Part shown: piece after piece, positions 1 through 64,000 of the stretch | Layout of the letters: every line of letters starts with the position of its first letter | Position numbering within the stretch: the first letter of the stretch is position 1 | Source: Shigella phage Sf22 | Strand: one strand, 5' to 3' | Sequence record: MF158045 | Length of the DNA: 64,000 nt | Notes under the pieces: generated by a model | Told to the model about the DNA's origin: nothing | Databases searched by the model: none | What the model saw: the letters and a program-made list of their open reading frames with translations, nothing else | Position numbers and translations under genes: made by a program

Positions 1-503
1 TAGACCCTTTGGTTATTTCATTTAGAATGGATTCAGAAGCTTGTAACTATCGTGCAATGCAAGACTGGGTTAACTCCGTTCAAGACCCAGTAACTGGATT
101 ACGTGCTTTGCCACAAGATGTCGAGGCAGATATTCAGGTTAATCTTCATTCTCGTAATGGATTACCTCATACTGCGGTGATGTTCACTGGATGCATTCCA
201 ATATCAGTGAGCGCTCCTGATTTATCATATGATGGAGATAACCAAATAACTACATTTGATGTTACTTTTGCGTATAGAGTCATGCAGGCTGGAGCGGTTG
301 ATAGACAAGCTGCGCTTGAATGGCTTGAATCTGCTGCTATAAATGGTATTCAAAGCGTTCTCGGAAATAGTGGAGGTGTTACTGGACTATCTAATTCGCT
401 TTCACGACTTAGTAGATTAGGAGGAACTGCAGGAAGCATTTCAAACATTAATACTATGACAGGGATTGTCAATTCGCAGAGTAAAATATTAGGAGCAATA
501 TAA
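1..503 (+). CDS. 54: Baseplate/tail-tube junction protein, C-terminal part; gene starts upstream of the window
   Basis: Open frame runs from the window edge to a stop at 503; sits immediately before alt as gene 54 does in T4; Gly/Ser-rich C-terminus. Assignment by synteny only. Confidence 0.5.
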   Translation, partial: DPLVISFRMDSEACNYRAMQDWVNSVQDPVTGLRALPQDVEADIQVNLHSRNGLPHTAVMFTGCIPISVSAPDLSYDGDNQITTFDVTFAYRVMQAGAVDRQAALEWLESAAINGIQSVLGNSGGVTGLSNSLSRLSRLGGTAGSISNINTMTGIVNSQSKILGAI

Positions 504-531
504 CAATGGGGACCTTTCGGTCCCCACATTT

Positions 532-822
532 TTATTTACGGAATGAAATGAAAGCAGCAACTGAAGCAACTAAACTGTCTTCAATATAAACTTCAATTTT
601 TACCGGAGCTTCTGACTCAAATTTACCTGTTACTACACCTTGGAAAATACTTTCAGTTTGTTCTGGCTTTGAAAAATTTTCAGAAGGAAAAATTCCGAAC
701 TTTTTATCTGTTCCAAAAATTTTAATAAATTCATCGTAAACTGCTTCATTAAAAGCATTATCAGCAGGAATAACGCCTTCAACTACAAGTTCTTGACCTA
801 AAAAGCGTAAAGAAGATTTCAT
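532..822 (-). CDS. Hypothetical protein (96 aa) downstream of alt
   Basis: ORF track; start is preceded by GAGGA and the conserved promoter-leader cassette. Confidence 0.55.
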   Translation of the reverse strand: MKSSLRFLGQELVVEGVIPADNAFNEAVYDEFIKIFGTDKKFGIFPSENFSKPEQTESIFQGVVTGKFESEAPVKIEVYIEDSLVASVAAFISFRK

Positions 823-853
823 TTTGTGTTCCTCATGTTATGTCAGTAAGACT

Positions 854-883
854 ACTATAACACAACACGAGGGACTTGTAAAC
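854..883 (-). promoter_or_regulatory. Early sigma70-type promoter (-35 GTTTAC, -10 TATAGT), copy 1 of an exactly duplicated 54-bp promoter-leader cassette
   Basis: Minus-strand reading GTTTAC-N18-TATAGT then leader ending in GAGGA; identical sequence recurs at 16152-16205. Confidence 0.5.
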
Positions 884-2940
884 TACATTTTGAACTTTTT
901 AGACATTCCGTTGATGTTAACCAAAGAAGCTAAGATTTGAGAAACTTCATTTTCCTCTTCTTTTGATTCTTCTACAAGGAATTGATTAAATCCAGCCATT
1001 GGACGAACTTCACCAGTTTCCATTAAATGGTCGCCATCATATACTGATTCTTCTAATTGTTCAGAAGGAGGAACGATTGTACCTTCGATTAGATACTTGT
1101 TATAAGCAGTTTCTTTCATAAAGTACGTGCTCACTTTATTAATCTTCAGTAAAATTCCACGTGGTAGAATAACTTCAGCTTCTGATGGAAATCCTGATAA
1201 ATGACCCGGAACGATAACTTTGATTCGCTCAGCTCCTTTAATTACCATACCCACGCTAGTTTCAGCATCTTCATTAGCATATGTAGAATGACTACCCATA
1301 TGCATCAAATCTTCTGCATCAACAGAACCTTCTCCTTCGCCAGAAAATACTGCACCGGAATCATCTAGAGCCATATAGTTTTTACCATGCTCACCGAAGA
1401 TATTTGGTTTAAGTGATGTTGATACGAAGTTCTTGAAATAGAACATTTTATTTTCAATATTATGGCGTAAAGTTTTAAAGGTAACTTCTTGTCCACGATA
1501 AAGCGTAGTTCCTGGAGGAAGAACTGAACCTTTAGCGAATGCAGAATCCATTGTCTCGATGTGTTTAATAGCTCGTTCCATGTATTCTTCACGGGTAGAA
1601 TCTGGTTTACCCAAAAGGAACGAGTTCATTTCAACATATGAATCTGCACAATAATCTTCAATTACATCAGATTCAGCTTGAGTTAATCCTTTTGGAGTTA
1701 CTTCGGTGCTTGCGTATTCATATGCCTGGGCAGCAGATTCATTAATCAATTTATAAATGCCATTCATGACAAATTGAATAATAGCTGTCTTTTCATCTGG
1801 CGTAGCTTTAGAACCTTTAACTAAATCATTAATAATTTTCTTAATAACATCAAAGCTATTAGAAATATTAATGTCAGCAAGATCGCTTAAAATTTTATCA
1901 GTTTTATAATCAAAGAATTCTTTATTCTTTAAATATTCTTGAGAACCTTGATATGTTATATCGCTCTGCAACTTGATAGATGGATCACGTAAACGTGCAT
2001 GTGCTAATGCAATATGATTTCGGAAGTTTTCTAGTTCATAATCGTTAGATTTAAAACGAGAAGCACTTCTCATACCACCGATAGCTCCTTTGCTAAAGTT
2101 TGAACCAATCTGGATAACCCCGGAGTTCATTGGTCCTTCTGCTTTATATACCGGAACTTTAGATTCAAACTCTTGATATTTCTTGGCAGCGAAGCTATCA
2201 CCCTGAAGTGAAGCATCGACAGTAGAATATTGAGCTTGTGCTGCTAATCGACGACTAATTTTAGTTTTCTGAATAACAGCTTGATCAGTGCGCTTATCAT
2301 TTTCTAAAGCAATAGAAGCAGCAACAGCGACAGCTTTAGGAACAGCATTACCTGTTTTAACGTCTACATAAACATCACCAACCTTTGATTCAACTTTTGT
2401 GAATAACTCAGTTGAAATAGGAGGTACACCTGGAATGTCTTCTAAATTGGCATTTTTACGGTAAACCATAATATATGCGTACTTTTTATCATAGTCCCAG
2501 ATTTCCTTTAAAAGAACATACCGACCTGCTCCTTTAGTACGTACTAAACGGTCAGCAATAACTTGCATTTGACGAGCTGCGCCATTTGTTTTACTCTTTA
2601 GTACGCGGAATAGGCATGCGTCGATTTTATACTGCTTCATTGTTTGAAGAGCAGTATCAAAAACAGCATTAATGACGCCAATTGGATTTCCACCCAAGTT
2701 TCTAAGCTTAACCAGCGATAATTTCTCGTTGACACCTATCATTACGATATGCATCATTTTATCGCCTGGCTTAACGTTTTTATTCGTATCACCACCAGAG
2801 GTGTATGTACAAAATCTAAATCCAGGAAGCACGCTTTCTTCGCCGGCTTGAATAGCAAAAATTTGTGGTATTTTATGCTTAGGATTTAAGTTAACAACCG
2901 GCGCCGAAGCGCCGTCAAATAATTCTGTAATAAGTTCCAT
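883..2940 (-). CDS. alt: Alt-family mono-ADP-ribosyltransferase, paralog A (685 aa)
   Basis: N-terminal MELITELFD... matches recalled T4 Alt; C-terminal domain carries R / STS / E-x-E motifs (LYRGQ, FVSTS, SEAEVILPRG). Confidence 0.85.
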   Translation of the reverse strand: MELITELFDGASAPVVNLNPKHKIPQIFAIQAGEESVLPGFRFCTYTSGGDTNKNVKPGDKMMHIVMIGVNEKLSLVKLRNLGGNPIGVINAVFDTALQTMKQYKIDACLFRVLKSKTNGAARQMQVIADRLVRTKGAGRYVLLKEIWDYDKKYAYIMVYRKNANLEDIPGVPPISTELFTKVESKVGDVYVDVKTGNAVPKAVAVAASIALENDKRTDQAVIQKTKISRRLAAQAQYSTVDASLQGDSFAAKKYQEFESKVPVYKAEGPMNSGVIQIGSNFSKGAIGGMRSASRFKSNDYELENFRNHIALAHARLRDPSIKLQSDITYQGSQEYLKNKEFFDYKTDKILSDLADINISNSFDVIKKIINDLVKGSKATPDEKTAIIQFVMNGIYKLINESAAQAYEYASTEVTPKGLTQAESDVIEDYCADSYVEMNSFLLGKPDSTREEYMERAIKHIETMDSAFAKGSVLPPGTTLYRGQEVTFKTLRHNIENKMFYFKNFVSTSLKPNIFGEHGKNYMALDDSGAVFSGEGEGSVDAEDLMHMGSHSTYANEDAETSVGMVIKGAERIKVIVPGHLSGFPSEAEVILPRGILLKINKVSTYFMKETAYNKYLIEGTIVPPSEQLEESVYDGDHLMETGEVRPMAGFNQFLVEESKEEENEVSQILASLVNINGMSKKFKM

Positions 2941-2943
2941 GAT

Positions 2944-5040
2944 TTATCCTTGAACGAACTTGTAAGGCATGTTTGTAATATCTATGCAAGACGCAATAAT
3001 TCCAAGAGATGATTCTACTTTCTGTTTAACATTTGATGAAACAAATGATGCAAAGTCAACTCTGTCTTCTATTTCAATATCACCTGTCATTGCAACTACT
3101 TCGCCAGTTTCCATTAAACGGTCACCGTCATAAATTACCGATTCGGTGAGTTCTTCGGTGGTCATAACTTCAGCTTGAATGAGTTTTGTATTATTAGACG
3201 TGGTTCCGTCATTATTAGAAGCATCAGTTATTTTATTAACTTTGACCATCAATCCGCGCGGTAGAATAACTTCGGCTTCTGTTGCTATTCCGAGACTTCC
3301 TGGATATACAACATTAACTTTATGAGCTCCATCAATTGCCCATCCTATTTGAACTTTAACGTATTCAGGATTTTCTTTATACGCTCTTATTTCGTTTGGA
3401 TTAATAGTTATTCCTTCTTCATTTTTATCAACTGTTAATTCATTGCGAGCTTCTGGTTCTAAAAGACCAATACCAGCATGTGTAATTCCAAAACGTCCAA
3501 AAATGATAGGAGTTAAAGAAGTAGATACAAAATTTCTGAAATAGAACACTTTATTTTTAACTAGTGCTTCGTATATAGGAGCAGTCATACTTTGAGCACG
3601 ATAAACTGTAATGCCTTCCGGTATACGGTCACCATTTTCAAAAGCTGAATCTAAATTATTTATAGCAGATTCAATTTCTTTTTCACTCATTATATCATAT
3701 CGTTCTGGATTGTAACGACCTAAAAGAAGATTATTGATGTCTGTATATCCTGAACCACAATACTCTCTAATGCCGCGCTTTTGTGATGGAGTATATTTAG
3801 AACCATCACGGGCAATAGTAATATCAATCATTGGACCTGCACCAATTCCGGAAAAGCTATAAATCATTCGTTTGAGGAATTTAGTTTTTGCTGCATTCCA
3901 GGCATTTTTAGTTATTTCTCCCCAGACTTCATCTGGTTGCCCTTTACGAGTTTTATTATGTTTATCAAGCCAATTATCTTTATATTCTTCAAAGAATTTA
4001 TTAACAGCTGCTGCGTATTTCTCTAAACATTTTATTGAAGTAGTTGGTTCATTTTTGATTGCGTTAAAAATTACATCTTTAATTTTTTCGGAAACTTCAT
4101 CAACCTCACTTTTTGAAAAGAATTTATAGTCATAGTGAAGTTCATTCGCAGTTCCTTCGGCAATAATTTTTGCTGCCTTAGTTTTAGAAGCTAATGAATT
4201 AATTCCAAGCTTCATTTCTTCTGCTTCGGGAATTAAAGGAGCGGTAGCAGGTTTATTGAAATTAGCTGCGGTAGATTCATACTTCTGGAATAATTCACTT
4301 TCAAATCTAGAAGACTCTAACGATTGACTTTGTGCAATTGCTCTACGGGAAATTTTAACTTTAACGATTACAGCTTGGTCAGAACGTTTATCGTTTTCTT
4401 GTGCAATAGATGCTGCAATTGCCTCATTTTTAGTTACTTGAGCCCCAGTATCTTTATTGATATAAACATCACCGACCTTCGATTCAACTTTAGTAAAGAG
4501 CTCGGTACTAATTTCCGGAACTCCTGGAATGTCTTCTAGTGATACATTTTTGCGATGTATAAGAATATATGCATACTTTTTATCATAATCCCAGAGTTCC
4601 TTAAGAAGGACGTATCTGCCACCTGAACGACTACGGATAAGTCTATCAGCAATAACTTGAATTTGTCGAGCTTGACCAGCGGTTTTAGACTTAAGAATAC
4701 GGAGCATACAGGCATCAATTTTATACTGACGCATTGTTTGCATTGCAACAGTAAAAACTGAATTGATATAATTAATTGGGCTTGGACCAAGACCTTTTAA
4801 TTTAGCAATTGAACCTTTAGCAGTTAATGTAAAAGGAACAATATGCATCATTTTATCGCCCATCTTTAAATCGCGATTAGTATCACCTCCAGATGTATAG
4901 GTACATAAACGAAAGCCTGGCTGTTCAATTGCATCATCAACGTGAACTGAAAAAATTTGCGGTATTTTCTTCTTTGGATTTAAGTTTGTAATCGGAAGAG
5001 TAGTATCTTCGTCAAATAATTCTGTAATAAGTTCCATCAT
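2944..5040 (-). CDS. alt: Alt-family mono-ADP-ribosyltransferase, paralog B (698 aa)
   Basis: First ~230 aa closely similar to paralog A; central region diverged; catalytic motifs retained (VYRAQ, FVSTS, TEAEVILPRG). Which copy is the T4 alt orthologue cannot be decided without alignment. Confidence 0.85.
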   Translation of the reverse strand: MMELITELFDEDTTLPITNLNPKKKIPQIFSVHVDDAIEQPGFRLCTYTSGGDTNRDLKMGDKMMHIVPFTLTAKGSIAKLKGLGPSPINYINSVFTVAMQTMRQYKIDACMLRILKSKTAGQARQIQVIADRLIRSRSGGRYVLLKELWDYDKKYAYILIHRKNVSLEDIPGVPEISTELFTKVESKVGDVYINKDTGAQVTKNEAIAASIAQENDKRSDQAVIVKVKISRRAIAQSQSLESSRFESELFQKYESTAANFNKPATAPLIPEAEEMKLGINSLASKTKAAKIIAEGTANELHYDYKFFSKSEVDEVSEKIKDVIFNAIKNEPTTSIKCLEKYAAAVNKFFEEYKDNWLDKHNKTRKGQPDEVWGEITKNAWNAAKTKFLKRMIYSFSGIGAGPMIDITIARDGSKYTPSQKRGIREYCGSGYTDINNLLLGRYNPERYDIMSEKEIESAINNLDSAFENGDRIPEGITVYRAQSMTAPIYEALVKNKVFYFRNFVSTSLTPIIFGRFGITHAGIGLLEPEARNELTVDKNEEGITINPNEIRAYKENPEYVKVQIGWAIDGAHKVNVVYPGSLGIATEAEVILPRGLMVKVNKITDASNNDGTTSNNTKLIQAEVMTTEELTESVIYDGDRLMETGEVVAMTGDIEIEDRVDFASFVSSNVKQKVESSLGIIASCIDITNMPYKFVQG

Positions 5041-5061
5041 AGCCTCTCTAGTGTTTATTCT

Positions 5062-5069
5062 ATTTATAA
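5062..5069 (-). promoter_or_regulatory. Candidate late promoter (TATAAATA) upstream of the alt pair
   Basis: Exact TATAAATA on minus strand ~25 nt upstream of the paralog B start; Alt is a virion-packaged protein. Confidence 0.45.
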
Positions 5070-5073
5070 AATT

Positions 5074-5091
5074 AAAGGCCCGAAGGCCTTT
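5074..5091 (-). terminator. Stem-loop AAAGGCC-CGAA-GGCCTTT with adjacent T-rich tract
   Basis: Perfect 7-bp stem, 4-nt loop; same hairpin sequence recurs at 52626-52643. Confidence 0.45.
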
Positions 5092-5278
5092 AGTAATCTA
5101 GTGGTAAGAGAGTACGATATATTTCAAACTTTGGTCCTTTTTCATAGGCATCAAATGTTTCTGTAAATTTATTATAAGCGTATGCATCTACAAATTCGAG
5201 AATGACTTGTGATACAGAAGTAGAAACATCTCCACCTTCTTTTTGAGCAATGACAATTGTTTCTAAGTAAGCTTTCAT
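5090..5278 (-). CDS. Hypothetical protein (62 aa)
   Basis: ORF track; start overlaps the ligase stop. Confidence 0.5.
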   Translation of the reverse strand: MKAYLETIVIAQKEGGDVSTSVSQVILEFVDAYAYNKFTETFDAYEKGPKFEIYRTLLPLDY

Positions 5279-6738
5279 AGACCAGTTACCTCATGAAAAT
5301 CACCAAATACATCCTCGAATGTATTAGCTTTAGTTTTATCTTCACGTAAACGAATCGCAATCGGAAGAAATAATTTAACGTAATCAGTGCGGCCATCAGA
5401 TTTTAACCAACCGTTGCATTCGCACTCTAGAATTTTTCCAATATAATAATTTTGGTTTTCCATAATGCGAGTACGGTCAAGCTCATGTGATTTTACGCCG
5501 GCTTTATCTTTTAAGCCTGAACCAGCATTTACTTTAATTTTTCCACATTCTGATTCAAGAATAAATCCACCCGCTTTAGTAGGGTCTTTACGGTGAGGAT
5601 AAATTCCTACAATTTTTAAATCAACATCAATTACTTCTTTAAATTTATAAAGATTTTTTGAACGAGCATTTTCCCATAATCCATCGATATTTTTGAGAAT
5701 AATACCTTCAAGACCTTGGTCAATATACTTTTTGTAAATTACCTTAGCTTCATCTAGGTTATTTACTACCTGGTTTTCAATTAAAATTACTTTATCATAG
5801 CCTGATGTCATTTGTTCTAGTTTAGAAAAACGTACATCATACTTTAAACGAAATGCAGGAAGACCATATATTTCTACTAATGGAACATAGTCCCAGACCT
5901 GAAACTTCATGCATTGTGCTTCTTTTTCGGAAATGGTTCCCTTTAAAGATTTATTAGCGATTCCATTAGAAGCAGTACGTGATTCAGCTACTTCGGCGAA
6001 TTCTTTAGCTTTACTAATTTCAGGATAAGCATCAAAAAGAAAATCTAGGCCTTCTGGTTCCTTTTTAACTTGCTCATGGTATACCAATTCGCCATCAATT
6101 AACACACCTTCTGGATGAATCTGGCGGGCTTCAGCGGTCATTTTGATTAACTCTTCCTTGAGAAGATCTAATCCTAGATATTCATTACCAGCTCGTGATA
6201 AAAGACGAACATCATCTAATTCATCACCTCTGACTTCAGCAAAGCACCGAGCTCCATCAGCTTTTAATTGGGCAAAGGCTGGAAATTTGATATTCTTATT
6301 AATGCCTTTTTCATCATAAGAACTTGCCAGCATTTGAGGTTGTTCAGGAATTAAACCTGGCCAAACTTTGTTTGCAATAGATACTGATGCACCACATTCA
6401 AGGTCTCGCATCATCACCCGACGCAAAACTTCAACATCATCTTTTTTACCGTCAGCAATATATCCAGTTAATTCCTCAATTGCCGCATTTCCGGTCAATT
6501 TCCGAGTAGCTAACGTTAATTCAATGAAGTCAAGCATATCGGTAAGAGTCAACATTCCAAAACTCTGGGTAGCAATACCAGGTTTAGGCCATTTCTTGAT
6601 ATAATACTGTAACCCACGAGAATAAGTCAGACGATATACTCGTTTAAGCAATTCATTATCTTTATTCTTTTCAAGAATTGCTTGCTTCTGCTTAGTTGAA
6701 CCAATAGATGCTATTTCGTTCAGAATTTTAAGAATCAT
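5275..6738 (-). CDS. 30: ATP-dependent DNA ligase
   Basis: 487 aa, MILKILNEIASIGSTKQKQAILEKNKDNELLKRVYRLTY... matches recalled T4 DNA ligase throughout. Confidence 0.97.
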   Translation of the reverse strand: MILKILNEIASIGSTKQKQAILEKNKDNELLKRVYRLTYSRGLQYYIKKWPKPGIATQSFGMLTLTDMLDFIELTLATRKLTGNAAIEELTGYIADGKKDDVEVLRRVMMRDLECGASVSIANKVWPGLIPEQPQMLASSYDEKGINKNIKFPAFAQLKADGARCFAEVRGDELDDVRLLSRAGNEYLGLDLLKEELIKMTAEARQIHPEGVLIDGELVYHEQVKKEPEGLDFLFDAYPEISKAKEFAEVAESRTASNGIANKSLKGTISEKEAQCMKFQVWDYVPLVEIYGLPAFRLKYDVRFSKLEQMTSGYDKVILIENQVVNNLDEAKVIYKKYIDQGLEGIILKNIDGLWENARSKNLYKFKEVIDVDLKIVGIYPHRKDPTKAGGFILESECGKIKVNAGSGLKDKAGVKSHELDRTRIMENQNYYIGKILECECNGWLKSDGRTDYVKLFLPIAIRLREDKTKANTFEDVFGDFHEVTGL

Positions 6739-7004
6739 TGTTCATCCTTTAGAGTTTGGTTTACAGCTCTATTATAAATCAATTCATCATTAAGCTCAGT
6801 CAAAGACCTGTGGTACGTGGTTCTAACTTTATTTCCTTGCATCCAGTGCTTGACGTAAATGAAACCTTGCTCTACACATTTTTTAAAAATTCGTTCGTCT
6901 TTTTGAGCTCGAAATTCTGGATTGCATCTAAAAAATTGATTTACGTGACCGTAATCACGTGTAGTATTACCTTCATTTTCATAAATAGTGTGAACGACAA
7001 ACAT
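6735..7004 (-). CDS. Hypothetical protein (89 aa), 30.1 position
   Basis: ORF track; synteny. Confidence 0.55.
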   Translation of the reverse strand: MFVVHTIYENEGNTTRDYGHVNQFFRCNPEFRAQKDERIFKKCVEQGFIYVKHWMQGNKVRTTYHRSLTELNDELIYNRAVNQTLKDEQ

Positions 7005-7840
7005 TAGAATGCTCCTTGGAAAATATTATCACCACCAGTAGGTCTATTATACAAATACTCTATGCCACCAGGTTTAATATAGTTCCATGTCTGAAAAGGA
7101 TGCGTCTGATATGGATGATATAGATTATAAGGATTAAATCCAGGAGTTCTCCAGGTAGTGTTCCAAGGAAAAGAATCGTTTTTAATCATCTTCTCAATTA
7201 CATCTTTTATAACTTTTTCACTATCAAAACTTTCTTTATTTTCCTTCGATGGAAAAAGTTTATTCTCTACATCATTCCATGTATAAACTCGCTGCGCAGT
7301 TTTTGGAATATTGTCACGCTCCCCTCGAGCCATCCAATAAACAGGAACATTTAATAATTCACTTGCATGATCGCAGTGGTGAGCGAGATCGTCAATATAA
7401 CAAATTACGTTATATTTCTCTTTTGCCTTTTTGAACAACTCTTCTTTTGAAGAATCATGACTACACATCAGTACTTCTGAGAAGGCACCAGGAAAAAGAG
7501 CATTCAAATTAAATTGACGATTCAACAGAGCGTCAATAGAATCACCCAGTGCTGTAACAGCAACAAAATTATAATCTTCTTTTAATTTGTTAATTACACA
7601 CAGAGCATCTTTATATGGAGACAAGTAACGAATAAAATCCGAACGATTGTATTTTTCAATTAGCTTAACGCCAAGATCTTCATCACAGTTAAAGAGTTTA
7701 CCTGGAGAAATAAATTTTTCGTCCTGAATCATTTTTAAAATATGTTCTAACGGAAGATTATATTTCTGAGCAAAATAAGGAAGACCTGATTGCCAGCTTA
7801 AACATACACCATCAATATCAGTCAAAATAGTAGGCTTCAT
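7004..7840 (-). CDS. HAD-superfamily hydrolase-like protein (278 aa), 30.2 position
   Basis: N-terminal LTDIDGVCL resembles HAD motif I (DxDG[VT]). Confidence 0.6.
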   Translation of the reverse strand: MKPTILTDIDGVCLSWQSGLPYFAQKYNLPLEHILKMIQDEKFISPGKLFNCDEDLGVKLIEKYNRSDFIRYLSPYKDALCVINKLKEDYNFVAVTALGDSIDALLNRQFNLNALFPGAFSEVLMCSHDSSKEELFKKAKEKYNVICYIDDLAHHCDHASELLNVPVYWMARGERDNIPKTAQRVYTWNDVENKLFPSKENKESFDSEKVIKDVIEKMIKNDSFPWNTTWRTPGFNPYNLYHPYQTHPFQTWNYIKPGGIEYLYNRPTGGDNIFQGAF

Positions 7841-8301
7841 AGAGAGTCTCTTAGTAGGTTTAACACATCAATAAATTCAGCTTCGGTTAGTATTGTATCA
7901 TCTTTTGTTAGACCACTAGCCATGCTGTGCTTCAAAACTTTTCCTTTTGAGGCTTGTAAGGCATCACGAAAGCCCTTGTTTTGGATCGCTGCTTCAAAAT
8001 ATGCATTTGTATACAACTCTTTCCACGCTGGAGAGTATCTTGAAAATGGAACTCCAAGCCAGAAGAGGGTCCCACGGTCCTGAGCTCTAGCATAAGACCT
8101 TCCAGCTTGTTGGGCGGCAAGCCCGGATAACCCAAATACACGACGTTGTTGTTCAACATTTTTCACCTTGCATCCTTGGAGGAATCCTTCAAGACCTCCA
8201 AATTGAATACCATCCATGACGAAAGGCCATTGGGCGAAATTACTTAATGCACATGATGGCCACCTAAAATTGCTTCTAATCTCTAACTCAGACATTTTCA
8301 A
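7837..8301 (-). CDS. NADAR/YbiA-like (DUF1768) protein (154 aa), 30.3 position
   Basis: LSNFAQWPFVMDGIQFGGLEGFLQGCK resembles the NADAR signature. Confidence 0.55.
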   Translation of the reverse strand: MKMSELEIRSNFRWPSCALSNFAQWPFVMDGIQFGGLEGFLQGCKVKNVEQQRRVFGLSGLAAQQAGRSYARAQDRGTLFWLGVPFSRYSPAWKELYTNAYFEAAIQNKGFRDALQASKGKVLKHSMASGLTKDDTILTEAEFIDVLNLLRDSL

Positions 8302-8494
8302 TGCTTATAATTTCAACATCAGCCCAATGACCATAGCAAGGAAGACGAAATTCAACTGGCCAGTTAGGGTCCTTTTCTAATATAATAGACTCAACTTGTG
8401 GTTCTTCATGTTCATCAGTATATGGATTTTTATCTGTTACTTTATATGTGACCTTAATGTACTGAATTCCAAAAATCTTATTAATTATATTCAT
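8288..8494 (-). CDS. Hypothetical protein (68 aa)
   Basis: ORF track. Confidence 0.45.
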   Translation of the reverse strand: MNIINKIFGIQYIKVTYKVTDKNPYTDEHEEPQVESIILEKDPNWPVEFRLPCYGHWADVEIISIENV

Positions 8495-8688
8495 ACTAAT
8501 TCCTTTAATCCGTAAATAGGAGATAATTCATCACCCATGCGAAGGTCTTCATTTCCATCTACCCAGGAAACAATATAAGCCTCTTTTATTTGAATACCAC
8601 TCCATTTAAATGGAGGTAGAACCTTAGAAATTAATCCAGGTATACCAACTCCCTTTAATTCAACAGTTTGACCTAAAAAGAATTTCAT
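8491..8688 (-). CDS. Hypothetical protein (65 aa)
   Basis: ORF track; start overlaps upstream stop. Confidence 0.45.
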   Translation of the reverse strand: MKFFLGQTVELKGVGIPGLISKVLPPFKWSGIQIKEAYIVSWVDGNEDLRMGDELSPIYGLKELV

Positions 8689-8975
8689 TAGAACCTCATC
8701 TGAAAACCGTGCGATTTAACATTACCGCCGCCAATATCAGAAATGTTAATTTCACGCGCAATTGAAGGGTCAATGTCAATTTCACGATTGAGTTTAGTGA
8801 TAGCTAAAGTATCGCGCCCATTTACAGTACGAAACTCTAAAGGACAAACCACATCAACATAGTTTTTAATCGATTCGCTAGTAGGTTGCAAATGTGCAGG
8901 AAGGTCTTTAGGCGCCTTTGAGAAAACTACTTCGCAGAAGTTTTTACGGGTATCAAAATAAGTGGTCATAAACAT
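8688..8975 (-). CDS. Hypothetical protein (95 aa)
   Basis: ORF track; GAGG RBS. Confidence 0.5.
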   Translation of the reverse strand: MFMTTYFDTRKNFCEVVFSKAPKDLPAHLQPTSESIKNYVDVVCPLEFRTVNGRDTLAITKLNREIDIDPSIAREINISDIGGGNVKSHGFQMRF

Positions 8976-9015
8976 AATAATTCCTCAGTAAGGGGCTGAA
9001 GCCCCTCATTTTATT

Positions 9016-9381
9016 TTAAATATCAAATTCGTTAAGAACTACATCAAAGATTGCTTCCAAGTGCTCAGGTTTAGCTTTGTTACTCAGAATATGACGAATC
9101 CAAGTTTTAACCAAAAGCTTGCGATTAACGCCATTCCAGCAAGGATGAGCCCCTAAATCGCGTTGACGGAAATCATCATCCAGAGCGATTTTAAAGTTGG
9201 AACCTTCCATTGTGATTGAAACCGTGATACCGTTTTCAAATCGCATATAAACGTAATTAGGAGTCATATACTGTTCAATTTCGCATACTGAACCATTTTG
9301 ATGTTTCCAGAGGCAAATAGTATCAATAGAACCTGCAATACCATTAGAAACATATTTACGTTCAAAGTTAATGTAGTTCAT
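9016..9381 (-). CDS. Hypothetical protein (121 aa; start moved to MNYINF)
   Basis: Conserved leader TTGGAGAATAAAATG; the track start is a TTG inside the RBS. Confidence 0.5.
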   Translation of the reverse strand: MNYINFERKYVSNGIAGSIDTICLWKHQNGSVCEIEQYMTPNYVYMRFENGITVSITMEGSNFKIALDDDFRQRDLGAHPCWNGVNRKLLVKTWIRHILSNKAKPEHLEAIFDVVLNEFDI

Positions 9382-9406
9382 TTTATTCTCCAAGATGTTT
9401 AATTGC

Positions 9407-9446
9407 GGTACAGGTATATAATATCATATCCTGTACCAAAGTAAAC
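9407..9446 (-). promoter_or_regulatory. Early promoter (GTTTAC -35) with 8-bp inverted repeat GGTACAGG/CCTGTACC bracketing the -10
   Basis: GTTTAC-N17-TATTAT on minus strand; arms at about 9407-9414 and 9430-9437. Confidence 0.45.
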
Positions 9447-9448
9447 AA

Positions 9449-9781
9449 TTATTTTACTACTTTCCAGTGCTTCATGTCAAGTTTACCAACTTTTTTCATC
9501 TTCTCAATTAAGCGTTCGGCACGTTGGCGAGCTGTAACATAATACCATTCACCTAATTCATTTTGTTCAATTTTTCCAACGATTACTGTATTCAATTCAT
9601 AAATCCAACCAGTAAAGAAATTATGAACTTGAATTGTAAAGGTGAAATCTGTTCCCATACCTTCTGTTGTTTCTACTTCAATAATATCACCTTCAACTGC
9701 CATTAAGAACCACATAGTTTCATCATATTTACCATTGAAGCATTTAGTTTTAACTGCAGCGTTCAGATTAATCGTTTTCAT
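9449..9781 (-). CDS. Hypothetical protein (110 aa)
   Basis: ORF track; AGGAGAATAAAATG RBS. Confidence 0.5.
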   Translation of the reverse strand: MKTINLNAAVKTKCFNGKYDETMWFLMAVEGDIIEVETTEGMGTDFTFTIQVHNFFTGWIYELNTVIVGKIEQNELGEWYYVTARQRAERLIEKMKKVGKLDMKHWKVVK

Positions 9782-9865
9782 TTTATTCTCCTTTGTTTGT
9801 GTAAGATAATACTATCACAAAGGAGCTATACTGTAAACAACTTTATGCAATCTTTGGAAAATAAA

Positions 9866-9890
9866 AAAGGACTCCCGAAGGAGTCCTCAA
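9866..9890 (-). terminator. Rho-independent terminator (GGACTCC-CGAA-GGAGTCC + T-run)
   Basis: Perfect 7-bp stem followed by TTTTTTATTTT on minus strand; identical hairpin recurs after soc. Confidence 0.6.
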
Positions 9891-9891
9891 C

Positions 9892-10068
9892 TTATGCTTT
9901 CTGCTTACCAAAACGAGAAGCATCATCTCGAAGAACCGCACGTGCTCGGCGCATGATCTTCTCAACAGTTTGATTGATACGAGAGTTCGACCCACGCTTG
10001 TAACCAGCGCGTTTAGAATCACCAACTTTCTTTTCAACTGCTTTCTTTGCTTTAACTTGTTTTGCCAT
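9892..10068 (-). CDS. Small basic protein (58 aa; start at MAKQVKAKK)
   Basis: Lys/Arg-rich ORF with AAAGAG RBS; the track's N-terminal extension lacks an RBS. Confidence 0.5.
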   Translation of the reverse strand: MAKQVKAKKAVEKKVGDSKRAGYKRGSNSRINQTVEKIMRRARAVLRDDASRFGKQKA

Positions 10069-10356
10069 TAAAAATTCTCTTTTAAACGAAAATGCAGGAC
10101 TTATTGGCATTGCCTGCGAAAGCCCTCAAAGGGGTACTTAGGTTTTGAATATTTACCGACAGGATAACCATAAACCCGTCATCATACCACCAAGACTTAC
10201 ACAGATAACACTTTTCTGACGCATGATAGTAACATTCAAGAGGTACACCGTAAAACTGCCGGGGTCTTAAAACTATAATGATTCGCAAATCATTAATCAG
10301 ACAGTTCGACGGCTCCTCGATTTTAGCTCACACTAAGGCAGTGAATCTCCAATAAA

Positions 10357-10605
10357 TTACTTCAGTGTTACCACAAAGTGACGAACTGCTTTTCGTGCAG
10401 CAGAAGCCAGAGGCTTAGCATATTTAAGTTCATCTTTTTCCTGAAGCTCAGCAGCTAATGCAGTTTGAGCAGGATTCAGATGTTTGAAATAACGCAGGAT
10501 TTCAAGAGCTTCGGCTTCAACATCAATAGATGCGCCATAGTTTTCGTGACCATTATTCCATGCGTTTCGTTGCAGTTCAAGAGCGTGTTGTAATTGTTTA
10601 ATCAT
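10357..10605 (-). CDS. rIII: rIII lysis-inhibition accessory protein
   Basis: 82 aa, MIKQLQHALELQRNAWNNGHENYG... matches recalled T4 rIII; synteny. Confidence 0.9.
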   Translation of the reverse strand: MIKQLQHALELQRNAWNNGHENYGASIDVEAEALEILRYFKHLNPAQTALAAELQEKDELKYAKPLASAARKAVRHFVVTLK

Positions 10606-10744
10606 TTAAAAATTCTCGTTAGAGATTAAAACTCGGTAGTCACGTTCTTCTGAATTTCATCTTCTTTCGACAGATCTCTCAGTTGTAGACTACCACATAG
10701 AATTGTTCGGTTAACTTATTATTCCGACACCCAATTCATATTAT

Positions 10745-10752
10745 TATTTATA
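10745..10752 (-). promoter_or_regulatory. Candidate late promoter (TATAAATA) in the 31-rIII intergenic region
   Basis: Exact TATAAATA on minus strand ~140 nt upstream of the rIII start. Confidence 0.3.
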
Positions 10753-11088
10753 TCACTTATAAAGACACGGAATAGCTTTATAATGACAGGTAACGAATTT
10801 TTGTTTAATTTCTTTTGGCTGCTTAAGACCCAGAGCTACAAAAGGATGCGGAACATTTCGAATTTGACCAACTGGAAGAGAAGTCAAATCACCAACTTCG
10901 CAGAAACCTTCAGGAACATCAGGACCGACAGAGTGAACTACACACAGTTCAGGAACTTCACCTTGAACACGTTTACCGATGATAAGTCCTGATTCTGTAA
11001 CTTCTTCATCACCGGCTTGTGCAGGTTCAGAAACTAAAATAACATATTCACCGACAGCACGAATTGGTAGCTGTTGTACTTCAGACAT
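10753..11088 (-). CDS. 31: Co-chaperonin (GroES analogue)
   Basis: 111 aa, [22 protein letters not shown]... matches recalled T4 gp31. Confidence 0.93.
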
Positions 11089-11144
11089 CGTTTTTCCTTT
11101 TTGTTAACAGATGAATTAATAATAACAAATAATTCTTAAAGCAT

Positions 11145-11453
11145 TTATTTACCAATAAATTGGAGTAAATGCTCAACTTTCATACCATTAACAGAAATCA
11201 ATTTGTCAATAGAAAAACCTCGCCATGCACCAAGCTCAACATCAAATACTGGAATCATGTCAGTAGATTCTTTCCGAGTAGATTCAGTCAATTTACCAGT
11301 TTGCATGGTTGGCATAAAGTCTGCATCACGAGTACCTTTCATAGTACGAATAGTACCATCAGACTTTTCAAAAACTACGTTTGAAACACCCATGGACAAT
11401 TTAGTTTTCAAAATTTCACGAATTGCTACTTTCTGCTCAGTTGTCAGTTTCAT
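11145..11453 (-). CDS. Hypothetical protein (102 aa)
   Basis: ORF track; synteny (31.1 position). Confidence 0.5.
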   Translation of the reverse strand: MKLTTEQKVAIREILKTKLSMGVSNVVFEKSDGTIRTMKGTRDADFMPTMQTGKLTESTRKESTDMIPVFDVELGAWRGFSIDKLISVNGMKVEHLLQFIGK

Positions 11454-11690
11454 TTATTTACCTATTACAGTTTTAATATGAGTTGTTCCACGTTCTTTAA
11501 GGGTGGAAAGTAATTTTTGGCATTTTTCTAAATCAGATTTCCAACTATATGGTCTATCAATACTAGTCCAATCAGTTTTATAATACTGTTTCCATTTAGA
11601 GAAAAAATATTTCTTATACTCTACAGCAAATGAGATGTTCTCATTAGAATAAGAACTAATTGCTGTGAGCTTTACCAAACGAAATTTCAT
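11454..11690 (-). CDS. Hypothetical protein (78 aa)
   Basis: ORF track; synteny (31.2 position). Confidence 0.5.
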   Translation of the reverse strand: MKFRLVKLTAISSYSNENISFAVEYKKYFFSKWKQYYKTDWTSIDRPYSWKSDLEKCQKLLSTLKERGTTHIKTVIGK

Positions 11691-12271
11691 TATTCACCAC
11701 AGAATTCGTTGATATTTTCCCAGTTTAACTTATTCAAGTTTTTCTTAGGAACATTAAACACTTCAATACCTGCATTTCGCAGAATATCATCCCAACCAGG
11801 TTTATTTTTATCGTATGTTTCACAATAAACTAGCTTTTTAATACCAGATTGAGCTATCGCTTTTGCGCAATCCGGACAAGGAGAAAGTGTTACATACATA
11901 GTAGCACCTTCAATAGAAGAACCATTTCGTGCAGCAAACAAAATTGCATTTAGTTCAGCATGAATTTCATTTTTAGATGACCATTCCGAGTGAGCACTAC
12001 GATGTTCTTTCGCCAAGACAAAACGATCAGTTGAACCAAACGATACACATTCAGGCTTATGACCTTGAATGATAGTATGTTTAGGTTTATTCAACAACCA
12101 ACCTTGCTCAGCAGCATAATCACAGCAGTTCACACCACCAGCAGGTGAACCATTATATCCGGTAGAAATAATACGTCCATTCTTTTCAATTACTGCTCCT
12201 ACTTTCCAGGAGCAACATTTTGATTCTTGTGATACTAAATATGCAATTTGAAGTACTGTACTCGCTTTCAT
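11690..12271 (-). CDS. cd: dCMP deaminase
   Basis: 193 aa; cytidine/deoxycytidylate deaminase zinc motifs (HAELNA, PCPDC); matches recalled T4 Cd. Confidence 0.93.
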   Translation of the reverse strand: MKASTVLQIAYLVSQESKCCSWKVGAVIEKNGRIISTGYNGSPAGGVNCCDYAAEQGWLLNKPKHTIIQGHKPECVSFGSTDRFVLAKEHRSAHSEWSSKNEIHAELNAILFAARNGSSIEGATMYVTLSPCPDCAKAIAQSGIKKLVYCETYDKNKPGWDDILRNAGIEVFNVPKKNLNKLNWENINEFCGE

Positions 12272-12606
12272 TTCATAATCACCAGATAAGCAGATTTAGC
12301 AGTTTCAACACGATAAATTTCGTGACGAAGTTTAGTTATACTTTTAATAACAGAACTAATTATATTCTGCCCATCTTTAAAGCGGTTTTTCTTATCAATA
12401 AAAATTGCACCAGCCATCTTTTTGTGAAGCTCAACTGGATACTTCGTCACAATAATAGCATCATACACAGAAGGATGAATACTATTCACTAGAGTGTCAT
12501 TCATTAAAGTTATTCTAATGAACTGTGCTGTGTCAGAGTCAAGCGCTCTATGATCGCCAGTATCATTTTCAAGACAATTATCAATTATATCAGTTAAATT
12601 CATCAT
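12268..12606 (-). CDS. Hypothetical protein (112 aa)
   Basis: ORF track. Confidence 0.5.
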   Translation of the reverse strand: MMNLTDIIDNCLENDTGDHRALDSDTAQFIRITLMNDTLVNSIHPSVYDAIIVTKYPVELHKKMAGAIFIDKKNRFKDGQNIISSVIKSITKLRHEIYRVETAKSAYLVIMK

Positions 12607-12839
12607 AGTACGCCATACACCCTTTGTGCTTCAACTAATCCATCAAAATCCAATTTGAGATGTGTTATTTGGTCACCATCACCTGGATTCACAATTACTA
12701 ATACTGAACGAGGAGTTTCGGTAATAACACGAACCGATGTTTCAGGAAATCGTTCAGAAACCTTATTTACCAATTCCTGTGCAAATAGCTTAACTTTTTC
12801 TTGGAATTCTTTAACAGTAATTGGTTTTTCACTTAGCAT
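12603..12839 (-). CDS. Hypothetical protein (78 aa)
   Basis: ORF track. Confidence 0.5.
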   Translation of the reverse strand: MLSEKPITVKEFQEKVKLFAQELVNKVSERFPETSVRVITETPRSVLVIVNPGDGDQITHLKLDFDGLVEAQRVYGVL

Positions 12840-12901
12840 TTTGTTTTCCTCATTTGTTTTGGTAGAGCTATAATATCACAACTCTACCAAAAAGTAAACT
12901 A

Positions 12902-13177
12902 TTAAATTGCCTTGAATTCTGATGTCTGTGATTCAAAGCGAATATCGCCTTTGATGACTAGCTCAGCATCAAGACCAAATACGACAATGATATGCGCGGA
13001 ACCCGGATACAGCGTAATTGCAATAGAATCCACCTGGTCTGGAAGCAAAGTGTTCAATACATGAGTCACTTGAGCATGAATTCGAAGCTCGGCTGCATTA
13101 TCAAGCTTTTCAAACATATTATTAGCAATAATTTGGCTAAACACTACTTCTACGATTTTAGAATAAGTTGGAAACAT
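12902..13177 (-). CDS. Hypothetical protein (91 aa)
   Basis: ORF track. Confidence 0.5.
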   Translation of the reverse strand: MFPTYSKIVEVVFSQIIANNMFEKLDNAAELRIHAQVTHVLNTLLPDQVDSIAITLYPGSAHIIVVFGLDAELVIKGDIRFESQTSEFKAI

Positions 13178-13179
13178 AT

Positions 13180-13372
13180 TTACCTCACATAATTTTCTTC
13201 AAGCCAATTAATAACATCCAACGCATTATCAAAAGTTGAACCATCTACTCTGTCTTCTGTTTCATAATCAAGAACATCTAAGCCTACTCTTCCATCAACA
13301 ATAGGCCATAAACAAAATAGATATTTCTTTTCTTTTTCAATTTTATCACAAAGACGATAAATCTTTTCTATG

Positions 13373-13380
<8 letters not shown>
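13180..13380 (-). CDS. Hypothetical protein (66 aa)
   Basis: ORF track. Confidence 0.45.
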
Positions 13381-14773
<1,393 letters not shown>

Positions 14774-14777
<4 letters not shown>

Positions 14778-15010
14778 TTATTTTTCTCAACCAATGATTG
14801 AATATAATCATGCAGGTCTTTAGATGCTTTACCCCACTTATTTTGGTATTCATTTTTAAGATTAGCACGTGATTGAGCTAATAAAACATCATTAGTTGGA
14901 GGTAAAGATTCTAATCGTTGAATCTGGCGTCCATAAATCATTGCAGCCATCTCGGATTCATAAATCAATCCTTTGAGATGTTCAAATTGATGCCATGAAA
15001 TCATTTGCAT
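14774..15010 (-). CDS. Hypothetical protein (78 aa)
   Basis: ORF track. Confidence 0.5.
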
Positions 15011-15300
15011 TTATCCTCTTTTAACTCTTGGCGATAATAACATATCATAGTTTTCTGATCATGTACATATCGTTTTACATCATTAAGCCAAATACGAAAT
15101 TCCTGGGAATCTTCGAATGGCATACCGACCCAAGCTTTACCATCAATAACTTTAACTTGCCAAGATAGTTTGGCTTCGTCATATGACTTTATTTGCACAG
15201 GCCAATTAGGATGAACTGTTTCTTTCTTTACTTCTAGAGGCTTTGTAGAACAACCAACTAGAAGACCAATAGATAATATTACTGCTGATAGTTTAATCAT
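15001..15300 (-). CDS. pseT.2: Outer-membrane spanin (lipoprotein, 99 aa)
   Basis: Signal peptide with lipobox LLVGCS; directly downstream of and overlapping the inner-spanin candidate. Confidence 0.6.
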   Translation of the reverse strand: MIKLSAVILSIGLLVGCSTKPLEVKKETVHPNWPVQIKSYDEAKLSWQVKVIDGKAWVGMPFEDSQEFRIWLNDVKRYVHDQKTMICYYRQELKEDKCK

Positions 15301-15650
15301 TTAGAAAGGTCCTGGATGTCTTCTGCGAACTTGTTGAAGGAGTTGTTGATTTGTTTTTCAACCAATCCTGGCTTATGAGCCACCACATCCGCCTTCTTTG
15401 CGTCTTTGCGCAGTTTTTCATTTTCACGCTCAATAGCAGCAATCGCCTCACGATTTTTATTATTCATCGCATCAATATAATTATACTGAATTCGCAAATT
15501 ATTTAATGCTAAGGCGTTTTCATTGGCCGTTTTTGTAATTTCTACAACAGACGTTTCTAATCTTTCAATTTTATTTTTTAAAATTAAAGAAGTTCCGCCT
15601 AATGCAATTACAATTAATAGCAAACCTGCTGTCGTATTACTTAATTGCAT
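15297..15650 (-). CDS. pseT.3: Inner-membrane spanin (117 aa)
   Basis: N-terminal transmembrane helix followed by charged coiled-coil-like region; T4 spanins occupy this position. Confidence 0.6.
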   Translation of the reverse strand: MQLSNTTAGLLLIVIALGGTSLILKNKIERLETSVVEITKTANENALALNNLRIQYNYIDAMNNKNREAIAAIERENEKLRKDAKKADVVAHKPGLVEKQINNSFNKFAEDIQDLSK

Positions 15651-16147
15651 AAAGTTTTAATAACCTCTATAATATCGTCTTGAGAAAGACCGTTAATTAA
15701 AATATGATGTTCAGCTGGAGATTTAGAAATTTTAAAGCATGCCTCAACATCTTCTGCCATATCCGATGCACTACGATTTGGATTACTAATACCAAGGCGG
15801 TGTTTTCCCGTCAAAGGATTAACGATGATATAGCATTTGCAGCTATTGATATGAACATTGGGTTGAGTCTGATTAATGAACACTTCACAATCATACTTAG
15901 CGAGTTGATTTTCTAAAAAGACTTTCATCTCTTCAACCGCATCAGGAAGCATATCACGGGCTTGCTCAAGACGACGATTTCGATATTCTTTAATGGTCGT
16001 TTTCCGCTTGACTTGCTTAGCTAAATCTTTCTTAAGATCGGTGATATATCCAACTCGACGATTTCCTTTGAATACAGAAATCCCATCTGTAGTATCACCG
16101 TATGCTTCAACGACCATTTCAGTAGTAATAAGTTGTAAATCCATCAT
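15641..16147 (-). CDS. alc: Alc, inhibitor of host transcription on cytosine-containing DNA
   Basis: 168 aa, MMDLQLITTEMVVEAYGDTTDG... matches recalled T4 Alc; synteny. Confidence 0.9.
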   Translation of the reverse strand: MMDLQLITTEMVVEAYGDTTDGISVFKGNRRVGYITDLKKDLAKQVKRKTTIKEYRNRRLEQARDMLPDAVEEMKVFLENQLAKYDCEVFINQTQPNVHINSCKCYIIVNPLTGKHRLGISNPNRSASDMAEDVEACFKISKSPAEHHILINGLSQDDIIEVIKTLCN

Positions 16148-16175
16148 AAAGTCCTCATGTTATGTCAGTAAGACT

Positions 16176-16205
16176 ACTATAACACAACACGAGGGACTTG
16201 TAAAC
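16176..16205 (-). promoter_or_regulatory. Early promoter, copy 2 of the duplicated 54-bp promoter-leader cassette
   Basis: Sequence identical to 830-883; GTTTAC-N18-TATAGT, leader and GAGGA immediately upstream of the alc ATG. Confidence 0.5.
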
Positions 16206-16208
16206 AGC

Positions 16209-17796
<1,588 letters not shown>

Positions 17797-17823
17797 AATA
17801 AAATGGGCCTTGCGGCCCACTCC
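17797..17823 (-). terminator. Stem-loop GGGCC-TTGC-GGCCC between nrdB and denA
   Basis: Perfect 5-bp GC stem followed by ATTTTATT on minus strand. Confidence 0.4.
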
Positions 17824-19002
17824 TTAAAAGTATTTTTTAAAACTCATCATAACTTTATCATCAACATCATTATCAATCTGTGCAACAAGATAAGATGACA
17901 GTTCTACTTCTTGTGGCGCGGATTGAACATTATCAGAATTAAGATATTCACGAATCCAAGGATATGGATGTTTAACCGGAGCATCGGTAATTGGGCATGG
18001 AAGACCGCACTGTTTCATACGAGATACAGTTAAGTAATCAATAAAGCTCCACATGCTATTTGTATTTAATCCAGGAACATCGCCATCTTTAAATAAATGA
18101 ACTGCCCAATCTTTTTCTTGGCGGTTAACTTCCATGAAAATATCAACTGCTTCTTGTTCACACTCTTGAGCAATTTTAACCCATTGACCGCCATCAGTAC
18201 CAGATTGAAGTTGACGAATAATATATTGGGTGCCTTTAAGGTGAAGCTGTTCATCGCGTGCAATGAACTTCATAATCTTGGCATTACCTTCCATGATTTC
18301 CATGTTCTTATGGAAGTTAAAGGTACATGCGAAAGATACATAAAAACGAATAGCTTCCAATGCGTTGATTACATGCAAACAGAGGTAAAGAGATTTCATT
18401 AGCTCACGCTTCCAATATGTCTCATGCTCAATAGCATCTTCAATAACGTCTTCGTCTGCATTAATTTCTTTTTGGTATTCGATATCAGCTTTAGCGTTTT
18501 CCCAATAACGAGTTTTAATCAGAACATCATCATAATAACGTCCAATGGATTCAGCACGTTTCATAATAGCTTCATCTAATACAATTTCATCAAATACCTT
18601 CGATGGATCAGTATAAAGATTTCGCATGATATGAGTATATGAACGACTGTGAATAGTTTCACTAAAAGTCCATGTAGCAACCCATGTATCAAGACTTGGG
18701 TCTGAAATTAATGACATAAGTACAGCAGATGGCGCGCGACCCTGAATACTATCTAAAAGTGATTGATACTTCAAGTTGTTAGTAAAAATATTTTGCTGAT
18801 ACTGAGGAAGCTTATTAAACTGTGCAGCATCCATCATCAAGTTTACTTCTTCAGGACGCCAGAAAAATGATAATTGCTTTTCGGTTAAATCTTCAAAAAC
18901 TTTATGACGTTGAATATCATAACGCGCAATACCAAGACCTGAACCAAAAAACATAGGTTCTTTTAAAACATCAACTGGATTTGTATTAAAAACTGTGCTC
19001 AT
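17824..19002 (-). CDS. nrdB: Ribonucleotide reductase small subunit, uninterrupted
   Basis: 392 aa continuous ORF with di-iron ligand motifs; no intron or internal endonuclease ORF. Confidence 0.95.
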   Translation of the reverse strand: MSTVFNTNPVDVLKEPMFFGSGLGIARYDIQRHKVFEDLTEKQLSFFWRPEEVNLMMDAAQFNKLPQYQQNIFTNNLKYQSLLDSIQGRAPSAVLMSLISDPSLDTWVATWTFSETIHSRSYTHIMRNLYTDPSKVFDEIVLDEAIMKRAESIGRYYDDVLIKTRYWENAKADIEYQKEINADEDVIEDAIEHETYWKRELMKSLYLCLHVINALEAIRFYVSFACTFNFHKNMEIMEGNAKIMKFIARDEQLHLKGTQYIIRQLQSGTDGGQWVKIAQECEQEAVDIFMEVNRQEKDWAVHLFKDGDVPGLNTNSMWSFIDYLTVSRMKQCGLPCPITDAPVKHPYPWIREYLNSDNVQSAPQEVELSSYLVAQIDNDVDDKVMMSFKKYF

Positions 19003-19053
19003 AAATTTTCCGCTTAGTTAATAGTTGGTGACTCGTCCGTGAGTCAAATTATA

Positions 19054-21318
19054 TCATAATTTACAGGATGAACAATCTTCAGCTTTTGGAGTTTCTATTT
19101 CATAATCATCAGTACCAGAACCATCGCGGGTATTATGATAATAGAAATTTTTTCCGCCAAAATACCAAAAATACAAAAGGTCATCAATCATTATTGACAT
19201 TGGAACCTTGCCTTTAGGGAAGATTTGGGGGTCATAGTATGTATTCGCCGAAGCTGATTGACATACCCATTTCAGCATAATAGCTACCTGCGTAAGATAA
19301 GGTTTATTACCTTTCTTAGCTAATTTCCATGTATAGTCGTAAAGGTCTATGTTATGCTCAATATTGGGCACGACCTGATTAAAGGAGCCTTCTTTTGATT
19401 CTTTAACAGAGACTGGTCCACGTGGAGGCTCGATACCGTTTGTACTGTTAGAAACTTGGGAAGATGACTCACATGGCATAAGTGATGATAATGTGCTATT
19501 ACGGATGCCAAAGAGCTTAAGGTCTTCCCGCAGCGCCGACCAGTCACAAACGTATTTTGGAGCTGCGATTTGGTCAATCTTTTTATTGTACCAGTCGATA
19601 GGTAATTCGCCTCGAGACCAACGAGTGTCTGAATAATATTCGCAAGGTCCTTTTTCTTTGGCGAGCTTAATGGATGCTTTAATGAGTCCATACTGTAATC
19701 TCTCAAATAGTTCATGTGTTAAATCGTTAGCATCTTCATAAGAAGCAAAGTTACTTGCCAGCCAAGCTGCATAGTTAGTAACACCTACACCAAGGTTTCG
19801 ACGCTTTTTAGCTTTTTCTGCTTCAGGAACTGGATATCCTTGGTAATCCAAAAGATTATCAAGAGCACGAACTTGAACTTCTGCTAATTCATTAATTTTA
19901 TCTTGGTCTTGCCAATCGAAGTTATCCAGCACAAATGCAGATAACGTGCACAATCCAATTTCAGCATCAGGACTATTCACATCATTTGTTGGAATAGCAA
20001 TTTCACAACACAAGTTACTCTGACGAATAGGTGCCTTTTCACGAATAAACGGAGTGTAGTTATTCGTATTATCAATGAACTGCACATAAATCCTTGCTGT
20101 TCCTGAACGTTCAGTCATGAGCAATTCAAATAGTTCACGGGCTTTAATACGCTTTTTGCGAATATTAGGGTCTTTTTCTGCTGCTTCGTATAATTCACGG
20201 AAACGGTCTTGGTCTTTAAAATAAGAATAATAAAGCTCGCCACCCATTTCATGCGGACTGAACAAAGTAATGTAATCGTTCTTTCCGAATCGTTCCATCA
20301 TCAAATCATTCAGCTGAACACCATAATCCATGTGACGAATGCGGTTTTCTTCTACGCCTTTGTTATTTTTCAAAACGAGAAGATTTTCAACTTCCAAATG
20401 CCAAATAGGATAATAAGCAGTAGCAGCGCCGCCACGAATTCCACCCTGTGAGCATGATTTAACTGCAGTCTGAAAATGTTTCCAAAAAGGAATAACACCA
20501 GTATGGCGTACTTCACCCATGCCAATCTTAGAACCTTCAGCACGAATCATACCAACGTTAATACCAATTCCAGCGCGTTTAGAGATATATTCAACAATTG
20601 AAGCGGAAGCCTTATTGATAGACTTTAATGAATCACCTGCCTCAATAACAACGCATGAACTAAACTGTCGAGTCGGAGTACGACAACCAGCCATAATAGG
20701 AGTTGGCAATGAAATCTGTCGAGTAGATACCGCTTCATAAAAACGGATAACATGTTTTAATCTATCAACAGGTTCATCTTGATGCAGTGCCATTCCAATA
20801 GTCATAAATGCAAACTGTGGAGTTTCATAAATTTGACCAGTGGTTTTATCTTTAACTAAATATTTTTCTTTTAATTGCATCGCCCCGGAATAAGTAAATT
20901 CCATATCCCGCTCGTGCTTAATTTTTGATTCTAAAAATGTAATTTCTTCTGCTGAATATTTTGACAATAATTCAGGGTCATATTTACCTGCATTTACACA
21001 ATAAGAAATATGGTCAATAAATGAACGTGGTTCATACTGCCCATAAACATGCTTACGAAGAGCGAACATTAAACAGCGAGCGGCTACATATTGGTAATCA
21101 GGCTCTTCAACCGAAATAGAATTCGCAGCAGCCTTAATGACAATAGTCTGAATATCATCAGTTGTCATTCCATCACGGAGATAAGATTTAATATTTTCAT
21201 ATAATTCATAAGGATCTACTGATGTTCCCTCAGCTGCCCAAGATAAAACTTTAATAATTTTTTGTGGGTCAAAGCTCTGAGAAACACCACTACTTTTGAT
21301 AACATTAATTAATTGCAT
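19054..21318 (-). CDS. nrdA: Ribonucleotide reductase large subunit
   Basis: 754 aa; N-terminal ATP-cone region and conserved C-terminal Cys; synteny. Confidence 0.95.
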   Translation of the reverse strand: MQLINVIKSSGVSQSFDPQKIIKVLSWAAEGTSVDPYELYENIKSYLRDGMTTDDIQTIVIKAAANSISVEEPDYQYVAARCLMFALRKHVYGQYEPRSFIDHISYCVNAGKYDPELLSKYSAEEITFLESKIKHERDMEFTYSGAMQLKEKYLVKDKTTGQIYETPQFAFMTIGMALHQDEPVDRLKHVIRFYEAVSTRQISLPTPIMAGCRTPTRQFSSCVVIEAGDSLKSINKASASIVEYISKRAGIGINVGMIRAEGSKIGMGEVRHTGVIPFWKHFQTAVKSCSQGGIRGGAATAYYPIWHLEVENLLVLKNNKGVEENRIRHMDYGVQLNDLMMERFGKNDYITLFSPHEMGGELYYSYFKDQDRFRELYEAAEKDPNIRKKRIKARELFELLMTERSGTARIYVQFIDNTNNYTPFIREKAPIRQSNLCCEIAIPTNDVNSPDAEIGLCTLSAFVLDNFDWQDQDKINELAEVQVRALDNLLDYQGYPVPEAEKAKKRRNLGVGVTNYAAWLASNFASYEDANDLTHELFERLQYGLIKASIKLAKEKGPCEYYSDTRWSRGELPIDWYNKKIDQIAAPKYVCDWSALREDLKLFGIRNSTLSSLMPCESSSQVSNSTNGIEPPRGPVSVKESKEGSFNQVVPNIEHNIDLYDYTWKLAKKGNKPYLTQVAIMLKWVCQSASANTYYDPQIFPKGKVPMSIMIDDLLYFWYFGGKNFYYHNTRDGSGTDDYEIETPKAEDCSSCKL

Positions 21319-21635
21319 AAGTCCTCAACTTGAAAATCGTCTTTAAACAATCGGTTAACTATATGAGCTATTATATCACCATGACACGGCTTTGGTTTAC
21401 ATGTGCATCCTAGCCTCATTCCACGTAAAGGCTCTAAATGTGCTTTAGTTATTTCTCCGGATTTAATTCGACGTATAAAATCTTTTTTGAATAATTCAAT
21501 GGCAGCCTCCCGGCTGCCAGCATCTTTACCGACGTAATTTCCCCAAAATGTACCGCGGTGAATATTAACATCAAAGTCGGATTTATATTTATTCACTACC
21601 CGGCATAGACGGCCCACGCTGGAATAATTCGTCAT
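21309..21635 (-). CDS. Hypothetical Cys-rich protein (108 aa), nrdA.1 position
   Basis: ORF track; [13 protein letters not shown] motif; overlaps nrdA start and the upstream ORF. Confidence 0.5.
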
Positions 21636-21864
21636 ATTGTTTTTCCGTTAATACAGTAATATCATAGTAACAGTCAGAAGAAGTTTTAACTGTGGAAATT
21701 TTATTATCAAAATACTCACGAGTCATTTTATGAGTGTAGTATTTTTTACCATAAATGGTAATAGGCTGTTCTGGTCCTGGAACTTCTAACTCGCTTGGGT
21801 TAGGAAGTGTAAAAAGAACGGCACCAGAAGTATCTTTAAATCGTAAAATCATATATCCTCGCAA
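21589..21864 (-). CDS. Hypothetical protein (91 aa)
   Basis: ORF track; 47-nt out-of-frame overlap with the next ORF. Confidence 0.45.
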
Positions 21865-21872
21865 TAATAAAA

Positions 21873-22733
21873 TTACACCGCCATCTTTCCTTTAATAGGA
21901 GGGTGTGATTCATAGTTGTTAAGAACAAAATTATGCGGCTTTGCGAATTGACTCAACCAAAATACCTGCGATTCTGTGTCCCATTCATCAAATTCATCTG
22001 GAAATTTTAATTGCAATTCGCATAAATCCATAGGTTCACGACGCAAAATTTCTTTACATTGCTCTACGTGATTCATATAGATATGAGTATTACCACCAGA
22101 AAATATCAAATCTCCGGGAATAAGATTACACATCTTAGCTACAATATGCGTCAAGGCAGCGTACGAGGCAATGTTGAATGGCAAGCCCAAGAAAACATCT
22201 ACACTTCTTTGGTACCACTGCAAATCCAAATAGCCATTACGCACATTAAACTGATAGAACATATGACAAGGCGGTAATGCCATATATTTAAGTTCAGCTG
22301 GATTCCACGCAGAAACAATTTGACGCCTATCATTCGGCAGTTTTTTAATACGATCAATAACTTCTACAATTTGGTCTACACCGCCAAAATCACGCCATTG
22401 TTTTCCATAAATTGGACCAAGTTCACCGCTATGGTATCCTAAATCTTTTGCCTGATTTTCGTAATTTTCATCCCAAACTGTTTTGCCTTGGATTAATGAA
22501 TCATGCTGAATTAATCGTAAATCATTGACATTTGTGCTTCCTGACAAAAACCATATTAACTCAGCAATGCATGCATTCCAGGCGAGCTTTTTAGTTGTTA
22601 CTGCAGGAAAACCTTTGGTTAAATCCCAACGCAATTTAGTACCGAACAAAGCAATTGTTCCTGTGCCTGTTCGGTCATCGGTTTCATAACCATTTTCAAA
22701 AATGTCTTTAATTAAATCTTGGTATTGTTTCAT
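21873..22733 (-). CDS. td: Thymidylate synthase, uninterrupted
   Basis: 286 aa continuous [29 protein letters not shown]...; no intron. Confidence 0.95.
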
Positions 22734-22777
22734 TTAGTACCTTATATAAATTATAATACATTTTATGAAGCTAATAA

Positions 22778-23137
22778 TTAATACGGTTTAGCATCAAATT
22801 TTCTCTCAATTTCAGGCGTGAAATATAATTCTTTACCGCGTTTGGAAAAACGACCAATAATATGATAATTATTCTCATCAAACGTGATATTGCCGATATC
22901 CATAGCTTTCAACCAAATATCGATATTTCTGTCAAGCTTTATATCAAAATTCCAATACGGAGAACTATTACCAAAAATACTGCAAGCGGATTCAGTGAAA
23001 CAACTGCTATAAATTTTGTCTTTAGGAACTATTAATTGATAGACGCCTTTAATAAACTGAGGACCTTGCCATTTTGGTTGTTTCGCGTCTTTTTCTAATA
23101 GAATAGGGTAATAATTAAAATTCATATTTTCCGCCAC
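22778..23137 (-). CDS. Hypothetical protein (119 aa from GTG, or 115 aa from ATG at ~23125) between frd and td
   Basis: ORF track; not recalled at this position in T4, where frd and td abut. Confidence 0.5.
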   Translation of the reverse strand: MAENMNFNYYPILLEKDAKQPKWQGPQFIKGVYQLIVPKDKIYSSCFTESACSIFGNSSPYWNFDIKLDRNIDIWLKAMDIGNITFDENNYHIIGRFSKRGKELYFTPEIERKFDAKPY

Positions 23138-23145
23138 GTATTATT

Positions 23146-23972
<827 letters not shown>

Positions 23973-23983
23973 ATTATCTCCTA

Positions 23984-24316
23984 TTAAAAAGGATCAGGAA
24001 TATATCCGCTAGCTTTAATCATTTTAATTAACGTTAGCATTCCTTTATTAACCGCTAGTGAGATTTCATCAAAAACTTCATCACTAAAAAGTTCTAACAC
24101 ACCCTTCTGAACTTTTAATTTACAGCCAACAATTTCGTCATCGCCTATAGTAAATTCATTACCACCAATTCCTCCGAAAAACTTAATTACACCAGTTAAC
24201 TGTCTTCCACGAGAATATGGGTCGTGTGATAAAGTAATATGAGTCACCCCGGGTACAGTTTTAAATTGGCAGCGAATATTTACTTGTGAAATTCCAGTTA
24301 CATGAATATCAGACAT
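23984..24316 (-). CDS. Hypothetical protein (110 aa)
   Basis: ORF track. Confidence 0.5.
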   Translation of the reverse strand: MSDIHVTGISQVNIRCQFKTVPGVTHITLSHDPYSRGRQLTGVIKFFGGIGGNEFTIGDDEIVGCKLKVQKGVLELFSDEVFDEISLAVNKGMLTLIKMIKASGYIPDPF

Positions 24317-24326
24317 AATATTTTCC

Positions 24327-24569
24327 TCAAATAGACTTTTTCACAATTTTCCAATCAGCTTTAAACTGATCGACGTCAGAGTGATAAATCCAAAATCCTG
24401 CGCTTTCTCCATCCTCATAAAGAGGGCATCCATCACATTCATCTTCCCATCCCATATCACGCAAAAGACGTTCAGCTTTTTCAACAAGTTCAGAATCTTT
24501 ACCAATAATATTAAAATACCATTTACCTCTAACTTCTGAATCTTTGATACTCTGACGTTGTAATCTCAT
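24327..24569 (-). CDS. Hypothetical protein (80 aa; start moved to MRLQRQ)
   Basis: The track's N-terminal 19 aa read through a promoter (GTTTAC at ~24619-24624) and the AAGGAG RBS. Confidence 0.5.
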   Translation of the reverse strand: MRLQRQSIKDSEVRGKWYFNIIGKDSELVEKAERLLRDMGWEDECDGCPLYEDGESAGFWIYHSDVDQFKADWKIVKKSI

Positions 24570-24626
24570 TTTATTCTCCTTAGTTGATAAGGCTATAGTA
24601 TCACTACCATAGCCTGTTGTAAACAA

Positions 24627-24887
24627 TTATTTTTGAATTTTATCGAGCCACTTACCAAGCTTAATCATTTCTTTAGTAGCCTTTTCCATACTTCTGAACT
24701 TAACCAATAGAGGATAGGTATCGACACCCATAACTAAGCTGGTTACAAGACTGTGTTCACCCACAAGCCATAACGAATACGTTTGAATATCGAGCCCATA
24801 ATTTCTGTCTTTATGGACCCGTACACCCATCACTTCAAATTTCTCACTAGCTTTTTCTACCGCATCCAGGAAATCATCTTTAGTCAT
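24627..24887 (-). CDS. Hypothetical protein (86 aa; start moved to MTKDDF)
   Basis: ORF track; internal Met removes a 41-nt overlap with the upstream gene. Confidence 0.45.
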   Translation of the reverse strand: MTKDDFLDAVEKASEKFEVMGVRVHKDRNYGLDIQTYSLWLVGEHSLVTSLVMGVDTYPLLVKFRSMEKATKEMIKLGKWLDKIQK

Positions 24888-24888
24888 A

Positions 24889-25269
24889 TTAGGCCTTAAA
24901 AGTTTTTCGCAAAAGTTCAATGATTTCATCTACATTGTTTTCGTCAACAATGCAGTGAATTTTTGTTACGCCAGAAACCTTGTCTTTGACTTCATCTTTT
25001 TCAGAAGTCGGTTCTTTATACTCACGAAAACAATGAAATTCGTCTTCGCAAATTTCTAAAAGTCTATCTTTGAGGTAAAAATGCTTTCCATTTGCGCATT
25101 CAATGTGTTTTACTGCTTTATATCCATTAGCGACGGAAACTTCTTTAACTTCAAACCATCCGCCATTATCTCGAATCGCTTTAACTATTGATGAATTAGA
25201 ACGTGGGCTATAATTAATAAATGTATCAATAAGTCTTGGAACAAGTTCATACTTTTTGCCGATATACAT
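24889..25269 (-). CDS. Hypothetical protein (126 aa)
   Basis: ORF track. Confidence 0.5.
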   Translation of the reverse strand: MYIGKKYELVPRLIDTFINYSPRSNSSIVKAIRDNGGWFEVKEVSVANGYKAVKHIECANGKHFYLKDRLLEICEDEFHCFREYKEPTSEKDEVKDKVSGVTKIHCIVDENNVDEIIELLRKTFKA

Positions 25270-25313
25270 TACGTTTTCCTCATTTTAACGGGGCTGTAAT
25301 AGCCCCTTGATAA

Positions 25314-25544
25314 TTATTGTTCAATCAATCCCATGTAAAATTCTGCGTCTTCAGAATCCATGCCATCACAATATTCATTAGCCATAAAGCGGGTGAGGTC
25401 TTCAAGAGGACCTTCAATGACAATAGAAAAATTGCAATAATTGGGATCATCGTGAATACTTGTGATACTAAGTTCAGGATAACGATTACGAATAATTTCT
25501 TCGATATATTCAAAATCAACGATGTCAATATCAACTTTAGCCAT
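25314..25544 (-). CDS. Hypothetical acidic protein (76 aa; start moved to MAKVDIDIV)
   Basis: AAAGAGGAAAATAAT RBS upstream of the internal ATG; early promoter GTTTAC at ~25612. Confidence 0.5.
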
Positions 25545-25640
25545 ATTATTTTCCTCTTTAATCATCAGCAGTATTGCCGATAGTTGTATAGTACCATGGA
25601 AGAACAGGGATGTAAACAGTTTTGTGAAAAAATTTTTGAA

Positions 25641-25667
25641 ATAAAAAAGGGGACCCTAGAGGTCCCC
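25641..25667 (-). terminator. Rho-independent terminator downstream of gene 32
   Basis: GGGGACC-CTAGA-GGTCCCC stem followed by TTTTTTAT on minus strand. Confidence 0.6.
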
Positions 25668-25689
25668 AATTAATTAGTAATATAATCTA

Positions 25690-26598
25690 TTAAAGGTCAT
25701 TCAAAAGGTCATCCAGGTCCGTGTCATCAGCACTAGATGAACTGCCAGAGCTTGAGCTCATAAAATCATCTTCAGTTTTTGTATTGAAGTCATCAACATT
25801 GAATGCATCCAAATCATCAGCAACTTTATCAGCTTTCTTAGCGGCAGTTGCTGCGGCACCGCCCATCACAGCAGTTCCCATAACTTGACCGAATTTAGTG
25901 CTCAGTTCTTCAAACGATTTGAATTTATCTTTAGAAGTCATTTCAGAAAGGTCAACCATTTGTTCGAACAGTTCTTTCTGGAAAGATTCATCATCAATGT
26001 TTGGAATCGCAGATTGATTCAGGAATTTAGATTCGTCGTAGTTACTAAAACCAGAAACTTGTTTAACTTTCAGTACAAAGTTAGCACCTTCCCACGGACA
26101 AGTTACATCAACCGGAGTTTCACCCATTTCAACATCAACTGCAATCATTGCATTGATTTTATCCCAGATTTTCTTACCGAAACGGTATTTAAATACTTTA
26201 CCTTCGTTTTCTGGAGCAGCTGGGTCTTTTACTACAAGAATGTTAGCCCAGTAAGAAGTTTTACGTTTAACAAGACCGTACTCTTTATTGTCAGTGTTGT
26301 ACAGATCATTTTTACTAATGTATTGACATACTGGGCAAGAATCGTAATCACCGTGGGTAGATGAACAGTTTTCAATATACCATTTACCATTTTTCTTGAA
26401 ACCGTGATTTACAAGAATTGCGAATGGTGCTTGTTCATCATTTTTAGACGGAAGAAAACGAATTACTGCTTGACCGTTACCCGCATTATCGAGTTTCAGT
26501 TTCCACTCGCCTTTATCTTCAGAAGAAAAACCGCCTTTATTTCCAGCCAGTTTAGCCATTTGTGCAGCGAGTTCAGCAGTAGATTTACGTTTAAACAT
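25690..26598 (-). CDS. 32: Single-stranded DNA-binding protein
   Basis: 302 aa, [51 protein letters not shown]... with acidic Ser/Asp-rich C-terminus; matches recalled T4 gp32. Confidence 0.97.
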
Positions 26599-26664
26599 TT
26601 TTATTTCCTTTTTAATTTAATTAACAGTTGGTGCTATGACGATGTATGACCTCATAGCTGGTCA
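26599..26664 (-). promoter_or_regulatory. Gene 32 translational operator: AU-rich leader plus upstream pseudoknot-forming segment
   Basis: Leader on minus strand reads ...GUGCUAUGACGAUGUAUGACCUCAUAGCUGGU... followed by UUAAAUUAAAAAGGAAAUAAAAAUG, matching the recalled T4 autoregulatory site. Confidence 0.6.
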
Positions 26665-26681
26665 GTGAGATAATTATAATC

Positions 26682-26689
26682 TATTTATA
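26682..26689 (-). promoter_or_regulatory. Candidate late promoter (TATAAATA) upstream of gene 32
   Basis: Exact TATAAATA on minus strand. Confidence 0.4.
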
Positions 26690-26697
26690 ATAAGCAA

Positions 26698-27351
26698 TTA
26701 ATACTTGCAAGATTTCACAGTTTCAATAAAAACACTTTTAGCTTTCTGTGAATCAATATTTAAAATTTTTCTATAAGCCTTTAACTTTATAGAATAATTA
26801 TTCCAGACTAAATTATCAGTCTGTTCATCATGTTTATCAATTATATTTAAAAACGAATCAAGCAAGATAAACGTCTCAAACGAAATTATGTTCGATTGCA
26901 GAAGTTTAAAAATATAACTTGACTGAACCTTTGGATTATATTCAAAGATTTCTTTAAAAGCAGAAACTTCAACTTTTTTACTAAAATAATAAATGTTGCG
27001 AATATCTTCTTCAAACTTAAATTTAATTTGCTTTAAGCGTCCGATATATTCACGATAAAACACAAGTGCATCAGCGTCAGAGATGTCACCAATCCAAGCA
27101 TCTTGGTTAGCAACCAAATTGCTTATAAAGATTAAAGCAAGTTCCTTTAATTTATATTTTTCTGATAACTTCTGGAAAAAATACTTATCCCTTCGCTTTT
27201 GATAAGCGGCATCAGACACCCGCATGCACCAATTATACTTAATAACATCATACTTTCCATTCATATGCTGTTTTATCATTAAGTATAATTTATAAACTGA
27301 TTTACCATCAATGTATCTTTCACCACCAGCAGGCATGCGGAGTTTAATCAT
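26698..27351 (-). CDS. 59: Helicase loader
   Basis: 217 aa, MIKLRMPAGGERYIDGKSVYKLYLMIKQHMNGKYDV... matches recalled T4 gp59. Confidence 0.93.
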   Translation of the reverse strand: MIKLRMPAGGERYIDGKSVYKLYLMIKQHMNGKYDVIKYNWCMRVSDAAYQKRRDKYFFQKLSEKYKLKELALIFISNLVANQDAWIGDISDADALVFYREYIGRLKQIKFKFEEDIRNIYYFSKKVEVSAFKEIFEYNPKVQSSYIFKLLQSNIISFETFILLDSFLNIIDKHDEQTDNLVWNNYSIKLKAYRKILNIDSQKAKSVFIETVKSCKY

Positions 27352-27686
27352 AGCAGAAAATCTAATGTATTAGTTTTTTCACAACGAACAACAGAAGGAC
27401 GTAAAAGATTTTCGTCAATGGCTTCTGACTGAATTTTTTCAATTATACCCGAAGGAATAAATTTAGCAAATTGAGTTTCAGGAATAGAATTTTCTTCCAA
27501 GAATGCTGTCGTAGCTTCAAGATAACTCATTCCAAATTCTTCTACCATTTTTTCAATAATAAATCCATTTTCTTGACGATCGAGAAGCTTTGCTATTTCA
27601 TCCTTTTCTTTCTTGATTGAAAGTTCTTTTTCTGAAAGACCGGTCTCATCGACCGGACGAATATCATTTAGAGAAAACTGTGTCAT
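27348..27686 (-). CDS. 33: Late transcription co-activator
   Basis: Start set at MTQFSLNDIRPVDETG... (112 aa); the track start is a TTG inside the RBS. Confidence 0.9.
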   Translation of the reverse strand: MTQFSLNDIRPVDETGLSEKELSIKKEKDEIAKLLDRQENGFIIEKMVEEFGMSYLEATTAFLEENSIPETQFAKFIPSGIIEKIQSEAIDENLLRPSVVRCEKTNTLDFLL

Positions 27687-27933
27687 AAAGTTCAACTACC
27701 TCTTCAGTTTCAGCTTCAAACACATCACGGTTATCTTTATGATACAAAGCTAATAGACGATTAAACATCTTACTATCAACGCCAAGTTCATCTTTGGCAC
27801 GAATTCGAATATCTTTAATCAGTTCATTATAACCGGAAATTTTCAGTTTATGATCAGATGCTTCTTTAATAAATTTAGCCAAGTCTTCGCCATGGATAGC
27901 TTCATCAAATTCAACCATTTCTTTTTTAGCCAT
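27664..27933 (-). CDS. dsbA: Double-stranded DNA-binding protein
   Basis: 89 aa, MAKKEMVEFDEAIHGEDLAKFIKEASDHKLKISGYNELIKDIRIRAKDELG...; synteny. Confidence 0.9.
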   Translation of the reverse strand: MAKKEMVEFDEAIHGEDLAKFIKEASDHKLKISGYNELIKDIRIRAKDELGVDSKMFNRLLALYHKDNRDVFEAETEEVVELYDTVFSK

Positions 27934-27941
27934 TATTCACC

Positions 27942-28859
27942 TCAAAATTCATTAATGCTATTAGTTAATTTAGAAAGACCCGCTTTTACAAAATATGAAT
28001 AAATTTTGCCACGCGGTGGTAATTTATATGAATTATAGTAATTCACAATGTTTGAAGCAATATTATCAGGAATATAATCAAAATCAATTAGAACTAAATT
28101 TTCTTTATAACGATTATATTCAGATTCTGTGAGAAGCACCTTAGCTTGCTCACGGTCATTAGCAATAGCTTCAACGATTGAAGTTTTCATTGAAGGAGTT
28201 CGTTCACCTTCAACTTTGGTAAACCAAAAGTCAGATCGTACTTTAACTGAAGCAACGTTATCCTTTTTGTCTCCTTTAAGGATTTTAGTCATGCAATCAA
28301 TTTCAGCAGAACCGCTTTTAATTTTAACCCATTTCTTATGCATCGGTGACCATTGCTTAACATTTGGGTATTTGTGAAGCTGTGTAAAGTCACCATCCGA
28401 CGAAATGATTAAAATCTTATGTCCTTCTAAAGAGAACTTTTTAACAAGAACAGCAATGTGGTCATCTGCTTCATACTTATCAATATCCATAACAATGTAT
28501 GGCATATAAGCTTTCAATTCATCTATAACTTTGTGGCTGGATTCAAAATAACCTTCCCAGTCCCAAGTCGATTCTTCTCGTGCTTTTCCACGGTTTTTCT
28601 TATAATAATACGCGAAATCACGACGCCAGTATCCAGATTTCGCGTTATCAATACACAGTACAATTTTAGTGTATCCAAGCGTTTTTGCTTTTTTGACATT
28701 AAACTTAATTGAGTTCAATATCAAATGACGAACCATTGATAAATTAATTTTTTCTTTATCTGGGAAGTTTACTAAAGCAGTTGAAAGCGCAATTTGACTA
28801 AAGTCAATAAAGCAAATTCCTTCTTTGTAATCTTCATCCAACATCATTTCTAAATCCAT
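27942..28859 (-). CDS. rnh: RNase H (5'-3' exonuclease / flap endonuclease)
   Basis: Start set at MDLEMMLDEDYKEG... (305 aa) with GAGG RBS; matches recalled T4 RNase H. Confidence 0.95.
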   Translation of the reverse strand: MDLEMMLDEDYKEGICFIDFSQIALSTALVNFPDKEKINLSMVRHLILNSIKFNVKKAKTLGYTKIVLCIDNAKSGYWRRDFAYYYKKNRGKAREESTWDWEGYFESSHKVIDELKAYMPYIVMDIDKYEADDHIAVLVKKFSLEGHKILIISSDGDFTQLHKYPNVKQWSPMHKKWVKIKSGSAEIDCMTKILKGDKKDNVASVKVRSDFWFTKVEGERTPSMKTSIVEAIANDREQAKVLLTESEYNRYKENLVLIDFDYIPDNIASNIVNYYNSYKLPPRGKIYSYFVKAGLSKLTNSINEF

Positions 28860-28911
28860 ATGAACCTCGTTCAATTAGTGAGATTTCTATTATATACCAT
28901 CCAAATCTTAA

Positions 28912-28919
28912 AGTAAACA
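28912..28919 (+). promoter_or_regulatory. Late promoter (TATAAATA) for the 34-35 transcription unit
   Basis: Exact TATAAATA ~45 nt upstream of the gene 34 ATG. Confidence 0.6.
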
Positions 28920-28963
28920 AGTATAAATACTTATTATTGAAAACACAATAGGAGCCCGGGAGA

Positions 28964-31900
28964 ATGGCCGAGATTAAAAGAAAGTTCAGAGCAGAAGACG
29001 GTCTGGACGCAGGTGGTGATAAAATAATCAACGTAGCTTTAGCTGATCGTGCCGTAGGAACTGACGGTGTTAACGTTGATTACTTAATTCAAGAAAACAC
29101 AGTTCAACAATACGATCCAACTCGTGGATATTTAAAAGATTTTGTAATCATTTATGATAACCGCTTTTGGGCTGCTATAAATGATATTCCAAAACCGGCA
29201 GGAGCTTTTAATAGCGGACGCTGGAGAGCATTACGTACCGATGCTAACTGGATTACGGTTTCATCTGGTTCATATCAATTAAAATCTGGTGAAGCTATTT
29301 CGGTTAACACCGCAGCGGGTAATGACATTACATTTACTTTGCCATCTTCTCCAATTGATGGTGATACTATCGTTCTCCAAGATATTGGAGGAAAACCTGG
29401 AGTTAACCAAGTTTTAATTGTAGCTCCAGTGCAAAGTATTGTAAACTTCAGAGGTCAACAAGTACGTTCAGTACTAATGACTCATCCAAAATCGCAGATA
29501 GTTTTAATTTTTAGTAATCGTCTGTGGCAAATGTATGTTGCCGATTATAGTAGAGAAGCTGTCGTTGTAACACCAGCAAGTCTCTATCAGGCGCAATCTA
29601 ATGATTTTATCGTACGTAGATTTACTTCTGCTGCACCAATTAATGTTAAACTTCCAAGATTTGCTAATCATGGCGATATTATTAATTTCGTTGATTTAGA
29701 TAAACTGAATCCACTTTATCATACAATTGTTACTACATACGATGAAACGACTTCAGTACAAGAAGTTGGAACTCATTCCATTGAAGGCCGTACATCAATT
29801 GACGGTTTCTTGATGTTTGATGATAATGAGAAATTGTGGAGATTGTTTGACGGGGATAGTAAAGCACGTTTACGCATTATAACGACTAATTCTAATATTC
29901 GTCCAAACGAAGAAGTCATGGTATTTGGTGCGAATAACGGAACAACTCAAACAATTGAGCTTCAGCTTCCAACTAATATTTCTGTTGGTGATACTGTTAA
30001 AATTTCCATGAATTACATGAGAAAAGGACAAACAGTTAAAATCAAAGCTGCCGGTGAAGATAAAATTGCTTCTTCAGTTCAATTGCTGCAATTCCCAAAA
30101 CGCTCAGAATATCCGCCTGAAGCTGAGTGGGTTACAGTTCAAGAATTAGTTTTTAATGGCGAAACCAATTATGTTCCAGTTTTACAGCTTGCTTATATCG
30201 AAGATTCCGATGGAAAATATTGGGTTGTACAGCAAAACGTTCCAACTGTAGAAAGAGTAGACTCTTTAAATAATTCTACTAGAGCAAGATTAGGCGTAAT
30301 TGCTTTAGCTACACAAGCTCAAGCTAATGTCGATTTAGAAAATTCTCCACAAAAAGAATTAGCAATTACTCCAGAAACGTTAGCTAATCGTACTGCTACT
30401 GAAACTCGCAGAGGTATTGCAAGAATAGCAACTACTGCTCAAGTGAATCAGAACACCACATTCTCTTTTGCTGATGATATTATCATCACTCCTAAAAAGC
30501 TGAATGAAAGAACTGCTACAGAAACTCGCAGAGGTGTCGCAGAAATTGCTACACAACAGGAAACTAATACAGGTACTGATGATACTACAATCATCACTCC
30601 TAAAAAGCTTCAAGCTCGTCAAGGTTCTGAATCATTATCTGGTATTGTAACTTTTGTATCTACTGCAGGAGCTACTCCAGCTTCTAGTCGTGAATTAAAT
30701 GGTACGAATGTTTATAATAAAAACACTAATAATTTAGTTGTTTCACCTAAAGCTTTGGATCAGTATAAAGCTACTCCAACACAGCAAGGTGCAGTAATTT
30801 TAGCAGTTGAAAGTGAAGTAATTGCTGGACAAAGTCAGGAAGGATGGGCAAATGCTGTTGTAACGCCAGAAACGTTACATAAAAAGACATCAACTGATGG
30901 AAGAATTGGTTTAATTGAAATTGCTACGCAAAGTGAAGTTAATACAGGAACTGATTATACTCGTGCAGTCACTCCTAAAACTTTAAATGACCGTAGAGCA
31001 ACTGAAAGTTTAAGTGGTATAGCTGAAATTGCTACACAAGTTGAATTCGACGCAGGCGTCGACGATACTCGTATCTCTACACCATTAAAAATTAAAACTA
31101 GATTTAATAGTACTGATCGTACTTCTGTTGTTGCTCTATCTGGATTAGTTGAATCAGGAACTCTCTGGGACCATTATACCCTTAATATTCTTGAAGCAAA
31201 TGAGACGCAACGTGGTACACTTCGTGTAGCTACACAAGTTGAAGCTGCTGCAGGAACATTAGATAATGTTTTAATAACTCCTAAAAAGCTTTTAGGTACT
31301 AAATCTACCGAATCGCAAGAAGGTGTTATTAAAGTTGCAACTCAGTCTGAAACTGTGACTGGAACGTCAGCGAACACTGCTGTATCTCCAAAAAATTTAA
31401 AATGGATTGTGCAGAGTGAACCTACTTGGGCAGCTACTACTGCAATAAGAGGTTTTGTTAAAACTTCATCTGGTTCAATTACATTCGTTGGTAATGATAC
31501 AGTCGGTTCTACCCAAGATTTAGAACTGTATGAGAAAAATAGCTATGCGGTATCACCATATGAATTAAACCGTGTATTAGCAAATTATTTGCCATTAAAA
31601 GCAAAAGCTGCTGATACAAATTTATTGGATGGTCTAGATTCATCTCAGTTCATTCGTAGGGATATCGCACAGACGGTTAATGGTTCACTAACCTTAACCC
31701 AACAAACGAATCTGAGTGCCCCTCTTGTATCATCTAGTACTGCTACGTTTGGTGGATCAGTTTCGGCAAATAGTACATTAACTATTTCTAATACTGGAAC
31801 GGCAACTCGTCTGATTTTTGAGAAAGGACCTCAAACTGGAACTAACCCAGCACAGACGATGACTATTAGAGTTTGGGGAAATCAGTTTGGTGGCGGATCA

Positions 31901-32833
31901 GATACAACACGTTCTACTGTATTTGAAGTTGGTGATGAAACGTCTAATCATTTTTATTCTCAACGTAATAAAGATGGGAATATAGCGTTTAGCATTAATG
32001 GTACTGTAATGCCAATAAACATTAATGCTTCCGGTTTGATGAATGTTAATGGCGTTGCAACATTTGGTCGTTCAGTCACAGCCAATGGTGAATTCATTAG
32101 CAAGTCTGCAAATGCTTTCAGAGCAATTAGCGGTGATTACGGATTCTTTATTCGTAATGATGCTGCTAATACCTATTTTATGCTTACTGCATCCGGTGAT
32201 CAGACCGGTGGATTTAATGGATTACGTCCTTTGGCTATTAATAATGCATCTGGCCAAGTAACGATTGGTGAAGGCTTAATCATTGCCAAAGGTGCTACTA
32301 TAAATTCAGGTGGTTTAACTGTTAACTCGAGAATTCGTTCTCAGGGTACTAAAGCATCTGATTTATATACCCGTGCGCCAACATCTGATACTGTAGGATT
32401 CTGGTCAATCGATATTAACGATTCAGCCACTTATAACCAGTTCCCAGGTTATTTTAAAATGGTTGAAAAAACTAATGAAGTGACTGGGCTTCCATACTTA
32501 GAACGTGGCGAAGAAGTTAAATCTCCTGGTACACTGACTCAGTTTGGTAACACACTTGATTCGCTTTACCAAGATTGGATTACTTATCCAACGACGCCAG
32601 AAGCGCGTACCACTCGCTGGACACGTACATGGCAGAAAACCAAAAACTCTTGGTCAAGTTTTGTTCAGGTATTTGATGGAGGTAACCCTCCTCAACCATC
32701 TGATATCGGTGCTTTACCATCTGATAATGCTACAATGGGGAATCTTACTATTCGTGATTTCTTACGAATTGGTAATGTTCGCATTATTCCTGACCCAGTG
32801 AATAAAACGGTTAAATTTGAATGGGTTGAATAA
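28964..32833 (+). CDS. 34: Long tail fibre proximal subunit
   Basis: 1289 aa, the T4 gp34 length; repeated ~40-aa modules (TPKKL...RRG..EIATQ) typical of tail-fibre shafts; synteny. Confidence 0.95.
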   Translation: MAEIKRKFRAEDGLDAGGDKIINVALADRAVGTDGVNVDYLIQENTVQQYDPTRGYLKDFVIIYDNRFWAAINDIPKPAGAFNSGRWRALRTDANWITVSSGSYQLKSGEAISVNTAAGNDITFTLPSSPIDGDTIVLQDIGGKPGVNQVLIVAPVQSIVNFRGQQVRSVLMTHPKSQIVLIFSNRLWQMYVADYSREAVVVTPASLYQAQSNDFIVRRFTSAAPINVKLPRFANHGDIINFVDLDKLNPLYHTIVTTYDETTSVQEVGTHSIEGRTSIDGFLMFDDNEKLWRLFDGDSKARLRIITTNSNIRPNEEVMVFGANNGTTQTIELQLPTNISVGDTVKISMNYMRKGQTVKIKAAGEDKIASSVQLLQFPKRSEYPPEAEWVTVQELVFNGETNYVPVLQLAYIEDSDGKYWVVQQNVPTVERVDSLNNSTRARLGVIALATQAQANVDLENSPQKELAITPETLANRTATETRRGIARIATTAQVNQNTTFSFADDIIITPKKLNERTATETRRGVAEIATQQETNTGTDDTTIITPKKLQARQGSESLSGIVTFVSTAGATPASSRELNGTNVYNKNTNNLVVSPKALDQYKATPTQQGAVILAVESEVIAGQSQEGWANAVVTPETLHKKTSTDGRIGLIEIATQSEVNTGTDYTRAVTPKTLNDRRATESLSGIAEIATQVEFDAGVDDTRISTPLKIKTRFNSTDRTSVVALSGLVESGTLWDHYTLNILEANETQRGTLRVATQVEAAAGTLDNVLITPKKLLGTKSTESQEGVIKVATQSETVTGTSANTAVSPKNLKWIVQSEPTWAATTAIRGFVKTSSGSITFVGNDTVGSTQDLELYEKNSYAVSPYELNRVLANYLPLKAKAADTNLLDGLDSSQFIRRDIAQTVNGSLTLTQQTNLSAPLVSSSTATFGGSVSANSTLTISNTGTATRLIFEKGPQTGTNPAQTMTIRVWGNQFGGGSDTTRSTVFEVGDETSNHFYSQRNKDGNIAFSINGTVMPININASGLMNVNGVATFGRSVTANGEFISKSANAFRAISGDYGFFIRNDAANTYFMLTASGDQTGGFNGLRPLAINNASGQVTIGEGLIIAKGATINSGGLTVNSRIRSQGTKASDLYTRAPTSDTVGFWSIDINDSATYNQFPGYFKMVEKTNEVTGLPYLERGEEVKSPGTLTQFGNTLDSLYQDWITYPTTPEARTTRWTRTWQKTKNSWSSFVQVFDGGNPPQPSDIGALPSDNATMGNLTIRDFLRIGNVRIIPDPVNKTVKFEWVE

Positions 32834-32841
32834 GAGGTATT

Positions 32842-33957
32842 ATGGAAAAATTTATGGCAGAGTTTGGACAAGGATATGTCCAAACGCCATTTTTATCGGA
32901 AAGTAATTCAGTAAGATACAAAATAAGTATAGCGGGTTCTTGCCCGCTTTCTACAGCAGGACCATACGTTAAATTTCAGGATAATCCTGTAGGAAGTCAA
33001 ACATTTAGCGCAGGTCTTCATTTAAGAGTTTTTGACCCTTCCACCGGAGCATTAGTTGATAGTAAGTCATATGCTTTTTCGACTTCAAATGATACTACAT
33101 CAGCTGCTTTTGTTAGCTTCATGAATTCTTTGACAAATAATAGAATTGTTGCTATATTAACTAGTGGAAAGGTTAATTTTCCTCCTGAAGTAGTATCTTG
33201 GTTAAGAACCGCCGGAACGTCTGCTTTTCCATCTGATTCTATATTGTCAAGATTCGACGTATCATATGCTGCTTTTTACACTTCTTCTAAACGAGCTATT
33301 GCATTAGAACATGTTAAACTAAGTAATAGAAAAAGCACAGATGATTATCAAACTATTTTAGATGTAGTATTTGACAGTTTAGAAGATGTCGGAGCTACCG
33401 GGTTTCCAAGAAGAACGTATGAAAGCGTTGAGCAATTCATGTCAGCGGTTGGTGGAACTAATAACGAAATTGCGCGTCTACCAACTTCAGCTGCTATAAG
33501 TAAATTATCTGATTATAATTTAATTCCTGGAGATGTTCTTTATCTTAAAGCACAACTATATGCTGATGCTGATTTACTTGCTCTTGGAACTACGAATATA
33601 TCCATTCGATTTTATAATGCATCAAATGGATATATTTCCTCAACACAGGCTGAATTTACCGGGCAAGCTGGGTCATGGGAATTAAAGGAAGATTATGTAG
33701 TTGTTCCAGAAAACGCAGTAGGATTTACGATATACGCGCAGAGAACTGCTAAAGCTGGTCAAGGCGGAATGAGAAATTTAAGCTTTTCTGAAGTATCAAG
33801 AAACGGCGGTATTTCAAAACCTGCTGAATTTGGCGTCAATGGTATTCGTGTTAATTATATCTGTGAATCTGCTTCACCTCCGGATATAATGGTACTTCCT
33901 ACGCAAGCATCGTCTAAAACTGGTAAAGTGTTTGGACAAGAATTTAGAGAAGTATAA
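32842..33957 (+). CDS. 35: Long tail fibre hinge/knee connector
   Basis: 371 aa; position between 34 and 36. Confidence 0.9.
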   Translation: MEKFMAEFGQGYVQTPFLSESNSVRYKISIAGSCPLSTAGPYVKFQDNPVGSQTFSAGLHLRVFDPSTGALVDSKSYAFSTSNDTTSAAFVSFMNSLTNNRIVAILTSGKVNFPPEVVSWLRTAGTSAFPSDSILSRFDVSYAAFYTSSKRAIALEHVKLSNRKSTDDYQTILDVVFDSLEDVGATGFPRRTYESVEQFMSAVGGTNNEIARLPTSAAISKLSDYNLIPGDVLYLKAQLYADADLLALGTTNISIRFYNASNGYISSTQAEFTGQAGSWELKEDYVVVPENAVGFTIYAQRTAKAGQGGMRNLSFSEVSRNGGISKPAEFGVNGIRVNYICESASPPDIMVLPTQASSKTGKVFGQEFREV

Positions 33958-33960
33958 ATT

Positions 33961-33986
33961 GAGGGAGCCTTCGGGTTCCCTTTTTC
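33961..33986 (+). terminator. Rho-independent terminator after gene 35
   Basis: GGGAGCC-TTCG-GGTTCCC stem followed by TTTTTC. Confidence 0.55.
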
Positions 33987-33988
33987 TA

Positions 33989-33996
33989 TATAAATA
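33989..33996 (+). promoter_or_regulatory. Late promoter (TATAAATA) for gene 36
   Basis: Exact TATAAATA ~25 nt upstream of the gene 36 ATG. Confidence 0.6.
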
Positions 33997-34019
33997 CTAT
34001 TAAAATAAAGGGGCATACA

Positions 34020-34679
34020 ATGGCTGATTTAAAAGTAGGTTCAACAACTGGAGGCTCTGTCATTTGGCATCAAGGAAATTTTCCATTGAATCCAGCCGGT
34101 GACGATGTACTCTATAAATCATTTAAAATATATTCAGAATATAATAAACCACAAGCTGCTGATAACGATTTCGTTTCTAAAGCTAATGGTGGTACTTATT
34201 TAAATAAAGTAATTTTTAATAAAGGAATGACTGTTCCTGGCGCAGGGTCAGGTGACAATGGTATTTTTGCTGGTCCTGGTGATAATGCCACGTATGATAC
34301 TACAAATATGGATATTGTTTCGTGGTATGGTATTGGTTTTAAATCATCACAAGGATCAGCAGCCAGAACTGTGGTAATTAATACACGTAATGGCGATATT
34401 AGTACAAAAGGCGTTGTGTCGGCAACTGGTCAAGTAAGAAGTGATGCGGCTGCTCCTATAGCAGCGAATGACCTTACTAGAAAGGACTATGTTGATGGAG
34501 CAATAAATACTGTTACGGCAAATGCAAACTCTAGAGTGTTGCGTTCTGGCGACACTATGACAGGTAATTTAACGGCGCCAAACTTTTTCTCACAGAATCC
34601 AGCATCTCAACCTTCACATGTTCCACGATTTGACCAAATCGTGATTAAGGATTCTGTTCAAGATTTCGGCTATTATTAA
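34020..34679 (+). CDS. 36: Long tail fibre distal connector
   Basis: 219 aa; synteny. Confidence 0.9.
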   Translation: MADLKVGSTTGGSVIWHQGNFPLNPAGDDVLYKSFKIYSEYNKPQAADNDFVSKANGGTYLNKVIFNKGMTVPGAGSGDNGIFAGPGDNATYDTTNMDIVSWYGIGFKSSQGSAARTVVINTRNGDISTKGVVSATGQVRSDAAAPIAANDLTRKDYVDGAINTVTANANSRVLRSGDTMTGNLTAPNFFSQNPASQPSHVPRFDQIVIKDSVQDFGYY

Positions 34680-34687
34680 GAGGACTT

Positions 34688-37600
34688 ATGGCTACTTTAA
34701 AACAAATACAATTTAAAAGAAGCAAAACCGCAGGAGCACGTCCTGCTGCTTCAGTATTAGCCGAAGGTGAATTGGCTATAAACTTAAAAGATAGAACAAT
34801 TTTTACTAAAGATGATTCAGGAAATATCATTGATCTAGGTATTGCTAAAGGCGGTCAAATTGATGGAAATGTAACTATTGATGGAACTTTACGCGTCAAT
34901 GGACCAATAAACAACTTTGGAAATTTTTCTACAAGTGGTACTATTACGGCAAGTAATATTGTTTCTGCTACAGTATTCAGATCAACATCCGGTTCATTTT
35001 ATACAAGAGCAATAAATGATACTGCAAATGCCCATCTTTGGTTTGAAAATACGAATGGATCGGAGAGAGGGGTTTTATATTCAAAACCACAGTCTGAAAA
35101 TGAAGGCGTAATTACAATGCGCGTTCGCCAAGGAACCGCAGCAGGGGCTCAAAATTCAGAATTTCATTTCATTTCTACTGATGGCGGTATCTTCCAGGCA
35201 CGCAAATTAACTGCTTTAACTTCTATTAGTACACCAACTATTAGTGTTAATTTAATTAATCATGATTCTAAAGCCTTTGGACAATACGATTCACAATCAT
35301 TAGTTCAGTATGTTTATCCTGGAACCGGTGAAACAAATGGTGTAAACTATCTTCGTAAAGTTCGAGCTAAATCAGGTGGAACTATTTACCATGAAATTTG
35401 TACAGCTCAGACTGGGCTAGCTGATGAAGTTTCTTGGTGGACTGGTAATATACCGTTATTTAAACTATACGGTATTCGTAACGACGGTAGAATGATTATT
35501 CGCAATAGCTTGGCCATTGGTACTGTGACGGAAGGGTTTCCGTCAAGCGATTATGGAAATACTGGGGTAATGGGAGATAGGTATTTAGCTCTTGGCGATA
35601 ATGCTTCTGGACTTAAATGGGTTCGTACTGGCGTTATTGACTTAATGGCTAACGGTATTTCTGCGGCGTCTATTATTAATAATGGTATTAACAGTACTAA
35701 AAAATTAATGGTTGGTTATAGTCGAGATTCTGGTTCTACTTGGGATTTCCCAAATAACAACCAAGCAATGTTTACTGCGCGTACCGATGTTGATGGTAAT
35801 AATAACGGTGATGGTCAAACTCATATCGGTTATAGCAGTAATTCTAAAATGTATCACTATTTCCGTGGTACAGGTCGTATGTCCGTTAGTATGGGCGATG
35901 GACTTCTTGTTGAGCCTGGCATTTTAGATATTAAAACTGGTTCAAATTCATTAAATTTGCGTGCTGATGGTACTGTTGCATCTACTCAAGAAGTTAAGCT
36001 TAATAATGGGTTATTCTTTAATAGTAGTTCTTCTAACGCCGGTCTTAAATTTGGCGCTTCTTCTTCTATAAATGGAACTAAGACAATACAATGGAACGCA
36101 GGCACCCGCCCGGGTCAGAACAAAAGCTATGTGACCATGAAAGCATGGGGCAATGCATTTGAGGATAATACTAATAAAAACAGAGAAACTGTATTTGAAT
36201 TAGGCGATGGACAGGGTTGGCATTTTTATTCACAGCGCGTTGCTCCTGCAGCAGGTTCTACTGCCGGTTCTGTTGAATTTGCGATGGCCGGTAGTTTATT
36301 AACTTCTGGTTCTATTACAACAAGATCTTCCCTGAATGCTGATAATGGATTGTCTGTAAATGGACAAGCTAAATTTGGTGGAACGGCTGATGTATTAAGA
36401 ATTTGGAATGCTGAATACGGTGCTATTTTCCGTCGCTCAGAAAGTAATCTTTATATTATACCGACTCCTAAAGATGCTGGAGAATCGGGCGGTATAAGTA
36501 ATCTTAGACCATTGATAATAGAACTGAACACTGGCACAGTTAAAATGTCGCATGATGTTCATTTAGGAGATTCTGGATCTGGTACAGGACTTTTACAAGT
36601 AAGTAATAGTCTTAAAACTATTAAAATGATATGTCCAGTAACTATTAATGAACGCAATGCAGCGCTTACCCTGGATTCTCCTTCATCTTCTTCTGCTAAT
36701 TATTTACAGGGTTCTAAAGCTGGAACTAGATCATGGTACGTTGGTCTTGGCGGCGCTGGAAATGATTTATCTCTTTATAGCCAATCTTATGGACATGGTC
36801 TTGTTATAAGTGATAATTTCACGTCAATCACTAAGCCTCTTAAAGTCGGCAATGCCCAATTAGGAACTGACGGTAATATTACCAATGGTTCAGGAAACTT
36901 TGTCAACTTAAATACCACGTTAAATCGTAAAGTTAATTCTGGATTTATTACTTATGGAGCAACCTCTGGATGGTATAAGTTTGCAACAGTAACAATGCCA
37001 CAATCCACTTCGACGGTCTTCTTTAAAATAGTTGGAGGTTCTGGATTTAATAGCGGATTATTCACACAATGTAATATTGCTGAAATTGTTTTACGTACTA
37101 GTAATGAAAGACCTTCTGACTTAAATGCTGTATTATACACAAGAACAACTGGAATGTATAGCGCAGCATTTAGAAATATTGCAGTTAACAATGTCTCTGG
37201 AAATACATATGACATTTATGTTTATGCTGGAACATATTGTAATCAACTAGTTTGTGAATGGTCATGTACCGAAAATGCTACTGTTAGCGTTATTGGTATT
37301 AACTCATCTACCCAATCACCTGTGGATGCTCTTCCAGATACAGCAGTTGATGGGCAAGTTGCTAATGTTCTTAATAACTTGGTTGATCGTGGTAAAGTTA
37401 AGCGTTATGAAGCCGATTCTGAAATAGCTATTAATAGCCAAACCGGTATTCGTATCAGAAGCAATGCCGATAAAACTGGTTCTGTGGCTACAATGTTACG
37501 AAATGACGGTGGCAGTTTTTATATTCTGTTTACAGATAAAAATGCCACTGATGGCGCAGCAACTGTTAATGGTGATTGGAATAGTAAACGTCCTTTCGCA

Positions 37601-38377
37601 ATTAACTTAACAACCGGCGAAGTGATGATGAATAACGGCATAGCTGTTCGCAGCGCTGCTTTATTCTATAATAGCATAAACGTCAAAGATAATGGTTCTA
37701 TTAACTTTGATAAGTCCGGCGCTAACCCGAGAAACATGCGTATATTCCATGCAGGTGATGGCACTCGTGGTAATCGCATTGAAATTGCTGATGAAACAAA
37801 CTATATTGCTTACTTCCAAAAATTACCTGGTGGTCAAAATCAGGTTTCATTCAATAGTGCTACACTTTCTGGATTAACACAGTGTAATCAATTTGGTGTT
37901 AACACAACAAACGCACTTGGTGGAAACAGTATAACATTTGGTGATACTGATACTGGTATTAAGCAAAATGGCGATGGATTATTAGACATATATGCGAACA
38001 ACGTGCAAGTGTTCCGTTTCCAAAATGGTGATTTGTACTCATATAAAAATATAAATGCTCCAAACGTTTATATTCGTTCTGATATTCGTTTAAAATCTAA
38101 CTTCAAACCTATCGAAAATGCACTTGATAAAGTTGAAAAACTCAATGGTGTCATTTATGATAAAGCTGAATACATCGGTGGAGAGGCAATTGAAACTGAA
38201 GCGGGTATTGTAGCTCAAACGTTACAAGACGTTTTACCAGAAGCCGTCCGTGAAACAGAAGACAGCAAGGGTAATAAAATACTCACTGTTTCTTCTCAAG
38301 CCCAGATTGCTCTTCTGGTTGAAGCTGTGAAAACGCTTTCTTCTCGTGTAAAAGAACTTGAATCTAAACTTATGTAA
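34688..38377 (+). CDS. 37: Long tail fibre distal subunit with C-terminal intramolecular-chaperone-like domain
   Basis: 1229 aa; shares a WGN.F....TVFE.GD...HFYSQR motif with gp34; last ~105 aa (...YIRSDIRLKSNFKPIENALDKVEKLNGVIYDKAEY...) resemble a self-cleaving chaperone module. Confidence 0.9.
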   Translation: MATLKQIQFKRSKTAGARPAASVLAEGELAINLKDRTIFTKDDSGNIIDLGIAKGGQIDGNVTIDGTLRVNGPINNFGNFSTSGTITASNIVSATVFRSTSGSFYTRAINDTANAHLWFENTNGSERGVLYSKPQSENEGVITMRVRQGTAAGAQNSEFHFISTDGGIFQARKLTALTSISTPTISVNLINHDSKAFGQYDSQSLVQYVYPGTGETNGVNYLRKVRAKSGGTIYHEICTAQTGLADEVSWWTGNIPLFKLYGIRNDGRMIIRNSLAIGTVTEGFPSSDYGNTGVMGDRYLALGDNASGLKWVRTGVIDLMANGISAASIINNGINSTKKLMVGYSRDSGSTWDFPNNNQAMFTARTDVDGNNNGDGQTHIGYSSNSKMYHYFRGTGRMSVSMGDGLLVEPGILDIKTGSNSLNLRADGTVASTQEVKLNNGLFFNSSSSNAGLKFGASSSINGTKTIQWNAGTRPGQNKSYVTMKAWGNAFEDNTNKNRETVFELGDGQGWHFYSQRVAPAAGSTAGSVEFAMAGSLLTSGSITTRSSLNADNGLSVNGQAKFGGTADVLRIWNAEYGAIFRRSESNLYIIPTPKDAGESGGISNLRPLIIELNTGTVKMSHDVHLGDSGSGTGLLQVSNSLKTIKMICPVTINERNAALTLDSPSSSSANYLQGSKAGTRSWYVGLGGAGNDLSLYSQSYGHGLVISDNFTSITKPLKVGNAQLGTDGNITNGSGNFVNLNTTLNRKVNSGFITYGATSGWYKFATVTMPQSTSTVFFKIVGGSGFNSGLFTQCNIAEIVLRTSNERPSDLNAVLYTRTTGMYSAAFRNIAVNNVSGNTYDIYVYAGTYCNQLVCEWSCTENATVSVIGINSSTQSPVDALPDTAVDGQVANVLNNLVDRGKVKRYEADSEIAINSQTGIRIRSNADKTGSVATMLRNDGGSFYILFTDKNATDGAATVNGDWNSKRPFAINLTTGEVMMNNGIAVRSAALFYNSINVKDNGSINFDKSGANPRNMRIFHAGDGTRGNRIEIADETNYIAYFQKLPGGQNQVSFNSATLSGLTQCNQFGVNTTNALGGNSITFGDTDTGIKQNGDGLLDIYANNVQVFRFQNGDLYSYKNINAPNVYIRSDIRLKSNFKPIENALDKVEKLNGVIYDKAEYIGGEAIETEAGIVAQTLQDVLPEAVRETEDSKGNKILTVSSQAQIALLVEAVKTLSSRVKELESKLM

Positions 38378-38379
38378 AA

Positions 38380-38400
38380 GAGGGCTTCGGCCCTCTAAGG
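38380..38400 (+). terminator. Stem-loop AGAGGGC-TTCG-GCCCTCT after gene 37
   Basis: Perfect 7-bp stem; weak T-tract, so may be a stability element rather than a strong terminator. Confidence 0.4.
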
Positions 38401-38407
38401 ATTTTTA

Positions 38408-39202
38408 ATGGCAATTGTAGGTGTTCCTGGCTGGATTGGTGAATCTGCCGTGAATGAAACTGGACAGCGTTGGATGGATGCTGCGATGAGAGCAGTTCGT
38501 GTTTCAGTTCCTGGTTGGATGAGCTCAATGGCTGGGCAATCTAAAGAAGTATATTATAGCATTGGTGCTAGCAATTCTTACAATAAAGACACACTAATAA
38601 ATTATCTCAAATCTCAAGGTAGTACTCCTGTTGTTGTTACTATTACTGGTAACCTAGTTTCTTCATCTGCAAGGCAACCTTGCTTAGATTTTCCTAGCTC
38701 ATTAACTAATGCTTATGTAACGCTTATTATAAATGGCGGTGTAACAGTATATGGTCGCGGAGGACGCGGCGCGCAAGCGGGAAACCAGGCGGGTGAAGCT
38801 GGTGGTACTGCAATTAACAATGGTATAGGTACTCGTCTACGAATCACTAACAATGGAGCAATCGCTGGCGGTGGTGGTGGTGGCGGCGCCCAATCAACTG
38901 ATAATGGATGGGGAGGTAAATATGTTTCTGGCGGCGGCGGCGGACGTCCTTTCGGAGCTGGTGGTAATAATGGAGCAAAAGCTCCGGGTGCATCAGCATC
39001 TTTAACATCTCCAGGCGCAGGTGGAAAAATGTATTCCGGCGTTGGATACTACGGTGGTGACGGTGGTAATGTTGGTGAACGAGGTAAGGATGCGGTTAGA
39101 TTGAACGGCTATTCGAACTCACCTGGCGCAGCAGGTAAAGCTGTTACTGGTAACGCACCAACATGGACTAAGGTTGGTACAATATATGGTTCAAGAGTAT
39201 AA
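38408..39202 (+). CDS. 38: Receptor-recognising adhesin (T2-type gp38) with glycine-rich motifs
   Basis: 264 aa; several poly-Gly blocks (GGGGGGG, GGGGG) separating variable segments; position after 37. Confidence 0.85.
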   Translation: MAIVGVPGWIGESAVNETGQRWMDAAMRAVRVSVPGWMSSMAGQSKEVYYSIGASNSYNKDTLINYLKSQGSTPVVVTITGNLVSSSARQPCLDFPSSLTNAYVTLIINGGVTVYGRGGRGAQAGNQAGEAGGTAINNGIGTRLRITNNGAIAGGGGGGGAQSTDNGWGGKYVSGGGGGRPFGAGGNNGAKAPGASASLTSPGAGGKMYSGVGYYGGDGGNVGERGKDAVRLNGYSNSPGAAGKAVTGNAPTWTKVGTIYGSRV

Positions 39203-39234
39203 TTTTTGAATAAATATCCTTAAAAGGAGGGTCT

Positions 39235-39891
39235 ATGGCAGCACCTAGAATATCATTTTCGCCCTCTGATATTCTATTTGGTGTTCTAGATCGCTTGTTC
39301 AAAGATAACGCTACCGGGAAAGTTCTTGCTTCCCGGGTAGCTGTCGTAATTCTTTTATTTATGATGGCGATTGTTTGGTATAGGGGAGATAGTTTCTTTG
39401 AGTACTATAAGCAATCAAAGTATGAAACATACAGTGAAATTATTGAAAAGGAAAGAAATGCACGCTTTGAATCTGTCGCCCTGGAACAACTCCAGATAGT
39501 TCATATATCATCTGAGGCAGACTTTAGTGCGGTGTATTCTTTCCGCCCTAAAAACTTAAACTATTTTGTTGATATTATAGCATACGAAGGAAGATTACCT
39601 TCAACAATAACTGAAAAATCACTTGGAGGATATCCTGTTGATAAAACTATGGATGAATATACAGTTCATTTAAATGGACGTCATTATTATTCTGACTCAA
39701 AATTTGCTTTTTTACCAACTAAAAAGCCTACTCCCGAAATAAACTACATGTACAGTTGTCCATATTTTAATTTGGATAATATCTATGCTGGAACGATAAC
39801 AATGTACTGGTATAGAAATGATCATATAAGTAATGACCGCCTTGAATCAATATGTGCCCAGGCGGCCAGAATATTAGGAAGGGCTAAATAA
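39235..39891 (+). CDS. t: Holin
   Basis: 218 aa, MAAPRISFSPSDILFGVLDRLFKDNATGKVLASRVAVVILLFMMAIVWYRGDSF... matches recalled T4 holin T. Confidence 0.95.
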   Translation: MAAPRISFSPSDILFGVLDRLFKDNATGKVLASRVAVVILLFMMAIVWYRGDSFFEYYKQSKYETYSEIIEKERNARFESVALEQLQIVHISSEADFSAVYSFRPKNLNYFVDIIAYEGRLPSTITEKSLGGYPVDKTMDEYTVHLNGRHYYSDSKFAFLPTKKPTPEINYMYSCPYFNLDNIYAGTITMYWYRNDHISNDRLESICAQAARILGRAK

Positions 39892-40164
39892 TTATTTGTT
39901 CGTATACATCTCTAGATATCGATATACACCCTCAAAACCCTCGTTGAATTCGTCGATGAGGGTTTTCTTATCTTCTTGAGTTAATTCAGAAACAATTTTA
40001 CGGAATGAATTCTGATTTAATTTTCTACCTTCATGCGTTACTCCAATCTCATTCAGAAATGCAATAAAATTAGCACGATTCTCAACAATATCTTCTCTGG
40101 AAAATTTAATCAAAATAGACGCAACAGTAATAATTTCACGAACTGTATCAATGTTTTTATTCAT
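39892..40164 (-). CDS. asiA: Anti-sigma70 factor
   Basis: 90 aa, MNKNIDTVREIITVASILIKFSREDIVENRANFIAFLNEIGVTHEGRKLNQNSF... matches recalled T4 AsiA. Confidence 0.93.
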   Translation of the reverse strand: MNKNIDTVREIITVASILIKFSREDIVENRANFIAFLNEIGVTHEGRKLNQNSFRKIVSELTQEDKKTLIDEFNEGFEGVYRYLEMYTNK

Positions 40165-40325
40165 TAACTATACCACTCAATTAGTTGACTTTGTTATAAT
40201 ATCATCAGACGCTTGATTTGTAAACTGGTCTGTGTTATTTTCTTCAAAAATTTTTTCTACGAATTCTTTGAACGACTCACGTTCCTGAGCTACATTATGC
40301 TCAATTACCATTTCAAGATTATGAC

Positions 40326-40604
40326 TCATTCGAAATAATCTTCAATTTCGTAATCATGGACATAAATCATTATAGTTTTTAATACATCATCGATACTTTT
40401 TCCTGGAGCTGGAATTACGTAAAAATATCCTGCTTTTGAGAGGTCTTTATAAGTTCCAATCAAGAAATCATTATTCTCGAGATGTAGTTCTTCAACTAAT
40501 TCATTGACAATTGAGTGGTATAAATTTGGTAGAAACTTATATAGCTTTTCTAGAATATCAATTTTGATTGTATATTGAACCACGGATTGAGAATCAATAA
40601 TCAT
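40326..40604 (-). CDS. arn: Anti-restriction protein (inhibitor of McrBC)
   Basis: 92 aa acidic protein at the T4 arn position. Confidence 0.8.
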   Translation of the reverse strand: MIIDSQSVVQYTIKIDILEKLYKFLPNLYHSIVNELVEELHLENNDFLIGTYKDLSKAGYFYVIPAPGKSIDDVLKTIMIYVHDYEIEDYFE

Positions 40605-40687
40605 AGACCTTCCCCTTATGTTTCTGTTTGCGATTAGATTCTTTAAACGCTTTCTTCTTATCCTTATGAACAGAAGCTTTATTAAAA

Positions 40688-40906
40688 TTATGTTTTGCGA
40701 CTAAATTGTTCATAGTGCTGAATTACCTCTCTTAAACATTTGCGTGTGAATGAAAACTTTTTAGCTACACCACATTCAAATATATGTTCTCTTAAATCAC
40801 GTGTATCGGTATATCCCATCTCAACAATAAAATGCCGTATTAAATTTTTATCTTTATCATTGAGAGAATTAAAATAGTCAGATTTTGAATTAATTTCCCT
40901 GGCCAA
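40688..40906 (-). CDS. Hypothetical protein (72 aa)
   Basis: ORF track. Confidence 0.45.
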   Translation of the reverse strand: MAREINSKSDYFNSLNDKDKNLIRHFIVEMGYTDTRDLREHIFECGVAKKFSFTRKCLREVIQHYEQFSRKT

Positions 40907-41186
40907 ATTGAATCACCTTCAGTTGACGTTTTAATTCTTTTATCATTTCTTCGTTCATCGCAATATAAAGATCGCGTAAAGCAGGTTTTAGCATTCCATT
41001 TATTGGAGAACTAAATGGACATACATAATCTTTTCCTACGAGCTTTTTGGTGAATTCCATATTACAGAACTTAAATCCCGGTTCATTGGCATAAATTCCC
41101 CAATTAGTTGACATCATTTTATTGGCATATTCCAATGCCTGGATTTGATTCATAATTCCATCAATTTGAAACTTTTTAATATTCAT
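40890..41186 (-). CDS. Hypothetical protein (98 aa)
   Basis: ORF track. Confidence 0.5.
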   Translation of the reverse strand: MNIKKFQIDGIMNQIQALEYANKMMSTNWGIYANEPGFKFCNMEFTKKLVGKDYVCPFSSPINGMLKPALRDLYIAMNEEMIKELKRQLKVIQFGQGN

Positions 41187-41647
41187 TAGTAAAGGTCCTC
41201 AGAGTAAAGTTCTTTTTCACTACCACCGCGTTCAATACGTACTTGTCCGGCGTAAGTTGCAATAATCATTGCTTCTTCACGTGTCCAATAATTACTATAT
41301 TGGTCAATAAACCCTTGGTCATCATCACAAACTTGCTGAGTAACTAATTGAGGTTTAACTACATCTAAAACTTCTGCCATATCTTTAGAATAATGACGAG
41401 CACCTGGAATAATAAGAGTTCGTCCATCTTTTAATTTAAAACGGTTGGCTGCGCAAACAATTCGTCGTTGATATTTTTGATTTTCGTCCCAATATGCAGA
41501 CTGCCAACAGATTTCAGGAACTTCTTTCAGAATATCTTCTTCTGTGCATTTATAACCATGCGCTTTAAATTTTTCAACAAGACTTTCTGGAGTCTCACGA
41601 GATAAAGGAACATTCAACATTTTTAAACGATTAATAAATGGGTTCAT
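41186..41647 (-). CDS. Hypothetical protein (153 aa)
   Basis: ORF track. Confidence 0.5.
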
Positions 41648-41973
41648 TTAAACCATCCTTTAATACGCTGCCACAAAGTTTTCTGTTGAGCTTTGTTAAC
41701 ACCAATTGAGCGAATAACTGGTTGAGATTCCTGGAATTCTTTATAATCAGCAAGGTAAATTTCATAAGCCGCTTGAACAAAAGTACTGATCGCTGCCATA
41801 AAGTTCTTGCGAATTCCCATAGAGGCTTCAGAACCGCCACGGATGATTAAATATTTACCAGTCTTAATCTTTACGATACTTCCAAGATAAGCTCCATGGT
41901 ACCAGATATCCCAACCCTCTTGAGTAGGTTCTGCACAACGACGAAGTTCATTGATAATTTCTAACTTGTTCAT
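41644..41973 (-). CDS. Hypothetical protein (109 aa)
   Basis: ORF track. Confidence 0.5.
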
Positions 41974-41983
41974 TATTTATTCC

Positions 41984-42619
41984 TCACAGTTCAGATGCTA
42001 CAGTGATTACAGCTTCAATGTTTTCTGCTGAACGTTTAATGTCAAGATACACATTACCGTTTTTAGCGATTTTACATGACATTCCGATATCAGTAAATTT
42101 CTGAATATGATGTTCCATCATTTTGTATCCAAAAATTCGCATATTTCCATTATTGTTAATTTCAAAATTACGAATTCCGTGAGTGCGTTTTTCTAAAATA
42201 GCGAGATAGTTACTGCGATAAGTTTCAACCTTTTTAAGAACAAATCCATTTTCATCTAAAAGTTTTAACATGAAGTCTTTATCTTCTTCCATATCAGAAG
42301 TAATCTCACGAGATTTACGAGTTGCTCGTTTTTTCAGCAGTTCCGGAGCATTTTCCTGTGCGTATAAAGTTGCTGCGTTTGAAATAATATCCTGAGCTTC
42401 ACCAGTAATGATTAATCCATCACCAGATTTCTCTACCAGGCCCTTTTTAATCAATACACCAATATTACTATTAACTACTGCGTTACCTAAATCTGGATGC
42501 ACCTCACGAACTTCTGCAGCTGTAATGAAATCTTTCTTAGCAATAGTAATTAAAATCGCAGCAGTTTTTTCATTCAGAACATCGTTAGAAGCTTTGATGA
42601 TGTAAGTTACTTTAGACAT
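41984..42619 (-). CDS. motA: Middle-transcription activator
   Basis: 211 aa, MSKVTYIIKASNDVLNEKTAAILITIAKKDFITAAEVREVHPDLGNAVVNS... matches recalled T4 MotA. Confidence 0.93.
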   Translation of the reverse strand: MSKVTYIIKASNDVLNEKTAAILITIAKKDFITAAEVREVHPDLGNAVVNSNIGVLIKKGLVEKSGDGLIITGEAQDIISNAATLYAQENAPELLKKRATRKSREITSDMEEDKDFMLKLLDENGFVLKKVETYRSNYLAILEKRTHGIRNFEINNNGNMRIFGYKMMEHHIQKFTDIGMSCKIAKNGNVYLDIKRSAENIEAVITVASEL

Positions 42620-42656
42620 TTTCTAATCTCCGTAATTCTGTATCAGTAGTTGATAG

Positions 42657-42689
42657 TTGTATAGTACCACAGTATGCTTTGGTTGTAAA
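42657..42689 (-). promoter_or_regulatory. Early promoter for motA (GTTTAC -35, TG-extended TACTAT -10, AT-rich UP element)
   Basis: Minus strand AAAATTTTTTTCACAAAACGGTTTAC-N18-TACTATAC then leader CAACTACTGATACAG...GGAG...ATG. Confidence 0.5.
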
Positions 42690-42700
42690 CCGTTTTGTGA

Positions 42701-42730
42701 AAAAAATTTAAAATAAAAAGGGAGAGCCGA
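42701..42730 (-). terminator. Rho-independent terminator (GGGAGAGCC-GA-GGCTCTCCC + T-run)
   Basis: Perfect 9-bp stem followed by TTTTTATTTT on minus strand. Confidence 0.6.
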
Positions 42731-42745
42731 GGCTCTCCCTAAAAA

Positions 42746-42895
42746 TTACTGCATGACTGTGATAACTGTCATGATAACACGTTGAATTCCGAACGCAAGA
42801 AGACCTCCTGCTACGGCTGGAACAACGCCTAAACCCGCCAGTAAAATGCTACCAGATACTAATGCCGCGCTTGTAATACCTATGAATGGACTCAT
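42746..42895 (-). CDS. Small hydrophobic protein (49 aa) between 52 and motA
   Basis: MSPFIGITSAALVSGSILLAGLGVVPAVAGGLLAFGIQRVIMTVITVMQ; below the ORF-track size cut-off; start overlaps the gene 52 stop. Confidence 0.5.
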   Translation of the reverse strand: MSPFIGITSAALVSGSILLAGLGVVPAVAGGLLAFGIQRVIMTVITVMQ

Positions 42896-44220
42896 TTGAT
42901 TTCCTCTAAATCTTTGGTGTATTCTGTAACTACATCAGTAGTTTTCCAATATTCGTTTTCTTCTTTTTTAGCTTTAGCTTCTTCTGCAAGTTTCTTTGCT
43001 TCGTCGGAAGTCATATGAAAAATATTCATTCCGACTAGTTTATCAACATAAGAAGAATACATCTCAATTTTAGAAAGTTCTTCAGTCAGTTCTTTACGAG
43101 TTTTACCCTGTACAACAATTTCACCTGAAATTACTTTCTTAATGAAATGTGCCTTGGCAAAGGCTAAACGAAATGCTGATTCAGTTTCTTTAATTTTGTT
43201 ATCAATTCGTTTTTGGACATAAGTTTTACGAACTTCAACAAAGTCTTTAATTAAATCAACTACGTTATCGTAAACTTGTAGCTTTCCTTTCTCATTAATG
43301 ACTGTAATATTTTGGGAACGACGCTCAATCAACCCGAAGTCTTTCATAATTTTTGCATGGCGTTCTTCTTCGTTATCGCTCAAAGAATATTCTTTACGGA
43401 ATTTAACTTTGAATCCAAACCCGTGCTCACCGCAAGCATCATCCCATGTAATGAAGCCTTTATCTTCAAGCGGGTCTAAGATTTTACTCACATAAGTTTC
43501 ACGATCATACTTATACGGAATCTCGGTGATATGCATTTGAGTTCGTGAAGTAAACTTATATGTTCCACGAATTTCATATTGCCCATCAATTTCAACGACT
43601 TCACCACGAAATTCTGGGAATTCTACCTTCGGTTTAGTTACTTTCTTTCCTTGAAGAGCTTGCAGTACAGCTTTCTTAACAGAAGAAACACTATGAGGAA
43701 GAATGTAAGTTGCATAACCAGTTGCAATACCGGAAACACCATTAAGAAGAACAGTAGGAATAATAGGCAAATAGAAAGCAGGCGGAATGTGTTCTTTATC
43801 TTGATGTACCGGAGCATATTCAGTATCTTTATATACGTTATAGAAATTTTTACTTACACGAGCAAAAATATAACGACTTGCCGCTGCCTTTTGGACAGTA
43901 CGAGAACCAAAGTTTCCTTGACCATCTAACAGAGGAAAGTTATTATTCCAAGTATTAGCCATCAAAGCACCTGCATCTTGTGCAGAGTTTTCGCCATGGT
44001 GATATCCAAGGTCCGCTACACCGCCTGCAATAGAAGCGAGTTTGTGAAACTTATCTTTATTTCCTCGTGCCAAATCAAGAGCTCGAGCAATAACAAATCG
44101 TTGAACTGGCTTAAATCCGTCAATCATATTTGGGATAGCACGATTTTCAACCGTGTACATAGCATAAGCCAGTGCTTCATTATCAATGATACTTTTTAAA
44201 TCGCGATTATTCAGTTGCAT
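42892..44220 (-). CDS. 52: DNA topoisomerase II medium subunit
   Basis: 442 aa, MQLNNRDLKSIIDNEALAYAMYTVENRAIP... with GyrA/ParC-like motif; matches recalled T4 gp52. Confidence 0.95.
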   Translation of the reverse strand: MQLNNRDLKSIIDNEALAYAMYTVENRAIPNMIDGFKPVQRFVIARALDLARGNKDKFHKLASIAGGVADLGYHHGENSAQDAGALMANTWNNNFPLLDGQGNFGSRTVQKAAASRYIFARVSKNFYNVYKDTEYAPVHQDKEHIPPAFYLPIIPTVLLNGVSGIATGYATYILPHSVSSVKKAVLQALQGKKVTKPKVEFPEFRGEVVEIDGQYEIRGTYKFTSRTQMHITEIPYKYDRETYVSKILDPLEDKGFITWDDACGEHGFGFKVKFRKEYSLSDNEEERHAKIMKDFGLIERRSQNITVINEKGKLQVYDNVVDLIKDFVEVRKTYVQKRIDNKIKETESAFRLAFAKAHFIKKVISGEIVVQGKTRKELTEELSKIEMYSSYVDKLVGMNIFHMTSDEAKKLAEEAKAKKEENEYWKTTDVVTEYTKDLEEIK

Positions 44221-44224
44221 AAAT

Positions 44225-44365
44225 TTACCATACTAGTGAATGTAGTGCCATAATAACATCAGAAATGAAAAGCACGACTTGAATTAATCCGAACATTACT
44301 CCATAATATAGTGCTACCAATAAAGTAGCAAGGGCTAATGAATAGCCCAAGATTTTCTTAATCAT
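44225..44365 (-). CDS. Small hydrophobic protein (46 aa)
   Basis: MIKKILGYSLALATLLVALYYGVMFGLIQVVLFISDVIMALHSLVW; hand-translated, not in ORF track. Confidence 0.4.
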   Translation of the reverse strand: MIKKILGYSLALATLLVALYYGVMFGLIQVVLFISDVIMALHSLVW

Positions 44366-44516
44366 TAGTAGATAACAACACAAATGTTAAATATGCACAC
44401 ATACCCTGGGCTAAAGCTTGTGAAAACACACTGCTAGCATCGATACAGATAGTTAAAACACATGCTACTATCCAACAAATAAATGAAATAACTCCTAATA
44501 ATTTTGCGATATTCAT
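44358..44516 (-). CDS. Small membrane protein (52 aa; start moved to MNIAKLLG)
   Basis: GAGGAG RBS upstream of the internal ATG; paralogous to the next ORF. Confidence 0.5.
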   Translation of the reverse strand: MNIAKLLGVISFICWIVACVLTICIDASSVFSQALAQGMCAYLTFVLLSTND

Positions 44517-44526
44517 AATATTCTCC

Positions 44527-44682
44527 TCAACTATTTTTAGAACCAATGTACGCGAATAATGATAAAATCGCTAATACACCCTGAGCTGATGCTTGCAAAA
44601 ATACTGAAGTTTCTCCAGTTATTACTGTTCCGATGCATAAAAAGAACCAACAGAAAAAGGCTATACCGTGAACAAATTTCAT
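44527..44682 (-). CDS. Small membrane protein (51 aa), ac-like by position and size
   Basis: MKFVHGIAFFCWFFLCIGTVITGETSVFLQASAQGVLAILSLFAYIGSKNS; shares an S[VS]F.QA.AQG motif with the preceding ORF. Confidence 0.5.
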   Translation of the reverse strand: MKFVHGIAFFCWFFLCIGTVITGETSVFLQASAQGVLAILSLFAYIGSKNS

Positions 44683-44689
44683 ATTTTCC

Positions 44690-44770
44690 TCACTGGCGTC
44701 CGAAGACGCCTTTGGTTTTAAGATTGTTACGATAAAACTGCATCACATGTTCGTTATGGAAATTACTCAT
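44690..44770 (-). CDS. stp: Stp peptide (26 aa), activator of the host PrrC anticodon nuclease
   Basis: Hand-translated [26 protein letters not shown] matches recalled T4 Stp; lies between ndd and the ac-like ORF. Confidence 0.8.
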
Positions 44771-45213
44771 TAATATGCCTGCAAAACAAATTTAAAGTTA
44801 TCAGCCAACATACGGTTCATTTCTTCAAGTGTTTGATACTCAGAATGATGATTACGAGTAAACGCTAAAGCTAACTGACCTTTTCCAAATCCCGTCGTCA
44901 GAGGTTTCATCTTAGAAGCAGGCAGATAAAACACCGTGTATACCATATTATTATTTGCAATAGTACGCGCAAGTTGAGACCGTCGTTGACGAATATGACT
45001 TAAAACCGCGCTGAATCCTTGCTTAGAACGCTGATTACCTACATAAAATCGTGCAGATACACATGAACCATCGAATTCACTTACTAAAAAGTAAAATCCA
45101 GGTTTAGACAAAATGTCTTTGTGTGGAGTTCCCAAAAACCACTCACCGCCCTTGATTGTACCAATAACAGTAGCGCCTGCGTTGTTCAGATCAGTAACAG
45201 CCATATATTTCAT
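44770..45213 (-). CDS. ndd: Nucleoid disruption protein
   Basis: Start set at [45 protein letters not shown]...; matches recalled T4 Ndd. Confidence 0.9.
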
Positions 45214-45273
45214 TTTAATTTCCTCTAAATTATTTTCTACTCCAAGGCCGCATGAATACATACGGCCGATAAA

Positions 45274-45489
45274 TTAATCGTCGCAGTCGACGCTCAATTC
45301 CCAAAACTCTTCTACAGTATAAGTTTCAGTATCATTTTCAATACAGAAACGTTCATTACTGTTATTTGCTAAAGTAGCGTTAACTGTCGGTTTCTCGCTA
45401 GTGCTCTTAAGAGGTGAAATACGAATTAACTGATCACCGTTATCTAAACAAAAAATTTCACCAACTTTTACATCTTTAAAACTTTTCAT
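45274..45489 (-). CDS. Hypothetical protein (71 aa)
   Basis: ORF track. Confidence 0.5.
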   Translation of the reverse strand: MKSFKDVKVGEIFCLDNGDQLIRISPLKSTSEKPTVNATLANNSNERFCIENDTETYTVEEFWELSVDCDD

Positions 45490-45604
45490 AATTCACCTCA
45501 AGGAGTATAAAATCCAAATGCAGTTGTTGACCATCCCATCCAATATGGGAAATTTGCACCAATGTAAAACATAAGAATATAAAACCAACCGCTCAACAAA
45601 TTCA

Positions 45605-45823
45605 TCATTTTACACCATTCCAAATTGTTTCAACTACGGATTTTAAACCATTTTGATGAATATCCATTCCGACTACCGCCATCAAATAGATTCCAACTAC
45701 AACTGAACCTAAGGCAAAAATCAGCATGAAAATGAATAAAGCCGGAAAAATATTATCGAAAAACCATTCAATAAATGTAAAAGCACTACGTTTACGCTTC
45801 ATATTTTCCTCACATAAATCCAA
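45605..45823 (-). CDS. Hypothetical membrane protein (72 aa)
   Basis: ORF track; two predicted hydrophobic helices. Confidence 0.5.
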   Translation of the reverse strand: MDLCEENMKRKRSAFTFIEWFFDNIFPALFIFMLIFALGSVVVGIYLMAVVGMDIHQNGLKSVVETIWNGVK

Positions 45824-45923
45824 AGTAAACGTTTAATACATCAATCATTAAAACGATTGGGAATATACTCAAAACTATTAGTATTATAACTACATTCCAT
45901 ATAGCTTTAATAATCTTTTTCAT
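45810..45923 (-). CDS. Small membrane protein (37 aa; start moved to MKKIIKAIW)
   Basis: The 82-aa track ORF reads through a promoter; the internal ATG has a GGAGG RBS. Confidence 0.45.
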   Translation of the reverse strand: MKKIIKAIWNVVIILIVLSIFPIVLMIDVLNVYFGFM

Positions 45924-46166
45924 TTTCTGTTCCTCCGTAGTTGATAGGGTAATAGTACCACGGAAGAACAGTCTTGTAAACAACTTTTTTAAAAATATTC
46001 GTAATAAATGTGAATACCAACTACTACCGCTGAAACCTGTGCAACCCACCACGCGCAAGCAATAAGTACAGAATTCAAAATTTTCATAATAACCTCATTA
46101 CAAAAGTAAATGTTAAACAAATTACTGGAATACTAATTAACCAAACAAAACACCACCATAATGAAC

Positions 46167-46430
46167 TCATAGCTCAATCTCAGCGATTTTCATTTCATTA
46201 CTATTAATAGCCTCTTTAAGACTATCTGAAAGAATTACATTCCAGTGGTCATTCATATGACCATTAACTAAGCGTGTAATTTCTTCAGGAGTTGAAAAAT
46301 AAGGCTGATCAGACTCCCAATGCGATAATCCTAAGCGAGTATAAATCATGCCTTCATCATCGCTCGAATATTCAACTGACACAAACTCATCAGTTATTTT
46401 ATGTTTAGCGTAATAAAATTTAAATTTCAT
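46167..46430 (-). CDS. Hypothetical protein (87 aa; start moved to MKFKFYY)
   Basis: Conserved leader TTGGAGAATAAAATG. Confidence 0.5.
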   Translation of the reverse strand: MKFKFYYAKHKITDEFVSVEYSSDDEGMIYTRLGLSHWESDQPYFSTPEEITRLVNGHMNDHWNVILSDSLKEAINSNEMKIAEIEL

Positions 46431-46464
46431 TTTATTCTCCAAATCCGTATCAGTAGTTGATAGT

Positions 46465-46497
46465 TGTATAGTACCACGGTCCTTGTGGTATGTAAAC
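46465..46497 (-). promoter_or_regulatory. Early promoter (GTTTAC -35, TG-extended TACTAT -10) with conserved leader
   Basis: Near-identical module to the motA promoter at 42657-42689. Confidence 0.5.
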
Positions 46498-46512
46498 TGT
46501 TTTGTGAAATTT

Positions 46513-47070
46513 TTAAATGGAAAGATACCATCCGCTGTAGTTGCTTTTTCTTACAACTTTACGAAGGTCTTCTCTGTCACCGATGAACTTCGGAGTGTAC
46601 TGGATGACACCTGGATGAATTTCTTTAGTGTTGAATATAATTATACAGTCAGCGACTTGATGATTTAGAATGGGCCCTAGATTTATTCCAGAACCATATG
46701 GATACTCTCCGCTGCATCCTGTTGTTACCGAAATCCAACGCGAGTCAGTTTGATGTGTCTTAACTTCTACGCGAAGCCCGCAGTATTTTGGATGCGCCAA
46801 TACATCCCATGCATATGTGTACGGATCATCGACATCTTCTTGGCCTTTATTGACATATCCGCTTAGCCAATCTGCCACAAAAAACTCTGCGTACACAGCG
46901 ATACGGCATCTTTCGATAACTTCTGCCTTATCCTGATTTGGATTTTGTTTTAAAGAGTATCTTGCTGTATCAGCAATTTTGACCTTCATTTCACTAGTCA
47001 AGTCACTGTTCGATAGGGTAAATGTCGGAATCTGAAATAGTCTCCGTAAACCCGGATTCGTTTTCTGCAT
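46513..47070 (-). CDS. denB: Endonuclease IV
   Basis: 185 aa, MQKTNPGLRRLFQIPTFTLSNSDLTSEMKVKIADTARYSLKQNPNQDKAEVIERC... matches recalled T4 DenB. Confidence 0.9.
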   Translation of the reverse strand: MQKTNPGLRRLFQIPTFTLSNSDLTSEMKVKIADTARYSLKQNPNQDKAEVIERCRIAVYAEFFVADWLSGYVNKGQEDVDDPYTYAWDVLAHPKYCGLRVEVKTHQTDSRWISVTTGCSGEYPYGSGINLGPILNHQVADCIIIFNTKEIHPGVIQYTPKFIGDREDLRKVVRKSNYSGWYLSI

Positions 47071-47113
47071 TAAACTTTCCTTTATGTCGGAATCATAATT
47101 TCTCTTAAAACAA

Positions 47114-47129
47114 AAGGGCCGAAGCCCTT
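47114..47129 (-). terminator. Stem-loop AAGGGC-CGAA-GCCCTT, copy 1
   Basis: Perfect 6-bp stem with T-rich flank; identical copy at 47346-47361. Confidence 0.45.
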
Positions 47130-47132
47130 ATT

Positions 47133-47327
47133 TTATTTGAATTGTGCGATTCTTTTCTCTAGACACTCAGCATAAGATTTCATTGAGATGAACTGTGAAA
47201 GCAGCAGTTCTTGCTCAACTGCACTAACCGTTAGAAACTTTGTGCTTTCTAAAAATTTGCTCAGTGCATTAATTTTGAGCATTAATTGATCGTATTCTTC
47301 TTTTACTCGTGCTTGATAACCTAACAT
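47133..47327 (-). CDS. Hypothetical protein (64 aa)
   Basis: ORF track; bracketed by two identical hairpins. Confidence 0.5.
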   Translation of the reverse strand: MLGYQARVKEEYDQLMLKINALSKFLESTKFLTVSAVEQELLLSQFISMKSYAECLEKRIAQFK

Positions 47328-47345
47328 AATTTTCCTTAATATGAT

Positions 47346-47361
47346 AAGGGCCGAAGCCCTT
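47346..47361 (-). terminator. Stem-loop AAGGGC-CGAA-GCCCTT, copy 2
   Basis: Identical to the hairpin at 47114-47129. Confidence 0.45.
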
Positions 47362-48298
47362 ATTTAAATTGTTCAGTAACGTCTTCAACTACTTCGTATT
47401 GGCAGGTACGCATTTTAGCATCGTTGTAATCAATCGGAATTGATACTACATCACGCGGATGTACTTTAACTTTTACAACTCGGCTGGTTGAACTGCCAAA
47501 GTGACGAATATAAGATTTAGAACACACATGCAGACCACGAGAACAAGTTTGTGTATCATCGTCATTTACACGAGTACGTGGCATTTTAACTACTTTACCA
47601 GGACTGTTATCAAAGGTATTTGAGTGACAGTCAAAGTAATTGCTACGAACTACTTTCCAAGCATAGAAGTAACCATCTTCTGTAATTTCAATATCGTTTG
47701 CTACCAAGAAATCAAAGAGTCGAGATACCGCTTTCTGGCTTGGGTTTTCCAGCAGATTTTCCAAGAACGGAAAATAAAATTCAAAGTTTTCGCCTTTTTC
47801 CATCGAGTCAAGAATACGATCAACCAAACCAGACCGCAATTCGATATTTTGATAGAACAAGCTTCCACCTTCAATTCGAACATCGCCGGAAATATATTTT
47901 TCAACAGCGCGACGAACATTAATTTTTTGTGCCGCTTCTTCCAACTTATCTGCTACGAGCAGATTAAGAATTTCCTGGAAGTTTGAATGAGTATTAGGAG
48001 TTGCGTTATAAGTTACGCCATCAACAGTAATTGAAATGAATTTTTTAGATGCATTCCAAATAATGTCAGATTTAGCAACTGGAGCAATAACTGCATCGCT
48101 ATTAACTTTAACTGTAATATCACCGCTAATAGTAACTTTAGGGTGTTTAGCTTCTTCAGCATTTTTCAAAACACGACGGATTGTGTCAACCGATACATCC
48201 TTCCAATAAGCTAATTCCTGCTGAGTGTAATTACCACTTGAATACAGTTTAACAATTTCAGCTTGTTCGTTTTTGGTCAGGCATTTAATATTGTACAT
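47360..48298 (-). CDS. rIIB: rIIB protein
   Basis: 312 aa, MYNIKCLTKNEQAEIVKLYSSGNYTQQELA...; immediately downstream of rIIA. Confidence 0.95.
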   Translation of the reverse strand: MYNIKCLTKNEQAEIVKLYSSGNYTQQELAYWKDVSVDTIRRVLKNAEEAKHPKVTISGDITVKVNSDAVIAPVAKSDIIWNASKKFISITVDGVTYNATPNTHSNFQEILNLLVADKLEEAAQKINVRRAVEKYISGDVRIEGGSLFYQNIELRSGLVDRILDSMEKGENFEFYFPFLENLLENPSQKAVSRLFDFLVANDIEITEDGYFYAWKVVRSNYFDCHSNTFDNSPGKVVKMPRTRVNDDDTQTCSRGLHVCSKSYIRHFGSSTSRVVKVKVHPRDVVSIPIDYNDAKMRTCQYEVVEDVTEQFK

Positions 48299-48309
48299 AA
48301 TTTTCCTTA

Positions 48310-50487
48310 TTAGGCCGCAAGGGCCTTCATAGTTTTGGCGATTTGGGAAACTTCATCATCACTTAAAGAGTTGCGATATCCGATGAAGTCGGAAACAATA
48401 CGGAATTTCTTGGTAAACTCAGCAACCATTTTATCACTATTTTTTGAAGCATTACGTGATAATTCATCAAAAAGATTAGTTACCGTCCAGATGTCATGAC
48501 CGATGGTATCTTTTCCACCATTAAAATATACACCACGCAATGAACTAACTATATTAGCGAGTCGTGTATATTCTTCAGAAACTTCATCTGTACTGAAGTA
48601 CTTCATCATAAAATCTAGTTCAGGATACTTGATAATTTTATCAATATATCGTTGAGCTGAACTTGAATAACCTACGTACTTATCATAATCTACATCATCA
48701 AAAGCATCTACATATAAATCACGCAAAGCTTCAAAAATACATTGGCACTGACCGAGTTCTTTTACCTTTTTCTGTAAAAGCGGACGAATAACATAAAATT
48801 CATTAATGCCAATAAGATTAGCCATACGAATCAAAATATTCATAGATGGATGACAAAGAGATGTAGTACCATCCATAGAGAAAATATCAGAACGATGCAT
48901 ATACGCTACATACCCAGTAATTTCATCTGCTTCTGATGTGAGCGTAAATAATTCCTCTTTTTCCCAGCGCCCGTCTTTAATTTCAAACTTAAATGCTGTA
49001 GCAGCTTTAGGACGAGGAGCTTTACTTTTAACTATCTTTGGAATATAGCTTTTAACTAAAGCTTCAATTTCTGACAAATAATGAATGTTAACTTCATCAC
49101 TTTCAAACATCGCCATAATATCAGGAAGCAAATCAATCTGCGATTCTACTTCTGGATTAATAAACAGAAGGCGTTCGTTGTGATGAATATTCAAAGTGTT
49201 ATTAAATTCACTATCATCTAGCGCATGTGCTAATCCACGGACAATATTAACACGATTTTTAATATTATCAATAACGATATTAATTTTTGTTGTATTAATA
49301 CCAAACAGACGATAACTTGACGCAACGGCTGATGTTTCATGACTTTGCTTAATGCGTTTCAGTCGAGGGTCAAGATTTACTTCATACACAACTCCTGCAT
49401 TGCATAACTTACTGTCAGGTTCAAACATGCTCTGCATCTTTTTATATGACAGATTTTTAGTCGTGAATTTGACTGAATTACTAATCATATAATCTCGAGC
49501 AGAATACCCCATCTTCATTAATTCGCGATATGCGTGACGAGGAGATGTAGATTCTTTAAATCGTTTTACATCTTCATTAAATGCTTTCTCACTGAGTTCT
49601 TTAACTCGTTCAATGATATTTTTACGAGTGCGATCATCTAGTGAAAGAGCCTCGCGAGATGGAGCAATATCAAGTGAACCCATTGGAAACTTAATGTAAT
49701 TCACTTCATTGCGAATGCTTAGCCAGTTACGGTCTCTAATAACACCATCGATAGGATAAACAATACCGCCATAGATAGCATATAATCCACCACGATCAGG
49801 CCAGTATCTTTCTGGATTTACACCATAATAATCATCAAAATCAGGAAAATAATCAATTTCGCGGTCAAGACCATTAATGATAGCCAAATCTTTGAACGGT
49901 CGCATGATATAAGAAACTTCATAAGCAAAGTTTCTAAAGTCTTTTTCTTCAACTGGAACTACGATTTCAATACCAGTTTTATCATCTGGACCCATTTCTT
50001 TTACGAATGTAGGTTTAATCTGTGGGCCATCACCATCCATGTAAGCTACATAACCACGAATTTCACCTTTATGATACGAAGTAATACTAAACGTATCAGT
50101 ATAACTAAACGGAGATTTAGAACCTAAACCAAATCCGCCAATAAAGTCATTAGATTCAGCCTTAGATGAACTGAAGTATGAATTATACAGCCCAGGAGAA
50201 TTATCATCACCCTGAATATCAAAATCACTCATACCCGGACCAAAATCTCGACAAACAAATCGTGGATCTAATCGTCCTGGAACTTGAATGATAAATTTTT
50301 CAGGATTTCCATTAAGTGCATGAGCATCAATCATGTTAGTAATCAATTCACGGACTACTGCGCGAATCTTGTTTGTATACAAATCAGATGACAGAATTTT
50401 AAATACTTTAGGATTTGCTGCGATGCTAAATGCTTTTGATTTAGAACCATTGCCAAGAATTGTTTCTTTTTCAGTGGTGATAATCAT
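48310..50487 (-). CDS. rIIA: rIIA protein
   Basis: 725 aa; N-terminal GHKL-type ATPase-like region. Confidence 0.95.
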
Positions 50488-50497
50488 AATTTCCTCA

Positions 50498-50701
50498 TTA
50501 ATTCATATTACGTTTAATAACTTCAGCAACTTCTAGTAGTTCATCTTTAGTTGCGGTGTCGGATTGAATTTTATCTCTAATATCTTTAAAGCGGTTTTTA
50601 AATTCTTCGGCTTCTCCCATATCGAAAAAGCGTTGAATGATTCTATATTCTCGATGAACTGCTTTATCAAAAAGTTCTAAATTTACTCTATATGATTTCA
50701 T
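50498..50701 (-). CDS. Hypothetical protein (67 aa), rIIA.1 position
   Basis: ORF track. Confidence 0.55.
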
Positions 50702-50755
50702 TTCAATATCCTCATTTGCCCAATTAATTATACCACATCCTTGTGGTAAAGTAAA

Positions 50756-52576
50756 CTACTGGCTCATCCATTCTTTACGAAGGTCAGCATTATCTCCCAT
50801 GAGCATTTCAAAAAGCTCTTTCCAATTCTCAGGAAGTTTAACAACATCATATACTGGATTTTGAATCATCTCACGATATTCAGATTTTTCCAAAGAGCCA
50901 AGTCCCTTAATATAACGGATGCTATGTTTAGGTAGAGCATCTTTGGCACTCTCATATTCAGCGACTGTATAAAACCATTCTTGTTTTTTACCGACCTGAG
51001 CGATGATTACAGGAGTTTTGACAAAGCGAATTCGTCCTTGCTCAAACAATTCTGGCCAATTACTAAAAAATCCGAGCAGAGAAGGATAAATGCTTCCTAA
51101 ACCATCATGGTCAGCATCAGTCATAATAGCAATATTATGATAATTCAAGTTTTCAGCTTTTTCACCGAGAACTAGACCAGTGATTGCGCAAATATCAAAT
51201 AATTCTTTGTTTTTAAGCATATCTGCATAAGACATACCCCAACTGTTGAGAACTTTACCACGCAATGGATAACCACCGTGAAGTTCTTTATCACGAACAT
51301 CAATAAGATATCCGATAGCCGAATCACCCTCAGTCAAGAAAAGAGTAGTATCAGCATCTTTACCGCAAAGATTCGCTTTGATATGTTTATGAACTTTAGC
51401 TTTAGAAGCCTTTTTAGCTGCTTTAGTTTCAGCTGCTTTTTCTGCTGCCAATTTACGGGCCAAGGCAGCTTCAATAATCGGCATTAAAATTGCTTCATTA
51501 TTTAGAATAGCGCGTGAAATCTTTTTAGCATCAAGCTGAATATGACTACGAATTTCGCCAAATGGAGAAGTCAAACGCTCTTTAGTTTGAGAATCAAATC
51601 GCATGTTTTTCATATCACGGACAAACATAACGATAGTCAAACATTCTTTGACACGTGCTTTAGTTACATCAATTTTGAACTTACGTTTGATTTGTGGAAT
51701 AAGGTCTTCACAAATATCATCCATAACACAGTCAATGTGATGGCCACCATTCTTAGTGTGAATGTTATTCACATAAGTTAATTGGCGAAATCCATCCGGT
51801 GAACGACCAACCGCAATAGAACAATTTTCTTGTTCTTGAACAATAGCATGTTCATCATACTGTCGTGCATATTTCTTAAAATTGCCCTGAACCTTTTTAC
51901 CATTAAAGGTAAATTGAATATCAGGATAAACTACTGCAAGTGTCTGGAGACGATCCAGTGTAATGTCAAGATAAACTTGGGACAGCTCATTAGTTTCAAA
52001 TGACATAAAATCTGGAATGAAAGTAACACGAGTTCCTTTCCATTTTCCAGGAATAGTTTCCCAGGATTTATTTTCCATGCCATTTGAACAACGAACTACA
52101 ATATTATTTTGACCATCGCCAGTTTCACCGACAAACATCACAGAAAAAATGTTAGTTAAACTAGAACCAACACCATTCATACCACCGGTGACACGTTCTT
52201 TATCATCACCAAAGTTACCACCCGCTTTTGGAATAGTCCAAGCAGCAACTGGACCAGGAATTTCTTCACCGGTAGGTGTTTTAACCATCGCTTGTGGAAT
52301 ACCACGACCGTTATCTTCAACTGTTACTTGATTGTTTTTGATAGTAACATTAATTTTATTTGCGAATTTAAACTTAGTACGAATACCTTCATCTACTGAG
52401 TTATCGATAATTTCATCAATAAGCTTAACAAGACCAGGTACATACTGAACACTTTCCCATTTACCAAACAGAAAGCGCTCATGCATTTCATTAGCAGAAG
52501 AGCCAATATACATGCCGCTACGCTTTTTGATATGTTCAATATCGCTCAGAATTTTAATTTCATTCTTAATCATCAC
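50756..52576 (-). CDS. 39: DNA topoisomerase II large (ATPase) subunit, single uninterrupted ORF
   Basis: 606 aa GyrB-like protein; continuous, so it covers the regions that T4 splits into genes 39 and 60. Confidence 0.93.
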   Translation of the reverse strand: MMIKNEIKILSDIEHIKKRSGMYIGSSANEMHERFLFGKWESVQYVPGLVKLIDEIIDNSVDEGIRTKFKFANKINVTIKNNQVTVEDNGRGIPQAMVKTPTGEEIPGPVAAWTIPKAGGNFGDDKERVTGGMNGVGSSLTNIFSVMFVGETGDGQNNIVVRCSNGMENKSWETIPGKWKGTRVTFIPDFMSFETNELSQVYLDITLDRLQTLAVVYPDIQFTFNGKKVQGNFKKYARQYDEHAIVQEQENCSIAVGRSPDGFRQLTYVNNIHTKNGGHHIDCVMDDICEDLIPQIKRKFKIDVTKARVKECLTIVMFVRDMKNMRFDSQTKERLTSPFGEIRSHIQLDAKKISRAILNNEAILMPIIEAALARKLAAEKAAETKAAKKASKAKVHKHIKANLCGKDADTTLFLTEGDSAIGYLIDVRDKELHGGYPLRGKVLNSWGMSYADMLKNKELFDICAITGLVLGEKAENLNYHNIAIMTDADHDGLGSIYPSLLGFFSNWPELFEQGRIRFVKTPVIIAQVGKKQEWFYTVAEYESAKDALPKHSIRYIKGLGSLEKSEYREMIQNPVYDVVKLPENWKELFEMLMGDNADLRKEWMSQ

Positions 52577-52625
52577 TTATCCTCGTTTGGTTTCGGGAAT
52601 ATTATACTCCGGTAATCATAAAGCT

Positions 52626-52643
52626 AAAGGCCCGAAGGCCTTT
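52626..52643 (-). terminator. Stem-loop AAAGGCC-CGAA-GGCCTTT
   Basis: Same hairpin as 5074-5091; lies between the lipoprotein ORF stop and the gene 39 start. Confidence 0.4.
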
Positions 52644-52912
52644 TATTTAAAACGAATAGTTGAATCCTTAAAGAACAGCCCAGAACATACTGTTCCTTCT
52701 ACTTTCTGCCCAGTAGGTCCAACAGCACGAAATCCAGTATGTTGGAAATCATTTTCAGAGCAACCAAACCAATTATATCCAGTGATTTCAATATTAGTAA
52801 AACCGCTTGATGACAAAATTTTGGTTGCATTATCAGCATCAGTACATCCTGCTAAAGACACTGCTAATACTAATGCTGCGATAGAACGATTAATATATTT
52901 CATAATTTTCAC
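52643..52912 (-). CDS. Predicted lipoprotein (89 aa)
   Basis: Signal peptide with lipobox LAGC. Confidence 0.55.
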   Translation of the reverse strand: MKIMKYINRSIAALVLAVSLAGCTDADNATKILSSSGFTNIEITGYNWFGCSENDFQHTGFRAVGPTGQKVEGTVCSGLFFKDSTIRFK

Positions 52913-53280
52913 TTAAATTTAATGGCTTGAAGAAGACTAATAATTCTCAAGCGACTTCTTTCATCTTTAACTGTAAAAGAAAGAGGGTCACCAGATTTCA
53001 TAGTAATAGTACATTCAAAATCAAAATCTTCGGAAACTTCTTTGAAGAAGTCAAATTCTTCATCATAAATTAGAACATTACTCTGACAACTATGAAGAAT
53101 TTTTCCATCATTTCCGGATGCTGTACTAATCATTGTAACATTATGACCTTTCATATCTTCAACGATAAATTCGCTTGTAGATATTACAGCATTAATAGAA
53201 CCATTCCTATAAATAGCAGACATTAGATATTTCTTTTCTTCGCCTTTGCGAATACGATACTTCTTACCGATTTTAAACAT
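52909..53280 (-). CDS. Hypothetical protein (123 aa)
   Basis: ORF track. Confidence 0.5.
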   Translation of the reverse strand: MFKIGKKYRIRKGEEKKYLMSAIYRNGSINAVISTSEFIVEDMKGHNVTMISTASGNDGKILHSCQSNVLIYDEEFDFFKEVSEDFDFECTITMKSGDPLSFTVKDERSRLRIISLLQAIKFK

Positions 53281-53282
53281 AA

Positions 53283-53459
53283 TTATCCTTTAAGTAAGTC
53301 GTAAAATCCACCATTCACATGCTTAGGAGCAGAAGGCCGACGAATAGACAGACGATGACATTTAGGGCAAACATCATTTTCTCGTTCAGAAATCTTTTTA
53401 ATTTTTTCATATTCATGCCCGCAATCTTCGGATTGGCATTTATAATCATACATTGGCAT
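53283..53459 (-). CDS. Small zinc-ribbon protein (58 aa), FmdB-like
   Basis: Hand-translated MPMYDYKCQSEDCGHEYEKIKKISERENDVCPKCHRLSIRRPSAPKHVNGGFYDLLKG; two CxxC pairs; below the ORF-track cut-off. Confidence 0.5.
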   Translation of the reverse strand: MPMYDYKCQSEDCGHEYEKIKKISERENDVCPKCHRLSIRRPSAPKHVNGGFYDLLKG

Positions 53460-53461
53460 AA

Positions 53462-53887
53462 TTATTCCTTAAAGTGAGCTTTCAACATCTGATACAAGGA
53501 CCATGCCTGTTCATTATTTTCAATAGTAACTTTCATGACTGGGAATTCTGTGAAATCTTCTATTTGTTCTTGCTCTTTCTCTTCCTGCTCTTGCTCTTCA
53601 ACTGCCTGATATGGATTTTCCACTTCATCAAAGAACTCGGCTTCGTTAGTAGAGAGCCAGATAAAGTTTTCGTCAAGGATATCACCATGTGTTGCATATC
53701 CAATTGTGCCAGTAAATGACATAATTTTAGTAGGACGACCAAGATGGTCAACATCTAAAATTTTAAAAGGATGCATACCTAAACGTCGTGCATAAATTCC
53801 ATTATCAGTATGGTCTTTAATAAAAGCTTCTTGAGCTTGTTTATTTTTAAATTGATACCATTTATTAACTTCAAATTTAATAGCCAT
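53462..53887 (-). CDS. Hypothetical acidic protein (141 aa)
   Basis: ORF track; Glu/Gln-rich central linker. Confidence 0.5.
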
Positions 53888-54102
53888 TAATAAATTTCCT
53901 TCCAGTAAGTTGTGCCATCTTCAGTAATTTCACGAAATACACCGTAAATTGGTTGTTTATCACCAACCTTTTCATACACATAAACCGAAGTCAAGTGAGT
54001 AAACTTAACGGTATGTTCCTTTTGAACCACTACCAAATCTGGATCAAATAATACATCTTCAAATTCGTCATTAGTGCAATTCTGAACAATTTTACGTTTC
54101 AT
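53887..54102 (-). CDS. Hypothetical protein (71 aa)
   Basis: ORF track. Confidence 0.45.
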
Positions 54103-54208
54103 TACAATTTCCTCATTAATTAAACATTGGAGCGATACGTTTCAGAAGAGTAGCAGCACCTTTAGCGAATTTTACATCATGAAAAACAGTTTCTTCTTCT
54201 GTAACAAC

Positions 54209-54385
54209 TCAAACTTTAATATTTTCACAATCCCAATTTTTACGAACAATCTTCAAAAGCTGCAGTAAATCTTTACATTCAGCAATATCGATAACACATC
54301 CACGAGAATCTTCCATTATCGCACGATAACCGTAAGCCATACCATAATCATTAAAAGATTGCTCGATGATAATTAAGTTTTCCAT
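54209..54385 (-). CDS. Hypothetical protein (58 aa; start moved to MENLIIIEQ)
   Basis: Conserved leader TTGGAGAATAAAATG. Confidence 0.45.
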   Translation of the reverse strand: MENLIIIEQSFNDYGMAYGYRAIMEDSRGCVIDIAECKDLLQLLKIVRKNWDCENIKV

Positions 54386-54409
54386 TTTATTCTCCAAGTT
54401 GTTTTCTGT

Positions 54410-54450
54410 ATCAGTAGTTGATATTGATATAGTACCATAATCAACTACTG
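54410..54450 (-). promoter_or_regulatory. 13-bp perfect inverted repeat (ATCAGTAGTTGAT / ATCAACTACTGAT) bracketing a TACTAT -10-like element
   Basis: Arms separated by 17 nt; overlaps the conserved early-promoter/leader module. Confidence 0.4.
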
Positions 54451-54482
54451 ATGTATATAGTTTTATGAAAAAATTTTAAACT

Positions 54483-54974
54483 TTATGCATAGCGAGCTTT
54501 GCTGTAGTGTTTAATCCAACTTTCAGGAATGACTTTGTATGTTCCTAAAAATACCGCGTTGTATAACTTAACGCCATCTTCTACCCATTGATCAGTAATG
54601 TATGCACACATAGCGCGAGTACGGTTAACAACACCTTCCTCACCTTCAGTAAATTCAAACTCATAAGGAGCAACGAACTTGATAGCTTGACCGAGTTTCC
54701 ACTTAAAGTCTACACCTACATGCGAAGTATCAATCGTTTCAATTCCTTTAGCGGGAACAGCTTTCAAAAACGCAGGCTCAAGAAATTTCCATCGAACATA
54801 ACCAAACTGAGGTTTAGACATTCCATCTTTAGGAATGATACGCACTTTTACTTCAGAATCTTCATCTTTAACACCATGTTTAAGCTGAATGCTTACGACT
54901 TCAACCAATTTTCCTGCTGCCTTAGAACGGGATTTATCAGATACACGAGCAATTTCACCGATATTAATATTCAT
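54483..54974 (-). CDS. MotB-like protein (163 aa), by position and size
   Basis: ORF track; C-terminal region paralogous to the next ORF. Confidence 0.5.
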   Translation of the reverse strand: MNINIGEIARVSDKSRSKAAGKLVEVVSIQLKHGVKDEDSEVKVRIIPKDGMSKPQFGYVRWKFLEPAFLKAVPAKGIETIDTSHVGVDFKWKLGQAIKFVAPYEFEFTEGEEGVVNRTRAMCAYITDQWVEDGVKLYNAVFLGTYKVIPESWIKHYSKARYA

Positions 54975-55047
54975 AATTATCTCTCACTTGTTAAAAAGAT
55001 TTTATACTCCACGGGACCATTATACTCTGGTCCCAAGAGTTTGTAAA

Positions 55048-55485
55048 CTAGCTTACACGAACATTAATCACTGCGCTGCGAGGAACTACAGAGTACTCTC
55101 CAGCATGAACTACGTTCAGAAGTTCAACACCATCTTCAATCCACTGATCAGTCACCCATCCACCCACAGGATTCGCGAATGGACGACGAATATAAACTGC
55201 CTTACACAGCAGATCAGTTGGATCTTCAGGTTTTTCAATTTCTGTCAATAGACTAAAATCTTTTTCATAAATAATAAGCGGTGATACCATTCCATAATAG
55301 TTTCTAATTTCAATATACATCATACCGATAAGAATTCCGCTATTAACACTAATAACAGTAAAAGGATATCCGCCAGTTAAACCAAGAAGTTCACAAAACT
55401 TATTATGAGCTGTATTAGACAGTACCGAAAAATTCTTAATTTCATCAAATTTTTTCAATTGATAAACAGCATTATTTTTAATCAT
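55048..55485 (-). CDS. Hypothetical protein (145 aa), paralog of the C-terminal domain of the preceding ORF
   Basis: Shared segment ...TDQW[IV]EDGV.L.N.V..G.Y.V.P.S... Confidence 0.5.
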   Translation of the reverse strand: MIKNNAVYQLKKFDEIKNFSVLSNTAHNKFCELLGLTGGYPFTVISVNSGILIGMMYIEIRNYYGMVSPLIIYEKDFSLLTEIEKPEDPTDLLCKAVYIRRPFANPVGGWVTDQWIEDGVELLNVVHAGEYSVVPRSAVINVRVS

Positions 55486-55495
55486 AATTTTCTCT

Positions 55496-56038
55496 TTAAT
55501 CTAAGGTAATAAAGCCTTTTAATTCGGCATGGGATTTACGGAACATTACTTGGTGCCCGCCAATGATAACTTGATCATCTGGAACTTCGTATACAGCGAG
55601 ATAAAATCCTTTAGAAGATAATTCTTCACGCTCTTCTCGTGTGAACCATCTCATCATATCATATTCGCTAGCGAAAGCAAAATGATAAAGAGCTATAAAC
55701 CATCCTGGAATATAGTGATCTACGCCTACATATTCTTCTTTCTCAAAATTAGTATTAATTGCTATATTAGCATTTTTAACTAATAATTTGTCTTCGTGTG
55801 GAAGAGGAATTCTTTTATTATCATTACTATGATGCATAAAATTAGGTCTGTCATAACCTACGTGTAATAACCACTCTTCGCTCCATGAATCTATTATACT
55901 CCTGTATGGCGTTATTTGAACACAAAGATCTCGACGTATTGTTATAGCATCTTCATAATTAAGAATACTAAACGATGATTCAACACGATAAATTTTCATT
56001 TTATTATCCTCAGTAGCTATGGTGTTATAATACCACAA
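55496..56038 (-). CDS. Hypothetical protein (180 aa)
   Basis: ORF track. Confidence 0.5.
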   Translation of the reverse strand: MWYYNTIATEDNKMKIYRVESSFSILNYEDAITIRRDLCVQITPYRSIIDSWSEEWLLHVGYDRPNFMHHSNDNKRIPLPHEDKLLVKNANIAINTNFEKEEYVGVDHYIPGWFIALYHFAFASEYDMMRWFTREEREELSSKGFYLAVYEVPDDQVIIGGHQVMFRKSHAELKGFITLD

Positions 56039-56062
56039 CTAACCGAGGAAGTAAACAACTTT

Positions 56063-56746
56063 TTATCGTTTAGTTGGAAGAGATAGAGGATCGCATTCTT
56101 CCTCTGACGGAGCATCTTCAAGACCCATAGCATATCGCAAAGCATACTTCATCATCAGGATGTCTTTCGCACAGTCATGAATAGAATCATGTGCAACGAA
56201 TCCATCTAAAGTTCCTTTTGGAAGAGGACACGTGGTCATATCACGAACAAGCAGAAGTGCTTCAATTCTGGTACGAATATCACGCTGATTCCAGAATTTA
56301 CATGGTTCTAACTTAAATGTATCAAGCTCATTCTCGGAAACGCCATTAAGACGTTGAATATCGCGAATGAGATCGACTAAAATTGGAAAATCAAACGACA
56401 TTCCACGGCACCAGCCTTGAGATTTCCAAGGATCGATATTATGTGCATTGATGTAATCGTTGAATTTTGCAATACCATCAATGGTGCTTACATCTTCATC
56501 GGATGGTGCAATATTTTTTCGAGCTTCAGGAGACTGATTTTTCCACCATTCGATAGTGCTTTTAGTAAAAAGACGATGTCCTTTTTGGCTTTTTAAATCA
56601 AATTTGATTTTAATGCCACGTGAAACTAGTTCATCGAATGATTCAACTACTTCTGGGTTAGGGTCAAAAGCAATTACAGCCAAATCAATAACAGCTGCTT
56701 TTTCACCGCTTCCCATTGTTTCAAAATCTATAATAAAATCAAACAT
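56063..56746 (-). CDS. dexA: Exonuclease A (DnaQ-like 3'-5' exonuclease)
   Basis: 227 aa, MFDFIIDFETMGSGEKAAVIDLAVIAF... with DEDD-type motif; matches recalled T4 DexA. Confidence 0.9.
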   Translation of the reverse strand: MFDFIIDFETMGSGEKAAVIDLAVIAFDPNPEVVESFDELVSRGIKIKFDLKSQKGHRLFTKSTIEWWKNQSPEARKNIAPSDEDVSTIDGIAKFNDYINAHNIDPWKSQGWCRGMSFDFPILVDLIRDIQRLNGVSENELDTFKLEPCKFWNQRDIRTRIEALLLVRDMTTCPLPKGTLDGFVAHDSIHDCAKDILMMKYALRYAMGLEDAPSEEECDPLSLPTKR

Positions 56747-57003
56747 TAAATTTTCCTCGCTAAATCACGAATTTGGCCTACAGTATAGTCTTGAATATAA
56801 ACTTTATTAATAGGCTCATCAATAAATTTTGCCATAGATTCAATATCTTTTTGTATCTCTTCAAGACTGTATACTATCTTTAAAGCTTTTTCGCGAATAG
56901 TAACATTATCAGGTCCTGAATTTTCTTGAATGACAGCTTTAACATTTGCCATAAGAGATTTAAACTGGTACCAACTTAATTCAATCATTAATAATCGCCT
57001 CAT
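56746..57003 (-). CDS. Hypothetical protein (85 aa)
   Basis: ORF track; similar in size and charge pattern to the next ORF. Confidence 0.5.
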   Translation of the reverse strand: MRRLLMIELSWYQFKSLMANVKAVIQENSGPDNVTIREKALKIVYSLEEIQKDIESMAKFIDEPINKVYIQDYTVGQIRDLARKI

Positions 57004-57241
57004 AAAGATAGCTAATTTCGCCTAAAACGTAATCATTGATTGTAACAGTTTTCACTTCACCACAAAAGAATTCTAACGCAATTAAATCTCGTTCAATTTC
57101 TTCTAATTGAAGCATCAACTTACTAGATTCAATTTTTACAGTTTCACGATTTTTACCATGAGCAATTTCATAAATTTCGCTAACTTTATCCTGAAGAAGA
57201 TAAAACTGATCTTTAGTTATTTCCACGAATAGCTTCCTCAA
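56981..57241 (-). CDS. Hypothetical protein (86 aa)
   Basis: ORF track. Confidence 0.5.
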   Translation of the reverse strand: MRKLFVEITKDQFYLLQDKVSEIYEIAHGKNRETVKIESSKLMLQLEEIERDLIALEFFCGEVKTVTINDYVLGEISYLYEAIIND

Positions 57242-57473
57242 ATTTAATTAGTAATTTACAGACACTTTCATCTAGTGTAATTACCGTATCTGTATTACTG
57301 TGATATGATTGTTTTTCAATTCGTTTAATTGCTAATATAGTATCACTTATAAGATAAAGCTTATGAAGGAGCTCAGCTCCTGTTACCATAACATTAAGAT
57401 TATCTTGCTTATTAGTATGCTTCCTTATACCATCTATTAGACGATTTAAATATTTTGAATTGATGTTAATCAT
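57213..57473 (-). CDS. Hypothetical protein (86 aa)
   Basis: ORF track. Confidence 0.45.
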   Translation of the reverse strand: MININSKYLNRLIDGIRKHTNKQDNLNVMVTGAELLHKLYLISDTILAIKRIEKQSYHSNTDTVITLDESVCKLLIKFEEAIRGNN

Positions 57474-57479
57474 ATATCC

Positions 57480-58799
57480 TCACACATAAAACACATCATA
57501 ACGACCACGAGTGACACCTACATAAAGAAGTTGCTGAGCTAATTCAGCATCTGCATAATGAATACAAGGCGTATAAATGAAAGCACGGTCTACAGACATA
57601 CCCTGAGCTTTATGGAATGTTGATGCAGGAAGTGCTTTCACTTTACTGAACTGTGATTTAGCATCCCAAAAATCACTCCATGGAGCTTTTCCGCCTTTGT
57701 TCCAATTTTTATAAGTTTCTGCCGTTTTACCTAAAAATAGGTTAAACTTATATAGCTCTTCATCAGATGAAATTATTTTAATCTTTTCACGATAATATTC
57801 ATCATCGCCGTAAGTTTCTACTGTTAAATCCCAATGACGAATTAAGTATTCTCCAGGAACACCACGAGCTTTAACAAACGTTGATGTATACTCTGCTTCT
57901 ATAATACGAACTAATTGTCCATTATTAAAAATAATTTCTGATACAGGCTTTCCATCAATTTTATATGTTTTAATTAATGGTTCCTGCATTACAATAATTT
58001 CACCGACAATAAAATCTTTATCAGTTTCAAAAATCTTTTTACGAATAATGCTATTTAACTTGTCAACAGATTTATTCGTAAATGCCATTACGCGATTTTC
58101 AAACAAATCATCTAGAGATTTGACGATTGAAAAATAATTTACCATAAAATCGCGTAAAGCGGTATCACCAGTAAATCCACGTACTCCATGCCCGTCAACA
58201 ACTTTATCATAAATCCACTTACCGTTGCGAACATCAGTAGCTACATCAATAATAGGAGCATTACTGCGTTTAACTTCAGTGAGTTCACACTGATAAAAAT
58301 CTTTATGTGTAAAGAATGGACTGATATAAGCAGTGTTTTCTCCTGGGTCAACAGGTCTAATTTGCTTATTATCGCCTATTCCAATTATAGTACACCACGG
58401 TGGGATAGTTGAAAGCAAAATTTTGAAGAGCTTTCTATCATACATTGACACTTCGTCGCAGATTAATACCCTGCATTTAGCTAAATCTGGTACTTCTTTT
58501 TGTTCAAAAAGAACGTTTTCTTCATACGTAACTGGGTTAATTTTAAGAATACTGTGAATAGTACTCGCTTCTTTCCCCGACAGTTTTGAAAGAATCTTTT
58601 TAGCTGCATGAGTAGGAGCTGCTAAAATAATACCAGTTTCACCCGTAGATATTAAAGCTTCAATGATGAATTTTGTAAGAGTAGTCTTACCAGTACCAGC
58701 AGGTCCATTAATAGTTACATGATGTTTCTTTTCTTTAATAGCCCTCATAACGATGTTAAAGGCATTTTTTTGGCCTTCTGTCAAATCATCAAATGTCAT
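57480..58799 (-). CDS. dda: Dda DNA helicase (SF1B)
   Basis: 439 aa; Walker A GPAGTGKTT; matches recalled T4 Dda. Confidence 0.95.
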   Translation of the reverse strand: MTFDDLTEGQKNAFNIVMRAIKEKKHHVTINGPAGTGKTTLTKFIIEALISTGETGIILAAPTHAAKKILSKLSGKEASTIHSILKINPVTYEENVLFEQKEVPDLAKCRVLICDEVSMYDRKLFKILLSTIPPWCTIIGIGDNKQIRPVDPGENTAYISPFFTHKDFYQCELTEVKRSNAPIIDVATDVRNGKWIYDKVVDGHGVRGFTGDTALRDFMVNYFSIVKSLDDLFENRVMAFTNKSVDKLNSIIRKKIFETDKDFIVGEIIVMQEPLIKTYKIDGKPVSEIIFNNGQLVRIIEAEYTSTFVKARGVPGEYLIRHWDLTVETYGDDEYYREKIKIISSDEELYKFNLFLGKTAETYKNWNKGGKAPWSDFWDAKSQFSKVKALPASTFHKAQGMSVDRAFIYTPCIHYADAELAQQLLYVGVTRGRYDVFYV

Positions 58800-59107
58800 C
58801 GGAAAGTCCCTGCAATTGGAATACTAACAATACGCCCAGTATCTAGAATTCGTTGATATAATCTTTGTGTATCTACATCAGGCTTAACATGTTTAACTTC
58901 TATTTTATTAAACCAAAACTTGCGTGGAGTCTCAACTAATCTTGGAATTCCTTTACCTAAAGCTAATCGATACTGCTCTTTAAGAGTAGTAAATACTTTA
59001 TCAGCAATATTCCATTCAAAAAATACAGCAGGACGATGTTCATCAAGCGGAACTGGCGCCGTAAATCCGTCTTTGTCTCGGTAAACTATCGCATATACAT
59101 AAACCAT
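58796..59107 (-). CDS. Hypothetical protein (103 aa), dda.1 position
   Basis: ORF track. Confidence 0.5.
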   Translation of the reverse strand: MVYVYAIVYRDKDGFTAPVPLDEHRPAVFFEWNIADKVFTTLKEQYRLALGKGIPRLVETPRKFWFNKIEVKHVKPDVDTQRLYQRILDTGRIVSIPIAGTFR

Positions 59108-59108
59108 A

Positions 59109-59855
59109 TTATCCTCGGATAAGTTTAAAAATTGAACAATTCAGCGGATATCCTCTTTTCAGTTTAAGTTTATCAATAAAAGACAAGTTTTGATACCGCT
59201 CTACACCTTGAATAATTTTATCACACATATCATATTGCATTTCTGCTTCTGACAACTTTTTCACAGTTTTCCAATCCGAGCCTTTAAGAAGAACGTTCAG
59301 TTTAACAACTTCAGCGCCTTCTGCTATGCGAGAACCATCAATACGAGCTTTAAGTGCTATAATTCTTAGCTTAATGTCAGAGGTCTGTTTTGATTTAGAA
59401 AGCTGAGAAATGTGTTCAATTCGGTTTTCACGTTTTTTCTGTATAGCTTTAATTTGATTATAAGTCTTTTTGATTTTAGCCCATTTCTTTTCATCTAAAT
59501 TTAGTTTATGAACTTTTTTCGCAGATGAACGACCAATTCGCAAAGCAAATAAATCACGCTTTTCAATCAACTCTTCTAAAGTATAATCAGAACGAAATGT
59601 ATTATACTTTTTCTTTACTGCAATAACATTCCCTTTAATGTATCCAACGTTATTATCAAAACGTTCTAATGATAATTTCTCTCCTTCAATACGATTATCA
59701 AAAGGTTCTCCCGAGTAAGCGCAAACTTTCTGATCTAAAATGTTCTTAATGTAATTGAAGTCTAAGTTAAAATCTTTAGAACGTCTTTTTGCAGATGCCT
59801 GAGTATGCTCTAAACGACGTTTAATTTTACGAATTTGATTATTAGACAGTTTCAT
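59109..59855 (-). CDS. Basic protein (248 aa), possibly Srd-like
   Basis: Lys/Arg-rich; lies between dda.1 and modA where T4 has srd; assignment by position and size only. Confidence 0.4.
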   Translation of the reverse strand: MKLSNNQIRKIKRRLEHTQASAKRRSKDFNLDFNYIKNILDQKVCAYSGEPFDNRIEGEKLSLERFDNNVGYIKGNVIAVKKKYNTFRSDYTLEELIEKRDLFALRIGRSSAKKVHKLNLDEKKWAKIKKTYNQIKAIQKKRENRIEHISQLSKSKQTSDIKLRIIALKARIDGSRIAEGAEVVKLNVLLKGSDWKTVKKLSEAEMQYDMCDKIIQGVERYQNLSFIDKLKLKRGYPLNCSIFKLIRG

Positions 59856-59977
59856 ATTTTTCTCACATCTTACGGACGATTGACTACTATACTATAACAT
59901 TTTTACTTTAACTTGTAAACAACTTTATGTAAAAATGCTTTAAAAATTTCATGGTATAATGAATCTAAGTCCTTCCA

Positions 59978-60580
59978 TTATAGATTAAATCCTTCAAAAT
60001 CAAGAGTATAGATAGTGTATGTTGAATACTTTTTGTACTCATATCTATCTGCAATTTTAAATACACTTCCAGCTGGTATCATTACTTCTTGTTCATCTGA
60101 AACTAATTCCATATTACGATAACGATGGCTATCCGGAAACTTAAAGTTTGGATTGTATTCTTTACAGCGTAGAGCTTTTATAGCATACTCCTGGAAATTG
60201 AATACCATAGGAGCTTTGAATTCAAAAATAACTTGTGTGTTATACTCTAAACCGGAAGCAAAATGTAGAGCTATATTTTTATCATATGAAGCTGATACTA
60301 CTTTATCAAATGTAATAATATCAATTCCTTGATTTAATATTTGTTTAGTCTCAACTGGAACACCTCTCCAAAGAGGTTTATCGTTTGGAACCAAACGAGA
60401 TTTGATTATTTCATTTAACCAAGTATGGTCATCTGGCTTATTAGTAATACAATGAATTAAAAGTTCAATTTCAGATAAATTAAACCCTTCAGAAAGTAAT
60501 TCTTCACGAATAGAAGCACGCACCGATGCATCCATTGATTTTATTTTAAAATCTTTTAGTTGCATTACTGAGTATTTCAT
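59978..60580 (-). CDS. modA: ADP-ribosyltransferase ModA
   Basis: 200 aa, MKYSVMQLKDFKIKSMDASVRASIREELLSEGF...; Arg / S-x-S / Q-E-V motifs. Confidence 0.85.
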   Translation of the reverse strand: MKYSVMQLKDFKIKSMDASVRASIREELLSEGFNLSEIELLIHCITNKPDDHTWLNEIIKSRLVPNDKPLWRGVPVETKQILNQGIDIITFDKVVSASYDKNIALHFASGLEYNTQVIFEFKAPMVFNFQEYAIKALRCKEYNPNFKFPDSHRYRNMELVSDEQEVMIPAGSVFKIADRYEYKKYSTYTIYTLDFEGFNL

Positions 60581-61200
60581 TCAACTACCTCAATATCATA
60601 AACTTTAAATGTTCCAAATGAATCGTGTAATTTTTCTTTTGAAATAGAAGTTATTTTATACTTTCCAATTGGAATCATCCATTCTTGTTCATGTACAATC
60701 ATCATTAAGTTATCAGTACGCTCTGAATCTAATCCATCAGTATCTTCATACGTGTACTTAAACTCAGTATTAGGAGAAGAAAGTATAATATCGCTGATAT
60801 GGTCAGAGTAATTAAAAGCTTTATCAGTTTTTAAACGAAGTATTGTTTCAGTGAAATATTCAGCATAAGAAAAAGAACACGCTGTATGCAAACTAGTAGT
60901 AAATGAATCTACCCTGTTCGTTGAAAACACTTCTCCAACTTGTAAATCTTTAATAAGTTCTTTTGTCGATTTTGATATACCACGATATAACTGATAAGGC
61001 GATTTAGTTAAATGCTTTTTAATGATTTTATTCAATTGCCGATGAAGAGCTTCATTCTTTTTAGCTTCCATACATTGCCAAAGAACAGACTGCTCAAAAT
61101 CAGTAAATTTTTCACAGACCTTTTTATACATATCATATTGAAAATCAACGCTTTCAGCTTTTATAGATAACTGTTCAACATCTGCAAGATTAATAATCAT
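60577..61200 (-). CDS. modB: ADP-ribosyltransferase ModB
   Basis: 207 aa, MIINLADVEQLSIKAESVDFQYDMYKKVCEKFTDF...; overlaps the modA start. Confidence 0.85.
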   Translation of the reverse strand: MIINLADVEQLSIKAESVDFQYDMYKKVCEKFTDFEQSVLWQCMEAKKNEALHRQLNKIIKKHLTKSPYQLYRGISKSTKELIKDLQVGEVFSTNRVDSFTTSLHTACSFSYAEYFTETILRLKTDKAFNYSDHISDIILSSPNTEFKYTYEDTDGLDSERTDNLMMIVHEQEWMIPIGKYKITSISKEKLHDSFGTFKVYDIEVVE

Positions 61201-61267
61201 GATAGCCTCCGTATACTTCAGAAGCTATCATATCATCGTTAGAAAGGAAAGTAAACAACTTTTTGAA

Positions 61268-61450
61268 TTATTTTGCCCAGGGAGCCCAGGGCGGAGGGTC
61301 AAGATGGTATGAAGCTAGTTCTTCTAGAAGAGCATCTGGGGCTTCAATTCCATAATTCTGTAATACTATACGGTACTCTTTCTTATAATCACTAGAATCA
61401 TTCTGGATATTCGTAGAATGATTATCTTCTAACATCTCAAATAAATCCAT
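61268..61450 (-). CDS. Hypothetical acidic protein (60 aa)
   Basis: ORF track. Confidence 0.45.
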   Translation of the reverse strand: MDLFEMLEDNHSTNIQNDSSDYKKEYRIVLQNYGIEAPDALLEELASYHLDPPPWAPWAK

Positions 61451-61458
61451 ATTAATTC

Positions 61459-61929
61459 CTAGCGATAAAAACCAAAGTGACGATTAGCTTCAACAATCTT
61501 TCTTTCTTCTTCAGACATTCTCCAGCGTAGTCCAACATCAAAATGAGCCCAGACCATCTTAACAAATGCGTTTATATCTTTAATATCTTCAATAATGAAT
61601 GTTTTACTTTTAGAAGGTTGACTCGCTAATTTAACTTTATCGTCTTCAAACATGTCAAAAAGACCATATTCATGAGCTCTTTTATAGCCTTTAATAGTTA
61701 AAGCTTCAGAAGAAGAAAATGGTGAATCTGTATTCTGCAAAATATCTTCAGTATGCTTTATAATTAGAATAACATTTTCTGGATATTTTCTTTCTTTTAT
61801 ATCTTTAATTAAAATATCCGGATTTTCTGCTAAAGGAATAATTAACGAGCATTTTTTATCAAGTGTATTTACTGATTTACCTTCTTTAGACATAAATTCT
61901 ATTGAATATAATTTTGCTACTTCAATCAT
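61459..61929 (-). CDS. Hypothetical protein (156 aa)
   Basis: ORF track. Confidence 0.5.
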
Positions 61930-62082
61930 GTGATTTCCTTTTGCCTACTAATGGACCGTCAGGAATTTTGTTTTCCTGAATGTATTTCTCATTTTCTTCC
62001 ATCATTTTACTACCGATTTTAAGAAGCAAATCTAAGGCTTCATTTGCTTTAGCTTTAGCCTCTTCTAACGTCATGTTCTTGT

Positions 62083-62286
62083 TCATGATTTATCCCCATA
62101 GATATCTCTCATCAATTTAAGTGCTGAGCGTTCTAATTTCTTTTCTTTCTCAGCACTAATCATTGATTTCATCCATTCTTCCGATTCGTTCTGCATTTCT
62201 TTATTTGCCTGTTCAACCCAACCATCGTCAATATACATTGAGTTTGGTCTACTGAACCATTCAAGCATCTTCTTCAGAACTTTCAT
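62083..62286 (-). CDS. Hypothetical protein (67 aa)
   Basis: ORF track. Confidence 0.45.
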
Positions 62287-62746
62287 TTGTTTTACCTAAA
62301 ACAATAGTAGGAGCATCGTCAAATTCATGAATTTTTAGCAATTTTGGATTTAAATTATTCCATACATAATAAATAAAGTATGATAAAGCATCTTCACTCG
62401 CAATTATAAATTTATTTCCTTCATTTATTTTCCAGTCATATACTGAATCGTACGAATAAAAAGATAAAGGATTACCATTATATTGTTCTGCGCTAACATT
62501 AATGTATTCGGATTTAGTAAATGCTTCAATTGCTCTAAACGGACTATTTGGCACAGTTTCAATAATTCCGATCTTTTTAAGTTTTATTTCAACATCTTCT
62601 GGAACTGGCATTGAAACGAAATTTTCTACGAGATACATAGGGTTACAATAACCCTTATCAATCACTACGGCTACAGTAATTGGAACATCTTTAGCAAACG
62701 ACATGCTATTACTGCTAATATACATTTCAAACAAAATCGCTTCCAT
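62261..62746 (-). CDS. Hypothetical protein (161 aa)
   Basis: ORF track. Confidence 0.5.
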
Positions 62747-62754
62747 AATTTTCC

Positions 62755-63249
62755 TCAGTCACAAGATGTAGATGAACAACCAGAATCACAAGAACTTCCA
62801 CATGAATCACCAGTCCAAGAACTAACAGCCGTGACTGTTATAATAGGAGCGGTATCGATATAGCTTTCTGAACGTCTTGAATCTAAATGTTCTTTTAACT
62901 TTTTAGAATTCAATGGAAGCGCACCTGCACCAACATTACCAGCTTTTTCTGGTTGACGAATAATTTCTTCCATCGTATCGTCGCTCGCATAAACATTAGT
63001 ATCATATGAATCAGAACTAGACTGTGTATTAGATGATGTAGTAGGTACTGACCAGCGCCAAGGATTTTTATAATATTCTTGGGCTTCTTCATAAGTCATA
63101 GTAACTGCTTCTACTGTTCCATCTCCCATATAAACATATTCAACTACAGTTAAAGGAAGATAGTCATTTGAAATAGGAACTACACCTTCTCCCGGAGTTG
63201 TAGAGAAAAAATCTGTAAAGAAATTTTTAAACCAATTAAAGATAAACAT
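62755..63249 (-). CDS. Hypothetical protein (164 aa) with Cys/Ser-rich C-terminal tail
   Basis: C-terminus ...[22 protein letters not shown]. Confidence 0.5.
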
Positions 63250-63455
63250 TACAAAAAGCCTCTTTTGAATTCGACCTGCTTCTCACCATAATCATATCGA
63301 ATCTCTGCGTTAAATTCAACAGAACCATCTGCGTACATCATAAATGAATGCACAACAACTTCTGTAGACCATGGTTGCAATTCATATTTCTTCATTACAT
63401 GCCGTGAAATGATAATATCTAAATCTTCATTTGGTTTAATCCAACGATTTAACAT
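63249..63455 (-). CDS. Hypothetical protein (68 aa)
   Basis: ORF track. Confidence 0.45.
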   Translation of the reverse strand: MLNRWIKPNEDLDIIISRHVMKKYELQPWSTEVVVHSFMMYADGSVEFNAEIRYDYGEKQVEFKRGFL

Positions 63456-63520
63456 AGTGCTCTCCTCTATAAGATAATTCTATTATACCATACTCATTTT
63501 GATATGTAAACCATTTAAAT

Positions 63521-63544
63521 GAAAAAGGACTCCCGAAGGAGTCC
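63521..63544 (-). terminator. Rho-independent terminator after soc (GGACTCC-CGAA-GGAGTCC + T-run)
   Basis: Identical hairpin to 9866-9890. Confidence 0.6.
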
Positions 63545-63553
63545 TTAAATTAT

Positions 63554-63811
63554 TTAACCACCTACACCTGGTGTAGGTGTAACAGTCCAAAGACCTTCAT
63601 TAGCAGTGATCCATTCAGTACGCTGATTTTCTTCATATACTGTAGAATATGCTGCTTTTTCAGAAGGGAATGTCTGATAATGAGCACCAGAAATTTTGTG
63701 AACATCAGAATAAAGAGGGAAAGCTACAGAAATTTCTTTACCCTGAATTGTACCACCATCAACTGCTTGGTCAAATGTTTTGATATTAACATAACCGCGA
63801 GTACTAGCCAT
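63554..63811 (-). CDS. soc: Small outer capsid protein
   Basis: 85 aa, MASTRGYVNIKTF...EISVAFPLYSDVHKISGAHYQTFPSEKAAYSTVYEENQRTEW... matches recalled T4 Soc with a variant C-terminus. Confidence 0.9.
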   Translation of the reverse strand: MASTRGYVNIKTFDQAVDGGTIQGKEISVAFPLYSDVHKISGAHYQTFPSEKAAYSTVYEENQRTEWITANEGLWTVTPTPGVGG

Positions 63812-63833
63812 GTAATTCTCCTTTTATTTAAAT

Positions 63834-64000
63834 TACATGATTATTTATAATAAATTCTCGCGGAACGTTAAAATACCCGATTTTAGTTAATATAACAACA
63901 TCACCGTTAATAATTACCGGAGAATAATCTTCTGGAGCATTAAATTTCCAATGGGCTCTAATATTATATCCATCAGAACCAAATGCTCGAGTAGCCGGTC
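63834..64000 (-). CDS. 3' end of an unidentified minus-strand gene that starts beyond the window
   Basis: Open frame from the window edge to a stop at ~63834 (...GYFNVPREFIINNHVI*). Confidence 0.4.
63843..63850 (-). promoter_or_regulatory. Late promoter (TATAAATA) for soc
   Basis: Exact TATAAATA on minus strand ~30 nt upstream of the soc ATG, inside the 3' end of the upstream ORF. Confidence 0.55.

Follow-up and report, generated by a model that had tools for sequence, protein, structure and literature searches.

The T4 annotation divides td and nrdB into two exons each, with I-TevI and I-TevIII inside, and places mobE and nrdB.1 between nrdA and nrdB. The question raised by the corresponding locus of Shigella phage Sf22 is whether it carries any such element and, if its sites are empty, what state they are in. 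We examined a stretch of 64,000 nt from sequence record MF158045 (the window), concentrating on positions 17824 to 22733 (Table 1). A preliminary description of this DNA, whose premises about T4 agree with the annotation, had reported that td (286 aa) and nrdB (392 aa) are single continuous ORFs, that nrdA and nrdB are separated by 51 bp, and that no homing endonuclease ORF can be recognised. The ORF list, together with full-gene alignment to T4, bears out the continuity of both genes, and the spacer has the length given. We conclude, with a probability of about 0.95, that the interval is an element-free, T2-type Tequatrovirus frd-td-nrdA-nrdB-denA cluster. Uninterrupted td and nrdB genes, lacking the T4 introns and homing endonuclease genes, are a common and long-known arrangement, that of T2.

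Table 1. Features of the td-nrdA-nrdB region and its borders, in window coordinates
Feature	Position	Strand	Remarks
denA, endonuclease II	17386..17820	-	Pfam GIY-YIG 5.4e-06; PHROG 1111; 99.3% identical to T4 DenA
nrdB, class Ia ribonucleotide reductase small subunit	17824..19002	-	one 392-aa ORF, without intron
Equivalent of T4 nrdB intron insertion site (..TCTTTCGCAT/GTACCTTTAA..), empty	18326..18327	-	alignment to T4
Region homologous to MobE target, nrdB nt 114-156	18847..18889	-	homology to proposed bipartite MobE target
nrdA-nrdB spacer, 51 bp	19003..19053	-	stands where T4 has 696 bp
nrdA, ribonucleotide reductase large subunit	19054..21318	-	one 754-aa ORF, unbroken
nrdA.1 homologue, not an endonuclease	21309..21635	-	DUF4326, Pfam PF14216 5.5e-22; colinear with T4 nrdA.1
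nrdA.2 homologue, not an endonuclease	21589..21864	-	DUF5496, Pfam PF17600 1.5e-62; colinear with T4 nrdA.2
td, thymidylate synthase	21873..22733	-	one 286-aa ORF, without intron
38 bp homologous to I-TevI target, -27 to +11 about the empty site 22185/22184	22174..22211	-	
Insert between frd and td, 401 bp, just beyond the interval	22737..23137	-	absent from T4

Alignment to T4 td and nrdB, which the preliminary description had proposed as a check, gave seamless exon junctions at both sites. By blastn and pairwise alignment, exactly 1017 nt are missing from td at 22185/22184, the position of the T4 td intron, and exactly 598 nt from nrdB at 18327/18326, the position of the T4 nrdB intron; each junction is continuous in DNA and in protein (..VDVFLG/LPFNIA.. 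in Td and ..YVSFAC/TFNFHK.. in NrdB). Td is identical to the spliced T4 thymidylate synthase at 255 of 287 aligned positions and NrdB to spliced T4 NrdB at 363 of 395, while NrdA equals T4 NrdA in length and shares 744 of its 754 residues. In a single reading frame, Td covers the entire Pfam profile Thymidylat_synt (PF00303, 3.5e-95, positions 1-266 of 266) and NrdB covers positions 9-271 of 281 of Ribonuc_red_sm (PF00268, 6.7e-37); NrdA matches Ribonuc_red_lgC/lgN and ATP-cone (PF02867, PF00317, PF03477; 1.8e-134). The same blastn and pairwise alignments place every base of the interval colinear with T4, the 51-bp spacer excepted. T4 (NC_000866) has the same gene order and orientation, with exons mostly 94-97% identical, but in addition its td contains the 1017-nt intron encoding I-TevI, its nrdB contains the 598-nt intron encoding a truncated I-TevIII, and 696 bp carry mobE and nrdB.1; nothing in T4 corresponds to the 401-bp insert that separates frd from td. 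The part of T4 equivalent to the window further contains segG and the mobA/gene-60 split, neither of which is found here; segG and mobA are absent elsewhere in the window too.

The layout matches T2 (PV648364 / NC_054931) gene for gene: T2 shares nrdB of 1179 nt, the 51-bp spacer, nrdA of 2265 nt, nrdA.1, nrdA.2 and an uninterrupted td of 861 nt, and it too has an extra ORF, of 348 nt, between td and frd. The nrdB genes are of equal length and identical at 1104 of 1179 nt, and the spacers at 47 of 51 nt, whereas T2 td is only 86.9% identical to the td of the window (748/861). The spacer, which replaces the 696 bp of T4, is too small for an ORF, and no terminator-like site was found in it, an absence also reported for phages that lack mobE (PMC2790892).

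The claim that no homing endonuclease ORF had been overlooked inside the interval was upheld by Pfam, by tblastn and by the colinearity with T4. Pfam found no homing endonuclease domain in any ORF of the interval, embedded and opposite-strand ORFs included; as controls, it recovered all four I-TevI domains of phage ESCO58, and HNH in T4 MobE and in a MobE-like gene of phage Aplg8. Nine T4-type endonuclease queries (I-TevI, I-TevIII truncated and full length, MobE from T4 and from Aplg8, nrdB.1, SegG, SegF and mobA) gave a best tblastn E-value of 0.019, within the alt gene, with denA as a positive control at 1.6e-96. By family, the GIY-YIG queries I-TevI, SegG and SegF stayed at E≥0.019, and the HNH-type queries MobE (T4, Aplg8), I-TevIII (T4, phage Bas43), nrdB.1 and mobA at E≥0.65; for Hef, the exclusion comes only from the absence of any insert. 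DenA, the only GIY-YIG match, is not a homing endonuclease: it is the host-DNA-degrading EndoII and has no DNA-binding module.

The interval might still conceal an intron that is degenerate or has no ORF, or the pseudogene of an endonuclease, and Rfam at its gathering score, which fails on the T4 control, could not alone exclude an intron. The group I intron model RF00028 gave no match in the window at the gathering score and none at E≤1 over 16000-25000; among the controls, it scored 70.3 bits on the ORF-less td intron of phage HP3 and 35.7 bits on the T4 nrdB intron. The model is blind to the ORF-bearing T4 td intron, so that for this type alignment is the whole of the evidence. Base-by-base colinearity with the spliced T4 genes leaves no unexplained DNA, and protein lengths equal those of T4 (Td, NrdA) or T2 (NrdB). 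With tblastn negative for endonucleases as well, a concealed element is scarcely conceivable, and we regard it as refuted by the alignments to T4; the absence is judged by alignment and is unambiguous, and chance is not the relevant test. The 401-bp insert lies just outside the interval and did not figure in the preliminary description. It carries a 115-aa ORF on the minus strand, with its ATG at 23125 and its stop at 22778, and one public record, that of TadeuszReichstein (Bas43), annotates the orthologue as "putative homing endonuclease". Besides that annotation, an endonuclease identity might draw on the setting of the insert, which separates two genes that would otherwise overlap, has duplicated junction sequence on either side (the GiZh record notes that it is "flanked by 9 bp repeat"), and occurs in T2, GiZh, ESCO58 and Bas43 but is missing in T4. 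The label finds no support in sequence or fold evidence, however, and we consider it very unlikely that the ORF (22778-23125) encodes a homing endonuclease.

The same empty arrangement is widely distributed. Of the 30 closest records, 25 have it, and of 30 records sampled at even spacing among those of Tequatrovirus-level identity, 12 have it in the fully empty form; because it recurs at that rate among evenly sampled close records, it is ordinary as well as already known. Among the 683 records matching td, 486 have a single place that covers at least 80% of the gene, a count that includes a few short ORF-less introns. Shigella phage ESh31 (ON528741) has the same arrangement in one colinear piece, 99.2% identical over 17300-23800, with only point differences detected and a td that is 100% identical; GiZh, KIT03, RB51, RB18 and other Tequatrovirus records share it. 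Three relatives that are 96-98% identical over the region each bear a different single element at a site that is empty here: Aplg8 has a 248-aa MobE-like HNH+NUMOD1 gene between nrdA and nrdB, ESCO58 has a td intron with I-TevI, and TadeuszReichstein/Bas43 (like phiD1) has an nrdB intron with a full-length I-TevIII. HP3 has its ORF-less intron at the td position that is empty here. The suggestion that the empty sites would help in strain placement is therefore doubtful: as these elements vary among relatives 96-98% identical, introns and homing endonucleases make poor strain markers. Published work describes their distribution as inconsistent, closest relatives included (PMC2988022, PMC2993671); T4 is an outlier, and most T-even genomes contain few endonucleases (PMC2988022), the counts being one for T2 and none for RB26, RB69 and JS98 (Table 5 of PMC2993671).

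That the locus has unoccupied homing sites was also part of the preliminary description. Both intron sites and the nrdA-nrdB site are indeed empty; the claim is well founded for nrdB, and less so for td, where the target has diverged. The 65 nt flanking the nrdB insertion site match the T4 exons except at -35, -32, -5 and -2, four mismatches in all. The stretch from -30 to -6 is identical to the T4 exon substrate of the putative I-TevIII site, and it spans the cut positions -14/-16 (PMC1865063). The MobE target proposed in PMC2790892 has two parts: a polymorphic block (nrdB nt 114-131), in which nt 122-126 contain the nick sites, and the FFWRPEE codons after it. Its expected features all occur here. 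Codon 42 reads AAG (Lys), which T2 shares with every phage lacking mobE that PMC2790892 describes; the block at nt 114-131 is of the T2 type, one base (nt 129) setting it apart from the T2 sequence nicked in experiments; and the FFWRPEE codons lie at 18847-18867. Mismatches to T4 over nrdB nt 1-500 are concentrated in nt 114-135, which hold 15 of the 52.

In td, 10 of the 38 bp of the I-TevI target differ from T4 (6 of 38 in T2), as do 17 nt in the 65 surrounding the point of insertion, and every change is synonymous. Of the 48 mismatches to T4 in 690 nt of td, 17 fall within these 65 nt (hypergeometric P=2e-7, a value that assumes independent mismatches and does not hold if a single recombination event imported the patch). 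The critical I-TevI positions are C(-27) and G(-23), and many CNNNG triplets are poor and some very poor substrates (PMC5009752). Both bases are retained in the cleavage-motif equivalent CAAAG at 22207-22211, which stands at the correct distance upstream of 22185/22184 and has the central triplet AAA where T4 has AAC. I-TevI may or may not cut this site, a point that goes beyond a reading of the sequence.

The differences from T4 are strongest exactly at the endonuclease target sites. They fit co-conversion, in which exon flanks move along with the elements, and they also fit self-immunity, in which element-bearing genomes have altered target sequences. In the database, T4-type exon flanks occur only beside an intron: the intron-bearing alleles of T4, ESCO58 and Bas43 have them, whereas intron-free relatives have the haplotype of the window at both sites. 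This bears on whether the sites were never invaded or, having once held introns and mobE, were secondarily emptied by precise deletion. Degeneration and loss belong to the homing endonuclease life cycle (PMC5009752), and the ORF-less td introns of HP3 and of Elenatom, with its 323 additional bp in the td span, are evidence of decay intermediates within the group. Yet the window has the intron-free haplotype at both sites, and the flank haplotypes suggest that it nests among intron-free alleles. The last base of td exon 1 is C here and T just 5' of the intron in T4 and ESCO58, the two intron-bearing alleles compared. Neither alignment to T4 nor tblastn revealed even a short remnant of an intron or of mobE in the interval, and the spacer is close to that of T2. 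Secondary loss is accordingly improbable.

A further possibility is that the window td is an I-TevI-resistant allele, its synonymous cluster having been selected or imported for blocking cleavage and intron invasion. The extent of change without any altered amino acid would agree with this, as would the significant clustering and the multi-step codon switches beside the cut site (Arg CGC to AGA, Ser TCA to AGT); 5 of 20 bp are altered in the primary binding region (PMC2988022), which is centred on the insertion site, certain CNNNG triplets are very poor substrates, and the haplotype is widespread in intron-free phages, where it stands uninterrupted in 141 records. Against it, C(-27) and G(-23) are kept at the right distance, and I-TevI is a sequence-tolerant minor-groove binder (PMC2988022). 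T2, moreover, already differs at its 6 target positions, and it served as recipient when I-TevI-mediated td co-conversion was measured in T4 x T2 crosses (PMC2790892). Neutral mosaicism is equally possible, given the divergence of the window td from that of T2. Immunity is thus a tentative reading, and a rather doubtful one.

In the element-free, T2-type cluster that we favour, td and nrdB are ordinary unbroken genes whose mRNA is translated without prior splicing; nrdB follows nrdA across a 51-bp spacer in which a Shine-Dalgarno sequence is retained but a terminator is lacking, and the locus has no homing endonuclease gene, whether intron-borne or free-standing. T2 is the classical endonuclease-poor recipient of T2 x T4 marker-exclusion crosses. 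By analogy with that published work, this phage would be the recipient in a cell co-infected with T4 or another phage that carries the elements. MobE should then nick nrdB close to nt 122-126, and repair would bring in mobE, the nrdB intron joining by co-conversion. For td the outcome may differ. It is somewhat less likely still, though conceivable, that an immune td allele, evolved or imported, has become established in some 140 of the sequenced Tequatrovirus genomes and protects the population against a selfish intron. If so, synonymous recoding of td would keep the intron out without altering thymidylate synthase.

In T4 (NC_000866), td and nrdB are each annotated as two joined exons, with I-TevI encoded within td, a truncated I-TevIII within nrdB, and mobE and nrdB.1 between nrdA and nrdB, as the preliminary description had assumed. 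Its account of Sf22 was also upheld in every detail: td (286 aa) and nrdB (392 aa) are single ORFs, and a 51-bp spacer separates nrdA from nrdB. The window DNA is that of a Tequatrovirus, and the best match to 17300-23800 is Shigella phage ESh31 (99.2% identical, in one colinear piece). The order of transcription on the minus strand is frd, a 115-aa ORF, td, nrdA.2, nrdA.1, nrdA, the spacer, nrdB, denA, and rnlA. A stem in the spacer, TGACTC..GAGTCA, was rejected as a terminator; it lacks a T-run and gave no scanner hit.

Features of the td-nrdA-nrdB cluster and of other regions of the window compared with T4
Feature	Window coordinates	Strand	Remarks
ORF at T4 alt + alt.-1/-2/-3 position	883-2940	minus	685 aa; tandem with next
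ORF at T4 alt + alt.-1/-2/-3 position	2944-5040	minus	698 aa
rnlA	16209-17369	minus	Pfam RNA ligase 1
denA	17386-17820	minus	EndoII; Pfam GIY-YIG
nrdB	17824-19002	minus	Pfam RNR small chain
nrdA-nrdB spacer	19003-19053	minus	51 bp
nrdA	19054-21318	minus	754 aa; Pfam RNR large chain and ATP-cone
nrdA.1	21309-21635	minus	Pfam DUF4326
nrdA.2	21589-21864	minus	Pfam DUF5496
td	21873-22733	minus	Pfam thymidylate synthase, full-length profile match
frd-td insert	22737-23137	minus	401 bp; outside 17824-22733; carries 115-aa ORF
115-aa ORF	22778-23125	minus	ORF list
frd	23146-23727	minus	ORF list; Pfam DHFR
Insert vs T4, frd to frd.2	23747-24259		small ORFs
Insert vs T4, frd to frd.2	24584-24895		small ORFs
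gene 32	25690-26598
gene 32-59 gap	26599-26697		99 bp
gene 59	26698-27351
gene 39	50756-52576	minus	topoisomerase II large subunit; one 606-aa ORF

A blastn comparison of the window with T4 gave colinear blocks in which T4 DNA is skipped at exactly three places: ∼600 nt in nrdB, ∼700 nt between nrdA and nrdB, and ∼1020 nt in td. T4 was then spliced explicitly at its known junctions; a low gap-extension global alignment gave spurious micro-blocks and was dropped. The T4 splice points are, for td, exon 1 ..CTTGGGT, intron TAATTGAGG...ATAATG, and exon 2 CTACCG.., and for nrdB, exon 1 ..TTTTGCGT, intron AAAATGCG...CATACG, and exon 2 GTACCTTT.. In this alignment td and nrdB run uninterrupted across both intron positions. 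The empty td junction lies between 22185 and 22184, with a continuous protein (..VDVFLG/LPFNIA..), and the empty nrdB junction between 18327 and 18326 (..YVSFAC/TFNFHK..). The td gene has the length of T4 td, and nrdA is identical to its T4 counterpart at 744 of 754 positions. The Sf22 NrdB has 4 aa more than its T4 counterpart, owing to a variable segment distant from the junction, and is exactly the length of the T2 protein.

Outside two segments, td and nrdB are 94 to 98% identical to T4. These segments, at 21873-22040 in td (sense nt ∼700 to 790, aa 235 to 262) and 18420-18500 in nrdB (aa ∼170 to 195), cannot be aligned to T4 DNA and encode differing peptides. The alignment to many database td genes likewise stops at the 3' segment (query 159-861), which points to alternative mosaic cassettes.

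An overlooked intron-like insertion or endonuclease ORF was sought and none was found; Pfam, tblastn, and T4 colinearity were all negative for a homing endonuclease ORF in 17824-22733. All bases of this interval, the spacer excepted, are homologous to T4 coding sequence, and by Pfam neither nrdA.1 nor nrdA.2 nor any embedded or opposite-strand ORF has a nuclease domain. When nine endonuclease queries (I-TevI, truncated and full-length I-TevIII, T4 MobE, the intact MobE-like protein of Aplg8, nrdB.1, SegG, SegF, and mobA) were run by tblastn against the whole window, the best match (E = 0.019) was a chance match inside the alt gene, and the positive control, DenA, gave 1.6e-96. Pfam recognized the GIY-YIG, zinc finger, NUMOD3, and DNA-binding domains of the ESCO58 I-TevI and the HNH domain of MobE. 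RF00028 was absent from the window at the Rfam gathering score and from 16000-25000 at E ≤ 1. The gathering-score negative was discarded, because the T4 positive control likewise gave nothing. At E ≤ 1, a scan of T4 found the nrdB intron at 35.7 bits, below the gathering score, and left the ORF-bearing td intron (T4 locus 8736-10613) undetected; the ORF-less td intron of HP3 (HP3 locus 503-784) scored 70.3 bits and served as a working positive control. Since RF00028 is blind to the T4 td intron, covariance scans alone can miss endonuclease-bearing phage introns, and it is the alignments, not Rfam, that are decisive for intron absence.

One annotation would contradict this finding and was tested for that reason. 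The genes frd and td overlap in T4 but are 401 bp apart in Sf22, where the insert has the frd/td junction imperfectly duplicated at its borders and carries the 115-aa ORF. The orthologue of this ORF bears the label "hypothetical" in GiZh and T2; it is called "putative dihydrofolate reductase" in ESCO58, whereas TadeuszReichstein (Bas43) has it as "putative homing endonuclease." None of 23 homologues has a Pfam match, the ORF has no PDB sequence match, and it belongs to PHROG 1928, a family of unknown function. All homologues but one are stand-alone proteins of 95 to 116 aa; the invariant residues (Q16, W19, G27, G91, K95, and G97) form no catalytic motif. AF2 gave an unusable model from a 4-sequence alignment (pLDDT 48.9) and a pLDDT of 91.8 from 23 representative-search sequences. 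Nothing in Pfam, PDB sequences, or the invariant residues supports the endonuclease label.

Colinearity with T4, followed over all 64 kb, shows that the remaining endonuclease genes of the matching T4 region are lacking as well. The segG gene (about 620 bp), which in T4 lies between genes 32 and 59, is absent. Also absent is a 1104-bp stretch of T4 that holds the gene-60 split together with the 50-nt translational bypass, 60.1, and mobA; gene 39 is therefore unsplit. No endonuclease domain was found in window ORFs lacking a T4 counterpart. The inserts between frd and frd.2 encode ORFs of 81 aa (PHROG 3183), 110 aa (DUF7247), and 100 aa (PHROG 4423), none with a known function or nuclease domain. 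Of the tandem ORFs at the alt position, that at 883-2940 has an ADP-ribosyltransferase domain (PF03496) and that at 2944-5040 matches T4 alt by blastn; judged by sequence, they are apparently two full-length Alt paralogues. The distal tail fiber region (36485-39209) is unrelated to T4 at the DNA level, and gp38 (38408-39202) is a T2-type adhesin (PF05268 and PF21721), not a T4-type assembly chaperone.

T2 has the same layout as Sf22: nrdB (1179 nt), a 51-bp spacer (47/51 identical), nrdA, nrdA.1, nrdA.2, an uninterrupted td (861 nt), a 348-nt ORF, and frd. Among close relatives, each of the sites is found occupied. In Aplg8 (97.9% identical) a 248-aa HNH and NUMOD1 gene replaces the spacer, ESCO58 (96.6%) has the td intron with I-TevI, Bas43 (96.1%) has the nrdB intron with full-length I-TevIII, and HP3 has an ORF-less td intron. 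The Aplg8 protein (Aplg8 locus 1887-2633) has an N terminus nearly identical to that of T4 MobE; in T4 (T4 locus 5217-5917) mobE (141 aa, HNH) and nrdB.1 (83 aa, NUMOD3) are annotated, which may represent a single longer endonuclease in split form.

Variable td, nrdB, and nrdD introns and seg and mob genes have been known in T-even phages since 1987 to 1989. The fully empty arrangement occurs in 25 of the 30 closest records. Of 30 evenly spaced records at Tequatrovirus-level identity, 12 match the query in span and thus have none of the three sites occupied, and the others have one or more elements. In 486 of 683 records with td matches, one place covers at least 80% of the gene, a count that includes a few short ORF-less introns; in about 168, an insert of roughly 1 kb divides td between two places. 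Our statements on distribution rest on this sampling and on two 2010 reviews, according to which the variability of the three T-even introns among close relatives was the first hint of mobility. T4 is recognized as an outlier among T-even phages in endonuclease content (PMC2988022); the number of such genes is one for T2 and zero for RB26, RB69, and JS98 (Table 5 of PMC2993671).

The preliminary description called the sites unoccupied homing sites. Their emptiness stands, and for nrdB the sequence makes a good case that they are homing sites. At the I-TevIII site, positions -30 through -6 of Sf22 match the T4 exon substrate base for base. MobE-dependent nicks in T2 nrdB map to nt 122 to 126, every phage that lacks mobE has AAG as codon 42, and the bipartite target proposed for MobE consists of polymorphic nt 114 to 131 followed by the FFWRPEE codons (PMC2790892); Sf22 nrdB has AAG at codon 42, is one base off T2 within nt 114 to 131, and contains FFWRPEE.

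For td the case is less clear-cut, and cleavability is something we infer. I-TevI has a 38-bp recognition sequence, with a primary binding region of 20 bp centered on the insertion site, and cuts at CAACG, 23 and 25 nt upstream of that site (PMC2988022). The motif depends critically on C1 and G5, and with many of its central triplets it is a poor substrate (PMC5009752). The Sf22 motif, CAAAG (22207-22211), keeps both; the main text of PMC5009752 yielded no data on this triplet as a substrate. The target differs from T4 at 10/38 bp, 5 of them within the binding region, versus 6/38 in T2, the recipient in T4 × T2 crosses that measured I-TevI-driven co-conversion in td (PMC2790892). I-TevI may plausibly cleave the Sf22 allele.

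The differences from T4 cluster at the endonuclease targets. Of the 48 mismatches in td nt 1 to 690, the 65-nt stretch surrounding the insertion site holds 17 (hypergeometric P = 2e-7 if mismatches are independent), all synonymous and including CGC to AGA (Arg) and TCA to AGT (Ser); of the 52 in nrdB nt 1 to 500, nt 114 to 135 hold 15. T4-type flanks are common to the intron-bearing alleles (T4 and ESCO58 for td, T4 and Bas43 for nrdB), and another flank haplotype is common to the intron-free alleles of Sf22, GiZh, and Aplg8. The Sf22 td 65-mer is uninterrupted in 141 records; no genome record of the database contains the joined T4 exon 65-mer without a break. Such a split is expected from exon co-conversion during homing (PMC2988022), and it argues against recent precise intron loss from the Sf22 lineage. 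It does not separate neutral mosaicism from selected resistance.

The interval shows a much-studied locus in its ordinary, already known T2-type state. The preliminary description proposed the unoccupied sites for strain placement, a use that we do not support: near-identical relatives (96 to 98%) differ in these elements, which are therefore unfit as a phylogenetic marker. The significance is slight beyond correct annotation, in which join() features are not required for td or nrdB. In homing or marker-exclusion crosses, Sf22 would act as a T2-like recipient. The one by-product of modest use is a collection of naturally occurring target-site variants, such as the td haplotype with 10/38 changes that keeps the critical C and G; these variants could help to profile the specificity of I-TevI or MobE.

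Follow-up and report, generated by a model that had tools for sequence, protein, structure and literature searches.

By its sequence, the minus-strand ORF located between frd and td in the window (the whole stretch of 64,000 nucleotides analysed) is td.1, an already catalogued, uncharacterised gene of T-even phages, and not a novel one. It represents a real, intact gene under strong purifying selection and belongs to a family restricted to the frd-td interval of T4-like (Tevenvirinae) phages. The overall explanation favoured here, i.e., (i) a copy of td.1, (ii) a small family of the frd-td interval, (iii) an allele carrying a recombination scar, and (iv) a proposed binding role of the gene product, appears probable when taken as a whole.

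Gene boundaries and coding status

An earlier note on this DNA had reported a 360-bp ORF inserted between frd and td on the same strand, an uninterrupted td and direct adjacency of the two genes in T4. These observations hold: the ORF list of the window contains a minus-strand ORF of 119 aa with GTG start at 22778..23137, td is continuous, and frd and td of T4 overlap by 4 nt with no gene between them. The gene and its surroundings comprise the following features:

23146..23727, minus strand: frd (dihydrofolate reductase), upstream neighbour, 193 aa, 93.8 % identical to T4 Frd
23126..23137, minus strand: 12 nt 5' of the ATG of td.1, GTGGCGGAAAAT, containing the GTG of the maximal ORF and GGCGGA
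22778..23125, minus strand: td.1 CDS, short-form member of the frd-td interval family, ATG start, 115 aa plus stop
22734..22777, minus strand: td.1-td spacer, 44 nt, with the td ribosome-binding region (AAGG)
21873..22733, minus strand: td (thymidylate synthase), downstream neighbour, continuous ORF of 286 aa without group I intron or I-TevI

Judged from related sequences, translation of td.1 very probably starts at the ATG at 23125 (115 aa) rather than at the GTG at 23137. This ATG is kept in T6, the BASEL phages, NHEP29 and the loci L016, L030 and L031, and the N-terminus MNFNYYP is common to td.1 of T6, the BASEL phages, NHEP29 and L016. In the related loci L030 and L031, a 1-nt deletion between GTG and ATG places the GTG out of frame. 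Inspection of the sequence upstream of the GTG revealed no GGAG/GAGG core, and a weak Shine-Dalgarno-like GGCGGA is located just 5' of the ATG.

Compared to T6, FriedrichMiescher and NHEP29, td.1 displays dN/dS values of 0.013–0.05, based on 12–31 synonymous and 0–10 nonsynonymous differences (29 and 10, respectively, in case of NHEP29). The corresponding values are 0.03–0.10 for td and 0.14–0.20 for frd, i.e., td.1 is constrained as strongly as td and more strongly than frd. Of the two findings that would have spoken against the earlier note, presence of the ORF in T4 and lack of a coding signature, neither was obtained. Absence from T4 is also the sole support for regarding the ORF as non-functional or as a chance frame in the spacer, a reading already refuted by the coding signature and further contradicted by protein conservation across genera down to 17–30 % identity with invariant residues, and by a confident fold prediction (pLDDT 89); its probability is close to nil.

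The deduced protein shares 98 % amino acid identity with td.1 of T6 (AY262134.2, ABI48938.1) and matches PHROG 1928 (unknown function; E = 4.3e-35) with residues 8–115 aligned to profile positions 2–125 of 126; the HMM of its own family matches with E = 1e-32. Unnamed orthologous ORFs are present in T2, RB5, RB14 (RB32ORF229c), RB32, AR1 and many other phages. A literature search for td.1, RB32ORF229c or PHROG 1928 yielded no relevant discussion, and the paper that cites the T6 record (PMC2790892) is silent on td.1. GenBank labels of the gene are inconsistent, ranging from 'hypothetical protein' to 'putative dihydrofolate reductase' and 'putative homing endonuclease'; orthologues misannotated as DHFR or homing endonuclease are found, e.g., in OK272484.1, MW749001.1, MZ501066.1 and MZ501089.1. 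Neither of the two functional labels is supported by profile or fold searches.

Alleles of the frd-td junction among T-even phages

The whole frd-td.1-td segment is present in 353 of the 517 phage records matching the junction, and td.1 carriers amount to about 350–360 Tequatrovirus-type records with 95–99 % identity, including T2 and T6. A contiguous T4-type empty junction was found in only 32 records, about half of which are T4 isolates. The third allele harbours a different gene of 68 aa at the same place (about 135 records at ≥95 % identity). Tequatrovirus has three interchangeable alleles of the frd-td interval: td.1 alone (the majority, including the window), the 68-aa gene alone, and empty (T4). 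At this junction T4 is the minority type within its genus, and it is due to this reference bias that the ORF of the window looked extra.

Copies of the gene of the 68-aa allele are located as follows:

L009:752-958 (Yersinia phage fPS-90)
L007:2188-2394
L016:4670-4879

The 68–69-aa gene product begins with MSNKLKVKDVP..., and its gene takes the place of td.1 in the about 135 records of T-even type. The gene directly precedes td in Kanagawavirus and L016. Homologues with 43 % identity occur in unrelated Phapecoctavirus myophages, and the gene appears to move more widely than td.1, as far as can be judged from these matches. One record labels it 'flagellar biosynthesis protein'.

The td gene is joined from two pieces in T4 and T6, that of T4 being split by the I-TevI intron. 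A td with an I-TevI-type (GIY-YIG) intron is also found in Salmonella phage CGG4-1 and in the metagenomic contig L011; td of the window has none. Since td.1 occurs together with the td intron (T6) as well as without it (window, NHEP29), the presence of the two is independent, and hitch-hiking of td.1 on I-TevI homing was dropped as an explanation.

The family is missing from T4, the RB69-type phages FP43 and JK45, Aeromonas phage 31.2 and Acinetobacter phage ZZ1, in all of which td follows frd without an intervening gene. Shigella phage JK45 (L042, MK962757.1) is filed under Tequatrovirus in the taxonomy line of its record. Its Frd is 58–60 % identical to those of the window and T4 and 95 % identical to that of the Mosigvirus FP43; on this sequence basis the label looks inconsistent.

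The td.1 family and its synteny

When 1.8 billion representative proteins were searched exhaustively with the profile (E ≤ 1e-3), 43 clusters at 50 % identity were retrieved, whereas the word-indexed homologue search was insensitive (3, 10 and 7 hits). Two of the hits are short fragments; the full-length hits have 95–139 aa, with the exception of two large tandem-repeat proteins. The latter, P0038 (899 aa) and P0042 (928 aa), look like Ig-like repeat proteins and were judged spurious; the 6–8 short-stretch matches in each (E ~1e-7 to 1e-8) are probably compositional or repeat artefacts.

The family comprises two paralogous subfamilies: a short form (td.1-like, ~103–119 aa), encoded directly after frd, and a long form (115–139 aa) with an extra loop (W-x-L...PTIxxYKxNPxxY). 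Both forms are homologous (hhalign probability 99.6 %, E = 9e-24). Neither in the window nor in Tequatrovirus-type records (Escherichia, Shigella and Enterobacteria T-even phages) was a long form found; these contain the short form only. A scan of the 64-kb window with the family HMM revealed no second copy.

A small minus-strand frame (22771-22881) overlaps the 3' end of td.1 in the window and ends with ATG CTA AAC CGT ATT AAT TAT TAG (MLNRINY*). Its position is that at which the long-form paralogue begins in L016 (MLNLIKID...), and it may represent a stub of a deleted long-form gene; this reading is a weak one, because the shared bases also encode the conserved C-terminus of Td.1.

Altogether, 38 loci were scanned with the family HMM, Frd and Td, three of which yielded no family member (T4, fPS-90) or no interpretable result. 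The order frd, then one or two family members, then td is realised in all 32 complete loci, which include repeat samplings of the same phage and hence represent fewer independent lineages. Three further loci (L002, L012 and L033) are cut by a contig end and are consistent with this order. The common arrangement is frd-short-long-(68/69 aa)-td with usually overlapping start and stop codons, as represented in full by L016 (frd-short-long-69aa-td). The phages Mineola, CGG4-1, Moon, CHI14 and CIP9 as well as several metagenomic contigs have their family members in this interval; the records assign carriers to the genera Jiaodavirus, Gelderlandvirus, Moonvirus, Winklervirus and Kanagawavirus, and several metagenomic lineages are added to these. 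The family occupies the frd-td interval of at least seven other genera or lineages, and it retains this position down to 17–25 % identity.

Recombination scar and origin of the td.1 allele

The unit containing td.1 (416 bp) is bracketed by a 15-nt imperfect direct repeat, TAAATGAAA[T/C]AATAC, at 23152-23138 and 22736-22722:

23138..23152, minus strand: left direct-repeat copy, 15 nt, TAAATGAAATAATAC, comprising the frd stop TGA (23146-23148) and a dead td start
22722..22736, minus strand: right direct-repeat copy, TAAATGAAACAATAC, the true td start

The two copies, 416 bp apart, agree at 14 of 15 positions, and dinucleotide shuffling of the region gave an equally good repeat in 1.5 % of cases. 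All seven td.1-type loci that were inspected have the repeat; the T4 junction consists of a single copy. The left copy contains ATG AAA TAA (23149-23141; M, K, stop) in frame with td.1, the true td start reading ATG AAA CAA. The adjoining 12 nt 5' of the td.1 ATG (GTGGCGGAAAAT) align with GGTGAAAAGCG / GGTGAAAAACG, the codons for the Frd C-terminus (...VYGEKR) in L016 and L043. With about 12 of 18 bases matching, the alignment covers little sequence, and the assignment of the 12 nt as a relic of a foreign frd 3' tail is suggestive only.

Read in this way, the scar consists of the frd end, the first 12 nt of td (M-K-stop), an apparent foreign frd tail and td.1, in this order. Taken together, the dead td start and the apparent foreign frd tail indicate an origin of the Tequatrovirus td.1 allele by illegitimate joining of a genome with empty junction to one carrying td.1. 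The 15-nt repeat could equally permit precise loss of the unit, restoring the T4 arrangement. The empty junction of T4 may be ancestral or may have arisen by exact excision via the repeat. Simple loss of an ancestral gene by T4 was the first view; it was revised once RB69-type, Aeromonas and Acinetobacter phages had turned out to have empty junctions, and in view of the scar and the evidence for horizontal transfer.

This last evidence is an independent case, phage NHEP29. Identity to JK45 (empty junction) amounts to 97.4 % for its frd and 93.7 % for its td, and identity to the window to only 61 % and 78 %, respectively, as opposed to 88.5 % nucleotide and 93 % amino acid identity between the td.1 copies of NHEP29 and the window. 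The left joint in NHEP29 lies at the ATGAA common to the td and td.1 starts. From these comparisons, horizontal acquisition of td.1 into an empty junction is clear in case of NHEP29. The td.1 cassette is an ordinary gene of the frd-td interval moved by phage-phage recombination, and not a mobile element. With NHEP29 and the pseudo-td start, the junction provides a natural example of small genes moving between T-even genomes via microhomology where start and stop codons overlap.

According to the earlier note, the junction is a site of mobile-element traffic, and the ORF may be either a new accessory gene or what remained of a mobile insertion. Recent insertion of either into the frd/td junction of this phage would agree with the lack of the ORF in T4, the duplicated td start at the boundary, the horizontal cassette gain in NHEP29 and the polymorphism of the junction. 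It is nevertheless very unlikely, given that (i) the gene is the named td.1 of T6 (AY262134.2), with about 350 records at 95–99 % identity including T2, (ii) it is intact and under strong purifying selection, (iii) homologues occupy the same interval in many genera, and (iv) the junction contains no endonuclease, transposase or integrase gene and no inverted repeat in any locus examined, and the protein has no Pfam match. The claims of novelty and of a mobile-insertion remnant are thereby already refuted. What stands of the supposed traffic is gene exchange among three alleles, but with no mobility gene in the frd-td interval of any locus examined; I-TevI-type endonucleases inside td introns were the sole mobile-element genes observed. 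Likewise, the wording 'inserted' is justified with respect to the dead td-start scar and the gain in NHEP29, but not in the sense of a mobile element or an event specific to this phage.

A related possibility is that Td.1 acts as a free-standing homing endonuclease spreading by cleavage of empty-junction genomes, as its GenBank annotation in the BASEL phages FriedrichMiescher and KarlGJung implies. T-even genomes are rich in free-standing homing endonuclease genes (Edgell et al. 2010, PMC2988022), and the patchy presence of td.1 within Tequatrovirus together with one documented gain would fit. However, profile searches revealed no GIY-YIG, HNH, LAGLIDADG, PD-(D/E)xK or EDxHD motif or domain, the predicted fold is not that of a nuclease, and the synteny is deep and stable, rendering this possibility extremely unlikely.

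The td.1-td spacer

Over its last ~40 nt, the spacer shows no difference between the td.1-type Tequatrovirus loci that were inspected, even though td.1 itself has accumulated many synonymous changes. The spacer contains TTAGCTTCA, followed ~10–12 nt further on by TATAAT/TAATTT. Compared to the T4 middle-promoter consensus, TTAGCTTCA ... TAnnnT is a possible MotA-box-like element of a putative MotA-dependent middle promoter. A scan for sigma-70 promoters and terminators yielded nothing above shuffle expectation, and none in the spacer. T4 has no td.1-td spacer, and that of NHEP29 is only 15 nt long, with 28 nt of the window equivalent missing, including the promoter-like stretch.

Predicted fold and possible function of Td.1

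The earlier note had seen no recognisable catalytic motif, in agreement with the profile searches. Pfam gave no match at E ≤ 10 for the window protein and, for 8–9 homologues, nothing apart from a chance match to RecA (E = 0.08). NCBIfam likewise contained no match for the td.1 protein. A PDB sequence profile search pointed to the TagH ABC-ATPase (E = 6.5e-4 with a 9-sequence profile), which was rejected as a chance match when E rose to 0.11 with 45 sequences. In BFVD, only uncharacterised proteins of T4-like phages were matched.

AlphaFold2 prediction improved from a pLDDT of 77 with 11 sequences to 89.4 (pTM 0.82) with 45 sequences. The latter model displays the order β-β-β-helix-β-β, with predicted strands at residues 10–16, 31–38, 90–100 and 103–108, short strands at 52–54, 66–68 and 84–86, and a helix at 72–80. 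Residues Q20, W23, G31, Y33, G95, F97, K99, G101 and F106 are (nearly) invariant in the family. The window protein possesses all of Q20, W23, G31, Y33, G82-N83, G95-R-F-x-K-x-G101 and F106; at position 30 it contains K, with H in 80 % of the family. The conserved residues map to strand 2, the strand 4–5 hairpin and the loop that follows strand 1, positions which in an OB-fold would form the usual ligand-binding face. The family is mildly basic (median pI 8.8).

Td.1 would, in the reading proposed here, be a small, OB-like β-barrel produced from the same transcript as DHFR and thymidylate synthase, and its conserved face (Q20, W23, G31, Y33, G95-R96-F97-x-K99-x-G101, F106) might bind a partner in thymidylate/dNTP supply, either a protein of the complex or nucleic acid. 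Since T4, RB69-type phages and others do without the family, td.1 is dispensable and not required for the function of DHFR or thymidylate synthase. We propose, as a best guess of rather low probability, that Td.1 is a dispensable, non-enzymatic binding protein acting with the DHFR and thymidylate synthase module, whose ligand may be a partner of this module or nucleic acid. Synteny with frd and td can, however, persist in a compact phage operon without a functional link.

Alternatively, Td.1 could serve host takeover or anti-defence by neutralising a host factor, its location in an operon for nucleotide metabolism being accidental. Small size, an early-region operon, dispensability and the lack of an enzymatic motif would suit such a role, as would variability among close relatives, alternative alleles at the site and horizontal exchangeability. 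Counter-defence genes are usually more scattered, whereas this family keeps its frd-td position down to 17–25 % identity, often overlaps the neighbouring frames and forms two tandem paralogues. The very low dN/dS also argues against an arms-race gene. PADLOC gave no match either, but its library consists of defence and not of anti-defence proteins. On balance, a role of this kind seems unlikely.

Going beyond the binding role proposed above, one may speculate that the Td.1 family represents an OB-like adaptor which couples DHFR and thymidylate synthase or tethers both to gp32-coated ssDNA at the fork, the short and long forms possibly forming a heterodimer, and that the ATGA of frd stop and td start serves as microhomology landing pad for cassette swaps between co-infecting phages. 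This combined reading is quite unlikely. If the adaptor reading were true, a component of the T-even dNTP synthetase would have been missed because the model phage T4 lacks the family.

The results leave the current understanding of phage biology unchanged, and their value is modest. Being small, strongly constrained, uncharacterised and always encoded between the genes for DHFR and thymidylate synthase, the td.1 family represents a reasonable target for function screens; its fold is confidently predicted and has no close solved relative.

Comparison with known systems

The closest counterpart of the window gene is td.1 of T6, which agrees in frd-td position, strand and boundaries and differs by one amino acid change over the 115-aa CDS; T6 possesses a downstream td intron, which the window lacks. 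Long-form paralogues, e.g., of Citrobacter phage Moon (AIX12224.1) and Salmonella phage CGG4-1 (YP_009286586.1), occupy the same frd-td interval and share with td.1 the motifs Q..W, HGIY, GN and GRFxKxG..F.P, but differ by a ~20-residue insertion in the loop after strand 1.

The seg and mob genes resemble td.1 in being small, situated between conserved genes, variable among close relatives and transferable between co-infecting phages. In contrast to these, td.1 encodes neither a nuclease motif nor a nuclease fold and displays deeply conserved synteny, and its transfer is explained by ordinary recombination with microhomology at the ATGAA start.

As a possible component of the T4 dNTP-synthetase complex, Td.1 would associate physically with Td, Frd, gp42, NrdAB or gp32; synteny and overlapping frames are all that speaks for this. 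Among OB-fold nucleic-acid-binding domains, the RecO N-terminal domain, HIN, RPA70/Teb1, S1 and phage SSBs were considered for comparison; for a putative binding of ssDNA, RNA or an oligomeric ligand on the strand 2–3/L12/L45 face, the conserved W23, Y33, R96, F97 and K99 and the median pI of 8.8 are indirect hints only.

Follow-up and report, generated by a model that had tools for sequence, protein, structure and literature searches.

The last 99 residues of gp37 (residues 1131–1229), the distal subunit of the long tail fibre of Shigella phage Sf22, very probably constitute a C-terminal intramolecular chaperone of the peptidase S74 family, which would autocleave at the Arg1130-Ser1131 bond after folding of the trimer and free the fibre tip for gp38 (probability of about 0.93). 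The DNA analysed, called here the window, is a stretch of 64,000 nucleotides from this phage (record MF158045), in which the whole predicted released module occupies positions 38078 to 38374 on the + strand, as delineated by a custom HMM and by identity with T2. What the sequence itself shows is that the domain belongs to this family, carries the catalytic residues, sits at the C-terminus and is nearly identical to its counterpart in T2 gp37, and that a gp38 partner is encoded. A self-cleaving chaperone tail of T2-type gp37 is already textbook knowledge; the present analysis confirms the observation made in an earlier note on this DNA and supports its interpretation, and its value lies in annotation and engineering, not in discovery.

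Gene 37 (34688–38377, + strand) encodes 1229 amino acids followed by a stop codon (38375–38377). It was assigned from the list of open reading frames, from PHROG 1699 ('long tail fiber protein distal subunit'), which matches gp37 over its full length (E 0), and from the Pfam domains gp37_trimer and Gp34_trimer, both located in the shaft. Its neighbours are gp35, gp36 (PF03903) and gp38 (PF05268 and PF21721). The window is part of a Tequatrovirus genome, with 97.5% identity to phage Kha5h over positions 40000–62000. The fibre locus is made of mosaic pieces matching hundreds of T-even phages, and none of the phage records reached at least 80% coverage of a g37-g38 query.

The earlier note had proposed that the tail of gp37 resembles the C-terminal chaperone modules of other phage fibres and spikes, and had suggested an HMM search against the peptidase S74 family. 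The peptide it singled out lies in frame at the C-terminus, and the search returned a full-profile match to PF13884 (Peptidase_S74, 'chaperone of endosialidase'), with 56.5 bits where the curated gathering score is 22 (E 3.4e-15), corresponding to a core of residues 1131–1188 (38078–38251, + strand; profile positions 1–58 of 58). Scored by the same procedure, two founding members of the family, both studied experimentally, came lower: T5 pb1 reached 39.6 bits and the K1F endosialidase 39.3 bits. In a six-frame translation of the window, a custom HMM derived from 163 relatives gave the gp37 match as the sole one (E 5.8e-50; residues 1125–1241 of the frame fragment), and no second S74 domain was detected. 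When the last 135 residues of gp37 were searched with HMMER against 1.84 billion cluster representatives, 28,967 proteins were recovered at E <= 0.001; among the best 160 of these matches, the domain match ended at most 15 amino acids from the protein C-terminus in 149, and in gp37 itself the S74 domain extends to the final residue. In the phage genome collection, a relative was present in 1724 records, at least 99% identical in 66 of them. Single-sequence phmmer with the Sf22 domain did not reach T5 pb1 or K1F endoNF, and the connection to these two proteins was made through the PF13884 profile register.

Comparison with the sequences of solved structures gave S16 gp37 (6f45_A) as the best match (E 6.4e-13), in an alignment that sets the SDRRIKK of S16 opposite the SDIRLKS of Sf22, and also retrieved the MyRF auto-processing domain (7dc3, E 0.0016). 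The last 135 residues of gp37 were modelled as a monomer with AlphaFold2, from a shallow alignment of 10 sequences (word-indexed protein search, mostly short matches), and the confidence of the model is low (mean pLDDT 56.5; 52–85 across the domain). In its predicted secondary structure, a short helix is followed by a beta-hairpin, another helix, a pair of strands and finally a long C-terminal helix. This last helix (residues 1203–1228; 38294–38371, + strand; positions 109–134 of the 135-residue fragment, pLDDT 74–85) would form the core of a trimeric coiled coil, and a central trimeric coiled coil is found in the T5 and K1F chaperones (PMC4690869). Such a fold would be consistent with that of the T5 chaperone, in which a mixed alpha/beta part accompanies a central helix. 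With this weak monomer as query, Foldseek against the PDB gave only two matches at E < 0.1, namely 7dc3, the MyRF ICA (E 9e-5), and 3gw6, the 'Intramolecular Chaperone' of K1F (E 6e-3, probability 0.93), which may be taken as supporting the S74 identity without being decisive.

A similarity arising by chance or from composition, such as that of a generic coiled-coil tail, would fit a C-terminal helix that by itself is generic, the low confidence of the AlphaFold2 model and the lack of any NCBIfam family matching gp37 or gp38, in a library that is weak on phage fibres. Nevertheless, the Pfam match spans the full profile, including the non-helical N-terminal half that carries the catalytic motif; the family is represented by the many thousands of cluster representatives cited above, the best 160 being mostly C-terminal; and sequence or fold matches in the PDB point to S16 gp37, to the MyRF ICA and to the endoNF chaperone. 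The Pfam and PDB matches, the cluster-representative search and the profile register refute this explanation, to which we attach practically no weight, and the resemblance of the gp37 tail to the S74 family lies well beyond chance.

The chaperone assignment also predicts where the chain is cut. The motif SDxRxK occurs once in gp37, as S1131-D-I-R-L-K1136 (38078–38095, + strand), in which by homology Ser1131 would be the nucleophile and the lysine at +5 its activating base. Ser1131 corresponds to position 1 of the PF13884 profile, which places the predicted scissile bond between Arg1130 and Ser1131 (38075–38080, + strand) and is occupied by Ser1243 in T2, Ser1264 in T5 pb1 and Ser911 in K1F, the last register being counted back from profile position 5 (residue 915). 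The conserved serine invoked by the earlier note was found, with its lysine at +5 and in register with the validated T5 and K1F serines. Among the 163 aligned relatives, the serine is retained in 159, the aspartate in 160 and the lysine in 161; G1173, A1176, Q1177 and P1184 are other near-invariant positions of this alignment.

In T5 pb1, the 133 residues at the C-terminus make up an intramolecular chaperone, a trimer that is auto-proteolysed once correctly folded (PMC4690869). The Thr1263-Ser1264 bond is cut, the serine is activated by Lys1269, and the S1264A substitution blocks cleavage (PMC4690869). In T5 and K1F, an arginine from the neighbouring subunit (Arg1250 in T5) forms the oxyanion hole and acts as a 'folding sensor' that ties cleavage to the correct trimer (PMC4690869).

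These data bear on the possibility that the S74-like domain only serves trimerisation and folding and is cut off by another protease, of the host or of the phage, with no autoproteolysis. This would be in line with the classical observation on T2, for which PMC3157838 speaks only of gp37 being 'proteolytically cleaved'. In addition, the trans-acting arginine sensor of T5 and K1F was not located in gp37, whose pre-cleavage strand could not be aligned reliably with theirs; R1115 and R1130 are candidates for it. However, gp37 has kept an intact Ser/Lys pair, which falls in the register of Ser1264/Lys1269 of T5 and of Ser911 of K1F; its retention in about 98% of the 163 relatives is unexpected if the residues are non-catalytic; loss of the serine abolishes cleavage in T5 (PMC4690869); and S16 gp37 is described as autocleaving (PMC7917993 and PMC7289586). 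An external protease thus seems improbable, and autoproteolysis at Ser1131 is preferred.

The position of Ser1131 also defines the limits of the module. The earlier note had placed its start at position 38060, which is codon 1125 (Pro) of gp37, and had given it about 105 residues. The location at the C-terminus was right, and the start and length were not: the module begins at Ser1131 (position 38078) and comprises 99 residues, because the six residues PNVYIR, by homology, belong to the mature tip. The stretch NAPNVYIR (N1123-R1130; 38054–38077, + strand) is predicted, again by homology, to form the final strand of mature gp37, to supply its new C-terminus and to constitute the docking surface for gp38. 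In the alignment with S16 gp37 (PDB 6F45) it faces a segment ending in RDLNVS. A cleavage at DVYIR^SDGRLKI has been predicted in the fPS phages, also of the Tequatrovirus genus, in which DVYIR is the strand that makes the gp38 docking tip once cleaved (PMC7917993). This sequence is nearly that of Sf22, NVYIR^SDIRLKS. The residue preceding the scissile bond varies among the proteins compared, being Arg in Sf22, Ser in S16 and Thr in T5.

The closest experimentally described relative is T2, whose genome (AP018813) was used for comparison. The last 167 residues of gp37 are 95% identical in the two phages, and the last 107, which include NAPNVYIR|SDIRLK and the entire chaperone, differ by a single substitution (S1219 in Sf22, Ala in T2), the chaperone region being 99% identical. 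According to PMC3157838, which cites Drexler, Riede & Henning 1986, gp37 of T2 and T6 is cleaved C-terminally and then capped by gp38; the link drawn in the earlier note to the processing of T2-type gp37 is a direct one. The domain might still stay uncleaved on the mature Sf22 fibre as a structural element, cleavage in Sf22 itself being deduced from homologues. Against this stand the intact catalytic residues and the processing reported for a T2 region that is 99% identical (PMC3157838); moreover, by homology with S16, an uncleaved domain would cover the face needed by gp38 (PMC7917993), and a T2-type gp38 is encoded immediately downstream. Retention of the domain is therefore very unlikely, and its removal from the fibre is the reading adopted below.

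Outside the C-terminal region the similarity to T2 is uneven. Sf22 gp37 is 112 amino acids shorter than T2 gp37, the two align in blocks that are 53–95% identical, and conservation is confined to residues 1–63 and to the region from residue 1063 to the end, whereas the shaft (approximately residues 64–1060) is about 50% identical or cannot be aligned. The same pattern was seen at the DNA level: positions 32040–34876, which comprise g35, g36 and the start of g37, are 91% identical to T2, and identity is 89% from position 37892 on, whereas the shaft of about 3 kb in between (34876–37892) is 68% identical or without a blastn match. Judged from these alignments, gp37 is a mosaic relative to T2, with apparent recombination boundaries flanking the conserved cassette formed by the chaperone and the gp38-attachment region.

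Gene 38 (38408–39202, + strand) starts 31 nucleotides past gene 37 and encodes a T2-type tail-fibre adhesin, as indicated by the Pfam families GP38 (E 8e-73) and Gp38_N (E 8.3e-18), the latter being an attachment domain formed by residues 1–42. Its N-terminal 46 residues match those of T2 gp38 at 45 positions, and the glycine-rich, hypervariable receptor-binding remainder is only about 50% identical, with indels; the receptor specificity of Sf22 probably differs from that of T2. The C-terminus of gp37 and the N-terminus of gp38 are thus both of the T2 subtype in proteins that have diverged elsewhere. Such co-conservation of the two ends, as lock and key, is described in PMC3157838, and the Sf22 pattern is an instance of it. 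The presence of gp38 downstream together with the matched subtypes characterises the Sf22 fibre as T2-type, that is, capped by a gp38 adhesin.

The S16 fibre is the best solved-structure match and offers a model for what cleavage would achieve. In PMC7917993, which cites Dunne et al. 2018, autocleavage of the S16 gp37 chaperone is reported at S^SDRRIKK, with exposure of the gp38 docking face, and removal of C-terminal chaperones through autoproteolysis is described for both the S16 and T5 fibres (PMC7289586). S16 gp37 (PDB 6F45) resembles Sf22 gp37 in having a T2-type tip, the SDxRxK motif, a chaperone and a gp38 adhesin that docks after autocleavage, the last feature being extended to Sf22 by homology. 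The two proteins differ upstream of the motif, where similarity is only distant (DLNVS^SDRRIKK in S16, NVYIR^SDIRLKS in Sf22), and in the length of the chaperone, 113 residues in S16 versus 99 in Sf22. The proposal in the earlier note that the docking tip for gp38 arises through cleavage agrees with what is reported for S16.

The other members of the family are more remote. T5 pb1 shares with Sf22 the Pfam family and its register, the SD-x-R-L-K motif (SDARLK) and the C-terminal location; however, its chaperone is 133 residues long, bears long beta-hairpin 'tentacles' and serves a receptor-binding 'bullet' domain, whereas cleavage in Sf22 would bare a docking face for a separate adhesin. The K1F endosialidase (PDB 3GW6), founding member of family S74 in MEROPS and Pfam, has PF13884 in common with Sf22 and the same spacing of the catalytic pair (Ser911/Lys916 and Ser1131/Lys1136), but carries the motif as S-N-G-E-R-K in a domain of 154 residues with a very diverged sequence, borne on an enzymatically active tailspike. 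The ICA (intramolecular chaperone auto-processing) domain of MYRF (PDB 7DC3) is a eukaryotic homologue that differs by its location inside a membrane-bound transcription factor, where cleavage frees the N-terminal factor outside any fibre context.

For Sf22 itself, we infer from these homologues the cleavage, the exact bond, its dependence on folding and the docking of gp38, and the following sequence of events can be proposed. Three attached copies of the chaperone would associate through their C-terminal helices, and the beta-structured distal fibre would then trimerise and fold in register, nucleated at its C-terminal end. Correct folding of the tip would be followed by attack of Ser1131, with Lys1136 as its activator, on the Arg1130-Ser1131 bond of every chain; the chaperone, a trimer of 99-residue chains, would leave, and gp38 would then bind the exposed …NAPNVYIR face. 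It can be speculated that in T2-type fibres release of the chaperone is gated by gp38 docking or by the general chaperone gp57A, or that the 99-residue trimer, once freed, serves another purpose inside the infected cell, as the signalling cleavage of MYRF might suggest by analogy; we hold either idea to be a long shot, and the sequence points to neither.

Several practical consequences would follow, all of which are already established for T2, S16 and related phages. When recombinant fibres, gp37/gp38 host-range chimeras or structural models are designed, the chaperone should be kept in the construct and expected to be absent from the product. The mature end of gp37 is to be set at about Arg1130, and the docking face for gp38 taken to be the cleaved tip. 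This arrangement would explain why the C-terminus of gp37 and the N-terminus of gp38 are conserved as a matched cassette amid a variable remainder.

The junction between the two genes contains a predicted hairpin, AGAGGGC-UUCG-GCCCUCU (38379–38396, + strand; RNA folding, -13.4 kcal/mol, z -2.3), with a stem of 7 bp and a UUCG tetraloop. It lies directly 3' of the g37 stop codon and 5' of the ribosome-binding site of g38. Phage K3 (record X04747) bears at the homologous site the annotation 'stem-loop structure; pot. transcription terminator'. In Sf22, the U-run sits seven nucleotides past the hairpin and is not adjacent to it, which is why the hairpin may be an element of RNA stability or attenuation more than a strong terminator. 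A small antisense ORF overlapping this junction (38370–38528) was without support and was dropped.

Two database entries related to the gp37 tail were encountered in atypical contexts. A protein of 114 amino acids, 98% identical to the last 114 residues of gp37 and beginning with MYSYKNIN, is called separately on a contig of 168,860 bp labelled Escherichia coli; it probably comes from a phage genome deposited under a bacterial name, or from a g37 that has been split. Another protein, of 176 amino acids, matches 35% of the query at 96% identity and carries PF01594 on a contig of 885 bp, which may be a chimeric assembly.

Elsewhere in the fibre locus, the hinge connector gp35 (ORF 32842–33957) gave a Pfam match to ILEI (interleukin-like EMT inducer / FAM3-type) over residues 58–126 (window positions 33013–33219; E 1e-8, 36 bits versus a cut-off of 27). 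A 'GG' domain common to phage gp35 and proteins of the FAM3/POMGnT1 type has been described earlier. Within gene 37, internal repeats (35570–35698 with 37880–37999, and 36422–36565 with 37493–37663) were noticed through BLASTP against T2 gp37, in which separate portions of the fibre matched one another weakly (E 4e-4 to 0.5). The repeated motifs are of the type G-D-x-x-T/S-G-L/I-K…G-x-x-D-L/I-x-A-N and RNDGGSFYIL…RPFAINL…G-V-M. These cross-matches indicate that the shaft of gp37 contains repeated modules.

Follow-up and report, generated by a model that had tools for sequence, protein, structure and literature searches.

Gene 38 of Shigella phage Sf22 as a T2-type tail-fibre adhesin gene: putative OmpC-binding loops and diversification by cassette exchange

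The locus at positions 38408–39202 raises two questions: whether the protein called gp38 is a receptor-recognising adhesin of the T2 type or an assembly chaperone of the T4 type, and by what route its specificity region changes. Our analysis covered the window, that is, the whole 64,000-nt stretch of DNA. Taken together, the data make it very probable that gp38 is a monomeric adhesin capping the distal long-tail-fibre tip of a T2-type Tequatrovirus, with loops that bind OmpC and a specificity cassette that evolves without slippage. The gene and its N-terminal domain are located as follows.

38408..39202, + strand: gene 38, T2-type receptor-recognising adhesin, ATG to TAA, 264 aa plus stop (Pfam, PDB matches, fold)
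38408..38533, + strand: N-terminal domain of gp38 (aa 1–42), predicted gp37 attachment (Gp38_N PF21721; co-conserved with the gp37 C-terminus across relatives)

The window gp38 is 100% identical to Shigella phage Sf22 gp38 (YP_009614900.1), a match that comes from cluster look-ups; a look-up of contigs encoding exactly this product gave none. It matches the Pfam family GP38 (PF05268) at aa 47–264 over the entire profile (positions 1–218 of 218; 245.3 bits against a cut-off of 25, E = 8e-73), and Gp38_N (PF21721) at aa 1–42 (64.6 bits against a cut-off of 25, E = 8.3e-18). Among solved chains in the PDB, its sequence matches PP01 gp38 (9v85, 5.6e-56) and S16 gp38 (6f45_D, 3.5e-45). The AF2 model, a prediction with pLDDT 91.8 and pTM 0.87, recovered by Foldseek against the PDB these same two structures and no others, namely 9v85 (E = 2.9e-26, rmsd 1.0 Å, target-normalised TM 0.95) and 6f45_D (E = 3.3e-23, query-normalised TM 0.81). 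The predicted fold is a β-helix plus a polyglycine-II sandwich. The Pfam domains, the PP01 and S16 matches, and the predicted fold all bear out the preliminary description, which had read the locus as a T2-type gp38 adhesin. The gene 38 product is a T2-type gp38 tail-fibre adhesin; the annotation is correct and the gene was already known.

Several close homologues in GenBank, including those of ime09, SA21RB, and teqhal, are labelled "distal long tail fiber assembly catalyst", a name that would make gene 38 a T4-type assembly chaperone, absent from the virion. An alignment with that chaperone, which the preliminary description had taken as the sign against an adhesin, was looked for by BLASTP. 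The comparison with T4 gp38 (NP_049864.1) returned E = 0.81 over 5 residues (4/5 identities), which is no detectable similarity. Additionally, T4 gp38 is without any Pfam family match, whereas the window gp38 matches both GP38 and Gp38_N, and the predicted fold of the latter is that of the adhesins in 9v85 and 6f45. According to the RefSeq T4 record, the T2-subfamily "gp38" is unrelated to T4 gp38, and the chaperone labels on the homologues are legacy name transfers. The probability that gene 38 encodes a T4-type chaperone is virtually nil, and we continue with gp38 as an adhesin.

An adhesin of this kind needs to be viewed together with the fibre subunit that carries it. The relevant features around gene 38 are the following.

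33989..33996, + strand: T4-type late-promoter consensus TATAAATA, upstream of genes 36-37-38 (pattern search)
34688..38377, + strand: gene 37, distal long-tail-fibre subunit, 1229 aa, T2 type (ORF; Pfam Peptidase_S74, Gp34_trimer, gp37_trimer)
38078..38251, + strand: Peptidase_S74 intramolecular chaperone domain of gp37, aa 1131–1188 (Pfam PF13884, E = 3.4e-15)
38379..38396, + strand: C(UUCG)G tetraloop hairpin with a 7-bp stem, intergenic (sequence, RNA fold, terminator-like scan)
39235..39891, + strand: gene t, holin, 218 aa (Pfam Phage_holin_T, E = 1.1e-116)

The window gp37 is 100% identical to Sf22 gp37 (YP_009614899.1); with gp37 and gp38 both identical, the window is Sf22 itself. Homology of gp37 to T4 gp37 covers the N-terminal ~640 aa, the identity profile shows a mosaic shaft, and only residues 1–798 align with T4 gp37 by BLASTP. 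As read from the sequence, the C-terminus of gp37 is an S74 intramolecular chaperone domain, where T4 gp37 has its receptor-binding needle. By analogy with other members of its family, the S74 domain is predicted to be cleaved off after gp37 trimerisation, leaving a tip capped by gp38. Gene 38 directly follows this S74-type gene 37 and is itself followed by gene t, in the canonical order 37-38-t.

The possibility that gene 38 has its own late promoter immediately upstream was rejected, as no TATAAATA lies there. On the + strand, this consensus was not found between 33996 and 53208, and gene 38 is therefore probably co-transcribed with genes 36-37. The copy at 33989..33996 is a candidate operon promoter on its position alone, the motif being no more frequent in the window than expected by chance. 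The hairpin at 38379..38396 sits between the gene 37 stop codon (38375–38377) and the gene 38 ribosome-binding site AAGGA (38397–38401). It was rejected as a terminator, since the ribosome-binding site parts the U-run from the stem and the fold is weak (z-score of only -1.36 for the 61-nt hairpin context). An mRNA-stabilising role is more likely; hairpins with such a role are known from T4.

Gp38 is unusually rich in glycine: this residue accounts for 22% of the whole protein and for 32% of aa 110–264, as against 6.8% in the 41 ORFs of the window that are 150 aa or longer. The preliminary description had placed poly-Gly blocks around 38830–38960, and two runs, of seven and five residues, do fall inside that range. 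The co-occurrence of a 7-run with a 5-run is hardly expected by chance (P = 0.0003 from 20,000 residue shuffles of gp38), and no Gly run longer than 3 was found in any other window ORF. Because of the Gly codons, local GC rises to 51–52.5%, versus about 33% in the flanks. The runs, the five hypervariable loops, and the C-terminal segment are arranged as follows.

38771..38800, + strand: hypervariable loop A, aa 122–131, AQAGNQAGEA (entropy 2.01 bits; family length 7–16; aligns with PP01 loop-A)
38867..38887, + strand: Gly7 run, G154–G160, GGC GGT GGT GGT GGT GGC GGC (ends a long conserved glycine-rich block)
38888..38929, + strand: hypervariable loop B, aa 161–174, AQSTDNGWGGKYVS (entropy 2.57 bits; aligns with PP01 loop-B)
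38930..38944, + strand: Gly5 run, G175–G179, GGC GGC GGC GGC GGA (starts the conserved GGGGGRPFG block)
38966..39001, + strand: hypervariable loop C, aa 187–198, NNGAKAPGASAS (entropy 2.11 bits; aligns with PP01 loop-C)
39026..39052, + strand: hypervariable loop D, aa 207–215, KMYSGVGYY (entropy profile; alignment with PP01 loop-D)
39086..39124, + strand: hypervariable loop E, aa 227–239, KDAVRLNGYSNSP (entropy profile; PP01 alignment)
39125..39199, + strand: conserved C-terminal segment, aa 240–264, GAAGKAVTGNAPTWTKVGTIYGSRV (mean entropy 0.81 bits)

These boundaries come from a conservation profile, calculated as mean column entropy over a 105-sequence alignment of the gp38 family. Across the 105 homologues, the Gly-rich blocks have entropies of 0.33–0.89 bits in four of the five and 1.42 in the weakest (aa 199–206), while the five loops range from 2.0 to 2.7 bits and contain almost all of the length variation. 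Conserved blocks and loops thus alternate, which agrees with the earlier proposal that Gly blocks separate variable segments; the alignment proposed along with it for assigning these segments, run here on the gp38 family, yields the five loops A–E. The arrangement matches the scheme of Trojet et al., in which glycine-rich motifs in fixed order have hypervariable segments between them, as well as loops A–E of PP01. The proposed role of the variable segments as receptor determinants is also in line with published work, in which the loops set receptor choice.

Which receptor these loops recognise is suggested by two lines of evidence. First, a dependence on OmpC is reported for both Sf22 and KRT47 (Tinney et al. 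2022, in the summaries of PMC12892980 and PMC11654681), and KRT47 gp38 differs from the window gp38 only at residues 28, 89, and 262, all of which lie outside the loops. Second, contacts have been described for PP01 gp38, in which G208 of loop-D crosslinks to OmpC loop 5 and Y230 to OmpC loop 7, and Y209 was functionally tested. These three residues align with the identical G213 and Y214 (loop D) and Y235 (loop E) of Sf22 gp38. Loop B shares N-x-W-x-GKYV with PP01 loop-B, and the loop motifs that gp38 has in common with PP01 are absent from T2, M1, and Phaginator. We infer that the loops of Sf22 gp38 bind OmpC, with a requirement that the cited genetics place at the level of the phage, rather than directly at gp38 as the binder, and with a contact geometry borrowed from PP01. 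This geometry is an analogy, because the Sf22 and PP01 gp38 proteins share just 55% identity in the receptor-binding domain (64% in the C-terminal part) and are substantially different in loops A and E.

Alternatively, the target of the adhesin might not be OmpC but, for example, OmpA, OmpF, FadL, Tsx, or an LPS sugar, in which case the OmpC dependence would come from another component or be indirect. Most characterised gp38 adhesins do bind Tsx, OmpA, or OmpF, OmpC binders being a small group, and one loop substitution, Q206L in RB68, switches the receptor from OmpF to OmpW. We nevertheless regard a different receptor as very unlikely. The window gp38 matches that of Sf22 residue for residue and has the same loops as KRT47 gp38, and both phages are OmpC-dependent according to the summaries cited above; among relatives with a known receptor, the OmpC binder PP01 gp38 is the closest in both structure and sequence, with its contact residues conserved in Sf22; the loops of T2 (FadL/OmpF) and M1 (OmpA) are unlike those of Sf22. 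Moreover, gp37 is without the T4-type OmpC-binding needle, which leaves gp38 as the sole candidate for the fibre tip.

To follow how the specificity region varies, we compared the alleles of eight isolates, namely Sf22, ime09, KRT47, ESh26, CrRp10, ECP2301, SP21535, and SA21RB. Sf22 gp38 is 97.3–99.6% identical to the other seven, all of which have 264 aa and the same 7- and 5-Gly runs. Residue 89 is R in Sf22 and G in all other allele-group members listed. The published paper on CrRp10 mentions neither gp38 nor its receptor. Within this clade, dN/dS is 0.02–0.07 and dS reaches 0.33 at a constant length of 264 aa. The Sf22 allele is uncommon: in 50,697 phage records, only seven isolates carry a specificity domain of at least 97.7% identity (Sf22 itself not being among the matches from this collection), and no relative closer than 70% was found in IMG/VR.

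The preliminary description had also proposed that the Gly-codon runs are prone to slippage, length changes of which would alter the adhesin and give rapid receptor switching. Several observations are consistent with such a route. The 64-kb window contains no pure trinucleotide repeat of four or more units other than the (GGT)4 at 38870–38881 and the (GGC)4 at 38930–38941. Across the family, unaffected sequences have 6 to 9 Gly in the first run, and the second run has 2 to 5; 4 of the 123 family cluster representatives have identical 6-aa flanks with a first run shorter by 3–5 Gly. In one case, L027/L028, two assemblies of one sample, exactly 9 nt are deleted from within the (GGT)n tract.

The weight of the evidence, however, is against slippage as a switching mechanism. 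These longest pure tracts measure 12 nt each, and Tandem Repeats Finder, down to a score of 30, reported no repeat in the Gly runs, which are too short. Compared with the hypermutable tracts of contingency loci, four units are short. Despite dS of up to 0.33, the Gly codons number exactly 7 and 5 in all eight isolate alleles, and synonymous GGC/GGT changes accumulate inside the runs and break the repeats in several of these alleles. The listed members of the exact-match 90% cluster, 264 or 262 aa long, likewise have runs of 7 and 5. We rejected the family-wide range of run lengths as a sign of slippage, since a check of the flanks showed that the differences mostly accompany different flanks or loop alleles, or substitutions at the run edge; between the Sf22 allele and PP01, the difference is such a Gly/Ala substitution at the run edge, with no indel. 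The same-flank variants are contractions in all four cases, come from metagenomic clusters of 1–2 sequences, and the one examined as DNA (L027/L028) also carries a +1 frameshift that splits the gene. Structurally, the Gly runs form conserved blocks outside the receptor loops. In the main comparative study of gp38 (Trojet et al.), deletions of whole glycine-rich motifs in T6 gp38 were not viable and the term "slippage" is absent. The receptor switches on record arose by point mutations in the loops or by swaps of the cassette. The proposal of rapid receptor switching by slippage is accordingly not upheld, and we consider it very unlikely.

A narrower version would be that the G7 run undergoes in-frame triplet slippage or deletion, L027/L028 and the three other contractions being examples, and that the resulting adhesins are viable, with loops presented differently through a re-registered polyglycine-II lattice. 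This, too, is highly improbable; if true, the Gly runs would be a second, low-frequency source of host-range variants besides their place as recombination junctions.

What the alleles display instead of slippage is substitution in the loops and exchange of the region between conserved motifs. The sister allele P0002/P0134 differs by 20–21 substitutions, nearly all in loops B–E and with length unchanged. In nucleotide comparisons, which drew on GenBank phage records, identity to the backbone relative Phaginator is 96–98% to about nt 38600, falls to 52–77% until about 39100, and is 100% from 39200. The gp38 of SH-1 equals the Sf22 allele for aa 1–160 except for R89G, continues as another allele right after G7, and rejoins at ~aa 241. 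Its left junction coincides exactly with the final residue of the G7 run, and its right junction lies in the conserved C-terminus; many megablast matches also stop at gene 38 nt 478–482, around the end of the Gly7 run. Identity to both Phaginator and SH-1 resumes in the conserved C-terminal segment (aa 240–264), which is, by these alignments, the right-hand homology arm of the specificity cassette. At the level of the sequences compared, the diversification seen is one of loop-clustered substitutions at constant length plus cassette recombination with junctions at conserved motifs. Published crosses describe the same cassette-recombination behaviour in gp38.

These observations fit the following mechanism. 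Gp37 would trimerise, aided by the S74 chaperone domain at its own C-terminus; this domain would then be cleaved off, and the N-terminal domain of gp38 (aa 1–42) would dock on the exposed gp37 tip, as suggested by the S16 complex. The remainder of gp38 is predicted to form a small β-helix and a polyglycine-II "sandwich" of glycine-rich motifs including G7 and G5, as in the solved homologues. Loops A–E would project from the far end and bind the extracellular loops of OmpC, the receptor being taken from the Sf22 and KRT47 literature and the geometry from PP01. This binding would constitute the reversible first step of adsorption that sets host range. The specificity region would evolve by loop-focused point substitutions together with homologous-recombination swaps of the loop cassette, for which the conserved Gly-rich blocks and the conserved C-terminus probably serve as crossover sites, with no apparent contribution of triplet slippage in the Gly-codon runs.

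In T2-type phages, host range is determined mainly by gp38, which is also a target in the engineering of therapeutic phages; therefore, the allele carried predicts the receptor. The Sf22 gp38 allele was already in GenBank, the OmpC dependence of the phage published, and the structure of a relative solved. The present analysis adds evidence against slippage as a switching mechanism, and the pair of SH-1 and Sf22 as a natural swap of the specificity cassette, which illustrates the published model of recombination at conserved motifs.

In comparison with known systems, the allele-group relatives have gp37 shafts of 1260–1293 aa, versus 1229 aa in Sf22, and a different mosaic make-up. PP01 gp38 (PDB 9V85, from an E. 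coli O157 phage) resembles Sf22 gp38 in fold, glycine-rich motifs, and the motifs of loops B, C, and D, and its receptor class is OmpC, as reported for the Sf22 phage, although the host OmpC variant is that of O157 rather than Shigella. Loop A and the greater part of loop E are not the same in the two proteins, the Sf22 loop D has two additional residues, and the first Gly run has 8 residues in PP01 versus 7 in Sf22, by a Gly-to-Ala change. The gp38 of Salmonella phage S16 also has OmpC as its receptor but shares only 42–48% identity with Sf22 gp38; its loops are shorter and unrelated, and the genus differs, S16 being a Gelderlandvirus-type phage. Its architecture, known from the gp37-gp38 tip complex (PDB 6F45), is nevertheless the same, with an N-terminal gp37-binding domain, a β-helix, and a polyglycine-II sandwich. 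T2 gp38, the family prototype (FadL/OmpF), shares family, gene position, and motif order with Sf22 gp38 at a tblastn identity of 57.5%, whereas all five loops and the receptor differ. T4 gp38, a chaperone and no adhesin, has only the gene name and the place downstream of gene 37 in common with Sf22 gp38, and T4 gp37 has its own receptor-binding tip, which Sf22 gp37 does not.

Gene 38 of Shigella phage Sf22 extends on the plus strand from an ATG at 38408 to a TAA at 39202 (264 codons), in the canonical gene order 37-38-t. Its product, gp38, matches the Pfam families GP38 (PF05268, 8e-73, full profile length) and Gp38_N (PF21721, 8.3e-18), and by sequence the PDB structures of the PP01 gp38 receptor-binding domain (9V85, 5.6e-56) and of S16 gp38 complexed with gp37 (6F45 chain D, 3.5e-45). 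The AlphaFold2 model, built from 88 homologues, has a mean pLDDT of 91.8, and its sole Foldseek matches in the PDB are the same two entries (9V85, rmsd 1.0 Å and target-normalised TM 0.95; 6F45 chain D, query-normalised TM 0.81). These data confirm the gene call, its coordinates and the general adhesin reading of the preliminary description. The opposing possibility named there, alignment with the T4-type assembly chaperone, fails, as BLASTP against T4 gp38 (from NC_000866) aligned five residues at E = 0.81. In GenBank, adhesin homologues from ime09, SA21RB, SA20RB, teqhal, teqsoen and RB18 are labelled "distal long tail fiber assembly catalyst", which is a legacy error because that function belongs to the unrelated T4 gp38.

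Glycine accounts for 22% of gp38 and 32% of residues 110-264, against a mean of 6.8% across the window's 41 ORFs that reach 150 aa. Two runs lie inside the interval of about 38830-38960 where poly-Gly blocks had been claimed:

38867-38887, plus strand: G7 run, G154-G160, codons GGC GGT GGT GGT GGT GGC GGC
38930-38944, plus strand: G5 run, G175-G179, codons GGC GGC GGC GGC GGA

A 7-run together with a 5-run arises in 0.03% of residue shuffles of gp38, and elsewhere in the window no ORF exceeds three consecutive Gly. Local GC is 51-52.5% at the Gly codons versus about 33% around them. A family alignment of 105 sequences, from which column entropy was calculated, resolves the region as follows:

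Residues 115-121: conserved Gly-rich block 1, YGRGGRG
Residues 132-160: conserved Gly-rich block 2, the long one, ending in the G7 run
Residues 175-186: conserved Gly-rich block 3, GGGGGRPFGAGG, starting with the G5 run
Residues 199-206: conserved Gly-rich block 4, the weakest (mean entropy 1.42 bits)
Residues 216-226: conserved Gly-rich block 5
Residues 122-131, 161-174, 187-198, 207-215 and 227-239: hypervariable segments, variable in length (2.0-2.7 bits)

The other four blocks average 0.33-0.89 bits, so the idea that Gly-rich stretches separate variable segments is borne out. The five segments coincide with loops A-E of PP01 gp38, and in homologue structures the conserved glycine-rich blocks form a scaffold presenting the loops. 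Since the G7 run ends block 2 and the G5 run starts block 3, both belong to the conserved blocks.

By exact-sequence look-up, gp38 is identical to YP_009614900.1 of Sf22 (species Tequatrovirus sf22). Its essentials are already known: the sequence is deposited, the receptor dependence of the phage is published, and the fold has been solved for relatives. The nearest alleles in the phage collection, at 97.3-99.6% protein identity, are those of ime09, ESh26, CrRp10, ECP2301, KRT47, SP21535 and SA21RB; beyond these seven isolates the next reach about 65%, and T2 gp38 57.5%. When 50,697 records were searched with just the specificity domain, only the same seven showed at least 97.7%, and the next followed at 60-63%. 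KRT47 gp38 differs at residues 28, 89 and 262 only, none of them in the loops. The allele is kept stable by purifying selection, with a dN/dS of 0.02-0.07 within its group, residues 110-264 included. Arg89 (codon AGG, 38672-38674), in the beta-helix part, is peculiar to the Sf22 protein; the residue is Gly in every other listed member of the group and in Shigella phage SH-1. Among eight alleles (that of Sf22 and those of loci L001 and L021-L026), 77 of 795 nucleotide sites vary across the gene, and third-position GGC/GGT changes affect 7 of the 12 run codons by our own count from codon strings; the codon number of the runs is constant.

The Gly-codon runs had also been proposed as slippage-prone tracts giving a route to receptor switching. 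They do contain the only pure trinucleotide repeats of at least four units in the 64 kb, (GGT)4 at 38870-38881 and (GGC)4 at 38930-38941, but such a 12-nt tract is very short and went unreported by TRF. Seven and five Gly codons are kept in 8/8 isolate alleles despite a dS of 0.08-0.33, and in all listed members of a 38-member 90% cluster, while GGC/GGT choice within the runs varies freely and the repeat is interrupted in several alleles. Four of 123 cluster representatives (P0007, P0045, P0052 and P0058) combine the six-residue flanks of a common allele with a first run 3-5 Gly shorter; all four are deletions, however, in clusters of one or two sequences each. P0007, the one inspected at the DNA level, comes from metagenome MUNK18-1/ERR2241733, where two assemblies of one sample contain it (L027 4347-5133; L028 3779-4565). 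Exactly 9 nt are missing from its (GGT)n tract, and a 1-nt insertion near the equivalent of 38577 shifts the frame by +1, leaving the gene split into ORFs of 58 and 210 aa; either a defective variant or faulty assembly could account for this. Most of the variation in run length across the family comes from substitutions at the run edge (GGGGGGG-A in Sf22, GGGGGGG-G in PP01, alignment length unchanged) or goes with different neighbouring loops. Trojet et al. could not recover deletions of glycine-rich motifs in T6 gp38 and never invoked slippage. Slippage-type deletions thus do occur occasionally in these runs, but neither their tolerance nor an effect on receptor choice is supported, and nor is the proposed route to receptor switching.

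The specificity region changes by substitutions packed into the loops, as in the sister allele described below, and by cassette exchange, which several comparisons reveal. Phaginator, which over 20 kb is the nearest relative in backbone, shows 96-98% identity between 38200 and about 38600, 52-77% as far as about 39100, and 100% from 39200 onward. In SH-1 gp38 (L033 301-1092, PQ642266.1), residues 1-160 equal the Sf22 allele except for R89G, the switch to another allele follows directly on G160, where the G7 run ends, and the Sf22 sequence is rejoined at about residue 241; SH-1 gp38 is a natural chimera, with loops B-E unrelated to those of Sf22. Many megablast matches to other Tequatrovirus genes 38 likewise stop at gene nucleotides 478-482, the end of the G7 run. 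The same pattern, exchange within or near conserved motifs, was described by Tétart et al. 1998 and Trojet et al. 2011, and CM8 x EV240 recombinants, in which gp38 was exchanged from HVS2 onward, reproduce it experimentally. With junctions at conserved motifs and the G7 end, the Gly-codon runs therefore matter as recombination homology anchors, not as slippage tracts.

Upstream, gp37 (1229 aa) is identical to YP_009614899.1 and forms a single-member cluster, the whole protein being unique to Sf22. A Peptidase_S74 intramolecular chaperone domain forms its C-terminal end, and T4 gp37 aligns with it only up to residue 798; Sf22 gp37 therefore lacks the T4 receptor-binding tip. The protein is 31-64 aa shorter than gp37 of phages with the same gp38 allele, and its shaft is mosaic, as listed here together with the intergenic features that follow gene 37:

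34700-35300, plus strand: gene 37 segment, KRT47/ime09-like
35500-36300, plus strand: gene 37 segment unlike all seven relatives
36500-37700, plus strand: gene 37 segment, SP21535/SA21RB-like (92-97%), about 55% to KRT47
38379-38396: perfect 7-bp hairpin with C(UUCG)G tetraloop, after the stop codon of gene 37 and ahead of the gene 38 Shine-Dalgarno
38397-38401, plus strand: gene 38 Shine-Dalgarno, AAGGA

All seven relatives conserve gene 38, gene t and the final 480 nt or so of gene 37 at 89-100%, so the end of gp37 nearest the tip and the domain by which gp38 attaches travel together. C(UUCG)G hairpins are an extra-stable type found in T4 intergenic regions, and the one at 38379-38396 probably serves to stabilise or process the mRNA, not to terminate transcription. 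A hairpin at 39934-39966, with a 14-bp stem and a T-rich tail, follows closely on gene t and falls within the 3' end of asiA, a convergent gene (39892-40164, minus strand). It looks like a terminator for late transcription of the tail-fibre and holin genes, and SA21RB has terminators annotated at the corresponding position. Further on, the 200 nt at 41700-41900 (arn.4/arn.3 region) form another small mosaic segment: SP21535 matches them at 96%, the six other relatives at only 82.5-84%.

Two secondary summaries of Tinney et al. 2022 (PMC12892980, PMC11654681) describe OmpC as required, or strongly relied on, by Sf22 and KRT47, and report that both phages adsorb less well when OmpC carries mutations in loops 5 and 7. 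The closest structural relative of Sf22 gp38 is PP01 gp38, an OmpC binder whose G208 (loop D) crosslinks to OmpC loop 5 and Y230 (loop E) to loop 7. In the alignment, PP01 G208, Y209 and Y230 correspond to identical G213, Y214 and Y235 in Sf22, and we infer that the OmpC contact in Sf22 is made by gp38 itself. A sister allele (P0002/P0134, with P0131 in the same 90% cluster) is 92% identical and of the same length; nearly all of its 20-21 substitutions fall in loops B-E, among them Y214W and Y235F at the equivalents of the PP01 contacts, and its target may be another OmpC variant or another receptor. PP01 and Sf22 gp38 also have loop motifs in common, namely N-x-W-x-GKYV (loop B), NNGA(K/R) (loop C) and G-x-GYY (loop D), which the gp38 proteins of T2 (FadL/OmpF), M1 (OmpA) and Phaginator lack.

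Follow-up and report, generated by a model that had tools for sequence, protein, structure and literature searches.

The window analyzed here is a 64,000-nucleotide stretch of the genome of Shigella phage Sf22 (MF158045), in which five small ORFs lie between arn and motA. Over bases 40100-42700, the identity to Enterobacteria phage Kha5h is 99.5%, and 839 phage records match, nearly all of them T4-like, as is this phage. All genes of the locus are on the minus strand, in the order motA (41984-42619), arn.4 (41644-41973), arn.3 (41186-41647), arn.2 (40890-41186), arn.1 in its long form (40688-40906), a 39-aa ORF (40594-40713), arn (40326-40604), asiA.1 and asiA. MotA, which flanks the ORFs upstream and is encoded by the first gene in this orientation, was identified by the Pfam domains MotA_activ and MotCF and by the T4 and Kha5h annotation. 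The 92-aa Arn, the downstream flank in the same operon, was identified by Pfam DM_Arn (E=4e-54) and annotation. AsiA and AsiA.1 are further flanking proteins. The preliminary description of this DNA had placed five ORFs between arn and motA, and all were found, tightly packed and at the sizes given: Arn.4 (109 aa, pI 9.6), Arn.3 (153 aa, pI 5.3), Arn.2 (98 aa, pI 9.2), Arn.1 (72 aa, TTG start) and the 39-aa ORF (ATG start, pI 10.2). Arn.1, Arn.2, Arn.4 and the 39-aa ORF are all basic, with pI values of 9.0-10.2.

Neighboring ORFs overlap by 1-26 nt or are separated by a gap of about 10 nt, and a Shine-Dalgarno-like motif can be read in the sequence 3-11 nt 5′ of all five starts (GAGGA, AAGGA, GAGGA, AAGGTGA and AGAGGT). 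Upstream of motA is a sigma-70-type promoter-like site (42661-42689, minus strand; TTTACA-17-TACTAT with an extended -10 TG); before it comes a terminator-like hairpin (42719-42740). No terminator-like site was found on the minus strand between motA and asiA, and no Mot-box match was found there or anywhere across 40000-43000. In phage T2, one transcript spanning arn.4 to arn has been detected (bioRxiv 10.64898/2026.06.19.733364), and the T4 homologues of the block are treated as early-expressed in a preprint on Mosigvirus AV110 (bioRxiv 10.64898/2026.09.14.751387). Because of the promoter-like site, the uninterrupted reading from motA to asiA, the T2 transcript and the early T4 homologues, we conclude that the genes of the block are pre-replicative and transcribed together with motA, arn and asiA; the promoter part of this conclusion is a consensus match only. 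The surrounding genes had been described as host-takeover and anti-defense functions, and the block does sit in the pre-replicative host-takeover operon.

To assess coding status, the ORFs were compared with 10-17 diverged T4-like loci by the Nei-Gojobori method. Synonymous differences (pS) were saturated at 0.5-1.2, whereas pN was 0.05-0.20 for the 39-aa ORF, 0.04-0.45 for arn.4, 0.06-0.38 for arn.3, 0.17-0.34 for arn.1 and 0.24-0.47 for arn.2. For AsiA and MotA, the same loci gave pN values of 0.14-0.33 and 0.23-0.45. Since pN is well below the saturated pS, all five ORFs are real protein-coding genes under purifying selection. The 39-aa ORF is the most strongly constrained of the five, its pN falling below that of both AsiA and MotA.

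The genes had been put forward as candidates for new anti-defense proteins. As genes, they are already known: four are the long-catalogued arn.1-arn.4 of T4, and the fifth, the 39-aa ORF, is annotated in RB32, Kha5h and other phages. Identity to T4 by tblastn is 97% for the 72-aa frame of arn.1, 96% for arn.2, 98% for arn.3 and 87% for arn.4, and order and strand between arn and motA are as in T4 and Kha5h. The four arn genes match PHROG families, three of them of unknown function, with arn.1 in phrog_4452, labeled 'anti-restriction nuclease'. That label, attached to arn.1-arn.4 in GenBank, UniRef and PHROG, is a name inherited from arn. Recent Pfam entries also exist for the block (PF26092 for Arn.3, PF26821 for the family of Arn.4 and Emp, and PF26819, all as precomputed accession numbers only).

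Searches for function gave little beyond these family names. Among Pfam, NCBIfam and PADLOC scans of the five proteins, the one assignment was DUF7230 on the 39-aa ORF. Matches to Prok-E2_B, a Nif11 leader, PD-T4-9_B, REase_II and Cache were short and sub-threshold and were rejected, and PADLOC defense-system components produced only matches of 25-31 residues with E values of about 3e-3 to 4e-3. Sequence and profile searches of the PDB with Arn.2, Arn.3, Arn.4, the 39-aa ORF and the family profiles A3-A6 returned no match below E = 0.1, and comparison with known anti-defense proteins of solved structure found no fold similarity to any solved chain. A literature search by gene name, Pfam and PHROG identifier and T4 genome-wide screen returned two 2026 preprints only. 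The earlier statement that none of the ORFs has a recognizable motif thus stands for four of them, which match only PHROG or recent Pfam entries, and fails for the 39-aa ORF with its DUF7230 match. The remote homology searches that had been proposed as a check were run, as was structure prediction for Arn.3 and Arn.4, and motif, profile and fold searches assigned no function; clear homology to housekeeping proteins, which would have counted against the proposal, was likewise not found.

The start of arn.1 differs from that in the T4 annotation, where only the C-terminal 43 aa are recognized. The TTG of the long form has AAGGTGA 5′ of it with a 5-nt spacer, whereas the internal ATG has only a directly adjacent GAG. 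Orthologues in other genera have ATG at the long-form start, and several of them carry Leu in place of the internal Met of T4. An invariant motif, Y11-F12-N13-S14-x-N16, lies within the 29 residues that are absent from the T4 annotation, and the corresponding 29 N-terminal codons show the same synonymous excess as the rest of arn.1 (pN 0.19-0.37 vs pS 0.57-1.2). The gene is annotated as 74 aa in AV110. The orthologue ATG starts, the AV110 annotation, the YFNS-N motif and the coding-type substitution show that the 72-aa TTG form is the real Arn.1, as the preliminary description had it, and that the 43-aa T4 annotation is truncated.

This correction changes the reading of a published regulatory site. 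In T2, the host small RNA ArcZ pairs with arn.2 at +285 to +294, and the next 70 nt are treated as an 'intergenic region' in which a site for RNase E precedes the arn.1 ATG by 11 nt (bioRxiv 10.64898/2026.06.19.733364). In the Sf22 window, the pairing site CCAGGGAAAT is at 40893-40902 on the minus strand, is the complement of ArcZ AUUUCCCUGG, and corresponds to nt +5 to +14 of the 72-aa arn.1 ORF as well as to the 3′ end of arn.2. With arn.1 encoding 72 aa, the ArcZ pairing site falls in the arn.1 initiation region, and the published "intergenic region" is coding sequence. The 3′ sequence of ArcZ was verified beside arcB in 5,417 E. coli genomes. The pairing motif occurs in 9 of 85 phage loci, only Tequatrovirus-type ones. 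The RNA of the arn.2/arn.1 junction has no stable fold (z = -0.29 against shuffled sequence), and Rfam has no family above threshold in the region.

Close relatives of Arn.2 itself are limited to Tequatrovirus, with tblastn orthologues of 34-66% identity across T4-like genera. It has no Pfam or PDB match beyond coiled-coil noise. Arn.1 and Arn.2 may both be small helical binders.

Of the five proteins, only Arn.4 has experimental data behind it, obtained with an orthologue. A protein called Emp, for elongasome-modulating peptide, has been described in AV110 as Gp94, an early product of 109 aa and 12.74 kDa encoded beside a MotA-like gene (bioRxiv 10.64898/2026.09.14.751387). According to this unreviewed preprint, AV110 Emp causes growth arrest, lemon-shaped cells and mislocalized peptidoglycan synthesis; the effect is partly rescued by MreB, MreD or MreBCD, and in two-hybrid assays Emp interacts with MreB and, to a lesser degree, with MreC and MreD (bioRxiv 10.64898/2026.09.14.751387). 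In the AV110 genome (OR352940, accession from PMC10844046), the CDS adjoining motA encodes WPK33936, which is 109 aa long with a mass of 12.74 kDa. Arn.4 of Sf22 is 77% identical to WPK33936 over 109/109 residues (E=2e-66). The preprint calls the gene Gp94, whereas WPK33936 is the 91st CDS by consecutive GenBank protein ids; given this mismatch, the equation of Emp with WPK33936 rests on length, mass and MotA adjacency rather than on a stated accession.

The predicted structures also agree. The AF2 model of Arn.4 (pLDDT 82) has a helix at residues 3-13, five strands within 14-55, helices within 58-83, a disordered, low-confidence segment at 84-99 and a helix at 100-107. This is the topology described for Emp: an N-terminal helix, five antiparallel strands and two helices with a flexible join. 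The C-terminal helix is kept even in orthologues of about 32% identity, with the consensus K-[ST]-L-W-Q-[KR]-I-K-G-[WF]-F-K and a hydrophobic moment of 0.59. Homologues of Arn.4 are confined to T4-like phages and are usually 109 aa long, and a fold search with Arn.4 gave only marginal matches, to proteins of unknown or unrelated function. Because length, mass, MotA adjacency, 77% identity and predicted topology all agree, Arn.4 is the orthologue of AV110 Emp. By analogy, Arn.4 of Sf22 would act as Emp does on MreB, MreC and MreD, and it probably reaches the membrane via its conserved C-terminal amphipathic helix. MreB/C/D binding, the lemon shape and growth arrest are reported for AV110 Gp94 only, which Arn.4 resembles in sequence and predicted topology.

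The T4 reference sequence has ATA in place of ATG as the arn.4 start codon, which explains why T4 arn.4 is annotated as 68 aa. Judged by this codon, the T4 reference probably carries a natural start-codon mutation in arn.4, which suggests little or no production of full-length Arn.4 by laboratory T4; with such a start in the reference phage, the full-length protein can evidently be dispensed with under laboratory conditions.

Over residues 2-35, the 39-aa ORF scores 44.9 bits with Pfam DUF7230 (PF23876), whose curated gathering threshold is 27 (E=1.2e-11), and it also matches phrog_1359; the Kha5h annotation calls it similar to RB32ORF249c. T4 encodes a 100% identical protein that is missing from its RefSeq annotation. 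The ORF occurs in 1,217 phage records, in a single copy in each, and no paralogue was found in the window. It is kept in all T4-like loci examined, even those without arn, asiA.1, arn.1 or arn.2. Across genera, 17 of its 39 positions are invariant (M1, N3, V5, A6, K7, F10, N11, H16, K17, K20, S26, R28, K29, K31, H32, K33 and G34). An identity as the alternative ribosome-rescue factor ArfA was considered and rejected: hhalign against E. coli ArfA gave a probability of 0.4%, and no PDB chain was retrieved at E<=10 with either the single sequence or the profile. The product could be a lysine-rich peptide whose binding target in the host is polyanionic or acidic and itself highly conserved. Its conservation above AsiA and MotA would point to a very conserved host partner.

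Arn.3 belongs to a far larger family. It consists of a variable N-terminal helical part (about residues 1-45) and a conserved C-terminal domain of about 95-110 aa, which in many relatives is the entire protein. A word-indexed search gave 156 relatives; when a profile was run against 1.84 billion representatives, 3,148 reached E<=1e-3. By tblastn, Arn.3 is present in 1,581 phage records, including Straboviridae, Ackermannviridae (Kuttervirus), Cronobacter and Klebsiella phages of about 149 kb and Pseudomonas jumbo phages. Outside phages, it was found on one plasmid and in at least 3 of about 185,000 bacterial species genomes, a lower bound set by the narrow peptide patterns used for the scan; all three genomes are metagenome-assembled. 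One plasmid and three such genomes do not tie Arn.3 to plasmid anti-defense islands. The sequenced virulent phages that carry it number more than 1,500 and belong to at least three families. In Ackermannviridae, in phages of 142-153 kb and in jumbo phages, Arn.3 occurs alone, without the rest of the block and with no recurring neighbor; among 39 non-T4 loci, no neighbor was conserved beyond lineage-level synteny.

Arn.3 and all 105 of 105 diverse relatives are members of phrog_839/Pfam PF26092, which has no assigned function. Six residues are invariant in the 105 members (H85, G112, F113, R123, L147 and E150), R84 and S149 are each present in 104, and Q111, D115 and Q135 are nearly invariant. 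C65 varies (C in 74, S in 13, A in 10 and T in 7), evidence against a Cys nucleophile. AlphaFold gives a confident model, which has no relative in the PDB. On BFVD, Foldseek returned three 'Large polyvalent protein associated domain' proteins as weak matches (E 7e-3 to 9e-2, 20-24% identity); Pfam LPD entries matched neither the family members nor their fusion partners. The N-terminal fusion partners contain no Pfam domain and belong to no annotated PHROG. Two homologues are labeled as C-N hydrolases (nitrilases), an assignment that we rejected: no member of the 105 has a CN_hydrolase Pfam match, C65 is not conserved, and the domain spans only about 95 aa. Chemically, the conserved Arg/His/Arg/Ser-Glu set suggests a ligand that contains phosphate. 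Arn.3 may thus be a phosphate-ligand-directed domain, either a small enzyme or a binder for a nucleotide, a cyclic nucleotide or a nucleic-acid end, with a site formed by R84-H85, R123, S149-E150, Q111 and D115, in a protein that would be non-toxic to the host.

Taken together, the block probably encodes five separate small early host-takeover accessory proteins of the T-even pre-replicative operon, rather than the parts of one system. The five would be made early and with translational coupling. The persistence of the 39-aa ORF in loci without arn, arn.1 or arn.2 supports the independence of the genes, as does the solitary Arn.3 of Ackermannviridae, 142-153-kb phages and jumbo phages. The data suggest that the five proteins act independently on different host targets, which is what makes them host-takeover accessory factors rather than one system.

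The preliminary description had instead proposed the ORFs as candidate anti-defense proteins; on this view, each would be directed against a bacterial immune system as Arn is directed against McrBC. Several observations fit. The ORFs share a transcript with arn. Virulent phages are the only carriers of Arn.3, apart from the single plasmid and the three bacterial genomes. Its weak Foldseek matches are to large polyvalent proteins, a class linked to counter-defense. The slot following the 39-aa ORF varies, which would be expected of a locus in an arms race. Finally, Gp94 is the sole growth-inhibitory gene of its region in AV110 (bioRxiv 10.64898/2026.09.14.751387), so the AV110 orthologues of Arn.2 (41% identical) and Arn.3 (84% identical), which we take by position to be gp92 and gp93, are non-toxic; this fits an anti-defense role and does not demonstrate one. 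For Arn.4, the Emp data contradict the proposal, as binding to MreB, MreC and MreD is host takeover. The idea that these genes are candidates for counter-defense is also not novel, having been voiced in print (bioRxiv 10.64898/2026.06.19.733364). For Arn.1, Arn.2, Arn.3 and the 39-aa ORF, anti-defense is a reasonable hypothesis; as an account of each ORF in the block, we consider it unlikely.

An alternative that concerns Arn.3 alone is that it serves phage replication or RNA repair as an enzyme of nucleotide metabolism or nucleic-acid processing, and belongs to neither anti-defense nor host takeover. In favor of this, the family has an invariant Arg/His/Glu/Ser set, the Kuttervirus homologue has topoisomerase II, a Tk.4-like gene, an exonuclease and QueC as neighbors, and in T4-like phages Arn.3 is two to three genes from the topoisomerase gene 52. 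One homologue is labeled 'putative polynucleotide kinase' in addition to the two of the 'C-N hydrolase superfamily'. These labels are unsupported, as the 105 members contain no kinase match in Pfam any more than a CN_hydrolase one. Together with the variable C65, the lack of a recurring neighbor across lineages and of a fold match to any known enzyme, this makes a replication or repair enzyme somewhat less likely again than anti-defense. Least of all do we favor a partly non-coding block, with a regulatory stretch from arn.2 to the internal ATG and the 39-aa ORF as a chance frame: the 43-aa arn.1 of the T4 RefSeq, its unannotated 161591-161673 and the published 70-nt region with its RNase E site and ArcZ pairing just upstream (bioRxiv 10.64898/2026.06.19.733364) would suit it, but the start, motif and substitution evidence for the long arn.1, the unstructured junction RNA and the 17 invariant residues of the 39-aa ORF amid saturated synonymous sites make it very improbable.

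Returning to the reading of five independent host-takeover factors, Arn.3 and the 39-aa peptide are the most promising starting points for new biology. A more far-reaching reading, which we consider unlikely, is that Arn.3 is an unrecognized small enzyme or nucleotide sponge that destroys or sequesters a host immune signal or a nucleic-acid end, and that the DUF7230 peptide serves the Tevenvirinae universally as an inhibitor of a conserved host machine. These are genes of the best-studied phage, yet four of the five have no known function. Our analysis leaves the overall picture of T4 biology unchanged and adds five points to it. First, Arn.4 is linked to the newly described MreB-targeting Emp. 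Second, the T4 reference is recognized as a probable start-codon mutant in arn.4. Third, arn.1 is corrected to 72 aa, and with it the ArcZ site is relocated to an initiation region. Fourth, a very strongly constrained 39-residue gene omitted by the T4 annotation is brought to attention. Fifth, the very large Arn.3 family now has its conserved residues defined for mutagenesis.

The closest known counterpart of the block is T4 itself, in which arn.1-arn.4 (NP_049869-NP_049872), together with the gene known in RB32 as RB32ORF249c, are the same genes in the same order between the same flanks, arn and motA. Four of the five genes are 96-100% identical to those of T4, and arn.4 is 87% identical. The differences lie in arn.4, which has an intact ATG in the window as opposed to the ATA start and 68 annotated residues of the T4 reference, and in annotation, since T4 has a 43-aa arn.1 and no 39-aa ORF where the window has 72 aa and the ORF. 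Within the operon, the obvious comparison is with Arn, a DNA mimic that inhibits McrBC and is also reported to bind H-NS. Arn and Arn.1-Arn.4 share an operon, a similar size and early expression; unlike Arn.1, Arn.2, Arn.4 and the 39-aa ORF, which are basic, Arn is acidic, and it has no sequence relationship to Arn.1-Arn.4. For Arn.4, the known systems are further afield. As the authors of the Emp preprint discuss, T7 Gp0.6 and the E. coli toxin CbtA (YeeV) also bind MreB and inhibit growth (bioRxiv 10.64898/2026.09.14.751387). Emp shares with both of them MreB as the reported target and a similar morphological outcome.

Laboratory T4 may be a natural strain deficient in Emp, the MreB-targeting protein of phage AV110 to which Arn.4 is orthologous. 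The arn.4 gene opens with ATG in the window (41971-41973), as it does in Kha5h and other T4-like phages, whereas the T4 reference carries ATA at the same place (about 4955-4957 of the T4 locus). Because ATA replaces ATG at this start, the 68-aa arn.4 of the T4 annotation is an artefact of a start-codon mutation.

The 39-aa DUF7230 ORF lies on the minus strand at window 40594-40713 and at 3584-3700 of the T4 locus (NC_000866). It is unannotated in the T4 RefSeq record, even though the protein encoded there is 100% identical to that of the window, and it ranks with the most conserved of the small genes in T4-like phages. In genera said to be without Arn, the gene directly downstream of this ORF (one gene further in L022) encodes an acidic protein of 88-99 aa with a pI of 4.1-4.5 and a C-terminal tail of the (D/E)-x-x-EDY type, as in Arn. 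Such proteins are encoded in AV110 (L082 19037-19336, WPK33931) and in four further phage loci, L010 (3860-4141), L022 (3994-4272), L026 (3779-4057) and L037 (3632-3898). These are probably diverged Arn homologues, because hhalign aligned them to Arn over 76 columns with a probability of 77% and E=2e-5. Homologues of AsiA.1 occur at L010 4152-4310, L013 3839-4003, L022 4269-4607, L023 3930-4268 and L031 4550-4816. Since all five retain the N-terminal motif MSHNLE(N/S) while their C-terminal parts differ greatly in length (52-112 aa), the comparison suggests a variable body with a conserved N-terminal module.

The name "anti-restriction nuclease", commonly given to arn.1-arn.4 in GenBank and UniRef phage records and likewise to phrog_4452 (arn.1), is copied from arn and is not based on functional evidence. 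The published ArcZ pairing site maps to the arn.1 start region (window 40893-40906), at nt +5 to +14 within the 72-aa ORF. The RNase E motif GCATT, placed in an intergenic region by the ArcZ preprint (bioRxiv 10.64898/2026.06.19.733364), falls in our analysis within the arn.1 coding sequence, 11 nt 5′ of the internal ATG.

Upstream of motA, the minus strand carries a strong terminator-like hairpin (42719-42740) of 9 bp, 6 of them GC pairs, with a T-run behind it. Directly after this comes a promoter-like site whose -10 element is extended (42661-42689). Together the two are predicted to mark where the gene 52/motA.1 unit gives way to the motA-arn-asiA unit. Within motA, the Rfam model of the eukaryotic REN-SRE element matches 42266-42302 (minus strand) below threshold, with 24.4 bits where the gathering score is 41, and this match is almost certainly due to chance.

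An Arn.3 homologue is also found in the Ackermannviridae, in the Kuttervirus Salmonella phage allotria (L086 2369-2782). Its annotation as "C-N hydrolase superfamily" was backed by none of the searches run. A gp52-like topoisomerase II subunit is encoded about 640 nt upstream, with two small ORFs between, a layout that resembles the T4 order 52 - motA.1 - motA - arn.4 - arn.3.
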